This document shows positions 1-64,000 of a stretch of 64,000 nucleotides of DNA, piece by piece. The position numbers and the translations under genes were made by a program. Position 1 is the first letter of the stretch. Each line of letters opens with the position of its first letter. Below the pieces are notes generated by a model. The model made no database searches. It worked only from the letters and a program-made list of their open reading frames with translations, and was not told the DNA's origin. The DNA is from Candidatus Aminicenantes bacterium (GTDB lineage: Bacteria; Acidobacteriota; Aminicenantia; Aminicenantales; UBA8522), in the NCBI GenBank assembly GCA_017886205.1, contig JAFNEO010000053.1:64126-128125 (forward strand), read 5' to 3'.

Positions 1-2
1 AA

Positions 3-470
3 AACGCAGAAAAGGGATTTCGGCTTATTCCTGCGGCCGTTCTGGGGCTTGGCCCTTGGTCAGAACAGGGGAGGCCGCTCAGCGCTGGTGGAGTGAGCTA
101 TTCCAAGACCTTTGGCTTGAGCGCGCCCGACCCCAGGAAAGAGCGAATCATCGTCAGGCTTGGAGAATGGCGCGGATCGGTAGCCGAGGTCAAGGTCGGA
201 GGCAAAAGTGCCGGGTTTATTTTCAGAGCGCCCTTTGAGCTCGACATCACCGATTTTATAAGCACTGGCCAGAACACGGTGAGCATCACCGTCTTCGGGA
301 CGCTGAAGAATACCCTTGGGCCGCATCACAATAACCCGCCCCTGGGCATGGCCTGGCCGGGGATGTTCCAGAAGGGGCCGGAGGGGGGATATCCGCCCGG
401 CTCTGCCTACAGCACCGTCGGCTACGGTCTTTTCCAGGATTTCAAGCTCCTGTCCAGGACCCTCCAATAG
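3..470 (+). CDS. hypothetical protein, C-terminal fragment (5' end lies outside the window)
   Basis: Frame is open from nt 3 with no stop before the listed GTG at 93, so the gene is truncated by the window edge. The translation looks like a real protein but I do not recognise the family. Confidence 0.35.
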   Translation, partial: NAEKGFRLIPAAVLGLGPWSEQGRPLSAGGVSYSKTFGLSAPDPRKERIIVRLGEWRGSVAEVKVGGKSAGFIFRAPFELDITDFISTGQNTVSITVFGTLKNTLGPHHNNPPLGMAWPGMFQKGPEGGYPPGSAYSTVGYGLFQDFKLLSRTLQ

Positions 471-529
471 CTCGATCTTTAATTGTGAAGATGAGGACAG
501 ACAAATAGAAGGGCGTGGGTAACTAGGGG

Positions 530-1165
530 ATGGAACTAGACGCATGGCTGGCCGTGCTTGTGATCTCCATCTCGGCGGCCTTTGCAATCTCGGGGAAATA
601 TCAGAAGTCGAAGTTTATCCATTATGCCTTCAAGCCTCTCACCATGATCATGGTTATTTCCCTGGCCTGGGAACGGGTAACAATTCTTCCATCGGTCTAT
701 GGATACCTCATCCTGTCCGGCCTTTGCCTTTCTCTCGTGGGGGATGTCTTTCTGATGCTGCCGGCCAAGTATTTCCGGCCCGGCCTTCTGGCCTTCCTGG
801 CCGCTCAGGCCCTTTATATTCTGGCTTTTGGCCGCGGGCTTAAGGCCTTTGCCCTTTTTCCGTTTCTTGTTATCCTTGGTTACACCGGGCTAGTATTTTT
901 ATTTCTATACCGGAGCCTCGGCAAGTACCGATGGCCTGTTTTGGGTTACATCCTGGCCATCTCGGGCATGGCCTGGCTCGCGGTCAGCCGGCATCTGGGA
1001 CTTCTCGATCAGAGCAGCCTGCTGGCTATGGTCGGCGCGCTTCTCTTCCTGTTCTCCGATTCTGTCAATGCCGTCAACCGTTTCAAGAAGCCCTTTTGGC
1101 TGGCCCAAATCCTGATCCTGGGGACATATTTTGCGGCCCAGCTTCTATTTGCCTTATCAATCTAG
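530..1165 (+). CDS. YhhN-family integral membrane protein (lysoplasmalogenase-like)
   Basis: ATG start. ~211 aa, about seven hydrophobic helices, with the size and helix pattern typical of YhhN/TMEM86. Confidence 0.5.
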   Translation: MELDAWLAVLVISISAAFAISGKYQKSKFIHYAFKPLTMIMVISLAWERVTILPSVYGYLILSGLCLSLVGDVFLMLPAKYFRPGLLAFLAAQALYILAFGRGLKAFALFPFLVILGYTGLVFLFLYRSLGKYRWPVLGYILAISGMAWLAVSRHLGLLDQSSLLAMVGALLFLFSDSVNAVNRFKKPFWLAQILILGTYFAAQLLFALSI

Positions 1166-1881
1166 GTCCCTGAAACGCCAATCGGCCTCTCGGCGAGAGT
1201 AGACAGCCAGCGGTGAAGGGGCGCCAAAGGCTTGAACTTTTCGAAACAGTAATCCACGAGGCCGGGGGTAAAGAGCTCGTCAGGGACGGTCGTCTCCCAT
1301 CCGGCGTGCAGGCCGTTGTGGAGGAGTAGGGGGGCGTTTGGATGGATAGGGTCGTATCCGGACGGCACTCGTTTGTAGTGTCTGCCACCGATCTCGAAAT
1401 CCGTTGTCCCGGCGATTTTCTTGAGGATGGAGGCCAGCTCCTTTCCGTACTTGGGATGCAGAACAGCCGTTCTGTAGCGCTCCAGCAGCCAGTCCGGGAA
1501 CATGTAGTATCCCCCGCCGAGCAGGAAGGTCGGCGGCTCGAGGTGGACATAGAAGCCGGGACTCTCCATCCGGGAGCGGGGCCCTTCCCAAAAATAGATG
1601 CCCAGGTTGGCCTTATACGGAGACTTGTCGAGGCTGAAGCGGGTATCGCGGTTAAGGCGAAAGATGGATTTATTGACCTTGGGAGCGGCCACGATGTTCG
1701 GGGAAATTTTTTTGAGCCGCTGGCCCAAGGCCACGACAAAGGCTTTCTCCGGCTCCAGGACGTGCTTCTCGTAGATTTCTCTGTGTGACTCAAACCAGTC
1801 CCTGCTATTGTTCCTCTTAAGCCCCCGGAAGAACGCGACCGTCTCTTTGCTGAATCCCCGGAAGTCGGACACCTCTGACAT
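1162..1881 (-). CDS. DUF2461 (TIGR02453) family protein
   Basis: ATG at 1881 preceded by AAAGGAGAAG. The N-terminal FSKETVAFFRGLKRNNSRDWFESHREIYEKHV segment is characteristic of the TIGR02453 family. A 4-nt overlap with the preceding gene's end is coincidental, since the two are convergent. Confidence 0.7.
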   Translation of the reverse strand: MSEVSDFRGFSKETVAFFRGLKRNNSRDWFESHREIYEKHVLEPEKAFVVALGQRLKKISPNIVAAPKVNKSIFRLNRDTRFSLDKSPYKANLGIYFWEGPRSRMESPGFYVHLEPPTFLLGGGYYMFPDWLLERYRTAVLHPKYGKELASILKKIAGTTDFEIGGRHYKRVPSGYDPIHPNAPLLLHNGLHAGWETTVPDELFTPGLVDYCFEKFKPLAPLHRWLSTLAERPIGVSGT

Positions 1882-2111
1882 AGGCTTCTCCTTTCTCCGC
1901 TATCATACATATTTCCTGTATCCCCCGCACCCACTCATAATCTTTTTTTGCCAGAGACAAAGGCCCACTGGTGATAAATCCGTTTGAGAGTGAAGCGGGA
2001 AGGGATTCTTTTTTTTAGTTATTAAGGCAAGGGGGAGTGCATACGAAAGCCCTCCGCAGCGCAGCGGGCACGGTTCTGCTATATTACCCGAGCCTCCCCC
2101 GAGCCTCTCGA

Positions 2112-2146
2112 GTTGACAGGACTGGCGGCATTCGATATAAGTCTTT
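2112..2146 (+). promoter_or_regulatory. sigma70-like promoter (TTGACA-N17-TATAAG) upstream of the DUF1846 gene
   Basis: Read directly: ttgacaggactggcggcattcgatataag, then a GGATGAGG RBS, then ATG at 2167. Confidence 0.4.
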
Positions 2147-2166
2147 TAGCTGGATGAGGCGATGAT

Positions 2167-3684
2167 ATGACGGGAAAGACCGGCTTCGATAACGAACGCT
2201 ACCTAGCGCTGCAGACAGACGCCATCCTGAAAAGGGTCGAGAAATACAACAATAAGCTCTACCTCGAGTTCGGGGGCAAGCTTCTCTACGATTATCACGC
2301 CGCCCGCGTCCTTCCCGGCTATGATCCGAACGTCAAGATGCGGCTGCTCCAGAAGCTCAGAGACCGGGCCGACGTCCTGCTGTGTATTTACGCGGGCGAT
2401 ATCGAGAAGAGGAAGCTCCGGGCGGATTTCGGCATCACCTACGATGTCGATGCCCTCAAGCTCATCGACGATTTGGCCGATTGGGGCGTCGGGGTGACCG
2501 GTGTCGTGATCACCCGTTTCGATGAACAGGCCTCGGCCAGGATCTTCAAGAACAAGCTGGAGCGCCGGGGGATACGTGTCTACACTCATCGCTTCACCCG
2601 GGGTTACCCCACCGACGTGGACCTCATCGTCAGCGATGAAGGCTACGGCGCCAACGAGCACATCGAGACCCTCCGGCCCTTGGTCATCGTCACGGGGCCT
2701 GGTCCGGGGAGCGGCAAGCTGGCCACCTGCCTCTCCCAGCTCTATCATGACCATAAGAAGGGACTCAAGTCCGGCTATGCCAAGTTTGAAACCTTTCCCA
2801 TCTGGAACCTGCCTCTCAAGCATCCGGTAAATGTCGCTTACGAAGCGGCCACGGCCGATATCGGGGACTTCAACTTGGTCGACCCGTTCCATCTCGAAGC
2901 CTACGGCCAGTTGTCGGTCAACTACAATCGCGATGTCGAGGTTTTCCCGGTGCTGAGGAGGATTCTAGAGAAGATCACCCACGAGCAGTCTATGTACAAA
3001 TCGCCGACAGATATGGGGGTCAACTGCGCCGGGTTTGCCATTACCGATGACCATCTGATCCGGGACGCGGCTAAGCAGGAGCTCGTCCGGCGGTATTTCC
3101 GCTACCGCTGCGAGTACGCCCTCGGGTTTGTCGATAAAGACACCGTCCAAAGGGCGGAGCTCCTGATGAAAGAGCTCGGTGTCGACGCGGAGAACCGCCT
3201 TGTGGTCACTCCCGCCAGGCAGGCGGCGGAGGAGGCCCGGGAGAGCGGCAAAGGGAACAATGGAGTCTTCTGCGGGGCGGCGATCGAGCTCCGCGACGGC
3301 TCCATCGCTACCGGGAAGAACTCCCCGCTCATGCACGCGGCCTCGAGCCTCATCCTGAACGCCATCAAGAAGCTGGCCGAAGTCCCAGACCGGATCCATC
3401 TCCTCTCGCCGGCCATCATCGACTCCATCCGGAACCTCAAGCAGAATATCCTGGGCGCTAAGGCGGTGAGCTTGGATGTCGAGGAAGTCTTGATCTGTCT
3501 CAGCATCAACGCTTCCACTAATCCGACCGCCCAGATTGCCCTGGAAAAACTGACCGAAATCCGGGGCTGCGAGGTCCATCTGACCCACATCCCGACTCCC
3601 GGCGACGAGATGGGGCTGCGGAGGCTCGGCGTCAACCTGACCAGCGACCCCACTTTCTCGAGCAAGAATCTGTTCGTCCATTGA
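2167..3684 (+). CDS. DUF1846 (UPF0371) family protein
   Basis: 505 aa. N-terminal ERYLALQ...KLYLEFGGKLLYDYHAARVLPGYDPN is typical of DUF1846 proteins. Confidence 0.6.
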   Translation: MTGKTGFDNERYLALQTDAILKRVEKYNNKLYLEFGGKLLYDYHAARVLPGYDPNVKMRLLQKLRDRADVLLCIYAGDIEKRKLRADFGITYDVDALKLIDDLADWGVGVTGVVITRFDEQASARIFKNKLERRGIRVYTHRFTRGYPTDVDLIVSDEGYGANEHIETLRPLVIVTGPGPGSGKLATCLSQLYHDHKKGLKSGYAKFETFPIWNLPLKHPVNVAYEAATADIGDFNLVDPFHLEAYGQLSVNYNRDVEVFPVLRRILEKITHEQSMYKSPTDMGVNCAGFAITDDHLIRDAAKQELVRRYFRYRCEYALGFVDKDTVQRAELLMKELGVDAENRLVVTPARQAAEEARESGKGNNGVFCGAAIELRDGSIATGKNSPLMHAASSLILNAIKKLAEVPDRIHLLSPAIIDSIRNLKQNILGAKAVSLDVEEVLICLSINASTNPTAQIALEKLTEIRGCEVHLTHIPTPGDEMGLRRLGVNLTSDPTFSSKNLFVH

Positions 3685-3786
3685 ATAAAGGAATGGAGTC
3701 AAGCCTCCGCTCTCACGATATCGACGAACGAGGTAGTCCGACTCGGGTGATTGACCAGATGCTTTGACGGAAGGAGAGGGGAAGTC

Positions 3787-5544
3787 ATGATCAGCCACAG
3801 AAAGAATGCCGTTATTTTCCTGGCTGTCCTGTGCATCATCAGCTTCGGAATCGGCGGCCGTTTGGCAACGGCCGAAAAGCCTGAATGCCGCCTCCGTTTC
3901 GGTGTCCAGTTTCCCGCTGAGCGGTCGAAAACACCGCTCGACGGCCGGATGCTACTCCTGGTTTCCTCAGATGAATCGGCCGAGCCCCGCTACCAAATCG
4001 GCGACGGGCCGAACACCCAGATGGCCTTCGGTCTTGACGTGGACGGACTCAAGCCCGGAGAGCCGGCCGTCTTTGACCGAACCGCATTCGGTTATCCGCT
4101 GAAAAGCCTGGCCGACCTCCCGGCCGGAGAATACTGGGTTCAAGCTGTGCTCAACCGGTACGAGACATTCCATCTGGCCAGCGGGCATACGGTCAAGCTC
4201 CCTCCCGATAAGGGAGAAGGACAGCGGTGGAGCGCCAAACCGGGAAATCTCTACAGCCAGCCGGTAAAGATGAGCCTGGACCCGGCGAGGGACGAGATCA
4301 TCCGGGTCGTCATAGACCAGGAGATCCCGCCCATCCCCGACGCGCCGGAGACGAAATATATCAAGCACATCAAGATCCAGAGCGAGCGTCTGACCAAGTT
4401 CTGGGGCCGGCCGATGTCCCTTGGCGCCAATGTCCTCGTCCCCGAGGGGTTCGACCAGCATCCGGAAGCCCGCTATCCGCTGATCATCAACCACGGTCAT
4501 TTTCCCTATACTTTCGAAGGTTTCCGCGAAACACCGCCCGATCCAGACCTCAAGCCGGACTATTCCCCCCGGTTCAGAATCACCGGCTACAACAAAATCC
4601 AGCAGGAATATGCCTACGAGTTCTATAAATACTGGATTGCCGGGGAGACACCTCGTTTCCTGATCGTCGAGATCCAGCACGCCAACCCCTACTACGATGA
4701 TTCCTACGCCGTAAACTCGGCTAATCTGGGCCCGTACGGAGACGCCATCACCACCGAGCTCATCCCGGCGATCGAGAAGAAGTTCCGCGGCATCGGCCAG
4801 GGCTGGGCCCGGTTCCTCTACGGCGGGTCCACGGGCGGGTGGGAAGCGCTCGGAGTCCAAGTCTTCTATCCCGATGAATACAACGGCTGCTGGGCGGCCT
4901 GCCCGGACCCGATCGACTTCAGGGCCTATACGATCGTCAACATCTACGAGCACAAGAACGCCTATTATGTGGACAGCCGTTGGAAGAAAACTCCGCGGCC
5001 GGGGCAGCGGAACTACCTGGGCGAAGTGAGCACGACGGTCGAGGACTCCAACCATCGCGAGCTCGTCATGGGAACGCATTCTCGGTCCGGCGACCAGTAT
5101 GACATCTGGGAGGCCGTCTTTTCACCGGTCGGCGAGGACGGCTACCCGAAGCGGATCTGGGACAAGATGACCGGCGAGATCGACCCGGCCGTCGCGCGGT
5201 ATTGGAAGGAGAACTACGACCTCCGCTACATCCTGGAACGCGACTGGAGGACGCTCGGGCCCAAACTCAAAGGAAAGATCCATATCTATTGCGGCGACAT
5301 GGACAATTACTACCTCAACAACGCCGTCTATCTGATGGAGGATTTCCTGAAGAAAACTCAGGACCCTTACTATGACGGAGAAGTCGACTACGGTGACCGG
5401 GCCGAGCACTGCTGGAATGGAGACCACACTCGGCCGAACGCCATCTCGCGGCTGCGCTACCACCAGATCCACATCCCCAAGATCATGGCCCGGATAGAGA
5501 AATCGGCGCCCCCGGGCGCAGACCTGACCAGCTGGAGGTATTGA
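3787..5544 (+). CDS. secreted alpha/beta-hydrolase (putative esterase family)
   Basis: I moved the start to the ATG at 3787 (GGAAGGAGAGGGG RBS), which gives an N-terminal signal peptide MISHRKNAVIFLAVLCIISFGIGGRLATA. A GGSTGG (GxSxGG) nucleophile-elbow motif is present. Confidence 0.6.
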   Translation: MISHRKNAVIFLAVLCIISFGIGGRLATAEKPECRLRFGVQFPAERSKTPLDGRMLLLVSSDESAEPRYQIGDGPNTQMAFGLDVDGLKPGEPAVFDRTAFGYPLKSLADLPAGEYWVQAVLNRYETFHLASGHTVKLPPDKGEGQRWSAKPGNLYSQPVKMSLDPARDEIIRVVIDQEIPPIPDAPETKYIKHIKIQSERLTKFWGRPMSLGANVLVPEGFDQHPEARYPLIINHGHFPYTFEGFRETPPDPDLKPDYSPRFRITGYNKIQQEYAYEFYKYWIAGETPRFLIVEIQHANPYYDDSYAVNSANLGPYGDAITTELIPAIEKKFRGIGQGWARFLYGGSTGGWEALGVQVFYPDEYNGCWAACPDPIDFRAYTIVNIYEHKNAYYVDSRWKKTPRPGQRNYLGEVSTTVEDSNHRELVMGTHSRSGDQYDIWEAVFSPVGEDGYPKRIWDKMTGEIDPAVARYWKENYDLRYILERDWRTLGPKLKGKIHIYCGDMDNYYLNNAVYLMEDFLKKTQDPYYDGEVDYGDRAEHCWNGDHTRPNAISRLRYHQIHIPKIMARIEKSAPPGADLTSWRY

Positions 5545-5546
5545 CG

Positions 5547-6035
5547 ATGACGGACGGACACCGCGCTTATTACCGTTCTCCGATCGGAGTCATCGAAATA
5601 GTCGGGACCGAGGAGGGCGTCACGGCGGTGAATTTTGTTCGCCACAAGCCGTGCGGTGCGACCCGGCCGGACCATGCATTAAGGGCGGCGGTCGCGCAGC
5701 TCAACGAATACTTCCGGGGAAAGAGGAAGGAATTTTCGTTGGACCTGCTCCTTGAGGGGACAGAGTTTCAGAAAAAAGCTTGGCGGGAGCTGGTCCGGAT
5801 CCCGTATGGGGAGACTGCCTCTTATGGGCAAGTGGCGAGGGCGGTGGGAAGACCAAAGGCCGGGCGGGCCGTCGGCCAGGCCAACCACAGGAATCCCATT
5901 TCCATCATCATTCCCTGCCACCGAGTTATCGGCGGCGACGGCCGGCTGGTCGGGTATGGAGGCGGTCTCTGGCGGAAAGAATGGCTTCTCGCCCACGAAC
6001 GAAAGTCCGTTTTTCGGGCGAGAGTGGTACGCTAG
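5547..6035 (+). CDS. ogt: methylated-DNA--protein-cysteine methyltransferase
   Basis: PCHRVIG active-site motif and helix-turn-helix region (IPYGETASYGQVARAVG). The ORF track starts at a TTG (5541); the ATG at 5547 with a GGAGG RBS is preferred. Confidence 0.9.
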   Translation: MTDGHRAYYRSPIGVIEIVGTEEGVTAVNFVRHKPCGATRPDHALRAAVAQLNEYFRGKRKEFSLDLLLEGTEFQKKAWRELVRIPYGETASYGQVARAVGRPKAGRAVGQANHRNPISIIIPCHRVIGGDGRLVGYGGGLWRKEWLLAHERKSVFRARVVR

Positions 6036-6051
6036 GAAGGAGGGGAGGAAC

Positions 6052-6573
6052 ATGAAACTGAGAATCTTAGTGATCCTCGTCTGCGTCCTGATCGCGGGAC
6101 TGATGATGTCCTGTTCCAGGCCGTCGGCCAAAGACGTTGTGATCAAGAAATATTCCGGCGATAGCCTGGACGGCATTATTCAGCTTTCGGGCATCGAAAT
6201 CGACGCCCGGGTGAAAAGCGAGGGGAAGGGGTCCTTGAAGATCAGCCTGACCGAGCCTTCGGTCATCTGCCTGTTTGAAACGGGGGACCTGGATATCGAG
6301 GAGGCCACTCTCGTCTATCAGGCCAAGCTGCGGACAGAGGGGATACAGGGCAGGGTCTACTTGGAGATGTGGTGCCATTTTGAGGGCAAGGGAGAGTTCT
6401 TCTCCCGCGGCCTCGATTCTGCCCTTAGCGGGACGAATAATTGGACTTCGATGGAGATCCCGTCTTTCCTGAAGGCCGGAGAAAACCCAGATAATGTGAA
6501 ACTGAACGTCGTCGGCGAGGGCACCGGCACCGTTTGGGTGGACGGCATCCGCTTGCTGAAGAGACCGTTATAA
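6052..6573 (+). CDS. putative lipoprotein or secreted protein
   Basis: Internal ATG at 6052 preceded by AGGAAGGAGGGGAGG. Signal peptide MKLRILVILVCVLIAGLMMSC with a Cys that could be lipidated. The longer track ORF (5752) overlaps ogt and is rejected. Confidence 0.5.
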   Translation: MKLRILVILVCVLIAGLMMSCSRPSAKDVVIKKYSGDSLDGIIQLSGIEIDARVKSEGKGSLKISLTEPSVICLFETGDLDIEEATLVYQAKLRTEGIQGRVYLEMWCHFEGKGEFFSRGLDSALSGTNNWTSMEIPSFLKAGENPDNVKLNVVGEGTGTVWVDGIRLLKRPL

Positions 6574-6603
6574 GGAGGTTCCCCTATCCTCAAGTCCAAT
6601 CCC

Positions 6604-7578
6604 TTGCCCTGGCTCCTCGAAACGGACAACTCCTCGGTTCGCTACATTGTCCTGAACGAGCTCATGGGTCTCCCGGCTTCCCATCCCGAGGCCGCCGAAG
6701 CGAAAGCGGACATCATGAAAAAGGGTCCAGTCCCCAAGATTCTGGCGAGCCAAAGGAAAAAGAGGTATTGGGGGACGAAAGAGGATTTCTACGTCCGGGC
6801 CAAGTATAGGGGGACGGTCTGGCAGGTCATCATCCTGGCCGAGCTGGGTGCCGATGGAAACGATGACCGGATCAGAAAAGCTTGTGAGTTTATAATCGAT
6901 ATCAGCCAGGACCGGCAGAGCGGCGGATTCTGCTATCGCGGGAACCAGATAAGCGGTGGCTTCCACAGCTGCGTTTTGCCCTGTCTCACGGGTAACATGG
7001 TTTGGAGCCTCCTGCGCTTTGGTTATTTTGGTGATTCCCGGGTTCAGCGGGGGATCGACTGGATAACTTCCTATCAGCGCTTTGATGACGGAGAGGACGG
7101 CGCTCCAAAAGGCTGGCCCTACGAGAAAAGAGAAGCCTGCTGGGGTAAGCACACCTGCTTGATGGGTGTTGTCAAGACCCTTAGGGCTTTGGCCGAGATC
7201 CCTGAAAAGGGGCGGTCATTCGAGGTCACGCTAGCGATCGAACAGGGATCAGAATATCTCCTCCGGCACCATCTCTACAAAAGGAGCCATGACCTGTCCA
7301 AGGCGGCCAAGCCCAAATGGCTGAAGTTCGGTTTTCCCACCATTTGGGACAGCGACGCTCTGGAAGTCCTGATGTTATTGACCCGGCTGGGATACAGGGA
7401 TCCCCGAATGGAAGAGGCGGTCGAACTCGTCCTGACGAAGCAGAACGACCAGGGACAATGGATGCTGGAAAACACGTTTAATGGCCGGGTGCAGGTGAAT
7501 ATTGAGAAGAAGGGGAAACCCAGCAAGTGGGTCACTCTGAACGCGCTGCGAGCCCTGACGGCTTATTTCGGATCATGA
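6604..7578 (+). CDS. hypothetical protein with a QW-type motif (prenyltransferase/terpene-cyclase-like alpha/alpha-toroid repeat suspected)
   Basis: 324 aa. QNDQGQW (QxxxGxW) motif. The start is uncertain: TTG at 6604 with no nearby SD, and the ORF sits in the same frame as the upstream lipoprotein gene, separated by one TAA. Confidence 0.4.
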   Translation: MPWLLETDNSSVRYIVLNELMGLPASHPEAAEAKADIMKKGPVPKILASQRKKRYWGTKEDFYVRAKYRGTVWQVIILAELGADGNDDRIRKACEFIIDISQDRQSGGFCYRGNQISGGFHSCVLPCLTGNMVWSLLRFGYFGDSRVQRGIDWITSYQRFDDGEDGAPKGWPYEKREACWGKHTCLMGVVKTLRALAEIPEKGRSFEVTLAIEQGSEYLLRHHLYKRSHDLSKAAKPKWLKFGFPTIWDSDALEVLMLLTRLGYRDPRMEEAVELVLTKQNDQGQWMLENTFNGRVQVNIEKKGKPSKWVTLNALRALTAYFGS

Positions 7579-7591
7579 AAACGGACTGACC

Positions 7592-8512
7592 ATGACCCAA
7601 CACGATCTGTGCCTGGCCTGGAACTGGGAATACGACGCCGATTTCGTGGCCATCCTGGAGGCCGCCTGTTCGACTCGAGGCCTCGGCCTCTGGCAGGTCA
7701 CTCCGGCCAACCTCTCCGCAGCCCTCGATGCACTCTCTGCGGCCGGGTCGACGTTCTCTGTATTCCTGGACAGGGCATCGGAGTCCGATCCCTGTTTCGT
7801 CCCCCTGGTCGAATGGGCGGCCGAACATGAGATCTTCGAGATAAACGCCCACAAACGGGCCGCCCATGCCGTCAACAAGGCCTCGATGCACCTGGAATTC
7901 ATTACCGCCGGGATTCACACTCCTTACACCATCATCCTGCCCCCCCACAGCCGACAGCCCGATGTTTCCCCTTTGGACCTCAGCCCTTTGGGCGAGAAAT
8001 TCATCGTCAAACCGGCCCACGGAGGAGGGGGCGAAGGTGTCGTCCTCGAGGTCTCAACCTTCGGCCAGGTCCTCGAGGTGCGGCAAGCCCATCCTCAGGA
8101 CTATTATCTGCTCCAAACCCATATCACGCCCGTCCAAATGGCCGGCCGGCCGGCCTGGTTTCGGGTGCTCTTCTGTGGAGGTAGGGTCTATCCCTTCTGG
8201 TGGGATATGGCGACACATGTCTATGTGCCGGTCAGAGAGGAAGACGATAGGCGATTCGGTCTAGAGCCGGTCGCGTCCACGACTCTGACCATCGCCCGGA
8301 TCTGCGGCCTGGACCTTTTCTCCACAGAGATAGCCTTGACCGCGTCCGGCCTCTTCGTGGTCGTGGATTACGTCAACAACCCGATCGATCTGCGGCCTCA
8401 ATCTGCGGCCAGTGACGGTGTGCCCGACGAGATCGTGCGTGACATCGCCGCTAGGCTGGCCGACTTCGTGCTTCAGCATCGTCTAGGAAAGGCCCCGGCT
8501 GAAGGCCCATAG
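7592..8512 (+). CDS. ATP-grasp domain protein (RimK/glutathione-synthetase-like fold)
   Basis: KPAHGGGGEGVVL glycine-rich ATP-binding loop and overall ATP-grasp organisation. ATG start. Confidence 0.6.
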   Translation: MTQHDLCLAWNWEYDADFVAILEAACSTRGLGLWQVTPANLSAALDALSAAGSTFSVFLDRASESDPCFVPLVEWAAEHEIFEINAHKRAAHAVNKASMHLEFITAGIHTPYTIILPPHSRQPDVSPLDLSPLGEKFIVKPAHGGGGEGVVLEVSTFGQVLEVRQAHPQDYYLLQTHITPVQMAGRPAWFRVLFCGGRVYPFWWDMATHVYVPVREEDDRRFGLEPVASTTLTIARICGLDLFSTEIALTASGLFVVVDYVNNPIDLRPQSAASDGVPDEIVRDIAARLADFVLQHRLGKAPAEGP

Positions 8513-9526
8513 GCAATCGATGACGTCCCTATGGCTGAGAGCTGTCCCATCCTGGGGCGAGTCGATGATCCGGTAGTTGAAGAAAGGGCAATTGCCTTCG
8601 TACCAGCGGTGGACTAAGGGTTTGCCTTCAGCCTCTCGTTCTTGGGCTTCTTTTTGATTGAGGAGTCCGCCCAAACCACGGAGGTTAACGCCCATTTCCG
8701 GGTCGACGCCGAGGATGTATCTCGGGCCGCCGAAACTTGTGACCAGAAGAGAGAAGCCCTTCCTCTGGGCCGATTGGTTCAGGTCACGCCGGGACCATTC
8801 CTTGAGGAGGAAGCTCGTGGGATTCCGGACGATCAGGCCGTCCACCCGCCGTCGTCCTGTTTGGTCCGAGAGGGGAAGGTCCACGACGATTTTTTCCGCC
8901 CGGCCAAGGTCATCGAGGTATTGAAAATAATCGTTCTCGACCTTGCGCATCGCCCGCTCGTAGCGGTCGATCCCCGAGAATAGGCGGCGGTTCTCCTCGA
9001 TCTCATAGCCTTCTTCAGATTTGGCATAAAGAAAGCGCATGAATCTCAGGCCCTCGGCCAGGCGTTCTCGGTTGATCTCGGCCTCCTCTTTCCTAACCCC
9101 GGAGAAGAGGGCGCGCAGGATGGAATAGGGTGTTGACGACAGTTCGATCTCTTTGGGTAGGGATGCCGAATCGACCATCCGTGTGTAGCGGGCGATCCTT
9201 TCAAGCGAAGGGTCGATCCTCCGCGTCTCCAGGAGTTTTAGGGTCATGAAGATCGAGGCGAGAGAGTCGAAATCAGGCAACCGATGGGTGATGACGCGGA
9301 GGGGAGGTAAGGAGCCCTCCTGCGCGGACGCTCGAAACAAGCGGAGATGGTCGAGGACGAGCTCCGGATGCTTTAAGATTAGAGAAGCCGTACATTCGGG
9401 TTCGGCTTCCGGATGGTGGTGGTCGATGACTCCGGGGACCGTTTTCATGCCCACGTCCAAGACGATCGTCGCCGGCTGCGGCTCGAACCGTTCTCCGTAT
9501 GGGACGAACTCATAGATGATGTCCAT
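8483..9526 (-). CDS. hypothetical protein
   Basis: The track start is a TTG at 9535 overlapping the mutY stop. The ATG at 9526 (MDIIYEF...) is preferred. No family recognised. Confidence 0.4.
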   Translation of the reverse strand: MDIIYEFVPYGERFEPQPATIVLDVGMKTVPGVIDHHHPEAEPECTASLILKHPELVLDHLRLFRASAQEGSLPPLRVITHRLPDFDSLASIFMTLKLLETRRIDPSLERIARYTRMVDSASLPKEIELSSTPYSILRALFSGVRKEEAEINRERLAEGLRFMRFLYAKSEEGYEIEENRRLFSGIDRYERAMRKVENDYFQYLDDLGRAEKIVVDLPLSDQTGRRRVDGLIVRNPTSFLLKEWSRRDLNQSAQRKGFSLLVTSFGGPRYILGVDPEMGVNLRGLGGLLNQKEAQEREAEGKPLVHRWYEGNCPFFNYRIIDSPQDGTALSHRDVIDCLWAFSRGLS

Positions 9527-9531
9527 TCTCT

Positions 9532-10629
9532 TCAACCCATCAATCGCCTGTGGTCTCTTTGACTATCGTGGTCCTCCAGAAAACGGACGATCCTGGCGCT
9601 TCCGGAAGGAAATGGATAGCTCTTCATTGCCCTGACAGACACCCAGCGATGGCTCCCTCTCTTGAGTTTGGGTGGGGCGGTGAGCTCGGATTCGAAGGCA
9701 AAAAGCGTCACTTGGAACCGGGTGTAGGAATGGCGGACCCTGAGGAGCTGCCGCCCAATTTTCACTTCTGCGGCGAGCTCTTCTTGGAGTTCCCGGTGCA
9801 GAGCGCCGCGAAGGGTTTCTCCCCTTTCCCTCTTTCCGCCCGGGAATTCCCAGAGACCGGCCAACAGGCCTTGGGGAGGTCTCTTCTGGATCAGGTAGCG
9901 CCTTCCGTCCCTGATGATGCCCACGACGGTCTCGATCTTCTGGCCATTCCTCCTGTTGGGAGTGGGAATGACTTCCTGCTCGCCCCGCTCAAAGGCCAGA
10001 CAGAATCGCTGGACCGGACAGAGAAGGCAGCTCGGGTTCCTGGGCCTGCAGACCAGCGCTCCGAGTTCCATCATGGCCTGATTGAAATCGCCGCTGTTTC
10101 GCTCCGGGAAGATGGCCTTGATCCATGGGAGGAGGATTTTGTCAATCTGCGGGCTGAGCTTGCTGTGAATCCCGGCTAGCCGCATCACGACCCGCCGGAC
10201 ATTGGCGTCCAGAACGGGAAAGGGCTGTCCGTAGGCAATGCTGAGAACGGCCGCCGTAATGTAGGGACCAAAGCCGGGAAGAGCGATGAGATCTCCGTAG
10301 CTGTCCGGGACAATACAGCCGTTCTCCCGGCACATCATCCGGGCCGCTCGATACAAGTTTCTGGCGCGCTGGTAGTATCCGAGTCCTGCCCAGGCTTTAA
10401 GGACCTTTTGACTTGAAGCCTGGGCCAGGGCTTGCATGTTGGGAAAGAGGTTGAGCCATTTTTCATAATAGGGGAGCACGGTGGAGGTCGTGGTCTGCTG
10501 GAGCATGACCTCTGAAATCCAGATCTTGTAAGGATCTTTGGTCTTTCGCCAGGGGAGCTTTCGATGATGGACTCTATACCAACGGAGGAGCGCTTTTCTC
10601 AACGCTCCATCCTCTTCTTTTCTATGCAT
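9532..10629 (-). CDS. mutY: A/G-specific adenine DNA glycosylase
   Basis: HhH-GPD fold (ISEVMLQQT, GLGYY) with a four-Cys FeS loop (CRPRNPSCLLCPVQRFC) and a C-terminal NUDIX-like domain. ATG at 10629. Confidence 0.9.
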   Translation of the reverse strand: MHRKEEDGALRKALLRWYRVHHRKLPWRKTKDPYKIWISEVMLQQTTTSTVLPYYEKWLNLFPNMQALAQASSQKVLKAWAGLGYYQRARNLYRAARMMCRENGCIVPDSYGDLIALPGFGPYITAAVLSIAYGQPFPVLDANVRRVVMRLAGIHSKLSPQIDKILLPWIKAIFPERNSGDFNQAMMELGALVCRPRNPSCLLCPVQRFCLAFERGEQEVIPTPNRRNGQKIETVVGIIRDGRRYLIQKRPPQGLLAGLWEFPGGKRERGETLRGALHRELQEELAAEVKIGRQLLRVRHSYTRFQVTLFAFESELTAPPKLKRGSHRWVSVRAMKSYPFPSGSARIVRFLEDHDSQRDHRRLMG

Positions 10630-10732
10630 CTCTATCTTTCAAGAGCCGGCCGGCCCAAACGTCGTCCCCTCCCATCCAGTTGCAGTGCAGCGTCAACCCC
10701 CAGCTGGGTGCGCCGCCAGATGAAGATTGGGC

Positions 10733-12112
10733 TTACTGTTTGACTTCTTTTTTCTTTTCAGGAGCGGCCGGCTTCCAGTCCTTGCCTTCTTTGGGGAATT
10801 CGGCCAAAAAGGCGGAGTCGACGCGGAACAGGTAATCGAGGTTGGGATTCTTCAGGACGACCTGCTTTTTTTCCGGATCTTCTGTCCCAACCAGGACTCG
10901 GAATTCCTTCTCTGTCTCTCCGTCCTTGGTCCAGACGGTCACCTCGGCCTGAGGCGGGGCCAGACCATAGGTTTGGAGCTCGGCCGGCGAGTCGATGAAC
11001 TCCACCGCCTCCAGGCTCTCTATCTTCCGGAGGAAGGTTTCCACCCGGGAACCGTCCGCTTCCTCTTTGGCGGCTCCTTCAAATTGCCACTTGTTATCCT
11101 TGTCTTTGCCGACCGTCAGCGTGAGATCGCCCTTCTTGACGCTGACCTTGCTGGCCTCCCAGCTGTTGAAAACGACGACCTGCTTTTCCCGGAGATCTTC
11201 GACCTTCTTTTCGATATCGGTCAGCACCTGTCCTTCGGAGGTGACGATTTTGGTTGAGATCGAAGTCGTCGCATAGACGGTCTCGTCCTGTTTGTGGAGG
11301 GAGAATATGACCTCCTGGTTCTTGGCCGGGATGCTCAAAGTGACGGAATAGTCCGGCTCCTTGAGGCCGAATTTCGCAACTTCGGCCTCCTGTTTTTGTT
11401 CGGCGACGAACTCCTTGGCCCGCAGGTTGGAGAGTGCCCTGAGCACGTCTTCGACACGACTCTTCTTGGCCAGCGCTTTCACTGGACTGTCCAGGAACCA
11501 TTCGGCCTCTTTTTTCTGGGCTTGCCAGGAGATATCTTTGGCCTTGAGCTTGATGGACCCGACATCTTCCGGCTCGAACTTAAAGATGTCCTTCTGTCGG
11601 AAATCGAACATTTTCTTTTCCAGGTTGCTTTTGAGGAAGCCGGCCAGGAGGACAATCCTTTTGTCGTCTTCCCGCTTGGCGAAGAGCGTGTTGTCGAGGG
11701 GATTCTCCATGCCGATAAGAAGCTTTACGGGTTGCGCTTGTCCTTTAAACCAGAGGGTGAGCTCCTTCTTAGGGATCTCGTACTTGGCCGGGTCGCCTCC
11801 TTCGGCTTCGATGACGCGCTCGAATTTGAGGCTGGAGAAGTCCTCGGCCAGGCGGCTGACTTCACTGGAATCCGCCTTGGCTTCGAGCGGCTCAATGATC
11901 AGCCATTCGCCCTTGTCATCCTTTTTAAAGGTGATGGTCCCGTCCTCATTTTTTAGGGTGATCTTCTCGACGTCCGCCGAAGCCAGGTCGACGAGCTTTT
12001 TCCCCTTTTCTTCCGTCTCCTTGCGGGCCTTGCTCCTGGATTCAAAGAGGAGGACGGCCGCAAGGAGGACCGCGAATATGATCAAGAGGATGAGGGTTGT
12101 CTTGGGTTTCAT
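10733..12112 (-). CDS. DUF4340 domain protein (fourth gene of the GldAFG-like ABC operon)
   Basis: Start re-set to the ATG at 12112 (MKPKTTLILLIIFAVLLAA signal/anchor), which overlaps the GldG stop as ATGA. Lys/Glu-rich repeated beta-rich domains. Confidence 0.6.
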   Translation of the reverse strand: MKPKTTLILLIIFAVLLAAVLLFESRSKARKETEEKGKKLVDLASADVEKITLKNEDGTITFKKDDKGEWLIIEPLEAKADSSEVSRLAEDFSSLKFERVIEAEGGDPAKYEIPKKELTLWFKGQAQPVKLLIGMENPLDNTLFAKREDDKRIVLLAGFLKSNLEKKMFDFRQKDIFKFEPEDVGSIKLKAKDISWQAQKKEAEWFLDSPVKALAKKSRVEDVLRALSNLRAKEFVAEQKQEAEVAKFGLKEPDYSVTLSIPAKNQEVIFSLHKQDETVYATTSISTKIVTSEGQVLTDIEKKVEDLREKQVVVFNSWEASKVSVKKGDLTLTVGKDKDNKWQFEGAAKEEADGSRVETFLRKIESLEAVEFIDSPAELQTYGLAPPQAEVTVWTKDGETEKEFRVLVGTEDPEKKQVVLKNPNLDYLFRVDSAFLAEFPKEGKDWKPAAPEKKKEVKQ

Positions 12113-13755
12113 AAGGACCTTCTCCTTAGCCAGACGGAAATCCCGAGGATGAGGATGGCGAGGGGGAGGATGACGACCGAGACGAAGAAGATCAACCGGC
12201 CCTGGGAGGGCGTGAACTGTACGGTCCGGGGGGATGATGTCTTTGGCTGGATGGAGATTAGGTCGGATTCCTCGGTCAGCCAATTGACGGCGTTGAGGAA
12301 GAGGTTCCCGTTGCCGGAAAGGCCATAGTACCTGTTACTGGCAAAATCGGAATCGCCGAAGACGGCCAGTCGGCCCTCCTTCTTGGGCTCTGGGACCGGC
12401 ATTTCATCCAGACTATTCTCTTCGCTCTTCTTCTCATCTGCCTTTTTCTGTTCGGCGGGCTTCTGCGGCTCGGCCTTTTCACCGACCGCTTCCTGAGTTT
12501 CCGCTTTCTTTTCCTCGGGTTTAACCTGGATGGTCGCCACAACGGCCAGGGGGATAGGCCCCTGTTTGTCTTTCTCCTTATCGAAAGTCACCTGCTTCTG
12601 GTCGAGTTGTCTTTCCGACCAGGAATTGGGGCTGGTCTTGCCCAGAAGCGACGTCGTGATGCCCTCCGGCTTTGGATCGACCGGTTCGACGGACCGGGCA
12701 TAAGGGAAGAAAGTCGCGTACCGGAAGTTACGGGTGATCTCGTGGGCTTCATAGTCGGTGATGACCGGCATGAAATAGTCCCCTCCGAAGAGGCGGGAGA
12801 TCGTATCCACGACGACATCGTTCTCGAGTTTTATGCCGAGCCCGCCGAGGTAGGGGACGAGGCCGGGAGCGACCTCCGGGTCGGCCATGAAGAAAACGCG
12901 TCCGCCCTTGTAGATGTAGCCCTGGATGGTCTCGAGCTCGTTGGGCAGGAGGTCCTTCTGGGGACCGGGGATGACGAGGAGAGCGCAGTCCTGAGGGAAG
13001 GTCTCGGAGAGCGCCAGGGTCAACTTTTTAGCTTCGTAGCCAAGCTTCTGGAGCTCGTCCTTGGCGAATGAATAGCCGACCTCCTCGGTCTGCTCGATGC
13101 TGTGCTCGCCGTGGCCCTCCAGGAAATAGATGACCTTCTTGCTCTCCCGGGTCGCCTTGATCAGGGCGTTGGTGAGGTCTTCTTCGGTCGAGGTCGTGAT
13201 CCGGTTCTCCTTGCCGCTCGCCTCCAGGATGGTCGTTCCGTCCTGGGTGATGCCGTAGGCCTTGACAAGGCCGGGGTTTTTATCGGGGTCGATGAACTCG
13301 TACTTGATCTTCTTAGAGTAATAACCGTAGTTCTTGAGCAGGTCTTCCAGCTTGGAGCGGCCGTAGTTGCCCTCCCGGAAAAACCCCTTAATCTGGACAT
13401 CCTTCTTCAAGTTCTTCAGGACCTGGATGGACTGGTCGGAGAGGCTGTGGAGCTTGGCCTCGGTGAAATCGAGCCGGAAGTTGTGCCGAGAAAGAAAAAA
13501 ATTCAGCAGGACAAGGATAGCCAGGACAAGGACGATGACGAGCAGAAGGTTGCTCGAATAGAGGAAGGACTTGCGGCTGACGCTCCTTTTAAGCGAGGAC
13601 AAGTTGAGCGCTACGTAGACGGCGATGGCCGCTACCCCGAGTAGGGCCATGACCAGGAAGATGGTCTTTCGGTGCGGCCAGATCTGCATGCCTATTATGG
13701 CCAGGACGGCGAGCGCCAGGCCGATGGTGTTGAGGTTTTTCTTGATCGTTTCCAT
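12109..13755 (-). CDS. ABC-type uncharacterised transport system auxiliary protein, GldG-like
   Basis: N- and C-terminal transmembrane anchors, a large periplasmic domain and a KE/P-rich linker. ATG at 13755. Confidence 0.7.
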   Translation of the reverse strand: METIKKNLNTIGLALAVLAIIGMQIWPHRKTIFLVMALLGVAAIAVYVALNLSSLKRSVSRKSFLYSSNLLLVIVLVLAILVLLNFFLSRHNFRLDFTEAKLHSLSDQSIQVLKNLKKDVQIKGFFREGNYGRSKLEDLLKNYGYYSKKIKYEFIDPDKNPGLVKAYGITQDGTTILEASGKENRITTSTEEDLTNALIKATRESKKVIYFLEGHGEHSIEQTEEVGYSFAKDELQKLGYEAKKLTLALSETFPQDCALLVIPGPQKDLLPNELETIQGYIYKGGRVFFMADPEVAPGLVPYLGGLGIKLENDVVVDTISRLFGGDYFMPVITDYEAHEITRNFRYATFFPYARSVEPVDPKPEGITTSLLGKTSPNSWSERQLDQKQVTFDKEKDKQGPIPLAVVATIQVKPEEKKAETQEAVGEKAEPQKPAEQKKADEKKSEENSLDEMPVPEPKKEGRLAVFGDSDFASNRYYGLSGNGNLFLNAVNWLTEESDLISIQPKTSSPRTVQFTPSQGRLIFFVSVVILPLAILILGISVWLRRRSL

Positions 13756-13758
13756 GGC

Positions 13759-14526
13759 TTATCTCCAACGTCTGGACTGGATCACGGAATGGGTCAGGAA
13801 GAGTCCGAAGAAGGCGAAGCTGACGTAATAGACGACATCCTTGGTGTCCAGGATTCCCCGGGTCATGTCGTCGAAGTGCTGGAAGACGGAGAGGTAGTTG
13901 AGGACGTCCTTCCACATCCCGGAGGCCGAATAAGCTGCCCAGTTCAGGATCCAGAACAGAAGCAGGGCGCCGAAGGTCAGGATGGCTGAGACGATCTGGT
14001 TCTCGGTGAGCGAGGAAAAGAACACTCCCGCTGCGATAAACGCCGCCCCCATGAGTAAAAGCCCGAGATATCCGTTCAAAATTTGGGGCACCTCCGGATT
14101 GCCGTAGGCGAAGGTAAACACAGAGAGGAGGCCGGTCAACCCCAGCATCGCGGCCAGGACCACGAGCGCCGCCAGGTACTTGCCCAGGATGATCTGGCCG
14201 ACGTTGACCGGGGAAGTGAACAGCAGCTCGTCCGTCCCGGTCTTCTTTTCCTCGCTGAAGAGCCTCATGGTCAGCAGGGGAAGCATAAGCAGCAGGATGA
14301 TGCTCATGTTGTGGAAGAGGGGAGTGTAGACCATCTGGTTGATGTTTATCTGCTGGGCATAGTAGGGATTCTGAGCCATCTGGATCGCCTGGGAATTGAA
14401 CCACGAGAGAGCGCTATAGAAGAAGAAACCCACCAAGACCAGGAAAACGGCAATGACCACATAGGCGATGGGGGAGGTGAAATAAGTCTTGATCTCTTTT
14501 TTGGCGATAGTCCAGATGTTTCTCAT
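13759..14526 (-). CDS. ABC-2 type transporter permease, GldF-like
   Basis: Start re-set to the ATG at 14526 (MRNIWTIAKKEIK...), overlapping the ATPase stop as ATGA. Six transmembrane helices. Confidence 0.75.
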   Translation of the reverse strand: MRNIWTIAKKEIKTYFTSPIAYVVIAVFLVLVGFFFYSALSWFNSQAIQMAQNPYYAQQININQMVYTPLFHNMSIILLLMLPLLTMRLFSEEKKTGTDELLFTSPVNVGQIILGKYLAALVVLAAMLGLTGLLSVFTFAYGNPEVPQILNGYLGLLLMGAAFIAAGVFFSSLTENQIVSAILTFGALLLFWILNWAAYSASGMWKDVLNYLSVFQHFDDMTRGILDTKDVVYYVSFAFFGLFLTHSVIQSRRWR

Positions 14527-15449
14527 GGCTCGCCTCCTCCCGAAACGACGCGCAGATAGAGGTCCTCGATGTTCATGGCCGCTGTCCTCAACTCCAGAAG
14601 TCCCCATTCCTTTTCCACCGCCATCCTGGACACATTTTCCCGGAGGTCCTTTCCCGGATTCCATTCGACGGCCAGCTCGCCGTTATGGCGGGTGACTTTC
14701 TCGACACCCGGGATGGTCCTCAGGGCCGTCAAAGCGTCCTCGTGTCCTCTCCGGAGTCTGAGAATGACTCTATCCTTCTCGCGGAAAGAAGCCGTCAATT
14801 CCTCGAGCGAGCCAGACGCCATCAGGCCACCTTCATTGATGATGACCACACCGTCGCAGGTCTGGGTTACCTCGGCCAGGTGGTGCGTTGAGAGGATGAT
14901 GGTGTGCTCCCCCTTGAGCGACTTGATCAACTCGCGGATCTCTTTGATCTGGGCCGGGTCGAGGCCGATGGTCGGCTCATCGAGCACCAGGACATCGGGG
15001 TTGTGGATAAGGGATTGGGCGATCCCGACCCGCTGCTTAAACCCTCGAGAGATGTTCTTGATGAGCCGGCCTTTGACCGAGGCCAGATTGCTGACCGAGA
15101 TCGCCCGCTCCAGCGCCGGCTTGCGTTTGGCGGCGGGGACCTGCTTAAGGGCGGCGACAAAGCTCAGATAATCGGAAACGGTCATCTCGGGGTAAAGCGG
15201 GACGACCTCAGGCAAATAACCGATTACCCTTTTGACCTCGTTCGGCTGTGCGAAGACGTCGAACCCGGCAACCGTTGCCTTCCCTTCTGTGGCCGGGAGA
15301 TAGCCGGTCAAGACCCTCATGGTCGTGGTTTTGCCGGCGGCATTGGGCCCCAGAAGCCCCCAGATCTTGCCTTTGGCGACCTTGAAACTGAGGTCGCGCA
15401 CGGCGATGAGGTCGCCATATTTCTTGGTGAGATGTTCGACTTCGATCAT
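14523..15449 (-). CDS. ABC transporter ATP-binding protein, GldA-like
   Basis: Walker A GPNAAGKTT, ABC signature ISRGFKQR and Walker B VLVLDEP. ATG at 15449 with an AAAGGAGG RBS. Confidence 0.9.
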   Translation of the reverse strand: MIEVEHLTKKYGDLIAVRDLSFKVAKGKIWGLLGPNAAGKTTTMRVLTGYLPATEGKATVAGFDVFAQPNEVKRVIGYLPEVVPLYPEMTVSDYLSFVAALKQVPAAKRKPALERAISVSNLASVKGRLIKNISRGFKQRVGIAQSLIHNPDVLVLDEPTIGLDPAQIKEIRELIKSLKGEHTIILSTHHLAEVTQTCDGVVIINEGGLMASGSLEELTASFREKDRVILRLRRGHEDALTALRTIPGVEKVTRHNGELAVEWNPGKDLRENVSRMAVEKEWGLLELRTAAMNIEDLYLRVVSGGGEP

Positions 15450-15507
15450 GTGTTGGCCTCCTTTCTGTTATAACGGTCCGCTGAGTCCGTTAGATTCTCC
15501 GCTTGGC

Positions 15508-17445
15508 TCACATCTTTTCGGGCAGTGGGATGCCCATAAGAGAGAGCGCGGTCCTGAGGATCTCACGGATATAGAAAACGGTCATGATCCGGATATTCCT
15601 GAGTTCCAGGTCGCCCTCGCCGAGGATGGAGTACAGATGATAATAGGCGTTCGTCTTCTGGCAGAGGTTGAAGGCGAACTTGGCGAGGTGCGAGAACTCC
15701 AGCGAATAGGCCGAGTGCAGGACATGTTCTTCGAACTGGGCCGCGTAGAGGATGAGGTCCCAAAAATCGTGGCCCTCGTTTTCCGGAAGCCGATCCAAGA
15801 GGATGGGGACTTCCCGGAGGAGTTTTTCCAGCTCGGCGTTCCCGAACCCGGCCCGGTCCGAGAGCTTCCGGAAGATGCTGTTCAACCTGACGAACGTGTA
15901 CTGGAGGTAGGGACCCGTCTCTCCCTCGAAGCTGAGGGCCTCTTCGAAGTCGAAGACGATCAGGGAGTTCCGGGCGAACTTGAGCATGAAATAGCGGAGC
16001 GCACCGCAGGCGATCGCGCGGGAGATTGAAGCTCGGAGGTCTGCAGAGAGCTCGGGGTTGCGTCTTTCGACCTCGGCCAGGGCCTTGGCCTCGAGTCGGT
16101 CAAGCAGGTCGTCGGCCTTGACTCCCAGGCCTTTTCGTCCTGAGACTTCGAGGAAGCTGCGGTCTTTCTCGCTTTCAGAGACCTTGTAGTTGAGTTCCTT
16201 CAGGCTCCGTGGCGAAAGGGCGACCATCTCGTAAGAGAAATGGATGGAATTGGCCGCCTGGACCTCATAACCCAGAACTCTCAGCCCCTGGGCGACGATC
16301 TTTTGGAGATAGGCCTGGCGAGAGTCGATGACGTTATAGACCCGGCTGGCACTCCCGAAAGCCGGGGCCTCCGGCGCGGGATTCGTCGTCGTGATCCAAA
16401 GAGTTTTAACTCCCTCCTGTTCGAACGGCTCGTAGAAGAAGTCGCGGCCAAGCAGGCCGAACTTCCAGAGCTGGTAGGCGATGTCTTTCCCGACATAGGT
16501 CACCGTTCCGTCCGAGCGAACGATGATCTTCTCTTTCTCCTCGGCCTCGGCCAGCCTCATCACCCAGCAGCCGGCGTTCTCGCCCTCTTTGGACAGATGG
16601 ATGGCGTCCTTTTCCTTGAGTAGGGCAAACGCTTTTTCCCAGAACTTAAGGCCGAGGATGCTGCTCTCGCAGGGCAAGAGCTCGTAGCCGACATCGATTC
16701 TCTTCATGGTGTCGAGATGGGCCCGGAGGATTCGGCGGGAGACGGCACGAGCCATTCCGGCTTCGGGGTCTTGGCCATGTTCGATATGCTTGAGGATTTC
16801 GCTCTTGCGCTCCTGGGATTCGGGATGGGCTTCGAGATAGGCGGAGGTCCGGGCATAGAGGTCCCAGCAGTAATAGTCGAACTTCTGGCCGCCGGATTCG
16901 AGGTCGGCCAGCGTTTTTCTCTCCAGGTCCATGAGGCCGAAAACGACATCCACCACCTGGACCCCGGTGTCATCGATATAGTTTTGAACCTCGACCTTTT
17001 CGCCCTTATATCTCAGACAGCGGGCCAGCGTATCGCCCAGACAGGCGTTGCGGAGATGACCGATGTGTGCGGCCTTGTTCGGGTTGATGTTGGTGTGCTC
17101 GATGATGATCTTGTCGTGCTCCGGAGAAAGGGAGGTTCGGCCGAGCGAATGCAGCGCCGTCCGGAAGAACGCATTTCGGTCGAGGAAGAGGTTGATGTAG
17201 CCGGGCCCGGCGACTTCGGCTTTCTTTACTCCCTCAAGGCCGGAAAACAAAGGAAGCAGGTCCTGGGCGACCTGCCGGGGATTGGCCTTGAGCTTCTTGG
17301 CCAGCTTGAAGGGAAAGGGCAGGCTCAGGTCCCCAAAGCTCTGCTGGGGGGTAGTGGTGATCTCGATCTCGGCCTCTTCCAGGTCGTATTTCTCCCTGAC
17401 CCTGGCCAAAATGTCTTTTTTCAGCGCGTCTTTGAGTTTGATCAT
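15508..17445 (-). CDS. argS: arginine--tRNA ligase
   Basis: Class I HIGH motif (PNKAAHIGHLRN). About 645 aa. The ATG at 17445 with a GGGGA RBS is preferred over the TTG at 17457. Confidence 0.95.
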   Translation of the reverse strand: MIKLKDALKKDILARVREKYDLEEAEIEITTTPQQSFGDLSLPFPFKLAKKLKANPRQVAQDLLPLFSGLEGVKKAEVAGPGYINLFLDRNAFFRTALHSLGRTSLSPEHDKIIIEHTNINPNKAAHIGHLRNACLGDTLARCLRYKGEKVEVQNYIDDTGVQVVDVVFGLMDLERKTLADLESGGQKFDYYCWDLYARTSAYLEAHPESQERKSEILKHIEHGQDPEAGMARAVSRRILRAHLDTMKRIDVGYELLPCESSILGLKFWEKAFALLKEKDAIHLSKEGENAGCWVMRLAEAEEKEKIIVRSDGTVTYVGKDIAYQLWKFGLLGRDFFYEPFEQEGVKTLWITTTNPAPEAPAFGSASRVYNVIDSRQAYLQKIVAQGLRVLGYEVQAANSIHFSYEMVALSPRSLKELNYKVSESEKDRSFLEVSGRKGLGVKADDLLDRLEAKALAEVERRNPELSADLRASISRAIACGALRYFMLKFARNSLIVFDFEEALSFEGETGPYLQYTFVRLNSIFRKLSDRAGFGNAELEKLLREVPILLDRLPENEGHDFWDLILYAAQFEEHVLHSAYSLEFSHLAKFAFNLCQKTNAYYHLYSILGEGDLELRNIRIMTVFYIREILRTALSLMGIPLPEKM

Positions 17446-17552
17446 CGGAGTCCCCAATTATAACAAAATTTCGTCATTCGACAAGTGACCCGGCTTGCGA
17501 AGCCGGTTGGATTGTGATAATTAGATAGTCTTTCCTAGCGAGGTGAACGTCT

Positions 17553-18644
17553 ATGAAAAAAACGCGCTTCTATGAATGCCATAAGGCGCTGGGCGGCCGG
17601 ATGATCGAATTCTTCAGCTGGGAGATGCCGGTCGAGTTCAAAGGGATCATCGAGGAGCATATGGCCGTCCGCACCGCGGCCGGACTCTTCGACGTTAGCC
17701 ACATGGGCGAGATCATGGTCCGGGGCAAAGATGCGCTGGCCTTTATCCAGCATCTGACTCCGAACGACGCCGGCCGGCTGGCCCTCAATCAAGCCCAATA
17801 CACGGCCCTGACGACGCCGCAGGGGACTTTTGTAGACGACATGCTGGTCTACTGCCTCTCGCTCGAGGAATACCTCCTGGTCGTCAACGCCGCCAATACA
17901 GACAAGGACTTCGGCTGGGTTGCCGCCCATCAGGCCGGGTTCGCTGTCTCGGTCGAGAACGTCAGCGACGGATATTCGCAGCTCGCACTCCAGGGTCCCA
18001 AGGCCCAGGAGATACTCCAAACCCTGACCAGCATCAACCTGGCTGGGATGAAATCGTTTTGGGCGGAGCACGGAAAGGTGGCCGGCATCGATGCTTTGGT
18101 CTCGCGGACAGGCTACACTGGAGAAGACGGGTTCGAGATCTACACGACTTCGGCGCAACCCGCCGCCATCCTGGAAGAGATTATGAAGGTCGGACAGCCT
18201 TTCGGCCTTCTTCCCATCGGACTCGGCGCCCGTGATACTCTTCGGCTCGAGGCCAAATTGATGCTCTACGGGAACGATATCGACGACACGACGACAGTGC
18301 TCGAGGCCGACCTCAAGTGGATCATCAAATTCAAGAAGGGCGATTTTTTGGGACGTGATGTCCTGGAAAAGCAGCTCACCGAAGGGATCAAGCGGAAGAT
18401 CGTGGGTTTCGAGCTCATCGAGAAGGGCATCCCGCGGCCCCATTACCCGGTCTTTGCGGCTGGACAGAAGGCAGGCCAGGTGTGCTCAGGGACCTTCTCG
18501 CCATTCCTTAAGAAAAGCATCGGCCTTGTCTATCTTCCAGTTGAGCTCACCGGGATCGGTACCGAAGTCGAAGTTGGCATCAGGGACAGACAGGTGAAGG
18601 CGAAGGTGGTTTCCACCCCGTTCTATAAACGGGGCGGAAAATAG
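17553..18644 (+). CDS. gcvT: glycine cleavage system aminomethyltransferase T
   Basis: 363 aa. Typical GcvT N-terminus (H..LGG.M..F.GW.MP). GAGGTGA RBS. Confidence 0.95.
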   Translation: MKKTRFYECHKALGGRMIEFFSWEMPVEFKGIIEEHMAVRTAAGLFDVSHMGEIMVRGKDALAFIQHLTPNDAGRLALNQAQYTALTTPQGTFVDDMLVYCLSLEEYLLVVNAANTDKDFGWVAAHQAGFAVSVENVSDGYSQLALQGPKAQEILQTLTSINLAGMKSFWAEHGKVAGIDALVSRTGYTGEDGFEIYTTSAQPAAILEEIMKVGQPFGLLPIGLGARDTLRLEAKLMLYGNDIDDTTTVLEADLKWIIKFKKGDFLGRDVLEKQLTEGIKRKIVGFELIEKGIPRPHYPVFAAGQKAGQVCSGTFSPFLKKSIGLVYLPVELTGIGTEVEVGIRDRQVKAKVVSTPFYKRGGK

Positions 18645-18872
18645 CTGTGTTCGCGGGTTGCAATCGCAGCTTTTGCAGCCGCAAGCCCTGTCATCACGAT
18701 ATTCGCCTGTGCAAAAAGAGAGAGGCTGGCCGGAGGATATCGCTCCCCGGGAATTCACTACCACAAAGGCCCAGTTTAATGTAAAATAGACAGCCCCAAC
18801 CTTGGAGTTGCCCAAGCCGGGGGGTGGCTATTTTCGGCTTCCGCAGCCATATTATAAGAGAGGAGGCAGACG

Positions 18873-19259
18873 ATGTATCCAAAAGAATATCGCTTCACCA
18901 AGGATCATGAATGGGTCAAGGTTGAAGGGGACACGGCCACCATCGGAATCACCGATTTTGCCCAGAAACAGCTGGGGGATGTCGTCTATGTCGAGCTTCC
19001 CGCCGTCGGGAAGACCCTCGACGTCCACCAGACTATCGGTGTCGTCGAATCGGTCAAGGCCGTCTCCGACGTCTATTCACCTTTATCCGGAGAGGTCATC
19101 GCCATCAACGAGGACCTCAACAATTCCCCCGAAACGCTCAACCATGACCCCCACGGCAAGGGCTGGATCATCCGCCTGCGCCTCAAGAACAAGTCGGATT
19201 TGGACCAGTTGATGACGGTCGGCGACTACGAGAAATTCCTGGAGGGGCCGGCCTCATGA
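18873..19259 (+). CDS. gcvH: glycine cleavage system H protein
   Basis: 128 aa. Lipoyl-lysine motif ESVKAVSD. AGAGGAGG RBS. Confidence 0.95.
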   Translation: MYPKEYRFTKDHEWVKVEGDTATIGITDFAQKQLGDVVYVELPAVGKTLDVHQTIGVVESVKAVSDVYSPLSGEVIAINEDLNNSPETLNHDPHGKGWIIRLRLKNKSDLDQLMTVGDYEKFLEGPAS

Positions 19260-20602
19260 GCTATATCTCGCTCAGCGATCAGGACAAGAAGGAGATGCTG
19301 GACCGGATCGGTGTCTCCTCACTGGACGACCTCTTCTGCTGCATTCCCGATGAAATCCGGCTGAAAAGGGAGCTCCGCCTTCCGCCGCCGCTCACCGAGC
19401 CCGAGCTCGTCCGCCATTTTGAAACCATCGGCGGCAAGAACAAGGAGCATATCCATCTCTCTTTCCTTGGCGCCGGCGCCTACCGTCATCACATCCCCTC
19501 GATCGTGGACTATCTGAGCTCGAGAGGAGAGTTCATCAGCCCTTATACGCCCTATCAACCCGAAGTCAGCCAAGGGACTCTCCAGGTCATCTTCGAATAC
19601 CAGACGCTCGTCTGTCAGCTGACGGGCTTGGAGATTTCCAATGCCTCCCTGTATGAAGGGGCTTCAGCGGCCGCCGAAGCGGTTCTCATGGCCGAGCGGA
19701 TCAAGGGCCGGTCGAGAATACAGGTCGCCGGATCCGTCCACCCTCAGTACCGGGAAGTTATCCGCACGTATGTCAAGAACCTGGCTATCCAGGTTGAGGA
19801 GGTGGGGTACGACGATAAAGGACAGGTCGATATCGAGAGCCTGAAGCGGCAGATCGACAACGGGACCAGCGCTGTAGTCTGCCAGTCGCCCAACTTCCTG
19901 GGTGTCGTTGAAAACCTGGATCGACTCTCCGAGGTCGCTCACCAAAACCAGGCGCTTTTTGTCGCGGTCGTGGCCGAGGCTGCATCCCTTGGTTTACTCC
20001 AGCCGCCGGGCGCCGCCGGAGCCGATATCGTGGCCGGAGAAGGACAGTCCCTAGGGCTTCCCTTGAGCTTTGGCGGTCCCTATCTCGGGTTCATGGCCTG
20101 CCGCAAGGAATTCCTCCGCCAGTTTCCCGGGCGCATTGCCGGCGAGACCAAAGACGTCGAGGGAAAAAGAGGTTTTGTCCTCACCCTCTCAACACGAGAG
20201 CAGCATATCCGTCGAGAGAAGGCCACCTCCAACATATGCACAAACCAGGCCTGGTGCGCGCTCCGGGCGACGATTTTCCTGGAAACTCTGGGCCAGGAGG
20301 GGATGCGCGAGCTGGCCTATCAGAATTTCCAGAAAGCCAACTATGCCCTGGGCAGCCTCAGTGCCATAAAGGGTGTCAAAAGGAAGTTCGGGGGGCCCGT
20401 TTTCAACGAGTTTGTCCTAGAATTCGAGGGCGGCTATAAGAAGGTCGCGGACCATCTCCTGAGCAACGGAGTCCTCGGCGGGCTGGATCTCGGGCCTTTT
20501 TATCCGGCGCTCAAGGACTGCGCGTTGTTCTGCGTGACCGAAGTCCACAGCAAGGCTGACATCGACCGGCTGGCCGGCCTGGTCGAGGAGGTCGTCCGAT
20601 GA
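19256..20602 (+). CDS. gcvPA: glycine dehydrogenase (decarboxylating) subunit 1
   Basis: 448 aa. ATGA overlap with gcvH. Confidence 0.95.
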   Translation: MSYISLSDQDKKEMLDRIGVSSLDDLFCCIPDEIRLKRELRLPPPLTEPELVRHFETIGGKNKEHIHLSFLGAGAYRHHIPSIVDYLSSRGEFISPYTPYQPEVSQGTLQVIFEYQTLVCQLTGLEISNASLYEGASAAAEAVLMAERIKGRSRIQVAGSVHPQYREVIRTYVKNLAIQVEEVGYDDKGQVDIESLKRQIDNGTSAVVCQSPNFLGVVENLDRLSEVAHQNQALFVAVVAEAASLGLLQPPGAAGADIVAGEGQSLGLPLSFGGPYLGFMACRKEFLRQFPGRIAGETKDVEGKRGFVLTLSTREQHIRREKATSNICTNQAWCALRATIFLETLGQEGMRELAYQNFQKANYALGSLSAIKGVKRKFGGPVFNEFVLEFEGGYKKVADHLLSNGVLGGLDLGPFYPALKDCALFCVTEVHSKADIDRLAGLVEEVVR

Positions 20603-22050
20603 GCCGCGAACCCTTGATCTTCGAGATCAGTGCCGCGACGAAAAAAGGCTTCGCCCTTCCCCAACTGGATGTGCCGGAAAAAAAGGACGCCTTGGCAGGT
20701 CTTCCTGTCCGCGCCGCTATGCCCGGTTTCCCGCAGGTTTCCGAGGTCGAAGTCGTCCGCCATTTCACGCGACTGTCACAGGCGAATTTCTGTATCGATA
20801 CTTCTTTCTATCCGCTCGGCTCCTGCACCATGAAGTACAATCCCAAGATCAATGAGAGGATCGCCGCCCTGCCGGATTTTCAGGGCTCCCATCCCTATGC
20901 ACCACAGGACCTGATCCAGGGGAACCTCGAGGTCCTGAAGACCCTGGAGGATTGCCTGACCGAGATCACCGGCATGGATGCCATTACGCTGCAGCCGAGC
21001 GCCGGGGCGCATGGGGAGCTGGTGGGGATGATGCTCATCCGCGCTTGTCTCGAGGACCGCGGCGATCCCCGGCAGATCGTCCTCATACCCGATTCGGCCC
21101 ACGGGACCAACCCGTCGAGCGCTCATACCTGCGGCTACAGGGTCCGGGAGGTCAAGTCGAACTCGAATGGGACAATCGACCTGGACGCGCTCAGCCGGGA
21201 GATGACCGGAGAGGCAGCCGCGTTGATGGTCACCAACCCGAACACGCTGGGTGTCTTTGAGTGGGATATTCTGAAGATTTGCGAGATCGTCCATGCCAAA
21301 GGGGGCCTTGTCTACATGGACGGCGCCAACATGAATGCCCTGGTCGGGAAGTTCCGGCCAGGGGACATGGGCATAGACGTCATCCACCTCAACCTTCACA
21401 AAACCTTCTCTACTCCACACGGGGGAGGCGGCCCGGGGTCCGGACCCGTCGGAGTCAAAAAGCACCTCGAGCCGTTTCTGCCGGTACCGATCGTGGAAAG
21501 AGGGGCGGCCGGCTACAGGCTGGACTTCAGTCGCCCCAAGAGCATCGGTCGGGTCCGAAGCTTCTATGGGAATTTTCTGGTCATGCTCAAGGCACTGGCC
21601 TACATCCATTCTCTAGGCGCCGCCGGGTTGAAGGAGGTGGCGGAGATCGCTGTCCTCAATTCCAACTACATTCGCAAGAGTCTGGAGGGCGTCTATCATC
21701 TCAAATATGCCTCGCCCACGCTCCACGAATGTGTCTTCTCGGACAAGTTGCAGAAAGAGCGCGGAATCCTGAACATCGACATCGCCAAACGGCTGATCGA
21801 CTACGGTATCCATCCGCCAACGATGTCCTTTCCGCTGATCGTCCCTGGCGCCTTGATGATTGAGCCCACCGAGACGGAGAGCCGGCGCGACCTCGACCAG
21901 TTCATCGAAGCGATGAAGGCGATCGCCCGGGAGGCCGTCGAGACGCCCGAGGTCCTCAAGTCCGCGCCTCATGTTGCTCCGGTGAGGCGATTGGACGAGA
22001 CCGCGGCCGCCCGCAATCCGGTGCTCAGATGGGAGGGGCCGAAAGAGTAA
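20599..22050 (+). CDS. gcvPB: glycine dehydrogenase (decarboxylating) subunit 2
   Basis: 483 aa. PLP-lysine region HLNLHKTFSTPHGGGGPG. ATGA overlap with gcvPA. Confidence 0.95.
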   Translation: MSREPLIFEISAATKKGFALPQLDVPEKKDALAGLPVRAAMPGFPQVSEVEVVRHFTRLSQANFCIDTSFYPLGSCTMKYNPKINERIAALPDFQGSHPYAPQDLIQGNLEVLKTLEDCLTEITGMDAITLQPSAGAHGELVGMMLIRACLEDRGDPRQIVLIPDSAHGTNPSSAHTCGYRVREVKSNSNGTIDLDALSREMTGEAAALMVTNPNTLGVFEWDILKICEIVHAKGGLVYMDGANMNALVGKFRPGDMGIDVIHLNLHKTFSTPHGGGGPGSGPVGVKKHLEPFLPVPIVERGAAGYRLDFSRPKSIGRVRSFYGNFLVMLKALAYIHSLGAAGLKEVAEIAVLNSNYIRKSLEGVYHLKYASPTLHECVFSDKLQKERGILNIDIAKRLIDYGIHPPTMSFPLIVPGALMIEPTETESRRDLDQFIEAMKAIAREAVETPEVLKSAPHVAPVRRLDETAAARNPVLRWEGPKE

Positions 22051-22054
22051 GACG

Positions 22055-22903
22055 ATGTCGCTCCAAAACCTGATCATGAACTTGCAGAAATATTGGTCCG
22101 ATCAGGGATGCTATCTGGCCCAGCCGTACGACCTGGAGGTGGGTGCGGGAACCATGACGCCGGATACTTTCTTCCGCGTCCTCGACCGCAGGCCCTGGCG
22201 GGTGAGCTATGTCCAGCCGTCGCGCCGGCCGAATGACGGCCGGTTCGGCGAGAACCCGCATCGCGTCCAGAAACACCACCAGTATCAGGTCATCATCAAG
22301 CCATCCCCCTCGGATATCCAGAAGATCTACATCGACAGCCTGGTCAACCTGGGGATCGACCTCTCTGTGCATGACCTTCGATTTGACGAGGATGACTGGG
22401 AGTCGCCGACCATCGGGGCCTGGGGGGTTGGCTGGCAGGTCGTCCTTGACGGACTCGAGATCACCCAGTTTACCTACTTCCAACAGGCCGGAGGAGTTGA
22501 GCTCTTTCCCGTCCCCGTCGAGATCACCTATGGGCTGGAGCGGCTGGAGATGTTCCTCGAGGGAAAGGACAACATGTTTGACCTCGACTGGTCCGGGGAT
22601 GTTTCATATCGGGATTTGAGGCTGCGAGAAGAAAAGGAGTTCTCCGAGTACAATTTCAACCTCGCCGATATCGACAGGCTCCGGAAATCGTTTGCCCTGG
22701 CCGAGGCCGAAGCGACAATGCTCATAGACAAAGGCCTCCTGCTCCCGGCTTATGACATGTGCCTCAAATGCTCCCACCTGTTCAACCTCCTGGACGCCCG
22801 GGGCGCAGTGAGCGTCACCGAGCGGGTCAAAACGATCGGCCAGATCAGGAGCCTGGTCGTCCGGATCGCCCAGAAGTATTGCGCCGAGCAGGGGAGGACG
22901 TGA
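22055..22903 (+). CDS. glyQ: glycine--tRNA ligase alpha subunit
   Basis: 282 aa, strongly conserved GlyQ sequence. Starts 4 nt after the gcvPB stop. Confidence 0.95.
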   Translation: MSLQNLIMNLQKYWSDQGCYLAQPYDLEVGAGTMTPDTFFRVLDRRPWRVSYVQPSRRPNDGRFGENPHRVQKHHQYQVIIKPSPSDIQKIYIDSLVNLGIDLSVHDLRFDEDDWESPTIGAWGVGWQVVLDGLEITQFTYFQQAGGVELFPVPVEITYGLERLEMFLEGKDNMFDLDWSGDVSYRDLRLREEKEFSEYNFNLADIDRLRKSFALAEAEATMLIDKGLLLPAYDMCLKCSHLFNLLDARGAVSVTERVKTIGQIRSLVVRIAQKYCAEQGRT

Positions 22904-24987
22904 TGGAATTCCTCCTCGAGATCAACACCGAAGAGATGCCGGCCTCCCATATTAAAGCGGGCCTGTTCCAGCTCAAGGGGAAAATCGAGAAAGAACTCCA
23001 GGCCAACCATATCACGTGTCTCTCTCTTGAAACCTACGGAACCTGTCGGCGGCTGGTAGTTGTCGGCGACTTTGCCCCCCAGCAGGAGGATAGGGAGGAG
23101 GTCATCATCGGTCCGCCCAAAGCCGTGGCCTTCGCCGCCGACGGCTCGCCCGCCCAGGCGGCCCTTGGCTTTGCCAGGTCACAACACACCGAGGTCGGTA
23201 GGCTCCTGGTTATCCCGACTCCGCGGGGAGAATATGTCGGTCTGAAGAAGATCACGAAAGGCCGGCCGACGGACGGGATACTGTGCGGGGCGCTCCCCGG
23301 CATCATCACCTCCCTCTCCTTTCCGAAGATGATGAAATGGGACGAGGTCAACCTTCGGTTTTCGCGGCCGATCAAGAGAATCCTCTGCCTCTGGGGCGGA
23401 AAGGTTCTGACCTTCTCAATCGAGGGCCTCAAAACCAATGGGCTGACGTCGGGCCACAAGCTCCACTCTCCCCAGCCGTTTAAGGTAATTTCCTTCCGCG
23501 AATACAGGGCCGGTCTGAAGAAAAACAAGGTCATCCTCTCGGCGGAAGAGAGAAAGTCCATGATCCTCACTCAGATCGAGAAACGCCTGGCGCCGCTCGA
23601 GGCGCAGCTCTATCCGGACGAGGAACTCCTCGAAAAGCTGACCTATGACGTTGAATATCCCTATGTCTTTCTGGGGGAATTCCCCCAAGAATACCTCCGT
23701 CTTCCCCTGGAGGTGCTCAGTGTGGCCATGAGAGAGGGTCAGAAGCTCTTTTCGGTAATCAGGGAAGGCCGGCAGCTGCCCTTCTTTCTGGGAGTCGCCG
23801 ACGCCCTGAGAGACCGAAAATCGCTGATCCGCAGGGGTAATGAGCGTGTCCTCAGGGCGAGGCTCGAAGATGCCCGGTTTTTCTGGGAGCAGGACCTCAA
23901 GGTCCCCCTGGCCCAGAGGGCGGCGGGGCTGAGACAGGTCATGTTTCAGGAAAAGCTGGGCCATTATGAAGATAAGTCTGCGCGCCTTAAGCAGCTCGTT
24001 GCCTACCTCTGCGACAGGCTCGATGAGAAGAAGCTTAAGAAAGACGCTGTCCAGGCGGCCGAGTTATGTAAAGTGGACCTGCTCACTGAGATGGTCCGGG
24101 AGTTTCCCTCTCTTCAGGGAAAGGTGGGCGGGCTCTATGCCAGGGAAGAGGGATATCCTTCGACAGTCTCCCAGGCCATCTATGAGCATTACCAGCCGGC
24201 CGGTCTCGAAGATCTTCCGCCGTCTTCACACGCGGGTGCGCTCCTCTCCCTCGCCGACAGGGTCGATTCCATCGTCGGGGTCGTCGGAATCGGCGTCCAG
24301 GTCACGGGCTCTAGCGATCCGTTCGGCCTGCGTCGGCATGCCGGCGGGATCTGCAGGATCGTGCTGGACAGGAAGCTTCTCCTCTCATTCGACCATCTCC
24401 TGGAGAAGGCGTTCTCCGCCTATGGTGACGGCCTGGAAAAATCGAAAAAGGAGATTATCGAGTACTGTCGGGCATTCCTTGGCCAGCGGCTCCGGTTTAT
24501 CTATGAAGGCCAGGGGTATCGCTATGACCTGGTCGAAGCCGCGCTCGGCGCGGGGTTGGATCCGATCTACTTTTCTTATCTCCGGCTCATGGCCCTCGCT
24601 TCTCTCCAGAAAAGCCCGCATTTCGAGCCGTTTATCCTGATGGCCAAGCGGGTCAACAACATCCTCCGGGGGTTGCCGCCCTATGCCGTAAATCCCGACC
24701 TGTTTGCGGAGAAAGAGGAGCAGGAGCTTTGGTCATCATTCTCCATCATCAGGGACAACGCACTTCCTTTGATAGCGGCCGGGGAATTCGTCAAAGCCCA
24801 GAACATGATCTTCAAGCTGGAGGCTCCTCTGAGCGCTTTCTTCGATCAGGTCCTGGTCATGGCTGAGGACAGGCGGGTCAGGCAGAACCGGCTGGCTCTG
24901 CTTCAGGCGATCAGCGGTCTCCTCCTCGAGATGGCGGACTTCTCTCAGGTTGTTGTCGAGGGGGAGAAAAAAGAGAGAGCGTCCTAG
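22903..24987 (+). CDS. glyS: glycine--tRNA ligase beta subunit
   Basis: Start re-set to the ATG at 22903 (MEFLLEINTEEMPASHIKAG...), a TGATG overlap with glyQ. 695 aa. Confidence 0.9.
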   Translation: MEFLLEINTEEMPASHIKAGLFQLKGKIEKELQANHITCLSLETYGTCRRLVVVGDFAPQQEDREEVIIGPPKAVAFAADGSPAQAALGFARSQHTEVGRLLVIPTPRGEYVGLKKITKGRPTDGILCGALPGIITSLSFPKMMKWDEVNLRFSRPIKRILCLWGGKVLTFSIEGLKTNGLTSGHKLHSPQPFKVISFREYRAGLKKNKVILSAEERKSMILTQIEKRLAPLEAQLYPDEELLEKLTYDVEYPYVFLGEFPQEYLRLPLEVLSVAMREGQKLFSVIREGRQLPFFLGVADALRDRKSLIRRGNERVLRARLEDARFFWEQDLKVPLAQRAAGLRQVMFQEKLGHYEDKSARLKQLVAYLCDRLDEKKLKKDAVQAAELCKVDLLTEMVREFPSLQGKVGGLYAREEGYPSTVSQAIYEHYQPAGLEDLPPSSHAGALLSLADRVDSIVGVVGIGVQVTGSSDPFGLRRHAGGICRIVLDRKLLLSFDHLLEKAFSAYGDGLEKSKKEIIEYCRAFLGQRLRFIYEGQGYRYDLVEAALGAGLDPIYFSYLRLMALASLQKSPHFEPFILMAKRVNNILRGLPPYAVNPDLFAEKEEQELWSSFSIIRDNALPLIAAGEFVKAQNMIFKLEAPLSAFFDQVLVMAEDRRVRQNRLALLQAISGLLLEMADFSQVVVEGEKKERAS

Positions 24988-25424
24988 ATCTGGAACTCGT
25001 CCTCATCCGGGCCGGAAGGCTCCTCGCCCGGTTTCGCTTTGTCGGCGAATTTCTGTTCGAGAGCCATGATCTTGACCATGGCCTGAGGCAGGTTCTGGTC
25101 TTTGTCCATCCCATAGGGATTGAATTGCACCCCGACCTGGAATTGATAACTCTTCCCTTCGCTGGGGGACGACCATTTGACGACGCCCTTCATGCTGAAA
25201 GGAATGCGCTCTCCGGGGACGGAGATCCGCAGCGTAACCTCGGTGTCGGGCTTGAGCACTTTCTGGGTGAGAAAGCGGATACCGCCCCGGCTGATGTCCA
25301 GGACGGGGCAGAACTCCTCCATGAAACCCGGCCTTGGGAGGAGCGACTTTCTCTGGTAATTGACGGTGGCACCGGGGATCTTGAAGCGGATGCAGGTCCG
25401 TTTTTCGATCTCGTTTTCGCCCAT
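24984..25424 (-). CDS. PilZ domain protein (c-di-GMP receptor)
   Basis: RKSLLPRPGF (RxxxR) and DISRGGIRF (DxSxxG) motifs. The ATG at 25424 with a GAAGAGGG RBS is preferred. Confidence 0.6.
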   Translation of the reverse strand: MGENEIEKRTCIRFKIPGATVNYQRKSLLPRPGFMEEFCPVLDISRGGIRFLTQKVLKPDTEVTLRISVPGERIPFSMKGVVKWSSPSEGKSYQFQVGVQFNPYGMDKDQNLPQAMVKIMALEQKFADKAKPGEEPSGPDEDEFQI

Positions 25425-25522
25425 TGATGCCCTCTTCTTTCGAGACTCACCATTCTTATATAACAAATCGAGCCAAAAAGTCAAAATATTCTTCCAGTTA
25501 CGGTTACAGAATCAGTTTGGCG

Positions 25523-25552
25523 TTGACAAAGAATCCGGTTTTTTCTTAGAAT
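25523..25552 (+). promoter_or_regulatory. sigma70-like promoter (TTGACA-N18-TAGAAT) for the BNR-repeat gene
   Basis: Read directly. Flanked by several gaatc/ggttac short repeats that could be regulator sites. Confidence 0.35.
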
Positions 25553-25632
25553 CGGTTACCAGGCTGGGGAATCGACAAATCACATAAAGATGTTCCCTCA
25601 GTCGAATTCACTGGATTATTGAAAGGAGGAAT

Positions 25633-28056
25633 ATGCTTAGCCGACGCCATTTGAGTATCAGGGTTCATTGTAAAGTTATTTTCGGGCTTCTGCTCCTAGC
25701 GGGTCTCTCTTTATCCGGAGGGCTTCTGGGCCAGAAAGCGACCAAGCCGTTGCGGGTTCAGTCCACCGACCCGGCCCTACGGCTCAATGGCTTTGAAACC
25801 TATCTGGATATGGTCAAAGGATCGCCGTTCAAAGCCTTGAATTGGAGCCATATCGGTCCGACCAACGTCAGCGGGCGGTGTACGGATATCGCCGTAGTTT
25901 CGCCCAGAGGCAAGAGCTATACGATCTACGTGGCCACGGCGTCGGGGGGCGTATGGAAGACAGTCAACGAGGGAACCACATGGGAACCGGTTTTTGAGAG
26001 GGCGGCCTCGACGGCCATCGGAGATATCGCCATCGCACCGACCAACCCCGATACCCTTTGGGTCGGAACCGGCGAAGCCAACATCTTCCGCAGTTCACAG
26101 GCGGGATGCGGGATCTACAAATCTACAGACGGCGGGAAAACTTGGGCGCATATGGGACTCGCGGACACCTACACCATCGCCCGGATCATCGTCCATCCCC
26201 AGAATCCGGATGTCGTCTATGTGGCCGGGTCCGGCCACGAGTGGACGGATAACGCCGAACGCGGCGTTTTTAAAACCGTCGACGGCGGGAAAACCTGGGA
26301 GAAAGTCCTGTTCGTCAACGAGCGGACGGGCGCGATTGATTTGGTTATGGACCCTTCGGACAACAATACCCTCTATGCGTCCACCTGGCAGAGAGTGCGG
26401 CTCAGATGGAACGACCCGCGCAACTTCCAGGGCTACTCGGCCGGCGGCATCTTTAAAACGGCCGACGGCGGCAAGACCTGGAAGCCCATCAACAGCGGCC
26501 TGCCGGATGGGCCATACAGAGGCCGGATCGGAATCGATGTCTGCCTAAAAAAACCCAATGTGCTTTATGCCTTTGTCGATAACTATGAGATCGCGCGCCA
26601 GCCGTCTGCAGAGGAGGGAAGAGACTCCTACGGTCGTCCCTCGAGCGGTATCATAAAGGGCGCGACCCTTTTTCGTTCGGACGACAAGGGCGAGACCTGG
26701 ACGCTGGTCTGCCCGACTACCGACGAGATGAAAAAATACATGGAGCGCCACTCCGGGACCTACGGCTGGGTCTTCGGCCAGGTCCGGGTCGACCCTAATG
26801 ACGAGAACACCGTCTATACGATGGGCCTGGCGCTGAACATCTCCCATGAAGGCGGCAAGACGTTCAAGGGGACCTATGGCACTCACGTGGATCATCATGG
26901 CCTCTGGATCGACCCGGATAACTCCAATTATCTGGTCAACGTCAACGATGGGGGACTCGGCATCTCCTATGATGGTGGAAAGACTTGGCGTGGTTTCACG
27001 GATAACCTCCCGGTCTGTCAGTTCTTCAACATCGCCTATGATATGGCAACCCCCTTCCGCGTCTACGGGTCGATGCAGGACCATGGGAGTTATCGCGGAC
27101 AAGTCCTCCAGAAGAAGGACAGAAGGACCGGGAAGGTCCTGGAAGGCTACCAAGCCGTAGCCTTTGAACAGGCACCGGGCGGAGAAGGCTGCAGCCACGC
27201 CGTCGACCCGGCCAATCCCGACATCGTCTACTCAGCCGAGTTCTACGGCCGGATCACGCGGTCGGATATGAGATTACCGGAGCGGGAGCGGACCAAGAAT
27301 TTGCTTCCCGCCACCTATCCGGACGAGCCGCCCCTCCGCGGCCAGTGGGTGGCGCCGTTCATCGTTTCGCCGCACAACAACGAGACGATCTATCACGGCA
27401 CACAGTACCTCTTCCGGTCGTTCAATAGAGGCGATGTCTGGGAGCGGGTCAGCCCCGACTTGACCTACAATACGGCCGCCGAGATGGGCGACATCTCCTA
27501 TCATACGCTCTTCGCCATTTCCGAATCCCCGCTACGGGCCGGGTTGATCTACGCCGGAACGGACGACGGCAAGGTCCAGGTTACCCGCGACGGTGGCAAG
27601 ACCTGGAGCGAAATCATGTCCGGTCTCCCGTACCAAAAATGGGTTTCGCGCATCGTCGCCTCGGCTTTTGAGTTGGGGACGGTCTACATGACCCAGAACG
27701 GCAAGCGTGATGACGATTTCACTCCCTATGTTTGGAAATCGACCGATTTCGGAAAGACGTGGGTCAGCATCGCCGGAAACATCCCCTTCGGTCCTGTGAA
27801 CGTGATCCGTGAGGATCCCGTCGACAAGAATATCCTTTATGTAGGGACCGACGGAGGTGTTTATGTAACCAAGGACGGGGGTAAGGCCTGGAACGTCTTG
27901 GGTGGCAACCTTCCGATGGCCTACGTGCTTGACCTTATTATCCACCCCCGAGACAACATCATCGTCATCGCTACACACGGCCGCGGCATGTGGGCGATCG
28001 ACGTAGAACCTATTAACGAGAAGTCCAAGCGACGGCCCTGGTGGTGGGAGGATTAA
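25633..28056 (+). CDS. secreted BNR/Asp-box repeat protein (GH74/sortilin-VPS10-like double beta-propeller)
   Basis: Signal peptide. Multiple S/TxDGGKTW Asp-box repeats (STDGGKTW, TVDGGKTW, TADGGKTW, SDDKGETW, SYDGGKTW, TRDGGKTW, TKDGGKAW). Confidence 0.7.
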   Translation: MLSRRHLSIRVHCKVIFGLLLLAGLSLSGGLLGQKATKPLRVQSTDPALRLNGFETYLDMVKGSPFKALNWSHIGPTNVSGRCTDIAVVSPRGKSYTIYVATASGGVWKTVNEGTTWEPVFERAASTAIGDIAIAPTNPDTLWVGTGEANIFRSSQAGCGIYKSTDGGKTWAHMGLADTYTIARIIVHPQNPDVVYVAGSGHEWTDNAERGVFKTVDGGKTWEKVLFVNERTGAIDLVMDPSDNNTLYASTWQRVRLRWNDPRNFQGYSAGGIFKTADGGKTWKPINSGLPDGPYRGRIGIDVCLKKPNVLYAFVDNYEIARQPSAEEGRDSYGRPSSGIIKGATLFRSDDKGETWTLVCPTTDEMKKYMERHSGTYGWVFGQVRVDPNDENTVYTMGLALNISHEGGKTFKGTYGTHVDHHGLWIDPDNSNYLVNVNDGGLGISYDGGKTWRGFTDNLPVCQFFNIAYDMATPFRVYGSMQDHGSYRGQVLQKKDRRTGKVLEGYQAVAFEQAPGGEGCSHAVDPANPDIVYSAEFYGRITRSDMRLPERERTKNLLPATYPDEPPLRGQWVAPFIVSPHNNETIYHGTQYLFRSFNRGDVWERVSPDLTYNTAAEMGDISYHTLFAISESPLRAGLIYAGTDDGKVQVTRDGGKTWSEIMSGLPYQKWVSRIVASAFELGTVYMTQNGKRDDDFTPYVWKSTDFGKTWVSIAGNIPFGPVNVIREDPVDKNILYVGTDGGVYVTKDGGKAWNVLGGNLPMAYVLDLIIHPRDNIIVIATHGRGMWAIDVEPINEKSKRRPWWWED

Positions 28057-28124
28057 AACGGACAGCTTTTGTCGAACAGCCTGACAGCCGCTTTCTTGCT
28101 TCTAGGTGTCGCCCCGAACCACGC

Positions 28125-29792
28125 CTACCGCAGCGTGCCTTCGTAGTGGGCGGTCAGCTGGCGCTTCCGCACGTCCTCGGGGGTGTAAGAGGGGAGCAGC
28201 ACCGGAGCCATACGGTCCGTCTTGATCCGGGCCTTCTTCAGTTCATTCTCATAGGCAGTGATGTGCTTGAGGGACAGCTTGTCCAGCTTCACGTGTTTTG
28301 TGTATTCCGCCGCGTATTTGCCGGCCCTGCGTCCGAAGACGTTATAGTCGAGGACTGAATTTCCCATCAGCCGGTTCCGGCCGTGAACACCGCCCGATGC
28401 TTCGCCGGCGACATACAGGCCGGGGATGTTCGACTCGCACTTGGCGTTGATCTCGACTCCGCCGTTCTGGTAGTGGAGCGAGGGATAGACGAGCATCGGC
28501 TCTTTGGTGATGTCGATCTGGTAGCGGATAAACTGCCGGACCATAGCCGGAAAGTTCTTGTAAAGGTAGCCGGCGCCCTGGATGATGTCGATGAGCGGGG
28601 AGTCCAGCCAGACACCCCACCGGCCGCTCGGAGTCTGAATCCCATTGTGCCTCTCCAAGCATTCCCGGATAAAGGCGGCGCTCTCGACGTCACGGGGTTC
28701 ACGCGGAAAGACAAACAGTTCACCGTGCCTATTGAGCGGCTGTCCCCCGGCGCCCCGGATCTTCTCCGTGATAAGGAAGCCGGCGATCTGCTCGGGAAAG
28801 CTGGCGCCTGTCGGATGATACTGCACCGAGTCCATGTACATGAGCTTGGCTCCGGCCCGGTAGGCCATGATCAGCCCATCGCCCGTCGCACCGTAGTGGT
28901 TCGTTGTGTCGAAACCGCGAATGTGCAGCCGGCCATAGCCGCCCGTAGCGATGATCGTGGCCTTCGCCCTGACCATGAAATATTCTTCAGTTTCCATGTT
29001 GTAGAGGACACCGCCGGCGCAGTGTCCTTTTTTGTCCATGATGAGCTCGACCGTGGGCATGAACTCGAGGACGGTGATCTCGTCGGGATGGTTGCGGACT
29101 TCGTCCATGAGTGTCCGCATGATTATGGCGCCGGTGTAATCCCGGCAGGAATGCATGCGCTTGCGGGAAGTGCCTCCGCCGTGGAGGACGTACATGGAAT
29201 GATCGGGATTTTTGTCCCAGACGACACCCAGGTCTTCCAGCCACTTGACCACTTCGGGACCATCCTCGGTCATGGCGCGGACGAGGTCCGGCTTGTTGTC
29301 GAAGTGCCCGCCCCCCATCGCATCGAGATAATGACGGGTGGGAGAGTCCTTCGCGGGAACGGCCGCCTGCATCCCTCCCTGCGACATCATCGAGTTGGCG
29401 TCGCCCATCCGGAGCTTGGTGGAAATGATGCTCTTGGCGCCGTTCTGCATGGCGATGATGGCCGCGGCGCATCCGGCGCCTCCGCCGCCGACGATCAGGA
29501 TATCGGTTTCGTAATCGGGTTTGTCGAGGTTGAAGAGCTCCGCTCTGATCCGGCTGTGAGACTCCAGGATATCGGCCACCTCGGTCGTGATTTCTTCGCC
29601 CTTATTGGGCCCGATATGGACAACGCGCCGCGATTCTTTCTTGTAATCGGGATGGAACTTGTTCAGGACGTCATCCCGCTCTTCGGCGGTCATCGGCGCA
29701 AAAACGGGTTTCCCGGATTTTTCGAGCTCGAGCCTTTTCTGCCGGGTTTCGTCTACCAGCTTCAATGAATCTCTCATATATTCTGGATACAT
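28125..29792 (-). CDS. fumarate reductase/succinate dehydrogenase-family FAD flavoprotein (SdhA/FrdA/AprA superfamily, soluble)
   Basis: Start re-set to the ATG at 29792 (AAGGAGAG RBS). GGGGAGCAAA dinucleotide-binding motif and a QYHPTG active-site region. No His at the covalent-FAD position. Confidence 0.75.
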   Translation of the reverse strand: MYPEYMRDSLKLVDETRQKRLELEKSGKPVFAPMTAEERDDVLNKFHPDYKKESRRVVHIGPNKGEEITTEVADILESHSRIRAELFNLDKPDYETDILIVGGGGAGCAAAIIAMQNGAKSIISTKLRMGDANSMMSQGGMQAAVPAKDSPTRHYLDAMGGGHFDNKPDLVRAMTEDGPEVVKWLEDLGVVWDKNPDHSMYVLHGGGTSRKRMHSCRDYTGAIIMRTLMDEVRNHPDEITVLEFMPTVELIMDKKGHCAGGVLYNMETEEYFMVRAKATIIATGGYGRLHIRGFDTTNHYGATGDGLIMAYRAGAKLMYMDSVQYHPTGASFPEQIAGFLITEKIRGAGGQPLNRHGELFVFPREPRDVESAAFIRECLERHNGIQTPSGRWGVWLDSPLIDIIQGAGYLYKNFPAMVRQFIRYQIDITKEPMLVYPSLHYQNGGVEINAKCESNIPGLYVAGEASGGVHGRNRLMGNSVLDYNVFGRRAGKYAAEYTKHVKLDKLSLKHITAYENELKKARIKTDRMAPVLLPSYTPEDVRKRQLTAHYEGTLR

Positions 29793-29803
29793 CGGGCTCT
29801 CCT

Positions 29804-30559
29804 TTACTCCGTATCGCGGGCATAGTATCTCTTCTTCAGCACATCCCGCTTCGCACTCATCAGCTCTTTGTATTCCTTGTCGTATTTTTTCTGCTGGATT
29901 TCTTTCAACCTGGCCTCGAGCTCGGGGCTCTTGGGGGCCAGATAGCGTCCGTAGAGCCTTCGGCCAAGTATTCCGACGTTGTAATGGACGATCTCGGCCG
30001 GACAGCGGATGGCGCAAAGCCCGCAGCTCAGGCAGTCGAAGGAGAGGTCCATGACCTTTTCGATGTCACCCCGGATGGCCGCTTGGATGTAGTCCATGAC
30101 CTCAAGGCTCTGGGGACAGGCTTTGGTGCAGGTGTTGCAGGCCACGCAGCGGAAAATCTCCGGGTAGAGGACCTGGAAGGCGGCAACGTTGGGCTCAAGC
30201 TTCTTGATGTCATAGACCGGCTTTTGGGCGGGAATGACGGGCAGCTGGGACAGCCACATCCCCTCCTGGACGAGGGTCGTGCAGGCCAGACCGGTATAGA
30301 TCTTGTAATCGCCGGGCAAGCGGTAGACCGTCGCGCAGGCGCCGCAAAACCCCTCCCGGCAGCCCGCCCCGCGCTTGATCTGGTAGCCGGCGTATTCGAT
30401 GGCGCCCATGATCGTCGCATCGGCGGGGACGCGGTGGGCCTTGCCCATGATATAGACCATGACCATCTCTTTGGGGGGCTCCTGGGGCTTGGTCTTGACC
30501 GGCCGAGGCTTAGCCGGTGCCGCCTTCTTCTTGGCGGGTGCTTTTTTGTTGGCCATCAT
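29804..30559 (-). CDS. SdhB/FrdB-like iron-sulfur subunit ([2Fe-2S] plus two Cys clusters) with a Lys/Pro-rich N-terminal tail
   Basis: CREGFCGACA plant-type [2Fe-2S] motif, CVACNTCTKACP and CLSCGLCAIRCP. ATGATG start with a GGAGAAGGAGA RBS. N-terminal tail ANKKAPAKKKAAPAKPRPVKTKPQEPPKE. Confidence 0.7.
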   Translation of the reverse strand: MMANKKAPAKKKAAPAKPRPVKTKPQEPPKEMVMVYIMGKAHRVPADATIMGAIEYAGYQIKRGAGCREGFCGACATVYRLPGDYKIYTGLACTTLVQEGMWLSQLPVIPAQKPVYDIKKLEPNVAAFQVLYPEIFRCVACNTCTKACPQSLEVMDYIQAAIRGDIEKVMDLSFDCLSCGLCAIRCPAEIVHYNVGILGRRLYGRYLAPKSPELEARLKEIQQKKYDKEYKELMSAKRDVLKKRYYARDTE

Positions 30560-30590
30560 CTCATCTCCTTCTCCATGGTACCGTCTTCTC

Positions 30591-31415
30591 TCAATACTCT
30601 TGCGGGAGTTTCTTGAGGTCCGCCCAGGAATACACGGGGCCGTCCTTGCAGACATAGTGGAAACCGATGTTGCAGCGGCCGCATTTCCCGATCCCGCACT
30701 TCATCTTGTTTTCGACGGTGGTGTAGATTTGTTCGTCCTCGAACTTGAGGTCTTTAAGATTCTTGATGACGAATTTGATCATGATCGGCGGTCCGCAGGT
30801 AATGGCGATCGTGTTGGCGGGGGAGGGCTTCTTTTCCAGGACGTTGGTCGGCACGAACCCGACGAACTCCTTCCAGTCCGGCTCGGCCACGTCGATCGAC
30901 AGGTGAACCGGCATCTGACCCTTCAGGTCCGCGAGCTCGTCTTTGAAGACGATGTCCTTGGACGTTCGGGCTCCATAGATCAGGCTGAGAGCTCCGAATT
31001 CGCTTTTCCGGAGGAGCGCCGTCTGGACGACCGACCAGAGCGGCGCGAGCCCGATCCCGCCGCCGATGAAGACCAGGTTTTTGCCTTGCCATGCATCCAT
31101 CGGGAACCCGTTGCCGTAGGGGCCTCTGACCCCGATGAGGTCGCCGACCTCCATATCGTGCAGGGCGGCTGTGACCCGGCCCGTCCGGAGGATGCTGAAC
31201 TGCAGATAGTCCTTGATGAGCGGGGAAGAGGAGATCGAGATCATCGCTTCCCCTTTGCCGAAGACCGAGAGCATGGCGCACTGCCCGCAGCGGTAGTCGA
31301 AGCGGGCGCCGTTCGCGAACTCGGTGCGGAAGGTCTTGATCGCCCGGGCGCCGACGACCTCATCCTTGGTCTGAACGATCTTGGCCAGCTGAGGAGTATA
31401 AACATTAAGCTCCAT
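30591..31415 (-). CDS. FAD/NAD(P)-binding oxidoreductase with a C-terminal [2Fe-2S] (PyrK/AsrB/FlxA-like)
   Basis: FNR-like fold with a C-terminal CGIGKCGRCNIGFHYVC cluster motif. AAGGTGAG RBS. Confidence 0.7.
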   Translation of the reverse strand: MELNVYTPQLAKIVQTKDEVVGARAIKTFRTEFANGARFDYRCGQCAMLSVFGKGEAMISISSSPLIKDYLQFSILRTGRVTAALHDMEVGDLIGVRGPYGNGFPMDAWQGKNLVFIGGGIGLAPLWSVVQTALLRKSEFGALSLIYGARTSKDIVFKDELADLKGQMPVHLSIDVAEPDWKEFVGFVPTNVLEKKPSPANTIAITCGPPIMIKFVIKNLKDLKFEDEQIYTTVENKMKCGIGKCGRCNIGFHYVCKDGPVYSWADLKKLPQEY

Positions 31416-32454
31416 GGTCTCTCACCTTGTCCAGGACTTTGATGATGTCGATCCCGACCGGACACAGCGTGATGCAGCGGCCGCAGCCGACACACATGAA
31501 CTTGTCATAGACCTGGATGAAATACTGGAATTTATGCAGCAAACGCTGGCGCAGCCGCGAGGCCTTGTCGGGCCGGGGGTTGTGACCAGAGGAATGCATG
31601 GTGAAATCAGGGAACTGGCAGGTGTCCCAGGTCCGGACTCTTTGACCCTTGAGTGGGGAGGGGGATTCGACCTCATCGCCGATATCAAAGCAATGACAGG
31701 ACGGACAAAGATAGGTGCAGATGCCGCAGCGGAGGCAGCTCATCGACTCCTCATCCCAGAGCGGCGAATCGAACATTCCTTTGAGCTTTTGGGCGATTGG
31801 CCGGGCGTCCTTGAGCTGGCGTCTGATCTTCTTTTCCGACTCGGCGTGGGCGGCTTTGACTTGTTTCTTGGCCTCAGGCTTCGGCTCCTCGAAGAGCGCC
31901 TTGGCGGCGGAGATGAGCTTCTCTCCTTTAGCGGTCATCGACTGGACGTAATACCGGTCGCCGAGGTCGGTCAACAGGAGGTCCAATCCCTCTTCGGAAT
32001 GCGGCGAACCTTCCACCGACGTGCAGAAGCAGTTTTCTGAGGGAGGGGTGGTGCAGGCGAACCCGACCAGAGTGGTCTGGTCCCTGCGTTTCCAGTAATA
32101 GACATCCTTGAATTCGCCTCCGAACACTTCGTCTAGCATCCAGGCGGCCCTGGCCTCGCAAGGCCGGGCTCCGATGATGACTGTGGGTTTGACCTCGGGC
32201 AGGACTTCTTTGATCTCCAGGGTTTCCCGGTTACCCGCCAGAGTCTTGGCGAACTCGAGGAAGACCTCCCGCTGGGGGAAAAGGATCTTTTTGGGGGGGA
32301 GGGTGGTCTGGAGGACATCGAGACTGACCTCTCCGCCGTCGGCCTCGAAATAGTTCCAGCGGCCCTCCTCATCTTTTCGGGGGATGTAGACCCTCCAGGA
32401 GTCCAGCTTCTTGACCCATTGGGGAAAGGACTTTTTGGCGAGTATCTTTTCCAT
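31405..32454 (-). CDS. 4Fe-4S dicluster protein (AsrA/HydB/FlxB-like)
   Basis: CLRCGICTYLCPSC and CVGCGRCITLCP motifs. Size and architecture match anaerobic sulfite reductase subunit A-like proteins. Confidence 0.6.
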   Translation of the reverse strand: MEKILAKKSFPQWVKKLDSWRVYIPRKDEEGRWNYFEADGGEVSLDVLQTTLPPKKILFPQREVFLEFAKTLAGNRETLEIKEVLPEVKPTVIIGARPCEARAAWMLDEVFGGEFKDVYYWKRRDQTTLVGFACTTPPSENCFCTSVEGSPHSEEGLDLLLTDLGDRYYVQSMTAKGEKLISAAKALFEEPKPEAKKQVKAAHAESEKKIRRQLKDARPIAQKLKGMFDSPLWDEESMSCLRCGICTYLCPSCHCFDIGDEVESPSPLKGQRVRTWDTCQFPDFTMHSSGHNPRPDKASRLRQRLLHKFQYFIQVYDKFMCVGCGRCITLCPVGIDIIKVLDKVRDHGA

Positions 32455-32458
32455 CGTC

Positions 32459-33490
32459 TTACCTGATGAAATCTTGAGGATCTTCGTCCCGGAAACAGGA
32501 GATGAGGGCCGGAAGGGCGGGGTCGAACCCGACCTCGTAGCCGAAGAGCTCTTTGGCCTCCTTCTCCAGCTTCTTGTTCAGAAACCGCAGGGGGATGTCG
32601 AGCGGGCAGGCCCTTTCGCATTCGCCGCAGTCGATGCAGCGGCCGGCGAGGTGGATGGCCCGGACGAGGTGGTAGACCAGGTTCTCGGAGGACTCCGCCG
32701 ACCTCTGGATCCAGTGGATCCGCTGGGCTTTCTCATCCGCCGTCGTATCGGCGGTCACGGCCAGGTTGATGCTGTCCACTACGCACTCATCGCAGTAGCA
32801 CATCGGGCAGGCCGAGCGGCAGGCGTAGCAGCGGATGCATCTGTCGAGCTGTTCTTTCCAGAAACTCGAGCGATCGGCGGCCGAGAGGGACTCGATCTTT
32901 TCCAGGGAGCCGAAGGGCTTGTCTAGAGGCCTCTTGGTTTTCTCACCGCTCAGGAGGTCATAGATCACCGGGAAATTGGCTTTGCACTCAAGGCATCTCT
33001 CGGCCAGGAGCTCTTCCGCGGCCATCTCGATCTTCCCGTCCTCGGTGGTGACGACGAAACGGTCCTGGGCGTCGACTTCAACCCTCTTAGCCTTTTTCCC
33101 CGCCAGCTTCTTGGCCAGCTTGGCATCATCGACAACGCCCATCTTTTCGCAGGACACGCCCAGGATGTAGACATCACTGCGGTCGATAAACTTTTCCTGC
33201 AGGAGGACGACGACGGCCCGGCTGTCGCATCCCTTGACCATGATTCCCACCGGCCGCTTGTCGGGCTGCTTCTGTCTCGCTTTCCGTCTCTTCTCATCGA
33301 CCAGGAAGCGGACGAGGTTGTGGACGCAGGTGGGGTCCCAGACGAGCTTGTCCACGTCCTCGGGTTTCTTGATGAAGAGGGGAGCGGCCAGCCAGCCATT
33401 GCTGCCGGCGCCGTAGCCGATGATGTATTTGACCTTGCCTTCGCGGAGCAGTTTTTTAGCTTCCTCTTTGAGGTCCTCGATCTTAGCCAT
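32459..33490 (-). CDS. 4Fe-4S dicluster protein (FlxC/HydB-like)
   Basis: Start re-set to the ATG at 33490 (MAKIEDLKEE...), overlapping the MvhD-like stop as TAATG. CIRCYACRSACP and CIDCGECERACP motifs. Confidence 0.55.
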   Translation of the reverse strand: MAKIEDLKEEAKKLLREGKVKYIIGYGAGSNGWLAAPLFIKKPEDVDKLVWDPTCVHNLVRFLVDEKRRKARQKQPDKRPVGIMVKGCDSRAVVVLLQEKFIDRSDVYILGVSCEKMGVVDDAKLAKKLAGKKAKRVEVDAQDRFVVTTEDGKIEMAAEELLAERCLECKANFPVIYDLLSGEKTKRPLDKPFGSLEKIESLSAADRSSFWKEQLDRCIRCYACRSACPMCYCDECVVDSINLAVTADTTADEKAQRIHWIQRSAESSENLVYHLVRAIHLAGRCIDCGECERACPLDIPLRFLNKKLEKEAKELFGYEVGFDPALPALISCFRDEDPQDFIR

Positions 33491-33912
33491 TAGGGATTTC
33501 TCCTCAGCTTGGTTTGAGGCCCGAGGGGTTTCAGTTCCTTGACGAAATCCTTGATGATTTGGGTGAACTTGGTCCCTTCGGCCGCCGAAACCCAGGACAT
33601 TTGGAACCTCTGAGTTTCGAGGCCGACGTATTCCAGGAGCTTTTTGACGAGGTTCAGCCGACGCCTGGCGTAATAATTCCCCTTGATATAGTGGCAGTCG
33701 CCCGGATGACAGCCGGAGACGAGAACCCCGTCGGCGCCCTTGTTGAAGGCCGAGAAAATGTAGAGCGGGGATACGCTGCCGGAGCACATGACTTGGATGG
33801 GGACAACGTTGGGAGGGTATTCCATCCGGGAAACGCCGGCCAGGTCGCTCCCGGCCGAGGAACACCATTTGCACAGAAAGGCGACGATCCGCGGTTCGTA
33901 ATCCTCCGCCAT
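33490..33912 (-). CDS. mvhD: methyl-viologen-reducing hydrogenase delta subunit-like protein (MvhD/FlxD)
   Basis: About 141 aa. Cys pattern CKWCSSAG...CSGSVSP...SGCHPGDCHY is typical of MvhD. The ATG at 33912 lies 2 nt after the hdrA stop. Confidence 0.8.
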   Translation of the reverse strand: MAEDYEPRIVAFLCKWCSSAGSDLAGVSRMEYPPNVVPIQVMCSGSVSPLYIFSAFNKGADGVLVSGCHPGDCHYIKGNYYARRRLNLVKKLLEYVGLETQRFQMSWVSAAEGTKFTQIIKDFVKELKPLGPQTKLRRNP

Positions 33913-33914
33913 GA

Positions 33915-35864
33915 TTAGCCTCCGAGACACGCGTTGATCATTTCGGCAACCTGCTGCTGAGTCAGGTTTTTGACCTGGATGGCCGAGCGCAGGCAGGTGG
34001 CCGTGCAGGTGCCGCAGCCCTCGCAGAGGACCTCGTTGACTTCGACCTTCCCGTCCTTCAGAGTAAGGGCATCATAGGGGCAGACGGCGACACACATCCC
34101 GCATCCCGTGCACAGGTTGCTGATAACCTTGGCTACGGTCGGCGAATGGAACAGCCTATCTTGAGAAAGGATGGCCACGGCCTTGGCCGCGGCGCCGCTG
34201 GCCTGGGCGACGGCTTCAGGTATATCTTTGGGGGCCTGGGCGGCTCCGGCTAAAAACATCCCCGCTGTCACGCTCTCGACCGGCCGCAACTTGGGATGGG
34301 CCTCGGCCAGAAAGCCGTCCTTGTCCAGGGCCAGCTTGAGCTTCTTGGCCAGTTCCTGGGCGCCCGTGGAAGGCCGCATGGCCTGAGCCAGGACGACCAT
34401 ATCGGCGGCGATCTCGATACTCCTGCCGGTTAGGGTGTCGACTCCCCAGACCATGATCTTGCCCTTTTCCTCGAAGACCTTGGAGACCTTGCCGCGGAGG
34501 TAGACGACCCCGTCCTCTTCCACTGCCCGCTGGACGAACTCCTCGTATCCCTTGCCGCCCGAGCGGATGTCGATGTAGAAGATGTAGGCCTGGCCGTCGT
34601 GGACATGGTGTTTGTAGAGCATGGCATGTTTGGCCGTGTACATGCAGCAGATCTTCGAACAGTAGGCGCAATGGTTCTCGGGGTCGCGCGACCCTGAGCA
34701 CTGGATGAAGACGACCTCTTTGGGCTCCTTGTGGTCGGACGGCCGCAGGATCTGACCCATGGTGGGGCCGGAGGCCGAGCATAGTCGCTCGAACTGGAGA
34801 CCGTCGAGGACGTCGGCGTACTTGCCGAACCCGTACTCGGCCATGTTCTCCTTGTCGTAGAGGTCATAGCCGGTGGCCACGATTATGACGCCCACTTCCG
34901 CTTCGATGATCTCAGGCTTCTGGTCGAAGTCGATGGCTTTTGGGTTGCAGACGTCGGCGCACTTGCCGCAGGCGATGGTCGTGAACGGGTCGGGACAGTT
35001 CTTGTCGTCGAGTGTGTAGGATGCCGGGATGGCCTGAGGGAAGGGGATATAGATCGCCCGCCGTCCGGTCAAACCGAGGTCGAACTCGTTGGGCACAACG
35101 ATCGGGCAGACCTTGGTGCATTCATCGCAGAGGGTGCATTTTGCCGGGTCGACATAGGTGGGCTTCTTCAGGATCTTGACCTTGAAGTTGCCGACGTAAC
35201 CGCTGACGTCCTGGACTTCACTGTATGTCATCAGCTTGATCTTGGGGTGCTTGGAAACCTCCACCATCTTTGGCGTCAGGATACATTGCGAGCAGTCCAG
35301 GGTGGGGAAAGTTTCCGACAGCTGGATCATGTGGCCCCCGACAGAGGGGTTCCTCTCTACCAATATCACTTCGAACCCGGTGTTGGCGATGTCGAGCGCG
35401 GCCTGGAGCCCGGATATACCGCCTCCGACGACGAGGGCCCGCCGGGTCACCGGTACGCTCAGAGCGTCCAAGGACTCGTTCTGGCGGACTTTCTCCACTG
35501 CGGACCGCGCAATCTTGGTCGCTTTTTGCGTGGCCTTAGGCTTGTCCTTATGGACCCAGCTGCACTGCTCGCGGATGTTGGCGATTTCGCAGCGGAAGCT
35601 GTTGAGACCGGCGCGCTTGGCGGCATTACGGAAGGTCGTCTCGTGGAGGTTGGGCGAGCAGCAGGCGACAACGACGCCGTCCAGCTTTTTCTCCCTGATG
35701 GCCTGCTCGATCAGGTTTTGACCCGGATCGGAGCACATATAGACATAGTCCTCGGCGTGAACCACACTGGGGTGCTTGGCTAGCTCCTCGGCGACTTTCT
35801 TGACGTCCACCGTGCCGGCAATGTTGATGCCGCAGTGGCAGATAAAGACTCCAGTCCGTTTCAT
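33915..35864 (-). CDS. hdrA: heterodisulfide reductase subunit A (FAD, multi-FeS)
   Basis: N-terminal VFICHCGINIAG, GGGISG FAD motif, an internal four-Cys insertion and a C-terminal 2x[4Fe-4S] ferredoxin domain. 649 aa. ATGA overlap with the upstream kor gamma gene. Confidence 0.9.
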   Translation of the reverse strand: MKRTGVFICHCGINIAGTVDVKKVAEELAKHPSVVHAEDYVYMCSDPGQNLIEQAIREKKLDGVVVACCSPNLHETTFRNAAKRAGLNSFRCEIANIREQCSWVHKDKPKATQKATKIARSAVEKVRQNESLDALSVPVTRRALVVGGGISGLQAALDIANTGFEVILVERNPSVGGHMIQLSETFPTLDCSQCILTPKMVEVSKHPKIKLMTYSEVQDVSGYVGNFKVKILKKPTYVDPAKCTLCDECTKVCPIVVPNEFDLGLTGRRAIYIPFPQAIPASYTLDDKNCPDPFTTIACGKCADVCNPKAIDFDQKPEIIEAEVGVIIVATGYDLYDKENMAEYGFGKYADVLDGLQFERLCSASGPTMGQILRPSDHKEPKEVVFIQCSGSRDPENHCAYCSKICCMYTAKHAMLYKHHVHDGQAYIFYIDIRSGGKGYEEFVQRAVEEDGVVYLRGKVSKVFEEKGKIMVWGVDTLTGRSIEIAADMVVLAQAMRPSTGAQELAKKLKLALDKDGFLAEAHPKLRPVESVTAGMFLAGAAQAPKDIPEAVAQASGAAAKAVAILSQDRLFHSPTVAKVISNLCTGCGMCVAVCPYDALTLKDGKVEVNEVLCEGCGTCTATCLRSAIQVKNLTQQQVAEMINACLGG

Positions 35865-36493
35865 TGTTTTGCCTTTCGCGGCGGATTTTTCTTGATATCA
35901 GGCAGCGGCTGATTTTTCAGGGGCTTCAGCTCTTTTTGGGGCTTTTCTTTTTCTTTGGCCAAGAGCTCGACCCCGTAGTCATAGCCTTTCTCGAACGCTC
36001 GGATGTTGAGCTCTAAGAATCTCTTGGGGACCAGGCCGGGCAGAGCTTTTTTCATGGCCTCGGGGGAGACCACCCGGCTGATGCCGGTGAAAAACCCGAG
36101 CATGACCAGGTTGGCGAAGATGCGGTTCCCCATCTCCTCGGCGAACCGGGTTGAGGGGACGCCGTAGGATTTGATCTGGCCGCGCGCCGGCTTCAGCCGA
36201 ACTAGGTCCGTATCATAAATCAGGATCCCGTCCGCACGGAGATCCGGCTCGTATTTCTCGTAGGCGTCCTGGGACATGGAGACGAGGATTTCCGGACGCG
36301 TGATGTACGGATAGAGGACGCGGTCTTCTGAGATCACGACCTGGGAGCTGCAGGCGCTTCCGCGGGCTTCCGGGCCGAAGCTCTGGGTCATGGTCCCGAA
36401 TTTATTATCAAAGAGCGAAACGGCCTTGCCGGTGATCAAACCGCAGCGGATGATCCCCTGGCCGCCATAGCCGGAAAAACGGATCTCGTTCAT
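35861..36493 (-). CDS. korC: 2-oxoacid:ferredoxin oxidoreductase gamma subunit
   Basis: GYGGQGI motif typical of POR/KOR/VOR gamma subunits. ATGA overlap with the beta subunit. Confidence 0.8.
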   Translation of the reverse strand: MNEIRFSGYGGQGIIRCGLITGKAVSLFDNKFGTMTQSFGPEARGSACSSQVVISEDRVLYPYITRPEILVSMSQDAYEKYEPDLRADGILIYDTDLVRLKPARGQIKSYGVPSTRFAEEMGNRIFANLVMLGFFTGISRVVSPEAMKKALPGLVPKRFLELNIRAFEKGYDYGVELLAKEKEKPQKELKPLKNQPLPDIKKNPPRKAKQ

Positions 36494-37359
36494 GGTTTCA
36501 CTCCATAGGGCACGTATTTATCGCCCAGGGTCTTCTGGAGATGAGTGTTCATGCATTCGAGGTAGGTAGGCTTGTCCCTGTCCACGAACTTGCCGACGAT
36601 GATCTTTCCCTGGAAATCGATGGGCACAGTGCGCGTGTCGGCACCGTGCCTCATCTCGGATTTGTCATAGTAATATTTGAGCAGGTTTAATCCGTCGCCC
36701 AGCCTGTTCCGTCGGGCGTAGAGAGTGACGCAGGGTGTGATGACCTCGATAAAGGAGAACCCTCTCTTGACCAGCGCCTCTTGGATGGACTTGGTGACCC
36801 GGCGGATATGGAGGGAGGTCCAACGGGCGACATAACTTGCGCCGCAGGCGTCGGCGAGGTAGGCCAGGTTGAATGGGTATTCAAAGTTCCCATAGGGCGC
36901 CGTCGAAAGGTTGGCCGTAAGCGGGGTCGTGGGTGCCACCTGACCTCCCGTCATGGCGTAATTGAAATTGTTGACGCAGATGACCAGGATGTCCATATTC
37001 CGGCGGGCGGCATGGATGAGATGGTTGCCGCCGATGCCGGCGATATCCCCGTCGCCGCTGAAGACGACCACCTTGAGCTCGGGGTTGGCCAGCTTGAGCC
37101 CTGTGGCAAAGGGAATGGCGCGGCCGTGGGTGCTGTGGAACGAATCGAACTTGACGTATCCGGCCACGCGTCCCGTGCATCCGATGCCGGAGACGACAGC
37201 GAGCTTGTTGAGGTCGAGCTCGCTCTTCTTCAGCGCCTCGACGAACGAGGTGACCACTGTCCCTATGCCGCAGCCGGGGCACCAGATGTGGGGGATGCGG
37301 TCCATCCGGAGGAAATCCTCCATCGGGTTTCTTTCTTCTGGGCGTTCCTCTTCTTTCAT
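36490..37359 (-). CDS. korB: 2-oxoacid:ferredoxin oxidoreductase beta subunit (TPP-binding)
   Basis: WCPGCG motif and the GDGD..IGGNH thiamine-diphosphate-binding region. Confidence 0.9.
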   Translation of the reverse strand: MKEEERPEERNPMEDFLRMDRIPHIWCPGCGIGTVVTSFVEALKKSELDLNKLAVVSGIGCTGRVAGYVKFDSFHSTHGRAIPFATGLKLANPELKVVVFSGDGDIAGIGGNHLIHAARRNMDILVICVNNFNYAMTGGQVAPTTPLTANLSTAPYGNFEYPFNLAYLADACGASYVARWTSLHIRRVTKSIQEALVKRGFSFIEVITPCVTLYARRNRLGDGLNLLKYYYDKSEMRHGADTRTVPIDFQGKIIVGKFVDRDKPTYLECMNTHLQKTLGDKYVPYGVKP

Positions 37360-38522
37360 CGGGCTGCCTCCTTGATGGCTTTCAGGATGTCGTCGGGATC
37401 GTGGACCCAGCCGCCGCAGTGGGGGACGCCGATGGCCGGGGCCCGGCCGAAGGCGCAGCGCTCGACCTCGCGCCGGATCTGTCCCAGGTTGATCTCGGGC
37501 ACAACAAAGGCCTTGACTTTCTTGGCCAGTTCTTTGATCCGGTCTTCGGGAAAAGGCCAGACCGTGACCAGCCGGAGGGTCCCCACTTTGATGCCGGCTT
37601 TGCGGGCCTCCTGGACGGCCTTGACCGAAACACGTGAAGTGATCCCGTAGGAGATGACCACAATCTCGGCGTTGTCGGTCTGGTCCTCCCGGTAGTCGAT
37701 GATTTTAGGAGCGTTCTTGGTGATTTTATCGACGAGATGGTGGACGCACCAGTCCTGGGCTTCGGCGTTTATCGCCGGGTAGCCGCGCTCATCATGAGTC
37801 AGGCCGGTCGTGTGGAAACGGTAGCCGTCGCCCGCCTTGACCATGAAAGGGACCAGGTCTTTGTCGGGCTTGTAGGGGAGGTATTTTTGTCTGGGTCCCA
37901 CGTACCATTTTCGCTCGACCACTTCGATCTGGTCGGCGGGCGGGATGACCACTTTTTCGTGCATGTGGCCCACACATTCGTCGGTCATGATGAAGACGGG
38001 AACCCGGTAGGTCTCCGCCAGATTAAAGGCTTTGATGGTCAGGTCGAAGCACTCCTGCGGTGAATCAGGGGAGAGGGCGATGATCTCATAGTCGCCATGC
38101 GAGCCGAATTTGACCTGCAACATGTCCGCCTGCCCGACCAGCGTCGGGAGCCCGGTGGACGGGCCGCCCCTCTGGACGTTGGCGATGACGAGCGGCGTCT
38201 CCATCATGGCCGCGAGGCCGATGTTCTCCATCATCAAGGAGAACCCCGGTCCGGAGGTGACCGTCATCGACTTTTGCCCGCCCCAGGAAGCACCGATCAG
38301 GGCCGTGATCGAGGCGATTTCGTCCTCCATCTGAATAAAGATTCCCCCGACGAAGGGGATGCGCTCGGCGAAGCGTTCGGCGGTCTCTGTAGAGGGCGTG
38401 ATCGGATATCCGGCGAAAAATCGGCAACCGGCCGCCAGACTGCCCTCGGCGATGGCGAAGTCGCCGTCGAGGTAGTGAGCTCCGGTCAGGACTCCTTTAG
38501 GGTCTGCTTTCAGTTTTCTCAC
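37356..38522 (-). CDS. korA: 2-oxoacid:ferredoxin oxidoreductase alpha subunit
   Basis: GYPITPS..E motif. GTG start at 38522 with a strong AAGAGGAGGAAG RBS; it overlaps the delta gene by 26 nt. Confidence 0.9.
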
Positions 38523-38775
38523 CTTCTTCCTCCTCTTTTTTGAGAGTGACGAATATGGCGAATTCCGGGCAGATGGCTTCGCAGAGCTGGCAATAGATGC
38601 ACTCTTCCTCTTTTACGACCCGGGGCGCATGGTAGCCTTTTTTGTTGTACTCCTCGGAGAGCTCGAGGACGTCGCGGGGGCAGTACTCGACACAAAAGCC
38701 GCAGCCTTTGCATCTCTGCTTGTTGATGTGGATATCGCCCTTTTTTGCCTTGAGATTGCCGAAGTGGATGGTCAT
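38497..38775 (-). CDS. korD: 2-oxoacid:ferredoxin oxidoreductase delta subunit (2x[4Fe-4S] ferredoxin)
   Basis: [12 protein letters not shown] and [12 protein letters not shown] motifs. 92 aa. Confidence 0.8.
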
Positions 38776-38782
38776 GGTTCCC

Positions 38783-39661
38783 TCAGATCAGTCCCTTCTG
38801 CCGCAGGAGCGGTTGGGGGTCGACATAGTGGAGATCAAGACGCAGGGACTCTTCTCCGCAGCCCATGGCGATGGCCAAGAGCTGGGTGAAATAGAGGATC
38901 GGGATCTTTTTGAACTCGGAGTACTTCTTGGCCGTTTCCTTCTGCCGGTGGTCGAGGTTGAAGGCGCAGAGCGGACAGCTGACGGAGACGACCTCCGCTC
39001 CCCGGCCGCGGGCCGAAGTCAGGATGCTGAATGTCCGGTCGGCGACGGTCTCCGGCTTGTCCACCGTCAGGTAGGCGCCGCAGCACTCCGTCTTATAGGG
39101 AAAGTCGACGGGGTTTGCCCCGAGGACGGCCATCAGGTCATCGAGGACGGTCGGGTTCTCCATGTCGTCGAGGCCGATCTCTTTGGGCCGGACAAGTAGG
39201 CAGCCGTAATAGCTGGCCACTTTAAGGTTGTGGAGAGGCTTTTTAACCTTCTTGCCGATCGCCTCGAACTTGACGTCCTCCCGGAGCAACTCCAGCAGGT
39301 GCCGGACTTTAACGTCTCCCCGGTAGGCGATCTTCTCCTCGTCCATGAACTTGTGGATCTTCTGCAGGCTGTCCGGGTCAGCCTTGATCCTTTCGTTGAC
39401 CCGTTTGAGGGTGTTGTAACACATCGCGCAGAGGGTCATGACCGAATCCGCCTGCTCTTCCTTCACCCGGATCAGGTTGCGGACTGAAGCCAGATGGTGC
39501 ATCAGGTCGTCGGTGGTCAGGGAGTAGACGGTCCCGCAGCAGTTCCAGCGCCGGAGCTCTTGGACGTCGACCCCGAGCTCGCGCAGCGCGCAGAGAGCGG
39601 AGTCCTCGAAGTTCTTGGCGTTGCTCTTCAGTGTACAACCCGGATAGTAGCTAACTTTCAT
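38783..39661 (-). CDS. hdrB: heterodisulfide reductase subunit B (two CCG domains)
   Basis: Two cysteine-rich CCG repeats (CxnCCGxmCxxC: YPGC...CCGTVYSL...CAMC and YYGC...CCGAY...CPLC). Confidence 0.9.
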
Positions 39662-39720
39662 GGGGATTCATTCTCCGGATGAAGTCGGATGATCGTCGCA
39701 TTTGGTATGATCAACGAAAA

Positions 39721-40128
39721 TCACGAGGTGAATTTTCGAAAGCTGCTGATCAGAGCGATGGCCGGGACGCTAGCCTTATCCTCGGCGCTGAGCTTGGGAA
39801 CTTCAACATGATCCTTCCTCTTGCGCAGCAGGACCTGGCGCACGGCCTCCATCACTTCGGCTATCTTTATCCCCTTGGGGCAGCGGACGTTGCAGGTGTA
39901 GCACGAGGCACAAATCCAAACCGACTTTGCTTCGAGCAACTCCTCCTTGAAACCGAGCTGGGCATAGCGGATGACCTGGTTGGGAAGGATGTCCATCTCA
40001 GCGACTGCCGGACAGCCGGCCGAGCATTTACCGCACTGATAGCAGGCCAGCAGCTTCTGGCCGCTGATCTCCTCGATCTTCCTCACAAAGTCGTCCCTGA
40101 TCTTCTTCTTGGAGAGGATGGTTCTCAT
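39721..40128 (-). CDS. hdrC: heterodisulfide reductase subunit C (2x[4Fe-4S])
   Basis: CYQCGKCSAGCP and CASCYTCNVRCP motifs. AAAGGA RBS. Confidence 0.85.
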   Translation of the reverse strand: MRTILSKKKIRDDFVRKIEEISGQKLLACYQCGKCSAGCPAVAEMDILPNQVIRYAQLGFKEELLEAKSVWICASCYTCNVRCPKGIKIAEVMEAVRQVLLRKRKDHVEVPKLSAEDKASVPAIALISSFRKFTS

Positions 40129-40205
40129 TTTTTCCTTTTCTCTTTCCGGCTTGAAAGGATCGATACCCGATATAAAGATGATATTCTAGGCCAAAATGAC
40201 CCTTC

Positions 40206-40234
40206 AGTAAATCACAATTTTTTTTTCCTGTCAA
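40206..40234 (-). promoter_or_regulatory. candidate promoter of the hdr-kor-flx-sdh operon (TTGACA-N17-TTTACT)
   Basis: A -35 TTGACA (reverse complement of tgtcaa at 40229-40234) overlaps the stop of the upstream hydrolase gene. The -10 is weak (4/6 match). Confidence 0.25.
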
Positions 40235-41016
40235 GAAATCGAAGTCGGAGAACGCTCGCCGAAAAAGACGATGATATCATGGATGTCTTCTTGGGCAAAT
40301 CGGCTCTGGAAATAGTCTTGGCTGACCTCCAGCGGGTAGTGGTCGAAGCCGGCCCGGACGACCTTCAGACGGTCGATCTTTTTCTCGAAGAGCTCCAGCA
40401 AAGGGCCGTTTTTAATGGTCCTGTCGAAATGACTGAGGATGAGGACATAGGGCAGGTTTTGGAAGCGGCAGGGTTGACGGTGGGTAAGGATGATGCGAGC
40501 GGTTTCAAAAAAAGTCCGCCCCTCCATCTCGTTCAAGAGAGTTTCGATTCGGTCGGCCGGATAATCGCTGTACCAGTGAAAGACCCGGTGAAACAAACGA
40601 TGATTCCAGATCTTCAAGGGCAGGTCGAAAGCGAGGGTCAATCGAACAAGAAAAGAGTAGGTGGACTTCTTGACCAGACCTAAGTTGAGCCAACGAGAGT
40701 CCAGGAAGGGCGTGATGGCCACCACTCCCTTGCATCGTTCGCCAGGGTCCAGGTGGCTGATGACGGCGAACCCGAAAGAGATGCCGCCCAGGAGATAGCT
40801 GTTCAGGTCCAGGTCATCGATCCGGCGCCGAACATAGGCCGCGTAGTTCTCAAGAGTGACCTCGGAAAGCGGCGGGATATCACGGACGAACCCGGGGAGG
40901 TCGATGAAATGGACGCGGAAGAAGTTGCCCAGGTAATCGATCAGGCCCCGGAGGACCAGGCTGTTCGTTAAGAACGCGTTGACGAGCACCAAGTTCTCTT
41001 TGCGAATCGAGGTCAC
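40231..41016 (-). CDS. alpha/beta hydrolase fold protein
   Basis: GGISFG (GxSxG) nucleophile elbow. GTG start (no ATG available). Confidence 0.5.
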   Translation of the reverse strand: MTSIRKENLVLVNAFLTNSLVLRGLIDYLGNFFRVHFIDLPGFVRDIPPLSEVTLENYAAYVRRRIDDLDLNSYLLGGISFGFAVISHLDPGERCKGVVAITPFLDSRWLNLGLVKKSTYSFLVRLTLAFDLPLKIWNHRLFHRVFHWYSDYPADRIETLLNEMEGRTFFETARIILTHRQPCRFQNLPYVLILSHFDRTIKNGPLLELFEKKIDRLKVVRAGFDHYPLEVSQDYFQSRFAQEDIHDIIVFFGERSPTSIS

Positions 41017-41065
41017 AGGTCGGCTCCAGAAAAGCCCTCTCTTTTAGCACAGCGGGAAAGGGAAG

Positions 41066-43210
41066 TCAATCTGAGGCCGGACGGTGTTTCGGCCGGGTGA
41101 GGAGAAAAAGAAGCCCTATGGCATTGAGGAGGATGACCGAATCGATGACCCGGGACAATCCGGCCAGAGGGATGAGGAGAGAGGACGTCACGAGTGCTCC
41201 GATAAAAGACCCGACGAGGTCGAGGCCATAGCCGCGCCCATAGTCCGCACGGACGCGGAGATAAAGCCGATTGGAGACAACAAACAAGCCTCCGCCGAGG
41301 ATTCCTAAGAAAAACAAGATGAGAAAAGCGAGGACCTCGGGGAGTCTTGCCGGAAGAGCCATCCGGAAAAGACCGAGAAGAAGCATAAACCCGATTTGGA
41401 TGGCCGCCAGCCATCTGTAAGTCGGGCGGCTGATCCGGGTGCCCAAGAGGGCGCCCAGAAACAGCCCGAGCATGAAGGTGGACAGCAGCAAGGCGATTCG
41501 CCCATAGAGAAAGCCATAGAGCGCCTGGAACCAGATGAGGAGGACGATCTCCGCCACGATCGTCGTCAGACCCATTACGGCTAGGGGAAGCAAGCTGTAT
41601 ATGGCCTCTCCTTTTCTAGCGCGCAGGACCGGGAGGAGCAAGACGAAGAGAAAGAGAGGCAGCCCGAGAAGCCAAGACACGGGAACCCTAGAAAAAAAGT
41701 GCAGGATCGCTGCCCCGGGTCCCCGAAATTGAGTGCTCCAGAGAGAGGCGTTCAGAAAGAAACTCACTGGGGCAAAGTCCGAATTGAGCCGAGGCGAGCC
41801 CGAGGCCAGCATGCCTTCGAGATACCGGACACGCAGCGCATGGAGGCGAGACTGAAGAGACCGGGCCCCGAGGTATCGGGTTGACAAGGCGAGAGAGGCG
41901 ATCCGGCGGCTGAGCTCTTGGGGGTCAAGCGTCAATGGCGCAGTAGAAGCTAAAAAAATACTCCGATCTCCGGGCACAACCCGAACCTCCGGGAATACTC
42001 TGGATAGAGTGTAGTATAGAGAGGAGAGGAACTGCTGGAGCTCCGGGCCGATGACAGTCTCCGAAGAAGGGATGGGAAAGGACAGGATGCCGTCAGAGCT
42101 GAGGTGACGCTGGGCCAGGAGGAAAAACTCAAGGGTATAATACCTGTTGACCTGGGCTGTGGCGGGCTCGGGAAGGTTGAGGAGCATGACTTGGTATTTT
42201 TCCTCGGTCCGCTGGAGGAATGTTCGTCCGTCCTGAAAGATGATGCGGACTCGGGCGGCGGCTAGGTTAGCCTTATCCTCATCTCCCAAGAAAACCCGGG
42301 ATAGGTTGATGATCTCAGGGTCGAGCTCGACGTAATCGATCTTCGCCCCGGGGTATTTGAGCAGCTCTCCGAGAGCACCGCCCGGCCCTCCGCCGATGAG
42401 GAGGATTCGGCGGGCTTCTGGATTTTGGAGCATAGCGAAATGAACGGATTCCTCGGCCGCTGCCGGATCGGGCACGGAATAGACGGGCGAGTTGTTGCTG
42501 TAAAGGGAGAGTTGTTCCTTGGCCCGGATGAGTTGAAGTCGACCATAGCGGGTATCGCGTGTGATGAGGAGCTGGAACGGTTTCCAGTAAGCCCTTTGGC
42601 TGGGAAGGTCGGCCAACCAGAATCCGCAAAGAAGGATCATGATGCCCAGCGCCCAAATAAGAGAAGGCTTTTCGTGGTCCGTCCAAAAGATCAAAAGCGC
42701 GATTGTCCCGGCGATGACCGTGGCCGTGGCCCAGGACGAGGAGGAAAGCGTCATCAATAGATAGATGAGAGGGCCGGCCGCCACGGCGCCCAAGGATTCC
42801 AGGATATAAACCCGGCTGATATCCCCTGCCTGCCGGCTCACATTGATGACGAACAAGGCTCCCAGGGGAAAGCCGATCAGGAGACAGAGCCCAAAGGACA
42901 TAATGATGATCGGGGACAGCCCCACAATTTCGCCGGGCAAGACATGGAATAGGAAGCGTGAGAACCTAACCGCGAGGAGGGCGAAGGGGAACAGGAAAAT
43001 GACAACGAGATAGAGAGAAGTCTGGTTGGGAAAGGACTTCGCTTTCCCGGCCGCCAGGCTTCCCAACCCCACCCAGAGGAGCCAGGAAGCGAGGATGATG
43101 CCCAGCGTCAGCTCGTTCCCTGAAAAATAGGCAGCGAATTCCCGGAGCAGTAAGATTTGGAAGGAAGTCGCCAGCAACCCGAGAAGAAAGGCGGGGAGGT
43201 CTTTTCTCAA
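41066..43210 (-). CDS. polytopic membrane protein fused to a spermidine/spermine synthase-like (aminopropyltransferase, class I SAM-MTase fold) domain
   Basis: N-terminal half is a multi-TM domain. The C-terminal half carries LLIGGGPGGA...VDYVELDPEIINLSRVF...LLNLPEP, typical of spermidine synthase. The start is uncertain: TTG at 43210 (TTGA coupling to the radical SAM stop) or TTG at 43249. Confidence 0.55.
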   Translation of the reverse strand: MRKDLPAFLLGLLATSFQILLLREFAAYFSGNELTLGIILASWLLWVGLGSLAAGKAKSFPNQTSLYLVVIFLFPFALLAVRFSRFLFHVLPGEIVGLSPIIIMSFGLCLLIGFPLGALFVINVSRQAGDISRVYILESLGAVAAGPLIYLLMTLSSSSWATATVIAGTIALLIFWTDHEKPSLIWALGIMILLCGFWLADLPSQRAYWKPFQLLITRDTRYGRLQLIRAKEQLSLYSNNSPVYSVPDPAAAEESVHFAMLQNPEARRILLIGGGPGGALGELLKYPGAKIDYVELDPEIINLSRVFLGDEDKANLAAARVRIIFQDGRTFLQRTEEKYQVMLLNLPEPATAQVNRYYTLEFFLLAQRHLSSDGILSFPIPSSETVIGPELQQFLSSLYYTLSRVFPEVRVVPGDRSIFLASTAPLTLDPQELSRRIASLALSTRYLGARSLQSRLHALRVRYLEGMLASGSPRLNSDFAPVSFFLNASLWSTQFRGPGAAILHFFSRVPVSWLLGLPLFLFVLLLPVLRARKGEAIYSLLPLAVMGLTTIVAEIVLLIWFQALYGFLYGRIALLLSTFMLGLFLGALLGTRISRPTYRWLAAIQIGFMLLLGLFRMALPARLPEVLAFLILFFLGILGGGLFVVSNRLYLRVRADYGRGYGLDLVGSFIGALVTSSLLIPLAGLSRVIDSVILLNAIGLLFLLTRPKHRPASD

Positions 43211-44328
43211 GCCCAGATCCCGGGAATGGGGTATTGGCAGGATCTGCAAGCTCCCTTATTCATGGCCACCGCTTTGACTTGCATCCCGAATCGTTCGATG
43301 ACCATGTTCCGGCAACGGGGGCAGTAGGTGTTTTCGGCGCTGTGGCCGGGGACATTGCCCACATAGACGTAATGCATCCCTTCCTCGATGGCTATATCGC
43401 GCAAGGATTCGAGCGTGGAGATCGGGGTGGGGGGCAGGTTCTTGACGAGGTACATCGGCTGAAACCGGGTGAAATGAAGGGGGATGTCGCGACCAACCTC
43501 CTTGGCCATCCAGCGGCACATGCTCCTGATGTCTTCCTCGCGGTCGTTAAGCGTCGGGATAACGAGATAGACGATCTCGAGCCAGACCTTGCTCTGGCTC
43601 ACCGTCCGGATGGATTCGAGAACCGGCTGAAGGTCACCCCGGACATACTCTTTATAAAAATCCTGACGGAAGGCCTTGAGATCGATCTTAGCGGCATCGA
43701 CTACCTTGAGAAGGTCCTGGAGCGGCTCCGGCTGGATGTGTCCGGCCGTCACCACGCAATTCCTCAGCCCTTTCCTCCTCGCCTCAACCGCGGAATCGTA
43801 CATGTACTCGAAAAAAACGGTGGGCTCGGTGTAGGTGTAGGCTATAGAGCGGCACTTATTTCGTTCGGCAGCGGCCGCCACTTCCGCGGGCGGAAGGTCG
43901 AAATGCGGCACCTGCTCCGGCCGCACCTGGGAGATCTGCCAATTCTGGCAGAACTTGCAGTTCAAGTTGCAGCCTGCTGTGGCTATGGAAAAGGCGTCCG
44001 TGCCGGGCAGGAAATGGAAGAACGGCTTCTTCTCGATCGGGTCCACGTTGGCCGAACAGGCCTTGCCGTAGACAAGCGTATAGTACGTGCCGCCGTCGTT
44101 CTGCCGGACTCCACAATAGCCGCGTTCCTTATCGCCGAGCTTGCAGAGGCGCGGGCAGAGGAGGCACTCGATTTCCCGGTCGGGATGCTTTTTGTAGTAG
44201 CGGGCTTCGACATGGGAAAGGTTGGCGGTGTCCTCGAAATTCCAGACCCGGGTCAGAGCCCCCGCCGCGCCGGTTCCCAACAGGAAGCCCGTCCCCGCCA
44301 GGGTTTCGCAGAACCTCCGCCTTTTCAT
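43207..44328 (-). CDS. radical SAM enzyme (AmmeMemoRadiSam / PflA-like family) with a twin-arginine signal
   Basis: CNLNCKFCQNW CxxxCxxC radical SAM motif, an EKKPFFHFLPG region and C-terminal CPRC...CRSC. N-terminal MKRRRFCETLAGTGFLLGTGAAG is Tat-like. Confidence 0.65.
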   Translation of the reverse strand: MKRRRFCETLAGTGFLLGTGAAGALTRVWNFEDTANLSHVEARYYKKHPDREIECLLCPRLCKLGDKERGYCGVRQNDGGTYYTLVYGKACSANVDPIEKKPFFHFLPGTDAFSIATAGCNLNCKFCQNWQISQVRPEQVPHFDLPPAEVAAAAERNKCRSIAYTYTEPTVFFEYMYDSAVEARRKGLRNCVVTAGHIQPEPLQDLLKVVDAAKIDLKAFRQDFYKEYVRGDLQPVLESIRTVSQSKVWLEIVYLVIPTLNDREEDIRSMCRWMAKEVGRDIPLHFTRFQPMYLVKNLPPTPISTLESLRDIAIEEGMHYVYVGNVPGHSAENTYCPRCRNMVIERFGMQVKAVAMNKGACRSCQYPIPGIWA

Positions 44329-44352
44329 GATCTTCTCGATTTCTCGTACGTA

Positions 44353-45249
44353 CTATATCTCATCTTCGATGACCTCTATGGAATCGCTGCCGGCCCGGCC
44401 GAGGCCCAACTTTTCAGCCGTGCCCAGATAGACCGGTTCCCGGTCTTCTTCCTTGAGGGAGGGCAACCCCTTTCTTGAGCGCAGCGTTTCGATCAGCCGC
44501 CATCCCACCGCGTCAGCGGCCACAGGATCCAGGCTGAAGATGAGCGCTCCGCTCCGTTCCGCCCATTGGGTATGATAAGAAGGGCCCCGGTGGTATTGCA
44601 CGACAAGGGCGTCGAGGAGAGTGAGCCTATGCTTGTCTTTGATGGGCTTGGACTCGAAAAGCTCGGCGATGAAGGGATCGCAGTGTGAATCGTGGTACTT
44701 GTTCGGGTTATGGATGGCTCCGAAGTAGTTCTTCATCCCCGCCGTGACCCCCGCCAGGCCATGGTCCTTGAGTATGGCCAGGCTGATGGAGGCGGTCACA
44801 AAATTGGTCTGAATAGTCGAGAAAAGGCTGCCGATATTGCGGTGGGCGATGATCTCCGTTTCGTACCCGGCGCCGGCCGTATCAGTGGCAAAAACCTTGA
44901 GACCGTTGGGGCGGTCGGATAGGCTATAGCCCGCCTCCCGGAGCTCCCGGTTGGTGCGGTCCCAGATGACGATGTTCCTGTCCGGCTGTCCGTTTTTGAT
45001 CAGGAGTTCGGCAAGGGAAAGGGAAAGCTCGGGCCGGGTCGAGATCTTGCGGCCGCCGATGGTGTTGACTTTGATCCCGATGCGGTCGCCTCGGGCAAAA
45101 AGTCGGGCCAAGCCCTCTCCCGTTTCCCGGGCCCCGGTGAGATGCCTGAACCCGAGGGACAACATTTCTGCGATCTTTACCCGGTCCATATCACCGCCGG
45201 CTCCCAACACGCCCTTTCCTTTGATCACTACGACCTTGGACCTGTTCAT
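44353..45249 (-). CDS. DUF362 domain protein
   Basis: KVNTIGG...TRP and KDHGLAGVTAGMKNYFG regions are characteristic of DUF362. The ATG at 45249 is preferred over the TTG at 45267. Confidence 0.5.
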   Translation of the reverse strand: MNRSKVVVIKGKGVLGAGGDMDRVKIAEMLSLGFRHLTGARETGEGLARLFARGDRIGIKVNTIGGRKISTRPELSLSLAELLIKNGQPDRNIVIWDRTNRELREAGYSLSDRPNGLKVFATDTAGAGYETEIIAHRNIGSLFSTIQTNFVTASISLAILKDHGLAGVTAGMKNYFGAIHNPNKYHDSHCDPFIAELFESKPIKDKHRLTLLDALVVQYHRGPSYHTQWAERSGALIFSLDPVAADAVGWRLIETLRSRKGLPSLKEEDREPVYLGTAEKLGLGRAGSDSIEVIEDEI

Positions 45250-45359
45250 CCTGATATCAAGGTACAATTCTCTTCACAACCTGTCAACTTCAGGACGCAG
45301 CGATCCGCTGGCGAATTTGATAAACGGGTCGTTTTGTATTAAATTAATCGGGAAGAAAG

Positions 45360-46283
45360 ATGAGAAAGCGGAGTCCCATGATACAGGCAAGAAGAGCGAG
45401 GCCGGCCCTCCTACTAAGCGTTTATTTTTTCTTTGTATCCTTGGCTCTTGGCCAGGATGCTTCTGAGTCCTCCCTCCGGTCTCTCCTGCCCGGACTGCCC
45501 GCCTGGACTCTCACCGAAGCCCCCTCCGTCTACCTTCCGGGGACTCTCTTCGAGTACATCGATGGGGCGGCCGAGAACTATCTGAGCTATGGCTTCCGTG
45601 AGCTCGTTGTGGGCAATTACAAAGAAGAGAAGTCGGCGGCGACGCTGACGGTCGAGATTTATGACATGGGAGACGAGGTCAGGGCCTTCGGGGTTTACAG
45701 CTCTGAGAGGTACCCGGAGAGTCACTTCTTCAAGGTCGGCTCCCAGGGCTATTGGGAAGAGGGGGCGCTCAATTTCATCGCTGGCTCCTACTATGTCAAG
45801 CTTTTGTGCTTCGATTGCGGCGGAGGTGCCGAGCCGACTCTGGTGTCTATCGCCCGGGACATCGAGAAGAAAGTCCCGAACAATAGTAAGCTCCCGCCTC
45901 GGCTCGGTCTTTTTCCTAGAGATGGGCTCATCGCCAACAGCGAAAAGTTCATCCTGCAGAACGTTCTTGGGTACGGCTTCCTTCACCACGGATATCTAGC
46001 GAGCTACAGGGTTCAGGATCAGGAGTTCGACCTTTTCATAATCCAGGGAACGGACACTCAGGATGCTCAAAATATGGTGACCCAATATTTAAACATCCAA
46101 CGAGAGAGCAGTCAAACCGCGCAGCCGACGAACCTGGGCTTCCATGTCCGGGACCGCTATGCGAATAACATCTATTTCACTCAATCCGGGAACCTGATCC
46201 TCGGCGTCATGAGGATCAAGGACGGGTTCGAAGAAATGGGCAAAAAATACCTCGGGCTCCTGGTGCAGGCGGCGAAAAGCTAG
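45360..46283 (+). CDS. secreted hypothetical protein
   Basis: Signal peptide (RRARPALLLSVYFFFVSLALGQ). No family recognised. Confidence 0.45.
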   Translation: MRKRSPMIQARRARPALLLSVYFFFVSLALGQDASESSLRSLLPGLPAWTLTEAPSVYLPGTLFEYIDGAAENYLSYGFRELVVGNYKEEKSAATLTVEIYDMGDEVRAFGVYSSERYPESHFFKVGSQGYWEEGALNFIAGSYYVKLLCFDCGGGAEPTLVSIARDIEKKVPNNSKLPPRLGLFPRDGLIANSEKFILQNVLGYGFLHHGYLASYRVQDQEFDLFIIQGTDTQDAQNMVTQYLNIQRESSQTAQPTNLGFHVRDRYANNIYFTQSGNLILGVMRIKDGFEEMGKKYLGLLVQAAKS

Positions 46284-46311
46284 GCCGCTGGTTCCGGCCA
46301 GAGAGCTGCGC

Positions 46312-46686
46312 TCAGACGAACTTGCCGGGCGGGTTTCCCTCAAGAAAAGCTTTGAGTGTCTGGACCTCTGTATCAAGGGAACGGGCCGCTTCCTGAGCGA
46401 GCTGGAGCTGTCTCTCCCGGCCGGCCGTTTCGAGGGCAAAGGCGACTTTTTGCAGGCGGACAAGGCTGAGGTTCGCTGATGCGCCCTTGAGGCTGTGGCC
46501 GAGCTCACAGACCTGCGTGAAGTCTTCCCGGGTGATGGCCTGTTCGAGGAGACGCTTTTTTTCAGCGTATTCCTGGAAATAAATGTTCAGGAGTTCCTTG
46601 AGAAATGAGGTGTCTCCGCCGATCCTGTCAAGGACATCACAAAAATCGATCGGGCGAAGCTTGTCCAGGTTGGCTGAGTCAGACAT
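46312..46686 (-). CDS. Hpt (histidine phosphotransfer) domain protein
   Basis: HSLKGASANL phospho-His motif. ATG at 46686; 8-nt overlap with the upstream GGDEF gene. Confidence 0.7.
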   Translation of the reverse strand: MSDSANLDKLRPIDFCDVLDRIGGDTSFLKELLNIYFQEYAEKKRLLEQAITREDFTQVCELGHSLKGASANLSLVRLQKVAFALETAGRERQLQLAQEAARSLDTEVQTLKAFLEGNPPGKFV

Positions 46687-47620
46687 TGATTTGCTCCCTT
46701 GCCATCTGCCGGTCTTGTCCGGCCACAACCACACAATTGCGTCCTTGCCCTTTGGCTTTGAGAAGCGCACCGTCAGCGACCCTAATGAGTTTGTCGGTGC
46801 TCGCCGTCCCCGGAAGTTCCGAGGTGGCACACCCGGCGGACACGGTCACCTGGACGCTATCCAGCTCGGTCTTGAGGCCCCTCTTGCCCACGGCCAGGCG
46901 AAGCCGGTCTCCAATCCTCTTGATCTCCGTCAGCCCGCAATTCGGCAGGATGATGATGATCTCGTCCCCGCCGTACCTTCCGATCTTGTCCGATTTGCGT
47001 ATCTTTCTTTTGAGGCGAGAAACCACTTGGAGGAGAGCTTGATCGCCGATCGAATGGCCATAGAAATCGTTGATCTTCTTGAAATGGTCCACATCCAGCA
47101 GGACCACGCCCGTCGGTTTCTTTTCCCTTTGTCCCCGCTCCAATTCCTCATTGAGGAACTTGGAGATCTCGGAGCGGTTCCAGATCTTGGTCAGGCTGTC
47201 CCGGCTGGCGATGTCTTTGAGTTGATTCTGGATGACCAGAAGCTTGTCTTCGAGGTCGATGATGCGCTTCCCTGTCTGCAGTCGGGCCCTCAACTCCAGG
47301 AAATTGACGGGCTTGGTCATGTAATCGTCGGCGCCGGAGGAGAGACCGGCGATGATGTCCTGCTTGCGGTCCTTAGCACTCAGCAGGATGATGTAGGTGT
47401 ATTTATATTTCTTGCGGCGACGGATCTTGCGGCAGACCTCGATGCCGTCCATCCCCGGCATCATCCAGTCCAGGATGGCCAGGCGTAGGTCTTCGTCCTG
47501 GAGGGCCTGCCAGGCGCCCTCGCCGCTGCGCGCCAGGACTGTTTCATAGCCCCAGTTCTCGATATTCTTTTGCAGGATCCTTGAGCTGATCAGGTCATCC
47601 TCGGCTATCAGTATCTTCAT
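46679..47620 (-). CDS. response regulator receiver-GGDEF diguanylate cyclase
   Basis: REC domain with phospho-acceptor Asp (LAILDWMMPGMDG). GGDEF domain with a GGDEI active site and an RxxD I-site-like motif. Confidence 0.85.
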   Translation of the reverse strand: MKILIAEDDLISSRILQKNIENWGYETVLARSGEGAWQALQDEDLRLAILDWMMPGMDGIEVCRKIRRRKKYKYTYIILLSAKDRKQDIIAGLSSGADDYMTKPVNFLELRARLQTGKRIIDLEDKLLVIQNQLKDIASRDSLTKIWNRSEISKFLNEELERGQREKKPTGVVLLDVDHFKKINDFYGHSIGDQALLQVVSRLKRKIRKSDKIGRYGGDEIIIILPNCGLTEIKRIGDRLRLAVGKRGLKTELDSVQVTVSAGCATSELPGTASTDKLIRVADGALLKAKGQGRNCVVVAGQDRQMAREQINV

Positions 47621-47658
47621 CGGCTAACCCGTCCGGTCATCTCTGCTGCCCCCCCTGC

Positions 47659-50600
47659 CTAGGCCTTCTTCGTCGGCCGACCGGCATCCTCTCCTGCCGC
47701 GGGAAGCAGACTCATGACCCGGGCTATGGTCTCGGAGAGCTGCTTGACGTTGAGGGGTTTGGCGATGTAGTCATCCATACCCATCGCCAGGCATTTCTCC
47801 CGGTCTCCTTTCATGGCGTGAGCCGTCATGGCGATGATGGGGAGATGGAAGCCGGTTTCCTTTTCCTTGTCACGAATCAGCCGGGTCGCCTGGAAACCGT
47901 CCATCTTGGGCATTTGGATGTCCATCAAGATGAGCTCGAAATTTTCCTTCTCCAGGGCGGCCAGGGCTTCCTCTCCGTTCATGGCGCCTGTCACTTGGTG
48001 CCCCTGCTTCTCGAGCATGTAGATGGCCACTCTCTGGTTGACGAGGTTGTCCTCGGCGATCAAGATGCGGTAGGCATGGCGGACGGGAAGGGCCCCCGGC
48101 TCCAGTCCCTGGACGATTGGTTCCAGAGGCTTGGGGGCTAGACCGAGGACATTGAGAATGCTGTTTTTGAGCTCGGACGGCTTGATCGGCTTGCCCAGGT
48201 GGGCGGAGATTCCGACCTTGAGCCATGGTGATGCATCGACGCGGTTGCTCGAAGGGCTCATCATCATGATAATGGACCTGGCCAGCTCCGGGTTGTCCTT
48301 GATGTAGTCCAGGATGACGAAGCTGTCATGGCCGGGGAGGTTGGCGTCTAGAAGGATGATCTGGAAGGGTTTATTCCTTTCTTTGGCGTCGTCCAGGATA
48401 ATGATGGCTTGGTCGGCACTCTCGGCTTCTCTGACTTTAAGCCCCCAGAATGCTCCCCACTCGCTGATAACGCGCCGGGAGCTGGCGCTGTCTTCGATCA
48501 AGAGAAGGGGCAGGTCGGCGAAGAGCATTTTAGGCCGCAGGCTGGGCGTTTGGTCTTCCCTTTGGGGGATCATGAACCGGGCGGTGAAATGGAACTGGCT
48601 GCCCCTGCGCACCGCGCTCTCCACCCAGATGCGTCCGCCCAGAAGGTCCACGAGTTGAGAGGAGATGGCCAGACCCAGCCCGGTCCCTCCGTATTTTCGG
48701 GTCATGGAGCTGTCCGCCTGGGCAAAGACATCAAAAATGATCTTCTGCTTGTCTTCCGGGATGCCGATGCCGGTGTCGGCGATGGCAAAGTGCAGCAGGA
48801 TGGTGTCTCCTCCTCTGGTTTCTTCCTCCACCGATACCACGACCTCGCCCTTTTCCGTGAACTTGACGGCATTGCCGACGAGGTTGATCAGGATCTGCCG
48901 CAGCCGGCCGGGGTCGCCGATGATGTCCGCGTCAAGACGGGGAGGGATGGCGCAGACAAGGTCAAGCTTGTTCCTGTGGGCCTGGATGGCCAGCGGAGCC
49001 AGAGTTTCAAAGATGAGGTCTTCCAAATTGAATGGAGTCTTTTCGATCTCCAGCTTGCGGGCTTCGATCTTGGAGAAATCGAGGATGTCGTTGATCAGAG
49101 TCATCAAGGATTCGGCCGAAGATTTGATCCCCCGCAGGTACTCCCGCTGCTCGGGCGTCAGGTTGCTGTCGAGGGCGAGCTCCGTCATCCCCAGAATCCC
49201 GTTCATCGGGGTCCGGATCTCGTGGCTGATGTTGGTCAGGAAATCGGTCTTGGCCTTGCTTGCAGCCAGGGCCTCCTGACGGACCCGGACGAGCTCGGAC
49301 ACGTCCGCCAGGTTGAGGATCAAACCCCCGTACTCGCCGTTGACGTAAGTGGGCTTGATCCGGAACATGACCTCCATGTCGGCTAGAGTCCTCTGGACCT
49401 CTACGGGAGGAGAGTTGATCGTCTTCCGGAACGTCTCGATATACGCCTTCAAAGTGTCGAGGACCTCCCCGAGATGGACGTCCCAGAGGGTCTGTCCAAG
49501 AAGCTGGCTCTTCTCCTTCTTCAAGACGCGGAGAAAATAGTCGTTGACCTCGACGATCCGGTCCGCCGTGTCGGCGTAGACGACACCCTCCTCAATTCCG
49601 GAAATGATGGCCGTTAGCTTGCTCGTTTCTTTCTTAATGGCTTCTTCGGCCCGTTTCCGGTCATGGGCTTCGACAAAGGCGGTGGCCAGCGCCTCAACGG
49701 CCTTCTGGTCATCCCGATCGTATCCGCCGTCTTTGTTGGCCAGCGCCAGTACCCCGGTCGGCTTGTCGGCATGTTTCAAGGGAACGACGAGGAGGTTGTG
49801 GACTTCGGGATGACCGATGGGAATGCCGACCCGGGCCGGGTGAGTTGCCGGGCTGTTGATCAGGTGGGCTTTTCCATCTTTGAGCGCCTCCGCCCAGAGG
49901 CCCCTAAGTTTCATGTTATTGATCAGTATCGGAGCGTTGGATTTGGGGATCCGGCAAGCCTTCCATCCTGGATCGCTCATCGAGATCGTGTCCAGGCGGT
50001 CTCTAGCGTTGACTTCGCCTATAAACCCGAACTTGCTGTCGGTGAGGCTTTCGGCGAGGTGGAGGCAGAAGGCCGCCAGGTCGGAGTCGCTCTCGTCGCT
50101 GATGGACTTCTGGAGGAGCTTGTTGATAGCCTCGAGGAGCATGTTCTGCTTCAGGATCTGGGTCTCGGAGTAGCGCCGTTCGGTGATGTCCTTGTCCATG
50201 CCGCGGTAGCCGACAAGCCCGTTTTTGTCGTCCAGTATGGGCACAGCATTGGTCTGCAGGCAGACCAGACGGCCGTTCTTACTCAGGTTCCAGTTCACCA
50301 GGTCAATAAAGGGTTGCCTTTCCGCCATCAGTTGGTTATAGATCTGGCGGACGCGGGCGGCTTCATTCTTGGGCATGAGGTCGAACGGTGTTTTCCCGAG
50401 GATCTCTTCACTTTCGTATCCCAAGATCTGTTTGACCTTACCCGAGGCAAAAGTGAAGATCCCGTTCGTGTCAACCTCCCAGATCCAGTCCGCCGAGCTC
50501 AGGGCGATGTCCTGGAACCTCTTTTCGGATTTCCTCAGTTCCTCCAGGATCCTTTTTTGGTCCGATATATCCCGGTAGATTCCGAATACGGCCTCGAGTT

Positions 50601-50991
50601 CTCCCCCCGCGAAGATGGGGGAGGCGATGACGGAAACGGGGATGGTCCGGCCGTCCTTACGTCGGCGGACCGTTTCGATGGCGACCTTCTCGCCGCGGAT
50701 GACCCTTTGCGTGATCGAGACGGCCGCTTCCATCTGGTCTTGAGGCACGATCAATTCATCAAGAGCCCGACCGAAGATTTCCTCGGCGGCGTAACCAAAG
50801 ATCCTTTGGAATTCGTCGTTGGCTCTAAGGACTCGGCCTTCTTTGTCGGCGATGATGATGCCCTCCATGGCGGACTCGACCAGGTTCTCAAAATAGGCCT
50901 TTCCCCGGAGAAGGCGTTCTTTATGGCCGTCCTGAATTCCGGAGGTGCCGGCCGTTTCGCCGGTCGCGACCTTGCCTTCAGTAATAGTCAT
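47659..50991 (-). CDS. hybrid sensor histidine kinase (multiple PAS, HisKA, HATPase_c, two REC domains)
   Basis: H-box HEIRTPMNGI, G-boxes, and two receiver domains (DANLPGHDS, LMDIQMPKMDG). The ATG at 50991 is preferred. Confidence 0.85.
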   Translation of the reverse strand: MTITEGKVATGETAGTSGIQDGHKERLLRGKAYFENLVESAMEGIIIADKEGRVLRANDEFQRIFGYAAEEIFGRALDELIVPQDQMEAAVSITQRVIRGEKVAIETVRRRKDGRTIPVSVIASPIFAGGELEAVFGIYRDISDQKRILEELRKSEKRFQDIALSSADWIWEVDTNGIFTFASGKVKQILGYESEEILGKTPFDLMPKNEAARVRQIYNQLMAERQPFIDLVNWNLSKNGRLVCLQTNAVPILDDKNGLVGYRGMDKDITERRYSETQILKQNMLLEAINKLLQKSISDESDSDLAAFCLHLAESLTDSKFGFIGEVNARDRLDTISMSDPGWKACRIPKSNAPILINNMKLRGLWAEALKDGKAHLINSPATHPARVGIPIGHPEVHNLLVVPLKHADKPTGVLALANKDGGYDRDDQKAVEALATAFVEAHDRKRAEEAIKKETSKLTAIISGIEEGVVYADTADRIVEVNDYFLRVLKKEKSQLLGQTLWDVHLGEVLDTLKAYIETFRKTINSPPVEVQRTLADMEVMFRIKPTYVNGEYGGLILNLADVSELVRVRQEALAASKAKTDFLTNISHEIRTPMNGILGMTELALDSNLTPEQREYLRGIKSSAESLMTLINDILDFSKIEARKLEIEKTPFNLEDLIFETLAPLAIQAHRNKLDLVCAIPPRLDADIIGDPGRLRQILINLVGNAVKFTEKGEVVVSVEEETRGGDTILLHFAIADTGIGIPEDKQKIIFDVFAQADSSMTRKYGGTGLGLAISSQLVDLLGGRIWVESAVRRGSQFHFTARFMIPQREDQTPSLRPKMLFADLPLLLIEDSASSRRVISEWGAFWGLKVREAESADQAIIILDDAKERNKPFQIILLDANLPGHDSFVILDYIKDNPELARSIIMMMSPSSNRVDASPWLKVGISAHLGKPIKPSELKNSILNVLGLAPKPLEPIVQGLEPGALPVRHAYRILIAEDNLVNQRVAIYMLEKQGHQVTGAMNGEEALAALEKENFELILMDIQMPKMDGFQATRLIRDKEKETGFHLPIIAMTAHAMKGDREKCLAMGMDDYIAKPLNVKQLSETIARVMSLLPAAGEDAGRPTKKA

Positions 50992-51206
50992 GTGCAGTCC
51001 TTGGGCTCTACATAAAACGCAAGTTGATTTTAGCCTCCCTGGAGAAAGGGTCAATCGCCTTTCCAGGTGAAAGCCGAGGTGAAATTCGTTTACCATCCCT
51101 CACTGGCGGCGATGAGGAGGCCGTCATCTCGAGATGAGGAAAAACGCGCGGACCTCCTCCCGGAGCCTGGTCGGATAGCTGTTGTTAATCGTTAAAAACA
51201 GGTATA

Positions 51207-52241
51207 ATGATCAACGATTGCATGGAAGACCATAAACTCAGCCTGGTCTCATCGTCCCTCCTCCTGGTTTTCCTTGTCGGTCTCCTTCTCCGCCTCGCCA
51301 AGCCCGTTTTTTTCCCTTTCTTTCTTGCGATCTTCTTTTACTTTATCCTCTCCCCGGTTCTGGATGTCCTGGTGCGCCTGAAGATCCCCAAGGCTTTAGC
51401 CGTTGCCCTCATCATTGTGACTGCGTTCTTTCTCTTCTATCTTCTGGGCGTCCTCTTCTACACCAGCGGCCGGGCCTTCGCGGCTTCCTTGCCTGATTAC
51501 GCTCAGAGGATGAATTCGGTTTTGAGTTCCATGGCCGAAAAGTTCCATCTGTCCAAGTTTGACTGGGATCCCTGGCTCTGGAGCAAGACCCTGGATACCG
51601 GCAAAGTGGCCGCCTTCTTTCTTCGTTCGATGAATCAGGTCTTCTCGTTTTTCTCGACGTTCATTTTGATATTTATATTCCTTGTCTTCATGCTGTCGGG
51701 CCGAGGAAAACTCAAGACCAAGGTCGAGGGAGCCTTCAGCCATCAGCGGGCGACAAAGATCAACCAGATCATTGACAAGATCGATCGCCAGGTCCAGAAG
51801 TACCTGATCATCAAGACGGGGATCAGTTTCCTCTCAGGGACCGTGACCATGGTCGTCCTGTTGGCCTTCGGAGTGGATTTCGCCGTGCTTTTCGGTTTTC
51901 TGACGTTCCTATTGAACTTCATACCCACCCTGGGCTCCATCACTAGCATCGGTCTGGCCTCGATCATCGCCGCCTTCCAATTCGGCAGCATTCTTCCCGC
52001 GCTGTGGATCCTCCTCATACTGGCCGGCCTGGACGTTGTCATTTCCAGCGTCCTGGAGCCGAAGTTGATGGGACGGGGACTCGGGCTGAGCCCGCTGGTC
52101 GTCCTCTTCTCTCTATTCTTCTGGGGGTGGCTTTGGGGGATCCCGGGCATGATCCTGGCCGTGCCGGTCATGGCCGTCATCAAGATCGTCTGCGCCAACG
52201 TTCCCCCCCTAATCCCGGTCGCTGAGATGATGAGCGAGTAG
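51207..52241 (+). CDS. AI-2E family transporter (UPF0118/PerM-like)
   Basis: Eight transmembrane helices with a conserved C-terminal GWLWGIPGMILAVP motif. The start may instead be the ATG at 51222, because a TATAAT box overlaps 51207. Confidence 0.7.
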   Translation: MINDCMEDHKLSLVSSSLLLVFLVGLLLRLAKPVFFPFFLAIFFYFILSPVLDVLVRLKIPKALAVALIIVTAFFLFYLLGVLFYTSGRAFAASLPDYAQRMNSVLSSMAEKFHLSKFDWDPWLWSKTLDTGKVAAFFLRSMNQVFSFFSTFILIFIFLVFMLSGRGKLKTKVEGAFSHQRATKINQIIDKIDRQVQKYLIIKTGISFLSGTVTMVVLLAFGVDFAVLFGFLTFLLNFIPTLGSITSIGLASIIAAFQFGSILPALWILLILAGLDVVISSVLEPKLMGRGLGLSPLVVLFSLFFWGWLWGIPGMILAVPVMAVIKIVCANVPPLIPVAEMMSE

Positions 52242-52250
52242 GAGAGACGA

Positions 52251-52898
52251 TCAAGGCCGGGTGATGATCTTTTTCTGGTCCGAGAATTTCTTGAGCCTGG
52301 CTAATCGACGAGCCAGGTCCTGAAGATAGGTTCGGCCGGCCAAGCTGCCGTGGGCGAGAAACTTGACTCCCAGGATGACATTCTCCAGGCATTTGAGCTT
52401 CTCTTCAGTACTGTACCTTTCCACATCCTGAAGCAAAATGATCTTTCTCTGAAATCGGCATTGCTCGAGGCTCAAGAGAATCGCCTCGCCGACATCGTTC
52501 CTGACCCGGCCCCCGTCTTGGGAAAGGAGCACCCGGAAGCGGTTTTTTTCAACTTGATCCTTGGCGTACTCGAGCGCCAGAATGGCGTCTCTGTCTGTAA
52601 AGGCGGGATTCCGCTCGGCATATTCCTGCAGCGGGGCTTCGATATTCAGGGCTAACCAGTTCAGTCGTTCATCCTGCAGCACTTCGTTAGAAAACGTCCT
52701 CTTTTTCTGGATGATCTTGTTTTCTTGATAGGGTTTATGCTGAGTGAGAAAGGGGCATCCGGGCGGGCAGTGCAGCTCTTTTTCCCGAAGACATCCGCAG
52801 CAGAGCGGGCAGAGGTCCAACCCAAGGGCGGGACACTGTCTCTTGGCTTTCCTCTGCCTGCAGTGGGAGCATCGGGCTATGGTCCGGGCGTCCTTCAT
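52251..52898 (-). CDS. hypothetical protein with a Cys-rich N-terminal (zinc-ribbon-like) region
   Basis: CSHC...C...CPLCCGC...HCPPGC in the first 50 aa. Confidence 0.4.
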   Translation of the reverse strand: MKDARTIARCSHCRQRKAKRQCPALGLDLCPLCCGCLREKELHCPPGCPFLTQHKPYQENKIIQKKRTFSNEVLQDERLNWLALNIEAPLQEYAERNPAFTDRDAILALEYAKDQVEKNRFRVLLSQDGGRVRNDVGEAILLSLEQCRFQRKIILLQDVERYSTEEKLKCLENVILGVKFLAHGSLAGRTYLQDLARRLARLKKFSDQKKIITRP

Positions 52899-52914
52899 CA
52901 GGTGCAGTGTTCGA

Positions 52915-53655
52915 TCATTTCTTGAGCACGAACATCTCGGCCCTGAGGCCTTTCATCTTCGGGCCGAGAAGGCTCTTCAGGGCCTTCTGGGCCGCCTTTT
53001 GTTCGGCGTTCTTCTTGGAATAGCCCTTAGCTTTGGCAAGGGGATAATGACCCTGGTAGACTTCCACAAAAAAAGTCTTGCTGTGGTCGGGCCCGATCGA
53101 GGTCACTGTCCGGTAGGAAGGTGCCGGCAGGCTCTCCTTCTGGAAATATTCCTGAAGAGCGGACTTGTAGTTGTTGATCAGGAGCTCATGGGGGTCGGTT
53201 TTACAGAATGATTTTTTCAGCAAAGGCAGGAGAAACCCCCTGGCCGCTTCGTAGCCGTTGTCCAGATAGACAGCGCCCACCAAGGCTTCGAAAGTCCCGG
53301 CCAGGATGGTCTTCTTTTTGCGACCGCCGCTTCTCTCTTCCCCCTTGCCCAGGAAAACGTACTTGTGGAGCTTTATCTCCCGGGCGAACTCGGAGAGGGT
53401 CTCGGTGTTGGCGGCGGCTGACTTGTATTTGGATAAGTCGCCCTCCTTAAGACCTGCAAAGGCGGCACAGAAAAAATCCGCCGTGACCAGTCCAACGACG
53501 GAGTCGCCCAGGAACTCCAGGACCTCATTATCGGACGGCCTGTTTTCGAGGTGTTCAAAGGCGTATGAAGAGTGGGTTAGCGCCTGGCGGAGAAGGTCCT
53601 TGTTGGAGAAGTCGATGCCGATGGCCTTCTCGAGCTGGGACAGGGTGGTCTTCAT
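52915..53655 (-). CDS. rnc: ribonuclease III
   Basis: ERLEFLGDS-type signature (NEVLEFLGDSV) and a C-terminal dsRBD. Confidence 0.9.
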   Translation of the reverse strand: MKTTLSQLEKAIGIDFSNKDLLRQALTHSSYAFEHLENRPSDNEVLEFLGDSVVGLVTADFFCAAFAGLKEGDLSKYKSAAANTETLSEFAREIKLHKYVFLGKGEERSGGRKKKTILAGTFEALVGAVYLDNGYEAARGFLLPLLKKSFCKTDPHELLINNYKSALQEYFQKESLPAPSYRTVTSIGPDHSKTFFVEVYQGHYPLAKAKGYSKKNAEQKAAQKALKSLLGPKMKGLRAEMFVLKK

Positions 53656-54947
53656 GTCTGTGTGGAATAGTTAAACGGATAGACGACGCGACCGCCCCGG
53701 ATGGTCATCTGAGGGACTCCTTTGAGTTTCCAGCCGTCGAAAGGGTTGTTCCGGCTCTTGGAGACCAGACTCCGGACGTCGACGGTGACTTCCTGATGAA
53801 GATTGAGGATCGTCAAGTCGGCGTCGGCGCCCGAGGAAATCCGGCCTTTGCCGCGGAGTCCCAGGATTTGTGCGGGCCGCGTTGAGAACATCTCGACCAG
53901 CCGCATCAGCGGGATAACCTGTCTCGAAACGAGCCTATCCAGGAGTAGAGAGACGGCGGTTTCCAGCCCGTCAATTCCAAAGAGAGCCTGGGCAAACCCG
54001 ACTTCTTTCTGCTCGGGGGAATGGGGGGCATGGTCGGTGGCGAAGGCATCGACAACGCCCTCTTTTATAGCTTCGTGTAGAGCGCGGACGTCTTCAGCGC
54101 TTCGCACCGGAGGATTGACCTTGAGGTTAGGGTCGCGCTTTTCGAGGGCGCTCTCCGACAGGACGAGATGGTGAGGAGTAACCTCGGCGGTGACCTGGAT
54201 TTTTCTCCGCTTGGCCTCTCGGACGAGGTCAACGGCTCCCCGGGTGCTGAGGTGAGCGATATGCACACGGGCGCCCGCAGCGCCGGCGAGTATGATGTCC
54301 CGGGAAACCATGATATCCTCGGCCGCAGCGGGCATACCCGGGAGGCCCAAAAGGAAAGAAGTCGGGCCTTCATTCATCACCCCACCCTGGCTGAGGCTGG
54401 AGTCCTCGCAGTGGTCGATGACCAGAGCATTCAACCTCTTGGCTTGGTCCAAAGCCTGCTTCATGATCCGGCTATTCTGGACGCCGCGGCCGTCGTCAGA
54501 GAAGGCGACGGCTCCGGCGGCCGCAAGATCGGCCATGTCGGTGAGTTCCTCTCCGTCCAGCCCTTTTGTGATAGCGGCGATGGGGAGGATGTTGATAATC
54601 GCCCTTTTCCTGGATTCGGCGATGATGTACTCTGTCACTCTGCGGCTGTCGTTGACGGGGTTTGTGTTGGGCATAGCGCAGATGGTCGTAAAACCTCCCT
54701 TCGCCGCCGCCCGTGAGGCCGATGAGATGTCCTCCTTTTTTTCATGGCCGGGCTCTCTGACGTGGGTGTGCATGTCGATGAAACCGGGGGCCACTACGAG
54801 CCGAGAGGCGTCGATCGTGGGAGCATCGGCGCCCTCAATCCGGGCTTCGACCGAGACGATTTTCCCGTCAGCGATCAGGATATCCAGGGTCTCGTCAGTT
54901 CCGGAGGCAGGGTCGATGACCCGGCCGTTCTTAATCAGGAGTCTCAC
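53652..54947 (-). CDS. pyrC: dihydroorotase
   Basis: DMHTHVREPG metal-binding motif. GTG start at 54947 overlapping pyrR by 17 nt. ATGA overlap with rnc. Confidence 0.9.
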   Translation of the reverse strand: MRLLIKNGRVIDPASGTDETLDILIADGKIVSVEARIEGADAPTIDASRLVVAPGFIDMHTHVREPGHEKKEDISSASRAAAKGGFTTICAMPNTNPVNDSRRVTEYIIAESRKRAIINILPIAAITKGLDGEELTDMADLAAAGAVAFSDDGRGVQNSRIMKQALDQAKRLNALVIDHCEDSSLSQGGVMNEGPTSFLLGLPGMPAAAEDIMVSRDIILAGAAGARVHIAHLSTRGAVDLVREAKRRKIQVTAEVTPHHLVLSESALEKRDPNLKVNPPVRSAEDVRALHEAIKEGVVDAFATDHAPHSPEQKEVGFAQALFGIDGLETAVSLLLDRLVSRQVIPLMRLVEMFSTRPAQILGLRGKGRISSGADADLTILNLHQEVTVDVRSLVSKSRNNPFDGWKLKGVPQMTIRGGRVVYPFNYSTQT

Positions 54948-55527
54948 GTTCTTTTCCTCTCGTCCGCCGCTCTGCTTTCAAGAGGGCCGGCTCGATGATG
55001 AGGACTTCATCGCACTCGTCCACTTCACTAAGCCTGACTTGGACGAGCTCTCGCTTAGAAGTCGGAAGAACCTTGCCCACATAATCCGCCCGGATCGGGA
55101 GCTCGCGGTGGCCGCGGTCGATCAGGACGAGGAGCTGGATCGTCTGCGGTCTTCCCAGGTCGAAGAGCCCTCCCATGGCCGCCCGGATCGTCCGGCCGGT
55201 GTTGAGGACATCGTCGACCAACAGCACGTCCCTTTTGGCGATCGAGAAATCGATCTCCGTTTTTTGGACCATGGGTGACGCCCCGGTCTCGGTCACATCG
55301 TCTCGGTACGGAGTTATATCCAGCGTCCCGACCGGCACGTCCACCTTTTCGAGCTCCTTGATCAATTGGGAGATGCGCTTGCCGATATAGATCCCCCGCG
55401 TCCGGATGCCGATGATCACCAGGTTCTTGAGGCTGCGGTTGCGCTCCAGGATCTCGGTGGTCATCCGGATGAGGGCCCTCTTGATCTTGCTGGCGTCCAT
55501 GACTCTGGCCTTAATCTTTTCTTGCAT
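54931..55527 (-). CDS. pyrR: bifunctional pyrimidine operon regulator / uracil phosphoribosyltransferase
   Basis: PRPP-binding motif VLLVDDVLNTGRT. Carries a C-terminal extension of about 20 aa. Confidence 0.9.
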   Translation of the reverse strand: MQEKIKARVMDASKIKRALIRMTTEILERNRSLKNLVIIGIRTRGIYIGKRISQLIKELEKVDVPVGTLDITPYRDDVTETGASPMVQKTEIDFSIAKRDVLLVDDVLNTGRTIRAAMGGLFDLGRPQTIQLLVLIDRGHRELPIRADYVGKVLPTSKRELVQVRLSEVDECDEVLIIEPALLKAERRTRGKERETPD

Positions 55528-55587
55528 GATCCAACTCCTGGAGTAGCGGGCCTTCTTGAAAATGCCTTAAGAAGAGGAAAAAGTCAA

Positions 55588-56544
55588 TCATCTGCGTCCG
55601 GGAGCCGCCGCTGTGATATTTGTGCCTCTCTTTTCTAAATAGGCCTGGGCGGCAGCGATGTCTTTTTGAACCTGACGGATGAGTCCTTCCGGGCTGGCAT
55701 ACTTTTTTTCTACCCTGAGCTTGCGGAGAAAGCGGAGGCCGATCCGCCGGCGATAGAGCATTCCTTGGAAAGCAAAAATGTGCGTTTCGACCTGCAGACA
55801 GCCGCCGCCGAAAGTGGGACGGCGTCCGATATTCGTGAGAGAGGGATGAGAGAAGCCGAGGAAATCGGCCGCGGTAAGGTAAACACCCCGCGGGAGGATC
55901 TCATTGGGCGTTTGGATATTGGCCGTGCGAAAGCCGAGCTCACGGCCGCGGCCGGAGCCACGGACAACCCGGCCCTCGATCTCGTAAGGACGCCCCAATA
56001 ATGTATTGGCCTCGTTGATCCTGCCTTCATCAAGCAGTCGACGGATCAAGCTGGAGCTGACGACTTGTCCTCCCCTGATAGCCGACGGAATAGGATTCAC
56101 GGCAAACCCCAGGTTTCGTCCGAAACGTCTGAGGTCATCGACATCCCCTTGACGGGACCGTCCGAACCGGAAATTTTCCCCGATCACGACTTCCTTCGCC
56201 TTCAGGCTGGAGACGACGATGCGATTGACGAACTCGGCGGAGGTCAGGCCGGCGAAGGCCCGATCGAAGGAGGCCAAAAGGACAGCGTGGACCCCGGCGG
56301 ACCGGATCCCTGCCAGCCTCTGCTCCAGGGTCTGGATCATGGCGATTCGGCCGCCCTCAAGGACCCTCTCCGGATGCGGCGAAAATGTCAGGACGAGGGA
56401 GACCAGTTCGTTTTCCCGGGCCTTCTCGACAAGGCAGCCTAAAATTTTTTGATGCCCGAGGTGGAGGCCATCGAAGTTGCCTATAGCGACGACGGTTCCC
56501 CCCCGGAAAGCCGGGCGCTCGTGGAGCCCGCGCAGCACCTTCAT
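55588..56544 (-). CDS. ribF: bifunctional riboflavin kinase / FMN adenylyltransferase
   Basis: GNFDGLHLGHQ nucleotidyltransferase motif and a C-terminal riboflavin kinase domain. Confidence 0.9.
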   Translation of the reverse strand: MKVLRGLHERPAFRGGTVVAIGNFDGLHLGHQKILGCLVEKARENELVSLVLTFSPHPERVLEGGRIAMIQTLEQRLAGIRSAGVHAVLLASFDRAFAGLTSAEFVNRIVVSSLKAKEVVIGENFRFGRSRQGDVDDLRRFGRNLGFAVNPIPSAIRGGQVVSSSLIRRLLDEGRINEANTLLGRPYEIEGRVVRGSGRGRELGFRTANIQTPNEILPRGVYLTAADFLGFSHPSLTNIGRRPTFGGGCLQVETHIFAFQGMLYRRRIGLRFLRKLRVEKKYASPEGLIRQVQKDIAAAQAYLEKRGTNITAAAPGRR

Positions 56545-56548
56545 GGGA

Positions 56549-56875
56549 TCAGACGGTGATGACCTTGGATTTCTCTAGGTAGCGCATCCTGAGCTGCTGG
56601 AGGCAGGAATCGAGGGATCTTTCCTCATCCGCCTGCAAGTTTCCTCTGGTCCGGTTCTTGAGGAGGTCAAGGATATCGATGAGCCTCCGGGCCAAGTCCA
56701 GGTTCACTTCAGGCTCAGACTTGTCCGCGTCGCCCAGGAGGCCGAGCTTGAGAAGGGCTTGGGAATAAAAGGGAAAAACGATGGAGCTGAAATCAAGGGG
56801 AGGCAGGAACTCCTGCCCGCTCCGCTCGCTCCGTGATTCGGAGCGTTCCGGGTCGCGAGAGTTCTTTTCTGTCAT
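56549..56875 (-). CDS. DUF1844 domain protein
   Basis: FSSIVFPFYSQALLKLGLLGD...NLDLARRLIDILDLLKNRTRGNL matches the DUF1844 pattern. ATG at 56875 with an AAGAGGA RBS. Confidence 0.6.
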   Translation of the reverse strand: MTEKNSRDPERSESRSERSGQEFLPPLDFSSIVFPFYSQALLKLGLLGDADKSEPEVNLDLARRLIDILDLLKNRTRGNLQADEERSLDSCLQQLRMRYLEKSKVITV

Positions 56876-57107
56876 CGTCGTCCTCTTGTGGAGATCGCCA
56901 TCTCCCGGGAATGGGAATTGATATTTATCGCCGCCCGGGCTATCGTTCTGAAGATTCATGCTACAATTTTTCTCAGGATAATTCAAGGGAGTCAGAGGCC
57001 TGGAAAGGGAGAGTACGACCGGACGACCCTTTGAACGGCGGGTCGAGACCCTGGCGGTCCTGCAGAGCGAGCAGGGACAGCCCTGGGACCGGGTTAAACG
57101 AGGAGGC

Positions 57108-58245
57108 CTATGATGCCGGCGCCGCCTTTTTCCTCAGTACCAAACTGGCTTTAACGAATTCATCCAGGTCGCCGTCCAGGACCTTTTCGACATCTCCAGT
57201 TTCCACCCGCGTCCGCAGGTCCTTGATCAGCCGGTAGGGGTGGAGAACATAGGACCGGATCTGGTTTCCCCAGGCGATGTCGGATTTCGATTCTTCCATC
57301 TTTTCGAATTTTTCCAGTTGTTTTTTCTTTTTCATCTCGTACAGGCGCGCTTTCAGGACCTTCATGGCGGACGCTTTATTCTTGTGCTGGGACCTCTCGT
57401 TCTGGCATTGGACGACGATCCCGGTGGGGAGGTGGGTGATGCGAACGGCCGAATCGGTGACGTTGACGTGCTGACCGCCCTTGCCGCCGGCGCGGTAGGT
57501 ATCGATCTTAAGGTCGTCCGGGCTGATGTCCACTTCGATGTCCTCCTCGACCTCAGGAAAGACGAAGACGGCAGCGAAAGAGGTGTGCCGCCGTTTATTC
57601 GAGTCGAAGGGTGAGATCCGCACAAGTCGATGGACGCCGGATTCCTGGCTGAGATGGCCAAAGGCATAATCGCCTTCGACCCGAACAGTGACGCTTTTGA
57701 TCCCGGCTTCTTCCCCCGGCATGGAATCGAGAACCTCTGTCTTATAGCCCTTGCGCTCGGCATACCTCAGGTACATGCGAAGGAGCATCTGCGCCCAATC
57801 CTGAGACTCGGTCCCGCCAGCGCCCGGATGGATAGTAAATAGGGCGGTGCGGCCGTCGTCTTCTTCGAAGAATAGACTCTGCAGCTCGGCCTCTTCGAGG
57901 CTCTTGGCCAGAGCGGACAGGGAGCGATCGAGCTCTTCGCCGACGTCTTCTCCTTCTGCAGCCAGCTCGGCTAAGACCTCGACCTCTTCCTTCTTTTCCT
58001 CCAGGCGGGAGAAGGCGGCGACATCGCGCTCGAGTCTTTTTCTTTTCTGCTGGAGGAGCTGAGACTTCTTCTGGTCCTGCCAGGTCTCCGGCGCTGAGAG
58101 TTCAGCGGTGACGGCGGCGAGCTCGATTTGTTTTCTCTCTAGGTCAAAGAAAACCTCGGATCTCTTCGAACTTCAGGAGATGTTCCTTGATCCGGGCTTG
58201 AAGCTCAGTCAGCCTGTCCACGGGGATGGGATTTTTTTCGCTCAT
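57108..58245 (-). CDS. prfB: peptide chain release factor 2 (programmed +1 frameshift)
   Basis: ORF0 MSEKNPIPVDRLTELQARIKEHLLKFEEIRGFL ends at CTT TGA C. The +1 frame continues DLERKQ...FTIHPGAGGTESQDW...SPFDS..RRHTSF...GGQHVN. A GTG at 58221 gives a 25-codon ORF0, the same length as in E. coli. Confidence 0.85.
58143..58149 (-). other. prfB +1 programmed frameshift site CUU UGA C with an upstream SD-like GAGG
   Basis: Read directly on the minus strand: GAGGTTTTCTTTGAC. Confidence 0.85.
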
Positions 58246-59746
58246 TCTTTCTCTTAATCAGGGCCAGGATAATGAAGAGGCCGCTCAAAGTCAAGCTGAG
58301 GTAGGGGAGGATGTCTCCGTGTCGGGCATAGAAAGAGAGCTTTTCAATCGGCCTGATCCTCCCGCTGAGATAGGTTTCGGTCATTAGTCTGGTTCGGGCC
58401 AGGACACGGCCGTAAGGGTCGACGATGCCGCTGATCCCGGTCGTGGCCGCCCGAAGCAGATAACGCCTGTTCTCGACGGCCCGGAAGACCGCGATCAGGA
58501 AGTGCTGCTGGGGCGAAGCGCTCTCTCCGTACCAGCCGTCGTTGGTGATGGTCACCAGGAATTGGGCGCCCTTTTTGGTGAACTTGCGGACCAGCCCAGG
58601 AAAGATGATCTCGTAGCAGATGGGAGTACCGAACTTCTTGCCTTCATAGGAATGCAGGACTTGAGACCTGCCGGGAGTGACCGCGCCGATGGCGTGGGTC
58701 ACCTTCTCGATAAAAGAAAAGACCTTCTTGTACGGCGTGTATTCACCGAAAGGGACCAGGTGCATCTTATGGTACTGGGTCATAGACAAGTCGGGGTGAA
58801 GACACAGTGCCGTGTTGAGATAGAGGGAGTCTCCCTTTTCGACGACCGTCTCGTTGGTTCCGAGGAGGAGAGTCCGGCCGGTCATCCGGACAAAATCGCA
58901 AAGGATTTCCTTGAGATAGATATACAGCGGCTCAGTGCAACTGAAACACAGAGGGACGGAGAACTCGGGCCAGATGATCAGTCCGGCGCCGTCGGCGGCA
59001 GCCCGGCGGCTGAGTTTGAGATGACGGTCGAACAGCTTCCCGATCTCTTCACTGGAGATCCGGTCCCAATAGATGTCCGAGGAGACGTTTCCCTGGATGA
59101 CGGCGACCGGAAACGGCTCTCCCGACGGGAGGGGTGCTTTCAGGCTCATGAGCCCGGCGGCATGGAGGAACAGCACGACCGACAGGCCGAAGAAGAAGGG
59201 CGGCCGTTTTCGAGCGACGATGGAGAGCACAAACAGGCTCTGCAAGAGGACAAGGGCAAAAGACAGTCCGTAGACCCCAGTCACCGAGGCCAGCTGGAGA
59301 AAGGGCAAGTTTCTTACCTGGCTGTAGCCCAGAAGCCCCCAGGGAAAGCCGGTAAATAGGTAAGTGAAGATATATTCCCAGGAGATCCAGATCAGGGGCG
59401 CCGCAACGAGCGCTCCACGAGGAAAGGAAATCCCGACCCGGCCCAACACATAGGCGAAACCTGCCCAGGAAAGCGCCATGAATGCGACCAGGACGAGGTA
59501 GATAAGTCCGCTGAGAACGGGAGAAAGGCCGCCGTAATGCGCGGGAACATAAGGGATCCAATAGAGGAGGACGGCGTAATAAACGAACCCGCCAACGAAT
59601 CCGATGCGGAAGGCCTGTCCCGGGGTTTTCTTGAGGAGAGAGAACAGGAGTGGGATCAGACAAATCCAGGCCAGAAAGAAGAGGTCGAATTTGGGAAAGC
59701 AAAGGGCGGTGAGAACGCCGCTTACAATGGCCAGAAGGAAGGACAT
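58205..59746 (-). CDS. lnt: apolipoprotein N-acyltransferase
   Basis: N-terminal multi-TM domain plus a CN-hydrolase domain (WPE...E/K/C triad region). 513 aa. Confidence 0.85.
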   Translation of the reverse strand: MSFLLAIVSGVLTALCFPKFDLFFLAWICLIPLLFSLLKKTPGQAFRIGFVGGFVYYAVLLYWIPYVPAHYGGLSPVLSGLIYLVLVAFMALSWAGFAYVLGRVGISFPRGALVAAPLIWISWEYIFTYLFTGFPWGLLGYSQVRNLPFLQLASVTGVYGLSFALVLLQSLFVLSIVARKRPPFFFGLSVVLFLHAAGLMSLKAPLPSGEPFPVAVIQGNVSSDIYWDRISSEEIGKLFDRHLKLSRRAAADGAGLIIWPEFSVPLCFSCTEPLYIYLKEILCDFVRMTGRTLLLGTNETVVEKGDSLYLNTALCLHPDLSMTQYHKMHLVPFGEYTPYKKVFSFIEKVTHAIGAVTPGRSQVLHSYEGKKFGTPICYEIIFPGLVRKFTKKGAQFLVTITNDGWYGESASPQQHFLIAVFRAVENRRYLLRAATTGISGIVDPYGRVLARTRLMTETYLSGRIRPIEKLSFYARHGDILPYLSLTLSGLFIILALIKRKNERKKSHPRGQAD

Positions 59747-59760
59747 CTCAGCAGCGCTCG

Positions 59761-60390
59761 TCAGTCTCGGACGATAAAATAATCAGTCCTCTTGCCCGCC
59801 GCAGAGGACAGCTTCGCCCTGGCTTCCTCCGCTTTATCCCTGGTCAGGAAACCTCCAACCCTGACCCGGAAAACAGGCTTCTTATCCGTCGTCTGGGGCT
59901 CCAGGACCGCGACTGGATAGCCCATCTTGCGGAACCTCTGGGCCGATTCCTGGGCGGCCTGCCTCTCAGCCAGGGCTCCGACTTGCACGTAAAAGAGGTT
60001 TTCCTTTTCGACGGTTGCCTGCTGGTCGACTTTGACCTGAGCCTTGGGCTCTGCCGGCTGAGGTTCGACCTTTGGCTTTTCTTCGCGTTTCTCCGGGATG
60101 ATGTCCTTCTTCACCGGAGTGGCGTCTGTTTGAGCTGCAGCCGGCTTTTCGGCCGGCTCACGGGCAGGCTCCTGGTCCGGCTTCCTTTGGGGCAGCGAAA
60201 CGATCTTTTCCTTGACCTGCTCCGGTTCTTTTTGGGCGATGACATTGGCTTTCTGGGCCACCTGGGCATGTTTTTTACCGACCGAAACCCCCAAGAGAAA
60301 GATCACCACCCCGATGACCAGGATGCCTAAGAATATGATGGCCAGCTGAGTGCTGGAGACCTGGATCTCTCTGAACTCTCGATTTTTCAT
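59761..60390 (-). CDS. SPOR domain protein (cell-division / septal peptidoglycan binding)
   Basis: N-terminal TM segment, a Pro/Glu/Lys-rich linker and a C-terminal SPOR-like FYVQVGAL...FRVRVGGF. The ATG at 60390 is preferred over the GTG at 60393. Confidence 0.6.
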   Translation of the reverse strand: MKNREFREIQVSSTQLAIIFLGILVIGVVIFLLGVSVGKKHAQVAQKANVIAQKEPEQVKEKIVSLPQRKPDQEPAREPAEKPAAAQTDATPVKKDIIPEKREEKPKVEPQPAEPKAQVKVDQQATVEKENLFYVQVGALAERQAAQESAQRFRKMGYPVAVLEPQTTDKKPVFRVRVGGFLTRDKAEEARAKLSSAAGKRTDYFIVRD

Positions 60391-61154
60391 CACGATTTAT
60401 CCGCCCTCGGCTTTTCGAAGGAAAACGATCGCAGCAACTCCATCGGCAGAGGAAAGATGATAGTCGAATTCTTTTCCGTGGCGATCTCGGTCAGGGTTTG
60501 CAGGAAACGCAATTGCAGGGCCTGAGGGTTCTGGGAGATGATATCAGCGGCTTCGGTCAGCTTGCCGGCCGCCTGAAATTCGCCGTCGGCATGGATGACT
60601 TTGGCCCGGCGCTCGCGTTCTGCTTCCGCCTGTTTGGCGATCGCCCGGACCATCGTTTCAGGCAGGTCCACATGTTTCGTTTCCACGAGTTGGACCTTGA
60701 TCCCCCAGGGGTCGGTGTGCTTGTCCAGGATCTCCTGCAGCTGGGCGTTCAGCTTCTCCCGTTTGGAGAGGAGGTCGTCGAGCTCGACCTCACCCAGCAC
60801 GCTGCGCAAGGTCGTCTGGGCCAGCTGAGAGGTGGCATAAAGATAGTCCTGAACCTCGATGATCGCCTTGAGGGGTTCCATGACTCGGAAAAAGACGACG
60901 GCGTTGACCTTGGCCGAAACGTTGTCCTTGGTGATGACGTCCTGGGGAGGGATGTCCAGAGTGACCAGCCTCAGGCTTACCCGGAGCATGCGGTCGATCG
61001 GGGCGAAGACAAAGATCAAGCCGGGTCCTTTGGGTTGAGGGAGGACGCGCCCCAAGCGGAAGATGACGCCGCGCTCGTATTCACGGAGGACCTTGATGCA
61101 ATTCAGAAGATAAAGAACGATGATCCCGACGATGATGATCGGAACAGAGATCAT
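60390..61154 (-). CDS. SPFH/band-7 (stomatin-like) protein
   Basis: N-terminal TM segment plus an SPFH domain. By my count the start codon sits at 61151-61153; the track says 61154, a 1-nt discrepancy I could not resolve. Confidence 0.85.
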
Positions 61155-61221
61155 GGAAACCTCCTTGTTCTCTATTCATCCCGACTTGCCGGCGCCGAGA
61201 GCGGGCCGGTCAGATCTGAGT

Positions 61222-62499
61222 TCACAGCTTGTCAACGCGAATCTTGAGAGAATCCAAAACCTGGGTTACCTTCACCTTGCTCCCCTTGGCGATGGGTTCT
61301 GCGGCCTCAGCGTTCCAGATCTCGCCGTGGACGAAGACCTTGCCTTCGGGGCTGAGGTCGGTTTGGGCGGTACCGATCTCCCCGACGAGCCCTTCCTTCC
61401 CGGTGGTGGCTTTTCTGGAATGGGCCCGGACCACGAGAAACAGGAGGAATAAAAAGATCAGGGAAAGACCGACGGCCAGAGGGATGATTATTTTCAGGCT
61501 CGGTTGGAGCTCGGGAATCGGGGAATCGATGAGCATGACGGAACCGATGACCATGGCGATGATTCCTCCTACGGCGAGTATTCCAAAACTTTGAACCTTG
61601 ACCTCGAGGAAGAATAGCCCGATGGCGAGAAGGATCAGAAGCAACGCCACATAGTTGATGGGCAGGATCTGGAACGAGAACATGGCCAGGAGAAGGCTGA
61701 TCCCTCCGAGTACCCCGGGGAGGATAGCGCCGGGGTGGGCGAATTCGAAATACAGCCCGAGGAGGCCGAGCATCAGAAGGATGTAGGCGAGGTTGGGGTT
61801 GGAGATTGTGAGTAGGAATTTCTGCCGGGCCGTCATCGGAATGTCGACGACCGCTTCACCCCTGAGCCGCAGCACGACCGTTTCTCCGTTGAACCTCTTC
61901 AGGGTTTGACCATCGAAATGGGCGATGATCTCGTCCTCGCTGCCGGCCACCAGGTCGATCAGGCCTTTCTCCAGAGCTTCCTTTTCGGTATAGGACAGGC
62001 TCTTGCGAACCGCATCTTCGGCCGCCTGGACATTGCGACCGCGCTTCTCAGCCAGGGTCTTGATGTAGGAGGCCGCGTCGTGGGTGACCTTCTCCTCCAT
62101 GGTTTTGTCCATGGCCTGTCCGGTGATGGAGATGCCCACCGGATGGGCGGCCCCCGTGTTCGTGCCCGGCGCCATGACGAAGAGGTCGGAGGCGATCCCG
62201 ATGTAGAATCCGGCCGAAGCCGCCCGAGCGCCGCCGGGACCGACATAGGTCATGACTGGGACGGGCGAGGCCAGTATCTTGGCGATGATCTCGCGCATGG
62301 CCGAGTCGAGTCCGCCGGGTGTGTTCAGGACGATAATCAGCAGGCTGGCGTTGTCCCTTCCGGCTTTCTCGATCGATCGCGTGATGTACTCGGAGGAGAT
62401 GGGATGCACGGGCGCATCGACTGTGATTCTGTAGATCGCGGCCGTGCTCGGGAGCGTGAGGAGGAAGAGAAATGCGGCCAGGCGAAGCGCTCGTTTCAT
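61222..62499 (-). CDS. NfeD-family membrane protease (ClpP-class serine protease domain plus OB-fold)
   Basis: I prefer the ATG at 62499, which gives the signal peptide MKRALRLAAFLFLLTLPSTAA. ClpP-like domain with GxSxG-type active-site region, TM helices and a C-terminal beta-barrel. Partner of the adjacent SPFH gene. Confidence 0.75.
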   Translation of the reverse strand: MKRALRLAAFLFLLTLPSTAAIYRITVDAPVHPISSEYITRSIEKAGRDNASLLIIVLNTPGGLDSAMREIIAKILASPVPVMTYVGPGGARAASAGFYIGIASDLFVMAPGTNTGAAHPVGISITGQAMDKTMEEKVTHDAASYIKTLAEKRGRNVQAAEDAVRKSLSYTEKEALEKGLIDLVAGSEDEIIAHFDGQTLKRFNGETVVLRLRGEAVVDIPMTARQKFLLTISNPNLAYILLMLGLLGLYFEFAHPGAILPGVLGGISLLLAMFSFQILPINYVALLLILLAIGLFFLEVKVQSFGILAVGGIIAMVIGSVMLIDSPIPELQPSLKIIIPLAVGLSLIFLFLLFLVVRAHSRKATTGKEGLVGEIGTAQTDLSPEGKVFVHGEIWNAEAAEPIAKGSKVKVTQVLDSLKIRVDKL

Positions 62500-62546
62500 A
62501 TTGATTTCATTATAAGTGCTGGGGGAAATCAAGTCAATAATGCGTC

Positions 62547-62575
62547 TTGACATTTTGGAGTTGATCCATTAATTA
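62547..62575 (+). promoter_or_regulatory. sigma70-like promoter (TTGACA-N17-TAATTA) for the HU/IHF gene
   Basis: Read directly. Confidence 0.35.
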
Positions 62576-62610
62576 TTATCTATCGTCCATCCGGACCGAA
62601 GGAGATTCAG

Positions 62611-62889
62611 ATGATCAAGAACGATCTCGCCCTTGCCATCGAGAAGAACTCGGAGTTCAATAGGGCTAAATCGCTGCGCATCGTTGAATCGATATTGAAA
62701 TCCTTGAAAGGGGCGCTGGAGAAGAACCAGAAGGTTGAAATCCGGGGGTTCGGAAGCTTCAGAGTGGTCGATAAGAAAACCGGGTATGGACGAGACATCC
62801 GGCGGAAAAAGCAGATCAAAATAGAAAAAGGAAAGCGGATCAAATTCCGCTCCGGCCAGGAATTGAAAAACACACTGGTCAGGAAATAG
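62611..62889 (+). CDS. HU/IHF family DNA-binding protein
   Basis: 92 aa. GFGSF..R....GRNP-like arm (GFGSFRVVDKKTGYGRDIRRKK). GAAGGAGA RBS. Confidence 0.85.
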   Translation: MIKNDLALAIEKNSEFNRAKSLRIVESILKSLKGALEKNQKVEIRGFGSFRVVDKKTGYGRDIRRKKQIKIEKGKRIKFRSGQELKNTLVRK

Positions 62890-62896
62890 ACGGGCG

Positions 62897-63895
62897 ATGC
62901 GAAAAGCTCAGACCTTTCGCCCGCGCCCCGCTCCGGGCGATCGATGGAGCGCCCGGACATCGTCGTTATCCCCATCATCGGGCCTGCGGACATACTCCCT
63001 CCTCTCCCGTCAGAGCAAGGTGACTGTCGGCGATTTTGCCAGGCCCTTCCAGCCGGAAAGCGGCCTAACCGGGTTCATCGACAGCCTTCCGGACATCCTG
63101 GCGGGAAAAGAGTTCAAGGATTTTCTCGTCCTTCTGGGGAAGGCCCGTGCGAAGAAGAAGCCTATTCTTTTTGGCTTGGGAGCCCATGTCATCAAGGTGG
63201 GATTAAATCCCGTCCTCATCCGCCTGATGAAGGACGGCTGGGTCAGCGGATTTGCCCTGAACGGCGCCGGCATCATCCACGATTTTGAGATCGCCTTCTG
63301 CGGTCGGACATCCGAGGATGTCGCCGTACAGATTCAGACCGGGAAGTTCGGGATGGCCCGGGAAACGGGCGAGATGTTGAATGCGGCCATCCTGAGCGGA
63401 GCCAGGCGGGGATGCGGGCTGGGCGCAGCGGTGGGAGGAATGATCGCCCGCTCCCGGCTTCCCTTCAAGGAACTCAGCCTGCTGGCATCCGCCCAAGAAC
63501 TCGGGATTCCGGTCAGCGTTCACGTGGCTATCGGGACGGATACAATCCACTTCCATCCTCGGTCAAGCGGTGAGGCCCTGGGCAAGACATCGCTGGCCGA
63601 TTTTTTCCTTTTTTGTTCGCTCGTGCAGAAGCTCGAGGGTGGTGGTGTCTATGTCAATATCGGTTCGGCCGTCGTCCTGCCCGAGGTCTTCCTAAAAGCC
63701 GTGAGCTACGTCCGGAACAGGGGAACGCGGCTCGAACGTTTTTCTACGGCCGTGTTCGATTTCCTTCATCACTACCGTCCGGAGCAGAACGTCGTCCGTC
63801 GTGTCGTAGGAAAAAAGGGGAGGGGCTTCTACTTCATCGGGCACCACGAGATCATGGTCCCGCTCTTGGCCGCTGCGCTCGGGACCGGTCGCTAG
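62897..63895 (+). CDS. deoxyhypusine synthase-like (DHS-like NAD-binding) family protein
   Basis: Alignable by eye to eukaryotic DHS: [14 protein letters not shown] ~ [28 protein letters not shown] ~ [30 protein letters not shown] ~ ILGGGVVKH. The N-terminal 40 aa look non-native, so the true start may be downstream. Confidence 0.5.
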   Translation: [332 protein letters not shown]

Positions 63896-64000
63896 ACCGG
63901 CCCTTCTTTTCCCGCGCTTGCTTTTTCCGGAAATCGGCCAGGAGACTGCGGTACAATCGTTCTGCCTGGGCTGCGGTCTCGGCAGGAGTGCCGGATGTGT

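Follow-up and report, generated by a model that had tools for sequence, protein, structure and literature searches.

Radical SAM (rSAM) enzymes are thought to function exclusively within cells, where the cofactor SAM occurs, and we know of no source of SAM or of low-potential reductant outside the cytoplasm. Iron-sulfur proteins exported by the Tat pathway can be accompanied by signal-less hitchhikers, as for the small and large subunits of hydrogenases and for DmsAB, and to our knowledge export by Tat has been demonstrated for no rSAM enzyme. The classical AmmeMemoRadiSam system consists of three genes, which encode an AMMECR1-like protein (TIGR04335), a Memo-like protein (TIGR04336), and an rSAM enzyme (TIGR04337). 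Membrane-anchored spermidine synthases (PRK03612) and the proteins termed 'fused MFS/spermidine synthase' (NF037959) share an architecture in which an N-terminal bundle of helices precedes a SpeE-fold domain. Finally, PMC8238504 assigns flavinylated FMN_bind-type proteins a role in extracytosolic electron transfer; its text makes no mention of 'radical SAM'. A gene cluster within the 64-kb stretch of DNA analysed here, which we call the window, has features in common with these systems (Table 1), and we interpret it, with a probability of roughly 0.6, as a variant of the AmmeMemoRadiSam system that operates outside the cytoplasm. No description of an exported cluster of this type was found in the searchable literature, the coverage of which was incomplete.

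Table 1. Positions of the cluster features in the window.
Feature	Coordinates	Strand	Basis
SpeE-like polytopic membrane protein, 714 aa (7 TM helices, SpeE-fold domain, 7 TM helices)	41066..43210	-	Pfam, homologue lengths, independent gene calls, AlphaFold2 model
C-terminal 7-helix bundle, aa 496-714, and stop codon	41066..41725	-	Topology and AlphaFold2 model
SpeE-fold domain, predicted periplasmic	41726..42580	-	Foldseek, loop charges, motif counts
N-terminal 7-helix bundle, aa 1-210, MFS-like	42581..43210	-	Model pLDDT 87.6; Foldseek matches
rSAM enzyme, AmmeMemoRadiSam type, with N-terminal Tat leader	43207..44328	-	TIGR04337 and Pfam Radical_SAM
CX3CX2C radical SAM cluster motif, C120/C124/C127	43948..43971	-	Columns invariant or at least 90% conserved (26-sequence alignment)
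rSAM leader, aa 1-41	44206..44328	-	Outside TIGR04337 match
Twin-arginine core RRRFC, rSAM aa 3-7	44308..44322	-	Conservation in 26 diverse homologues
DUF362 protein (PF04015), leaderless	44353..45249	-	Pfam 67.6 bits, cut-off 24
Divergent intergenic region, DUF362/DUF6599	45250..45359	.	Position only
DUF6599 protein, divergently transcribed, Sec-type signal peptide	45360..46283	+	Pfam 158 bits

The rSAM ORF encodes 373 residues beginning with MKRRRFCETLAGTGFLLGTGAAG, and its translation contains the EKKPFFHFLPG (aa 99-109) and CNLNCKFCQNW (aa 120-130) segments on which the initial annotation based its assignment to the AmmeMemoRadiSam/PflA-like clade. An HMM search against TIGR04337, the curated AmmeMemoRadiSam model, which had been proposed as a check, bears out this assignment with a score of 383.5 bits (cut-off 220). 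Two more sets of cysteines, C55/C58/C72 and C336/C339/C361/C364, also fall in alignment columns that are invariant or at least 90% conserved, and the Cys motifs are identical to those of the classical system, although exported-type rSAM enzymes score 359-385 bits against TIGR04337, where a classical member reaches 636 bits. Among solved structures and among the other curated models, those nearest to the enzyme are of glycyl-radical-enzyme activases (PflA, NrdG, and YjjW type), with which it shares the radical SAM core. It differs from these activases, however, in scoring only 60 bits (cut-off 232), in having a leader and additional N- and C-terminal Cys motifs, and in that no glycyl-radical enzyme is encoded near its gene.

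Because the TIGR04337 match begins at residue 42, residues 1-41 constitute an extra leader, which distinguishes the exported enzymes from those of the classical system. This leader has an n-region (MKRRRFCE), a moderately hydrophobic h-region, TLAGTGFLLGTGAAGAL, whose Kyte-Doolittle hydropathy averages 1.24, and a c-region that holds a basic residue, Arg-27. In the alignment of 26 sequences, with identities down to 37%, Arg-4 is invariant, Arg-3 and Phe-6 are at least 90% conserved, and other leader positions vary. Moreover, an RR-type leader was automatically classified in 106 of 120 close homologues; KRR is visible in most of the remaining 14, three of which are N-terminally shortened gene calls. 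Most of these 120 homologues share the length of 373 residues, and gene calls made independently for the source metagenome contigs choose the same start codon. The twin-arginine leader described in the initial annotation is thus real and conserved, and the RRxF conservation, together with the lack of any in-frame ATG before about residue 176 of the ORF, argues against its being a misannotated extension. We infer that the enzyme is exported. Cleavage of the leader is uncertain because the sequence following the h-region shows no clear, conserved AxA site for signal peptidase. In Omnitrophota and Chlamydiota, the leaders of the orthologues are hydrophobic and Sec-like and lack RR, which is hard to square with export of a folded Fe-S enzyme, and a crude motif search recognized no tatA gene in the window.

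The rSAM stop codon overlaps by 4 nt (TTGA) with the TTG at 43210 that starts the membrane-protein ORF, the 714-residue product of which has the commonest length among its homologues, a length on which the independent gene calls for the source contigs agree. A Pfam Spermine_synth match (81 bits, aa 268-390) is flanked by two blocks of about seven TM helices, and the AlphaFold2 model has a mean pLDDT of 86 and a pTM of 0.86. MFS transporters account for about 40 of the top 50 PDB matches to the N-terminal bundle, with Foldseek probabilities of up to 0.99 and E-values of only 0.1-1, and there is no Pfam MFS match in the protein; these E-values are weak, and we describe the bundle as MFS-like. 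The C-terminal bundle is a weak direct repeat of the N-terminal one (hhalign E = 0.011), and the SpeE-fold domain matches spermidine synthases with target-normalised TM-scores of 0.72-0.79. Topology was derived with a hydropathy and positive-inside script. Averaged over 37 homologues, K+R counts per loop are 1.9, 2.95, 2.4, 1.7, 2.4, and 3.5 on one side versus 0.08, 1.0, 0.05, 0.16, and 0.5 on the opposite side. Because the SpeE-fold domain lies on the low-charge side of these alternating loops, the positive-inside rule places it outside; the predicted arrangement is a periplasmic domain flanked by two MFS-like helix bundles. Some close homologues are named 'fused MFS/spermidine synthase' by NCBI, and the MFS-like fold of the bundle is a further likeness to the PRK03612 and NF037959 families. 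Nevertheless, the protein scores below the cut-offs for PRK03612 (135 versus 472 bits) and NF037959 (26.7 versus 40 bits), and it differs from both families in having a second 7-helix bundle, in lacking the catalytic acids, and in the linkage of its gene to an exported rSAM enzyme.

The coupling of these two genes, pointed out in the initial annotation, is conserved far beyond the host lineage. When scored within the DNA fetched around each locus, a SpeE-like membrane gene lies near the rSAM gene in 42 of 68 leader-bearing loci compared to 0 of 14 classical leaderless loci (Fisher p = 1e-5), and in 20 of the 26 loci with at least 6 kb on both sides. The leader-bearing loci are drawn from about ten phyla, and their rSAM enzymes separate from the 14 leaderless classical ones in a neighbour-joining tree; unlike the classical system, this exported subfamily has the SpeE-like gene as an extra conserved partner. 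The reported absence of AMMECR1 and Memo partners holds for the 64-kb window (no phmmer match; best tblastn E = 0.9) but is a peculiarity of its lineage, which has DUF362 and DUF6599 at the locus instead of the classical pair. At about 30 sister loci of the exported subfamily, a Memo-AMMECR1 fusion with a Sec or lipoprotein signal adjoins the rSAM and SpeE-like gene pair, and example fusions pass TIGR04336 and TIGR04335, with the match beginning at residue 37. Whereas the classical proteins are separate, these are single signal-bearing polypeptides. Sequence comparison in fact predicts a signal on each soluble partner in the sister lineages. In loci L018 and L019, however, AMMECR1 is encoded by a separate gene and has no signal.

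The DUF362 gene lies upstream of the rSAM gene, its stop codon 24 nt before the rSAM start; the ORF spans 44353-45267(-), with ATG at 45249 as the likely start. PF04015 and the LarA N-terminal domain belong to one Pfam clan, CL0471 (PMC11770544). RR Tat leaders are present on 8 of 12 DUF362 orthologues (loci L005, L006, L009-L012, L017, and L020), and several loci show an overlap between this gene and the longest rSAM ORF. The initial annotation was correct in placing DUF362 before the rSAM gene, but as a partner it is confined to one sub-clade of about 15 loci. The pairing of a twin-arginine rSAM enzyme with a coupled, leaderless protein recalls hydrogenases and DmsAB, although co-export of DUF362 is here a proposal; having no leader, the DUF362 protein of the window could simply be cytoplasmic.

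The FMN_bind, NapH/NosR-like, and DsbD-like modules of extracytosolic electron-transfer systems (PMC8238504) also occur with relatives of the rSAM enzyme, either as fusions or as neighbouring genes. Fusions are seen with DsbD_2 (P0127), with DsbD_2, FMN_bind, and Fer4_5 (P0130), and with FMN_bind and Fer4_5 (P0142), the FMN_bind domains having the TGAT flavinylation motif, and in P0125 and P0133 the rSAM domain is preceded by a signal peptide together with either a beta-propeller or a CBM11 domain. Two Omnitrophota loci (L024 and L025) have the operon order rSAM, DsbD_2, SpeE-like membrane gene. Unlike these systems, the window has no DsbD_2 or FMN_bind/NapH gene. The DsbD_2-like protein weakly resembles the ArsG permease as well and may therefore serve transport instead of conducting electrons. 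Exported partners, fusions, topology, and DUF362 leaders are independent lines that favour the periplasm-facing system put forward in the initial annotation, with export being read from sequence.

On this interpretation, Fe-S clusters would be loaded into the rSAM enzyme in the cytoplasm before folded export by the Tat pathway, which is surprising because rSAM enzymes are thought confined to the SAM-containing cytoplasm. The leaderless DUF362 protein is probably bound to the enzyme and carried out with it as a hitchhiker, given Tat targeting in sister clades and tight coupling of the two genes. At the outer face the enzyme would cooperate with the membrane protein, for whose SpeE-fold domain the most plausible ligand is SAM or an adenosyl product derived from it, since the adenine-binding Asp (37/37 homologues) and the ribose-binding acid (34/37) are kept while aminopropyl-transfer residues are lost. 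The MFS-like half may carry SAM across or out of the membrane, or else the substrate, which is perhaps a lipid or some other component of the envelope. DsbD_2-like or flavinylated FMN_bind/NapH-like membrane modules would, in other phyla, supply the enzyme with electrons or thiol reductant.

There would be no need to supply SAM to the periplasm if the chemistry took place in the cytoplasm, or only once with pre-bound SAM, so that the enzyme activates or modifies a partner, for example DUF362, by the time the two have left together through Tat and is outside a passenger, scaffold, or single-turnover enzyme, with the SpeE-fold domain docking it or mopping up adenosyl products. The leaderless DUF362 encoded tight against the rSAM gene and the likeness of the family core to protein-activating PflA-type enzymes fit this idea, as does the export by Tat of folded, cofactor-loaded complexes, some with signal-less partners, for which PMC10924467 describes hitchhiking in general terms. 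We nevertheless consider it unlikely: Sec-exported Memo-AMMECR1 partners would meet the enzyme only after export, the DsbD_2 and FMN_bind/NapH-like fusions and operons point to reductant being delivered continuously at the outer face, and the adenosyl-binding site of the predicted periplasmic domain is strongly conserved.

The initial annotation paired a periplasm-facing rSAM enzyme with a genuine membrane-bound polyamine aminopropyltransferase, which might, for example, build or modify an envelope polyamine. The full SpeE fold, the Spermine_synth match, and weak matches to curated SpeE models agree with this proposal, but the latter are all far below their cut-offs (77.6/249.55, 92/260, and 135/472 bits). 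In addition, none of 37 homologues has the GGG[D/E]G acid, which recognises the amine of the aminopropyl group in dcSAM, and the first catalytic Asp, present in 3, is replaced in 34, mostly by Asn. Because these acids are missing, the domain is probably not a polyamine synthase, and a transferase role seems quite improbable. We give least credence to the view that the leader does not direct export and that the protein is an ordinary cytoplasmic AmmeMemoRadiSam enzyme, perhaps peripheral to the membrane, among unrelated neighbours. The canonical family, SAM, and reductants are indeed cytoplasmic, and gene neighbourhoods in metagenome-assembled genomes can mislead; RRxF is nevertheless kept while the remaining leader drifts, leader and SpeE-like membrane partner co-vary perfectly at clade level, four partner types have export signals, and start and stop codons overlap.

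Promoters of the divergent DUF362 and DUF6599 genes presumably lie in the region between them, where a promoter scan gave sites no more numerous than in shuffled sequence. DUF6599 is a lineage-specific companion of the cluster and holds the same position in loci L001-L003, L006, L010, L083, and L084. As for the DUF362, rSAM, and SpeE-like trio, whose co-occurrence the initial annotation had proposed to check, the gene set is conserved elsewhere: it recurs together with divergent DUF6599 in two 4-Mb genomes with different flanks.

The minus strand of the window carries a head-to-tail run of four genes, encoding a DUF362 protein, a radical SAM enzyme, a SpeE-like membrane protein and an alpha/beta-hydrolase. 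Hidden Markov model searches uphold the assignment of the radical SAM enzyme to the AmmeMemoRadiSam clade, which the initial annotation had made from motifs that are all present, since the TIGR04337 model matches residues 42-372 with 383.5 bits against a cut-off of 220 (E = 7.5e-115). In the homologue alignment, the three cysteines of the CX3CX2C motif (C120, C124 and C127) are invariant, as are C55 and C72 in an N-terminal cysteine set that also includes C58 (at least 90% conserved), and the members of a C-terminal set (C336, C339, C361 and C364) are likewise at least 90% conserved. The enzyme differs from the activases of glycyl-radical enzymes in scoring below the curated cut-off of the PflA model TIGR02493 (60.2 versus 231.75 bits), and no glycyl-radical enzyme was seen among its neighbouring genes. 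Judged from its sequence, it belongs to a family that is known but functionally uncharacterised. Independent gene calls on a 191-kb JGI metagenome contig matching the window also give the 373-aa and 714-aa products with their 4-nt overlap. The names that homologues carry indicate Aminicenantes. A scan for promoters and terminators returned sites no more numerous than in shuffled sequence. The alpha/beta-hydrolase gene has borderline Pfam scores and is not conserved at its position in the comparison loci L001 or L002, and so probably does not belong to the system.

Genes of the cluster and the adjoining DUF6599 gene, in window coordinates
Gene	Position	Strand	Remark
DUF6599 gene with signal peptide	45360-46283		divergent to the cluster
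DUF362 gene	44353-45249	-	PF04015
Radical SAM gene, 373 aa	43207-44328	-	begins 24 nt after the DUF362 gene
SpeE-like membrane-protein gene, 714 aa	41066-43210	-	TTG start on the radical SAM stop codon, overlap TTGA
Alpha/beta-hydrolase gene	40231-41016	-	49 nt past the membrane-protein gene

The leader of the radical SAM enzyme reads K-R-R-R-F-C-E where the Tat consensus has S/T-R-R-x-F-L-K, and the twin arginine and the phenylalanine are conserved across homologues. An alignment of 26 homologues with identities down to 37% shows an invariant R4 and at least 90% conservation of R3 and F6; the remaining leader positions are free to vary, as expected for a signal peptide. Automatic classification placed 106 of the 120 closest homologues in the RR type, and KRR is visible in most of the other 14, three of which are N-terminally shortened gene calls. 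By manual assessment, the h-region TLAGTGFLLGTGAAGAL (17 aa) is rich in Gly, Ala and Thr, has a mean hydropathy of 1.24 and is followed by a basic residue, Arg27; moderate hydrophobicity of the h-region and a basic residue after it are typical traits of Tat signals. No conserved AxA cleavage site is evident after the h-region, and the signal may therefore stay attached. A misannotated start codon, the explanation against which the initial annotation had wished its twin-arginine motif to be checked, is ruled out by the lack of any in-frame ATG before about residue 176, the conserved RR motif and the agreement of independent gene calls, so that the leader is genuine and not an artefactual N-terminal extension. 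Of the best 150 representatives of clusters at 50% identity, about 33 bear a Tat-type leader and 4 a hydrophobic one; a further 13 are long N-terminal fusions, and 75 are leaderless. Bacteroidota enzymes carry K-R variants of the twin-arginine motif, and the leaders in Omnitrophota and Chlamydiae are Sec-like. A crude motif search of the window gave no tatA-like motif. We infer from the leader that the window enzyme is exported through the Tat pathway.

The gene neighbourhood, whose trio the initial annotation had wished to see checked across genomes, is also conserved elsewhere, and the set of DUF6599, DUF362, radical SAM and SpeE-like membrane genes is found in two 4-Mb genomes in which the flanks are different. 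A scan of species-representative genomes, in which ORFs were called and then searched with the window proteins, provided 80 further loci; as query, the 26-sequence alignment was too diverse and was replaced by 8 sequences. These loci come from Acidobacteriota, Zixibacteria, Eisenbacteria, Omnitrophota, several deltaproteobacterial orders, Nitrospiraceae, Bacteroidota, Ignavibacteriota, Chlamydiae and Planctomycetota. A neighbour-joining tree built on the radical SAM cores has two clades of 14 and 68 loci. The 14 leaderless enzymes make up one clade, in which the SpeE-like membrane gene is never found nearby, and all leader-bearing enzymes fall in the other, where this gene is present within the fetched DNA at 42 of the 68 loci (Fisher p = 1e-5), and at 20 of the 26 loci with at least 6 kb on either side. 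Two seemingly leaderless loci, L039 and L043, are frameshifts, probably of assembly, because the leader sits just upstream in another reading frame; at about 5190-5430 in L039 and about 2200-2438 in L043, an out-of-frame hydrophobic leader is followed by a conserved EAKYY or ARFY motif. L027 and L069 are further apparent exceptions. Clustering of the neighbouring genes revealed no recurring partner or precursor peptide beyond the SpeE-like, Memo-AMMECR1, DUF362, DUF6599 and DsbD_2 proteins. Two radical SAM paralogues lie side by side in L028 (8718-11122, in tandem) and in L022 (2249-4515, convergent, with a weak match).

Averaged over 37 homologues of the membrane protein, loops with 1.9, 2.95, 2.4 and 1.7 lysine plus arginine residues preceding the soluble domain, and with 2.4 and 3.5 following it, alternate with intervening loops that have only 0.08, 1.0, 0.05, 0.16 and 0.5. 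By the positive-inside rule, this alternation gives a topology with the N-terminus inside, seven helices, the soluble domain outside, seven more helices and the C-terminus inside. The AlphaFold2 model is confident (pLDDT 86, pTM 0.86), and about 280 residues of its soluble domain align with spermidine synthases at target-normalised Foldseek TM-scores of 0.72-0.79. When the N-terminal bundle is modelled alone (pLDDT 87.6), MFS transporters make up about 40 of its 50 best fold matches in the PDB, with Foldseek probabilities up to 0.99, weak E-values of 0.1-1 and query-normalised Foldseek TM-scores of 0.44-0.55. The protein has no Pfam MFS match at E <= 0.01, and the model for fused MFS/spermidine synthases, NF037959, matches only the SpeE part with 26.7 bits, under its cut-off of 40. 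The two helix bundles form a weak direct repeat (hhalign E = 0.011), which suggests a 6+1 / domain / 1+6 arrangement similar to that of 14-helix MFS proteins. A 7+7 inverted-repeat transporter fold was dropped since the hhalign match pairs helices of the same orientation and the fold matches are MFS transporters.

The initial annotation had seen an aminopropyltransferase-like partner in this protein, a description that probably does not hold for its chemistry. Thermus SpeE has the motifs GGGEG and DLTDP, whereas the window domain reads GGGPG and NLPEP at those sites; the acid of GGG[D/E]G occurs in none of the 37 homologues, and the first, catalytic Asp of D-x-x-D-P in only 3 of them. The ribose-binding acid (position 308, E or D) is found in 34 of the 37 homologues and the adenine-binding D340 in all of them. 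Scores against the curated SpeE models TIGR00417 (77.6 versus 249.55), PRK00811 (92.3 versus 260) and PRK03612 (135.4 versus 472 bits) are far under the cut-offs, and together with the lost acidic residues they led to the rejection of a genuine aminopropyltransferase. The SpeE-fold domain probably binds an adenosyl compound without being an aminopropyltransferase, and the database label "spermidine synthase" is probably a mis-naming for such membrane-bound proteins, for which the gene pairing would supply a first functional context.

Neither AMMECR1-like (TIGR04335) nor Memo-like (TIGR04336) proteins are encoded in the 64-kb window, as first remarked from the sequence, or in loci L001-L003, and their absence is a peculiarity of the window lineage. 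At about 30 leader-bearing loci, the adjacent gene, of about 500 aa, is a fusion of Memo and AMMECR1. The fusions tested score 239-263 bits with TIGR04336 (cut-off 26) and 169-184 bits with TIGR04335 (cut-off 99), the model match beginning at residue 37, and they start with signal peptides of the Sec or lipoprotein type, of which the classical locus L075 has none. Two Acidobacteriota loci, L006 and L010, have the full set of DUF6599, DUF362, radical SAM, Memo-AMMECR1 and SpeE-like membrane genes. Partnership with DUF362 is confined to the sub-clade closest to the window, which comprises about 15 loci; at several of these its gene overlaps the longest radical SAM ORF. The DUF362 protein, with conserved residues KDH...KN...HNPNKYH, scores 67.6 bits (cut-off 24) with PF04015, a family that shares Pfam clan CL0471 with the LarA N-terminal domain (PMC11770544). 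Its orthologues have RR leaders of their own in L005, L006, L009-L012, L017 and L020, and are without them in the window, L001, L003 and L004. PDB sequence searches with DUF362 and DUF6599 gave nothing useful. In two deltaproteobacterial loci (L018, 162-755; L019, 575-1141), a separate AMMECR1 gene without a signal peptide adjoins genes for a Tat-leader radical SAM enzyme and the SpeE-like membrane protein, and is an exception to the pattern in which all partners are exported.

Several radical SAM homologues are fused to membrane or electron-transfer domains, namely DsbD_2 in P0127, DsbD_2 with FMN_bind and Fer4_5 in P0130, and FMN_bind with Fer4_5 in P0142. As read from the sequence, the DsbD_2 domain of P0127 has six helices and carries its basic residues in loops 1, 3 and 5, and the C-terminal radical SAM domain is therefore placed outside. 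The FMN_bind domains of these fusions carry the TGAT flavinylation motif, and a passage in PMC8238504 assigns flavinylated FMN_bind-type proteins to extracytosolic electron transfer. The operon order in the Omnitrophota loci L024 and L025 is radical SAM, DsbD_2 and SpeE-like membrane gene. In homologues P0125 and P0133, the radical SAM domain is preceded by a signal peptide and by large domains of the beta-propeller or carbohydrate-binding CBM11 type, a hint that some lineages may act on a polysaccharide or another substrate at the cell surface. Taken with the RR leaders of DUF362 orthologues and the Omnitrophota operon, the fusions are independent evidence for an extracytoplasmic location of the radical SAM enzyme. 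In the Pirellulales locus L069 (7185-11129), the SpeE-like membrane protein is contained in an ORF of 1314 aa with a second match, to the FMN_bind/NapH-like region of P0142, so that the membrane partner is physically linked to an electron-transfer module. In another fusion, P0129, a twin-arginine LRRHL stands ahead of the last DsbD_2 transmembrane helix and before the radical SAM domain, a placement reminiscent of actinobacterial Rieske proteins, which are inserted by Sec and Tat combined.

The best-supported reading is that the cluster represents a putative AmmeMemoRadiSam system of an extracytoplasmic kind. In this variant, Tat would export the Fe-S enzyme in folded form, with the Memo-AMMECR1 and DUF6599 partners leaving by Sec and DUF362 by Tat, perhaps by hitchhiking where it has no leader. 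The MFS-like/SpeE-fold protein would be the conserved membrane partner, its SpeE-fold domain handling SAM or SAM products and its MFS-like half transporting either SAM or a lipid substrate; reductant might come from the DsbD_2 or FMN_bind modules. Radical SAM enzymes need SAM and a low-potential electron donor, both regarded as cytoplasmic, and to our knowledge none has so far been demonstrated to function beyond it. In a serious alternative, the enzyme is single-use, with SAM bound before export, or it modifies a partner in the cytoplasm before the two are co-exported. In its fullest form, the extracytoplasmic reading would have a complete radical SAM cycle operating outside the cytoplasm in many anaerobic phyla, which we offer tentatively, the odds being somewhat against it. 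After Tat export of the enzyme, a dedicated MFS-like protein would bring out SAM and hand it over, its periplasmic SpeE fold having been repurposed to bind SAM, and electrons would pass through DsbD_2-like or flavinylated NapH-like conduits; Memo, AMMECR1 and DUF362 would then act on an envelope or membrane-lipid substrate.

If this widespread, conserved subfamily with a membrane partner of its own is indeed exported, it would mean either SAM-dependent radical chemistry in the envelope or Tat export of a pre-loaded single-shot enzyme, and there is novelty in each. The conservation of Memo and AMMECR1 extends from bacteria to humans, both are linked to human disease, and an exported version narrows their possible substrates to envelope or membrane molecules and supplies concrete partners. 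The differences from the known family are the exported form, the membrane partner and the DUF362/DUF6599 variant. No description of any of these was found in the searchable literature; there may be overlap with Burroughs et al. 2019 (J Biol Chem 294:10211), who reportedly analysed Memo-AMMECR1-radical SAM gene contexts, extended those of Memo, and are said to have tied Memo to nucleotide-base and isoprenoid modification. A passage in PMC7159879 cites the same study for "Memo-Ammecr1 systems".

The genes flanking the cluster include those for 2-oxoacid:ferredoxin oxidoreductase, Hdr-like proteins, a two-component system and RNase III, as well as pyrimidine genes, ribF, prfB and lnt, and with such housekeeping neighbours the cluster is not a mobile island. 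The stretch at 46312-51096 (minus strand) encodes a hybrid histidine kinase, a GGDEF-domain response regulator and an Hpt protein; the same trio flanks the cluster in L001 (1-4170), not in L002, and could be a regulator of the cluster or mere shared gene order. On the other side (31405-40128, minus strand), a four-subunit 2-oxoacid:ferredoxin oxidoreductase is encoded beside HdrB/HdrC-like CCG and ferredoxin proteins and FAD-dependent oxidoreductases; a similar block comes after the cluster in L002. This block indicates a strictly anaerobic, ferredoxin-based metabolism. The release factor 2 gene prfB (57108-58220, minus strand) seems to depend on the classic +1 programmed frameshift: the ORF at 57108-57788 is limited to the C-terminal part (PCRF 121-194 plus RF-1), and one frame back there is a CTTTGAC shift site at 58149-58143.
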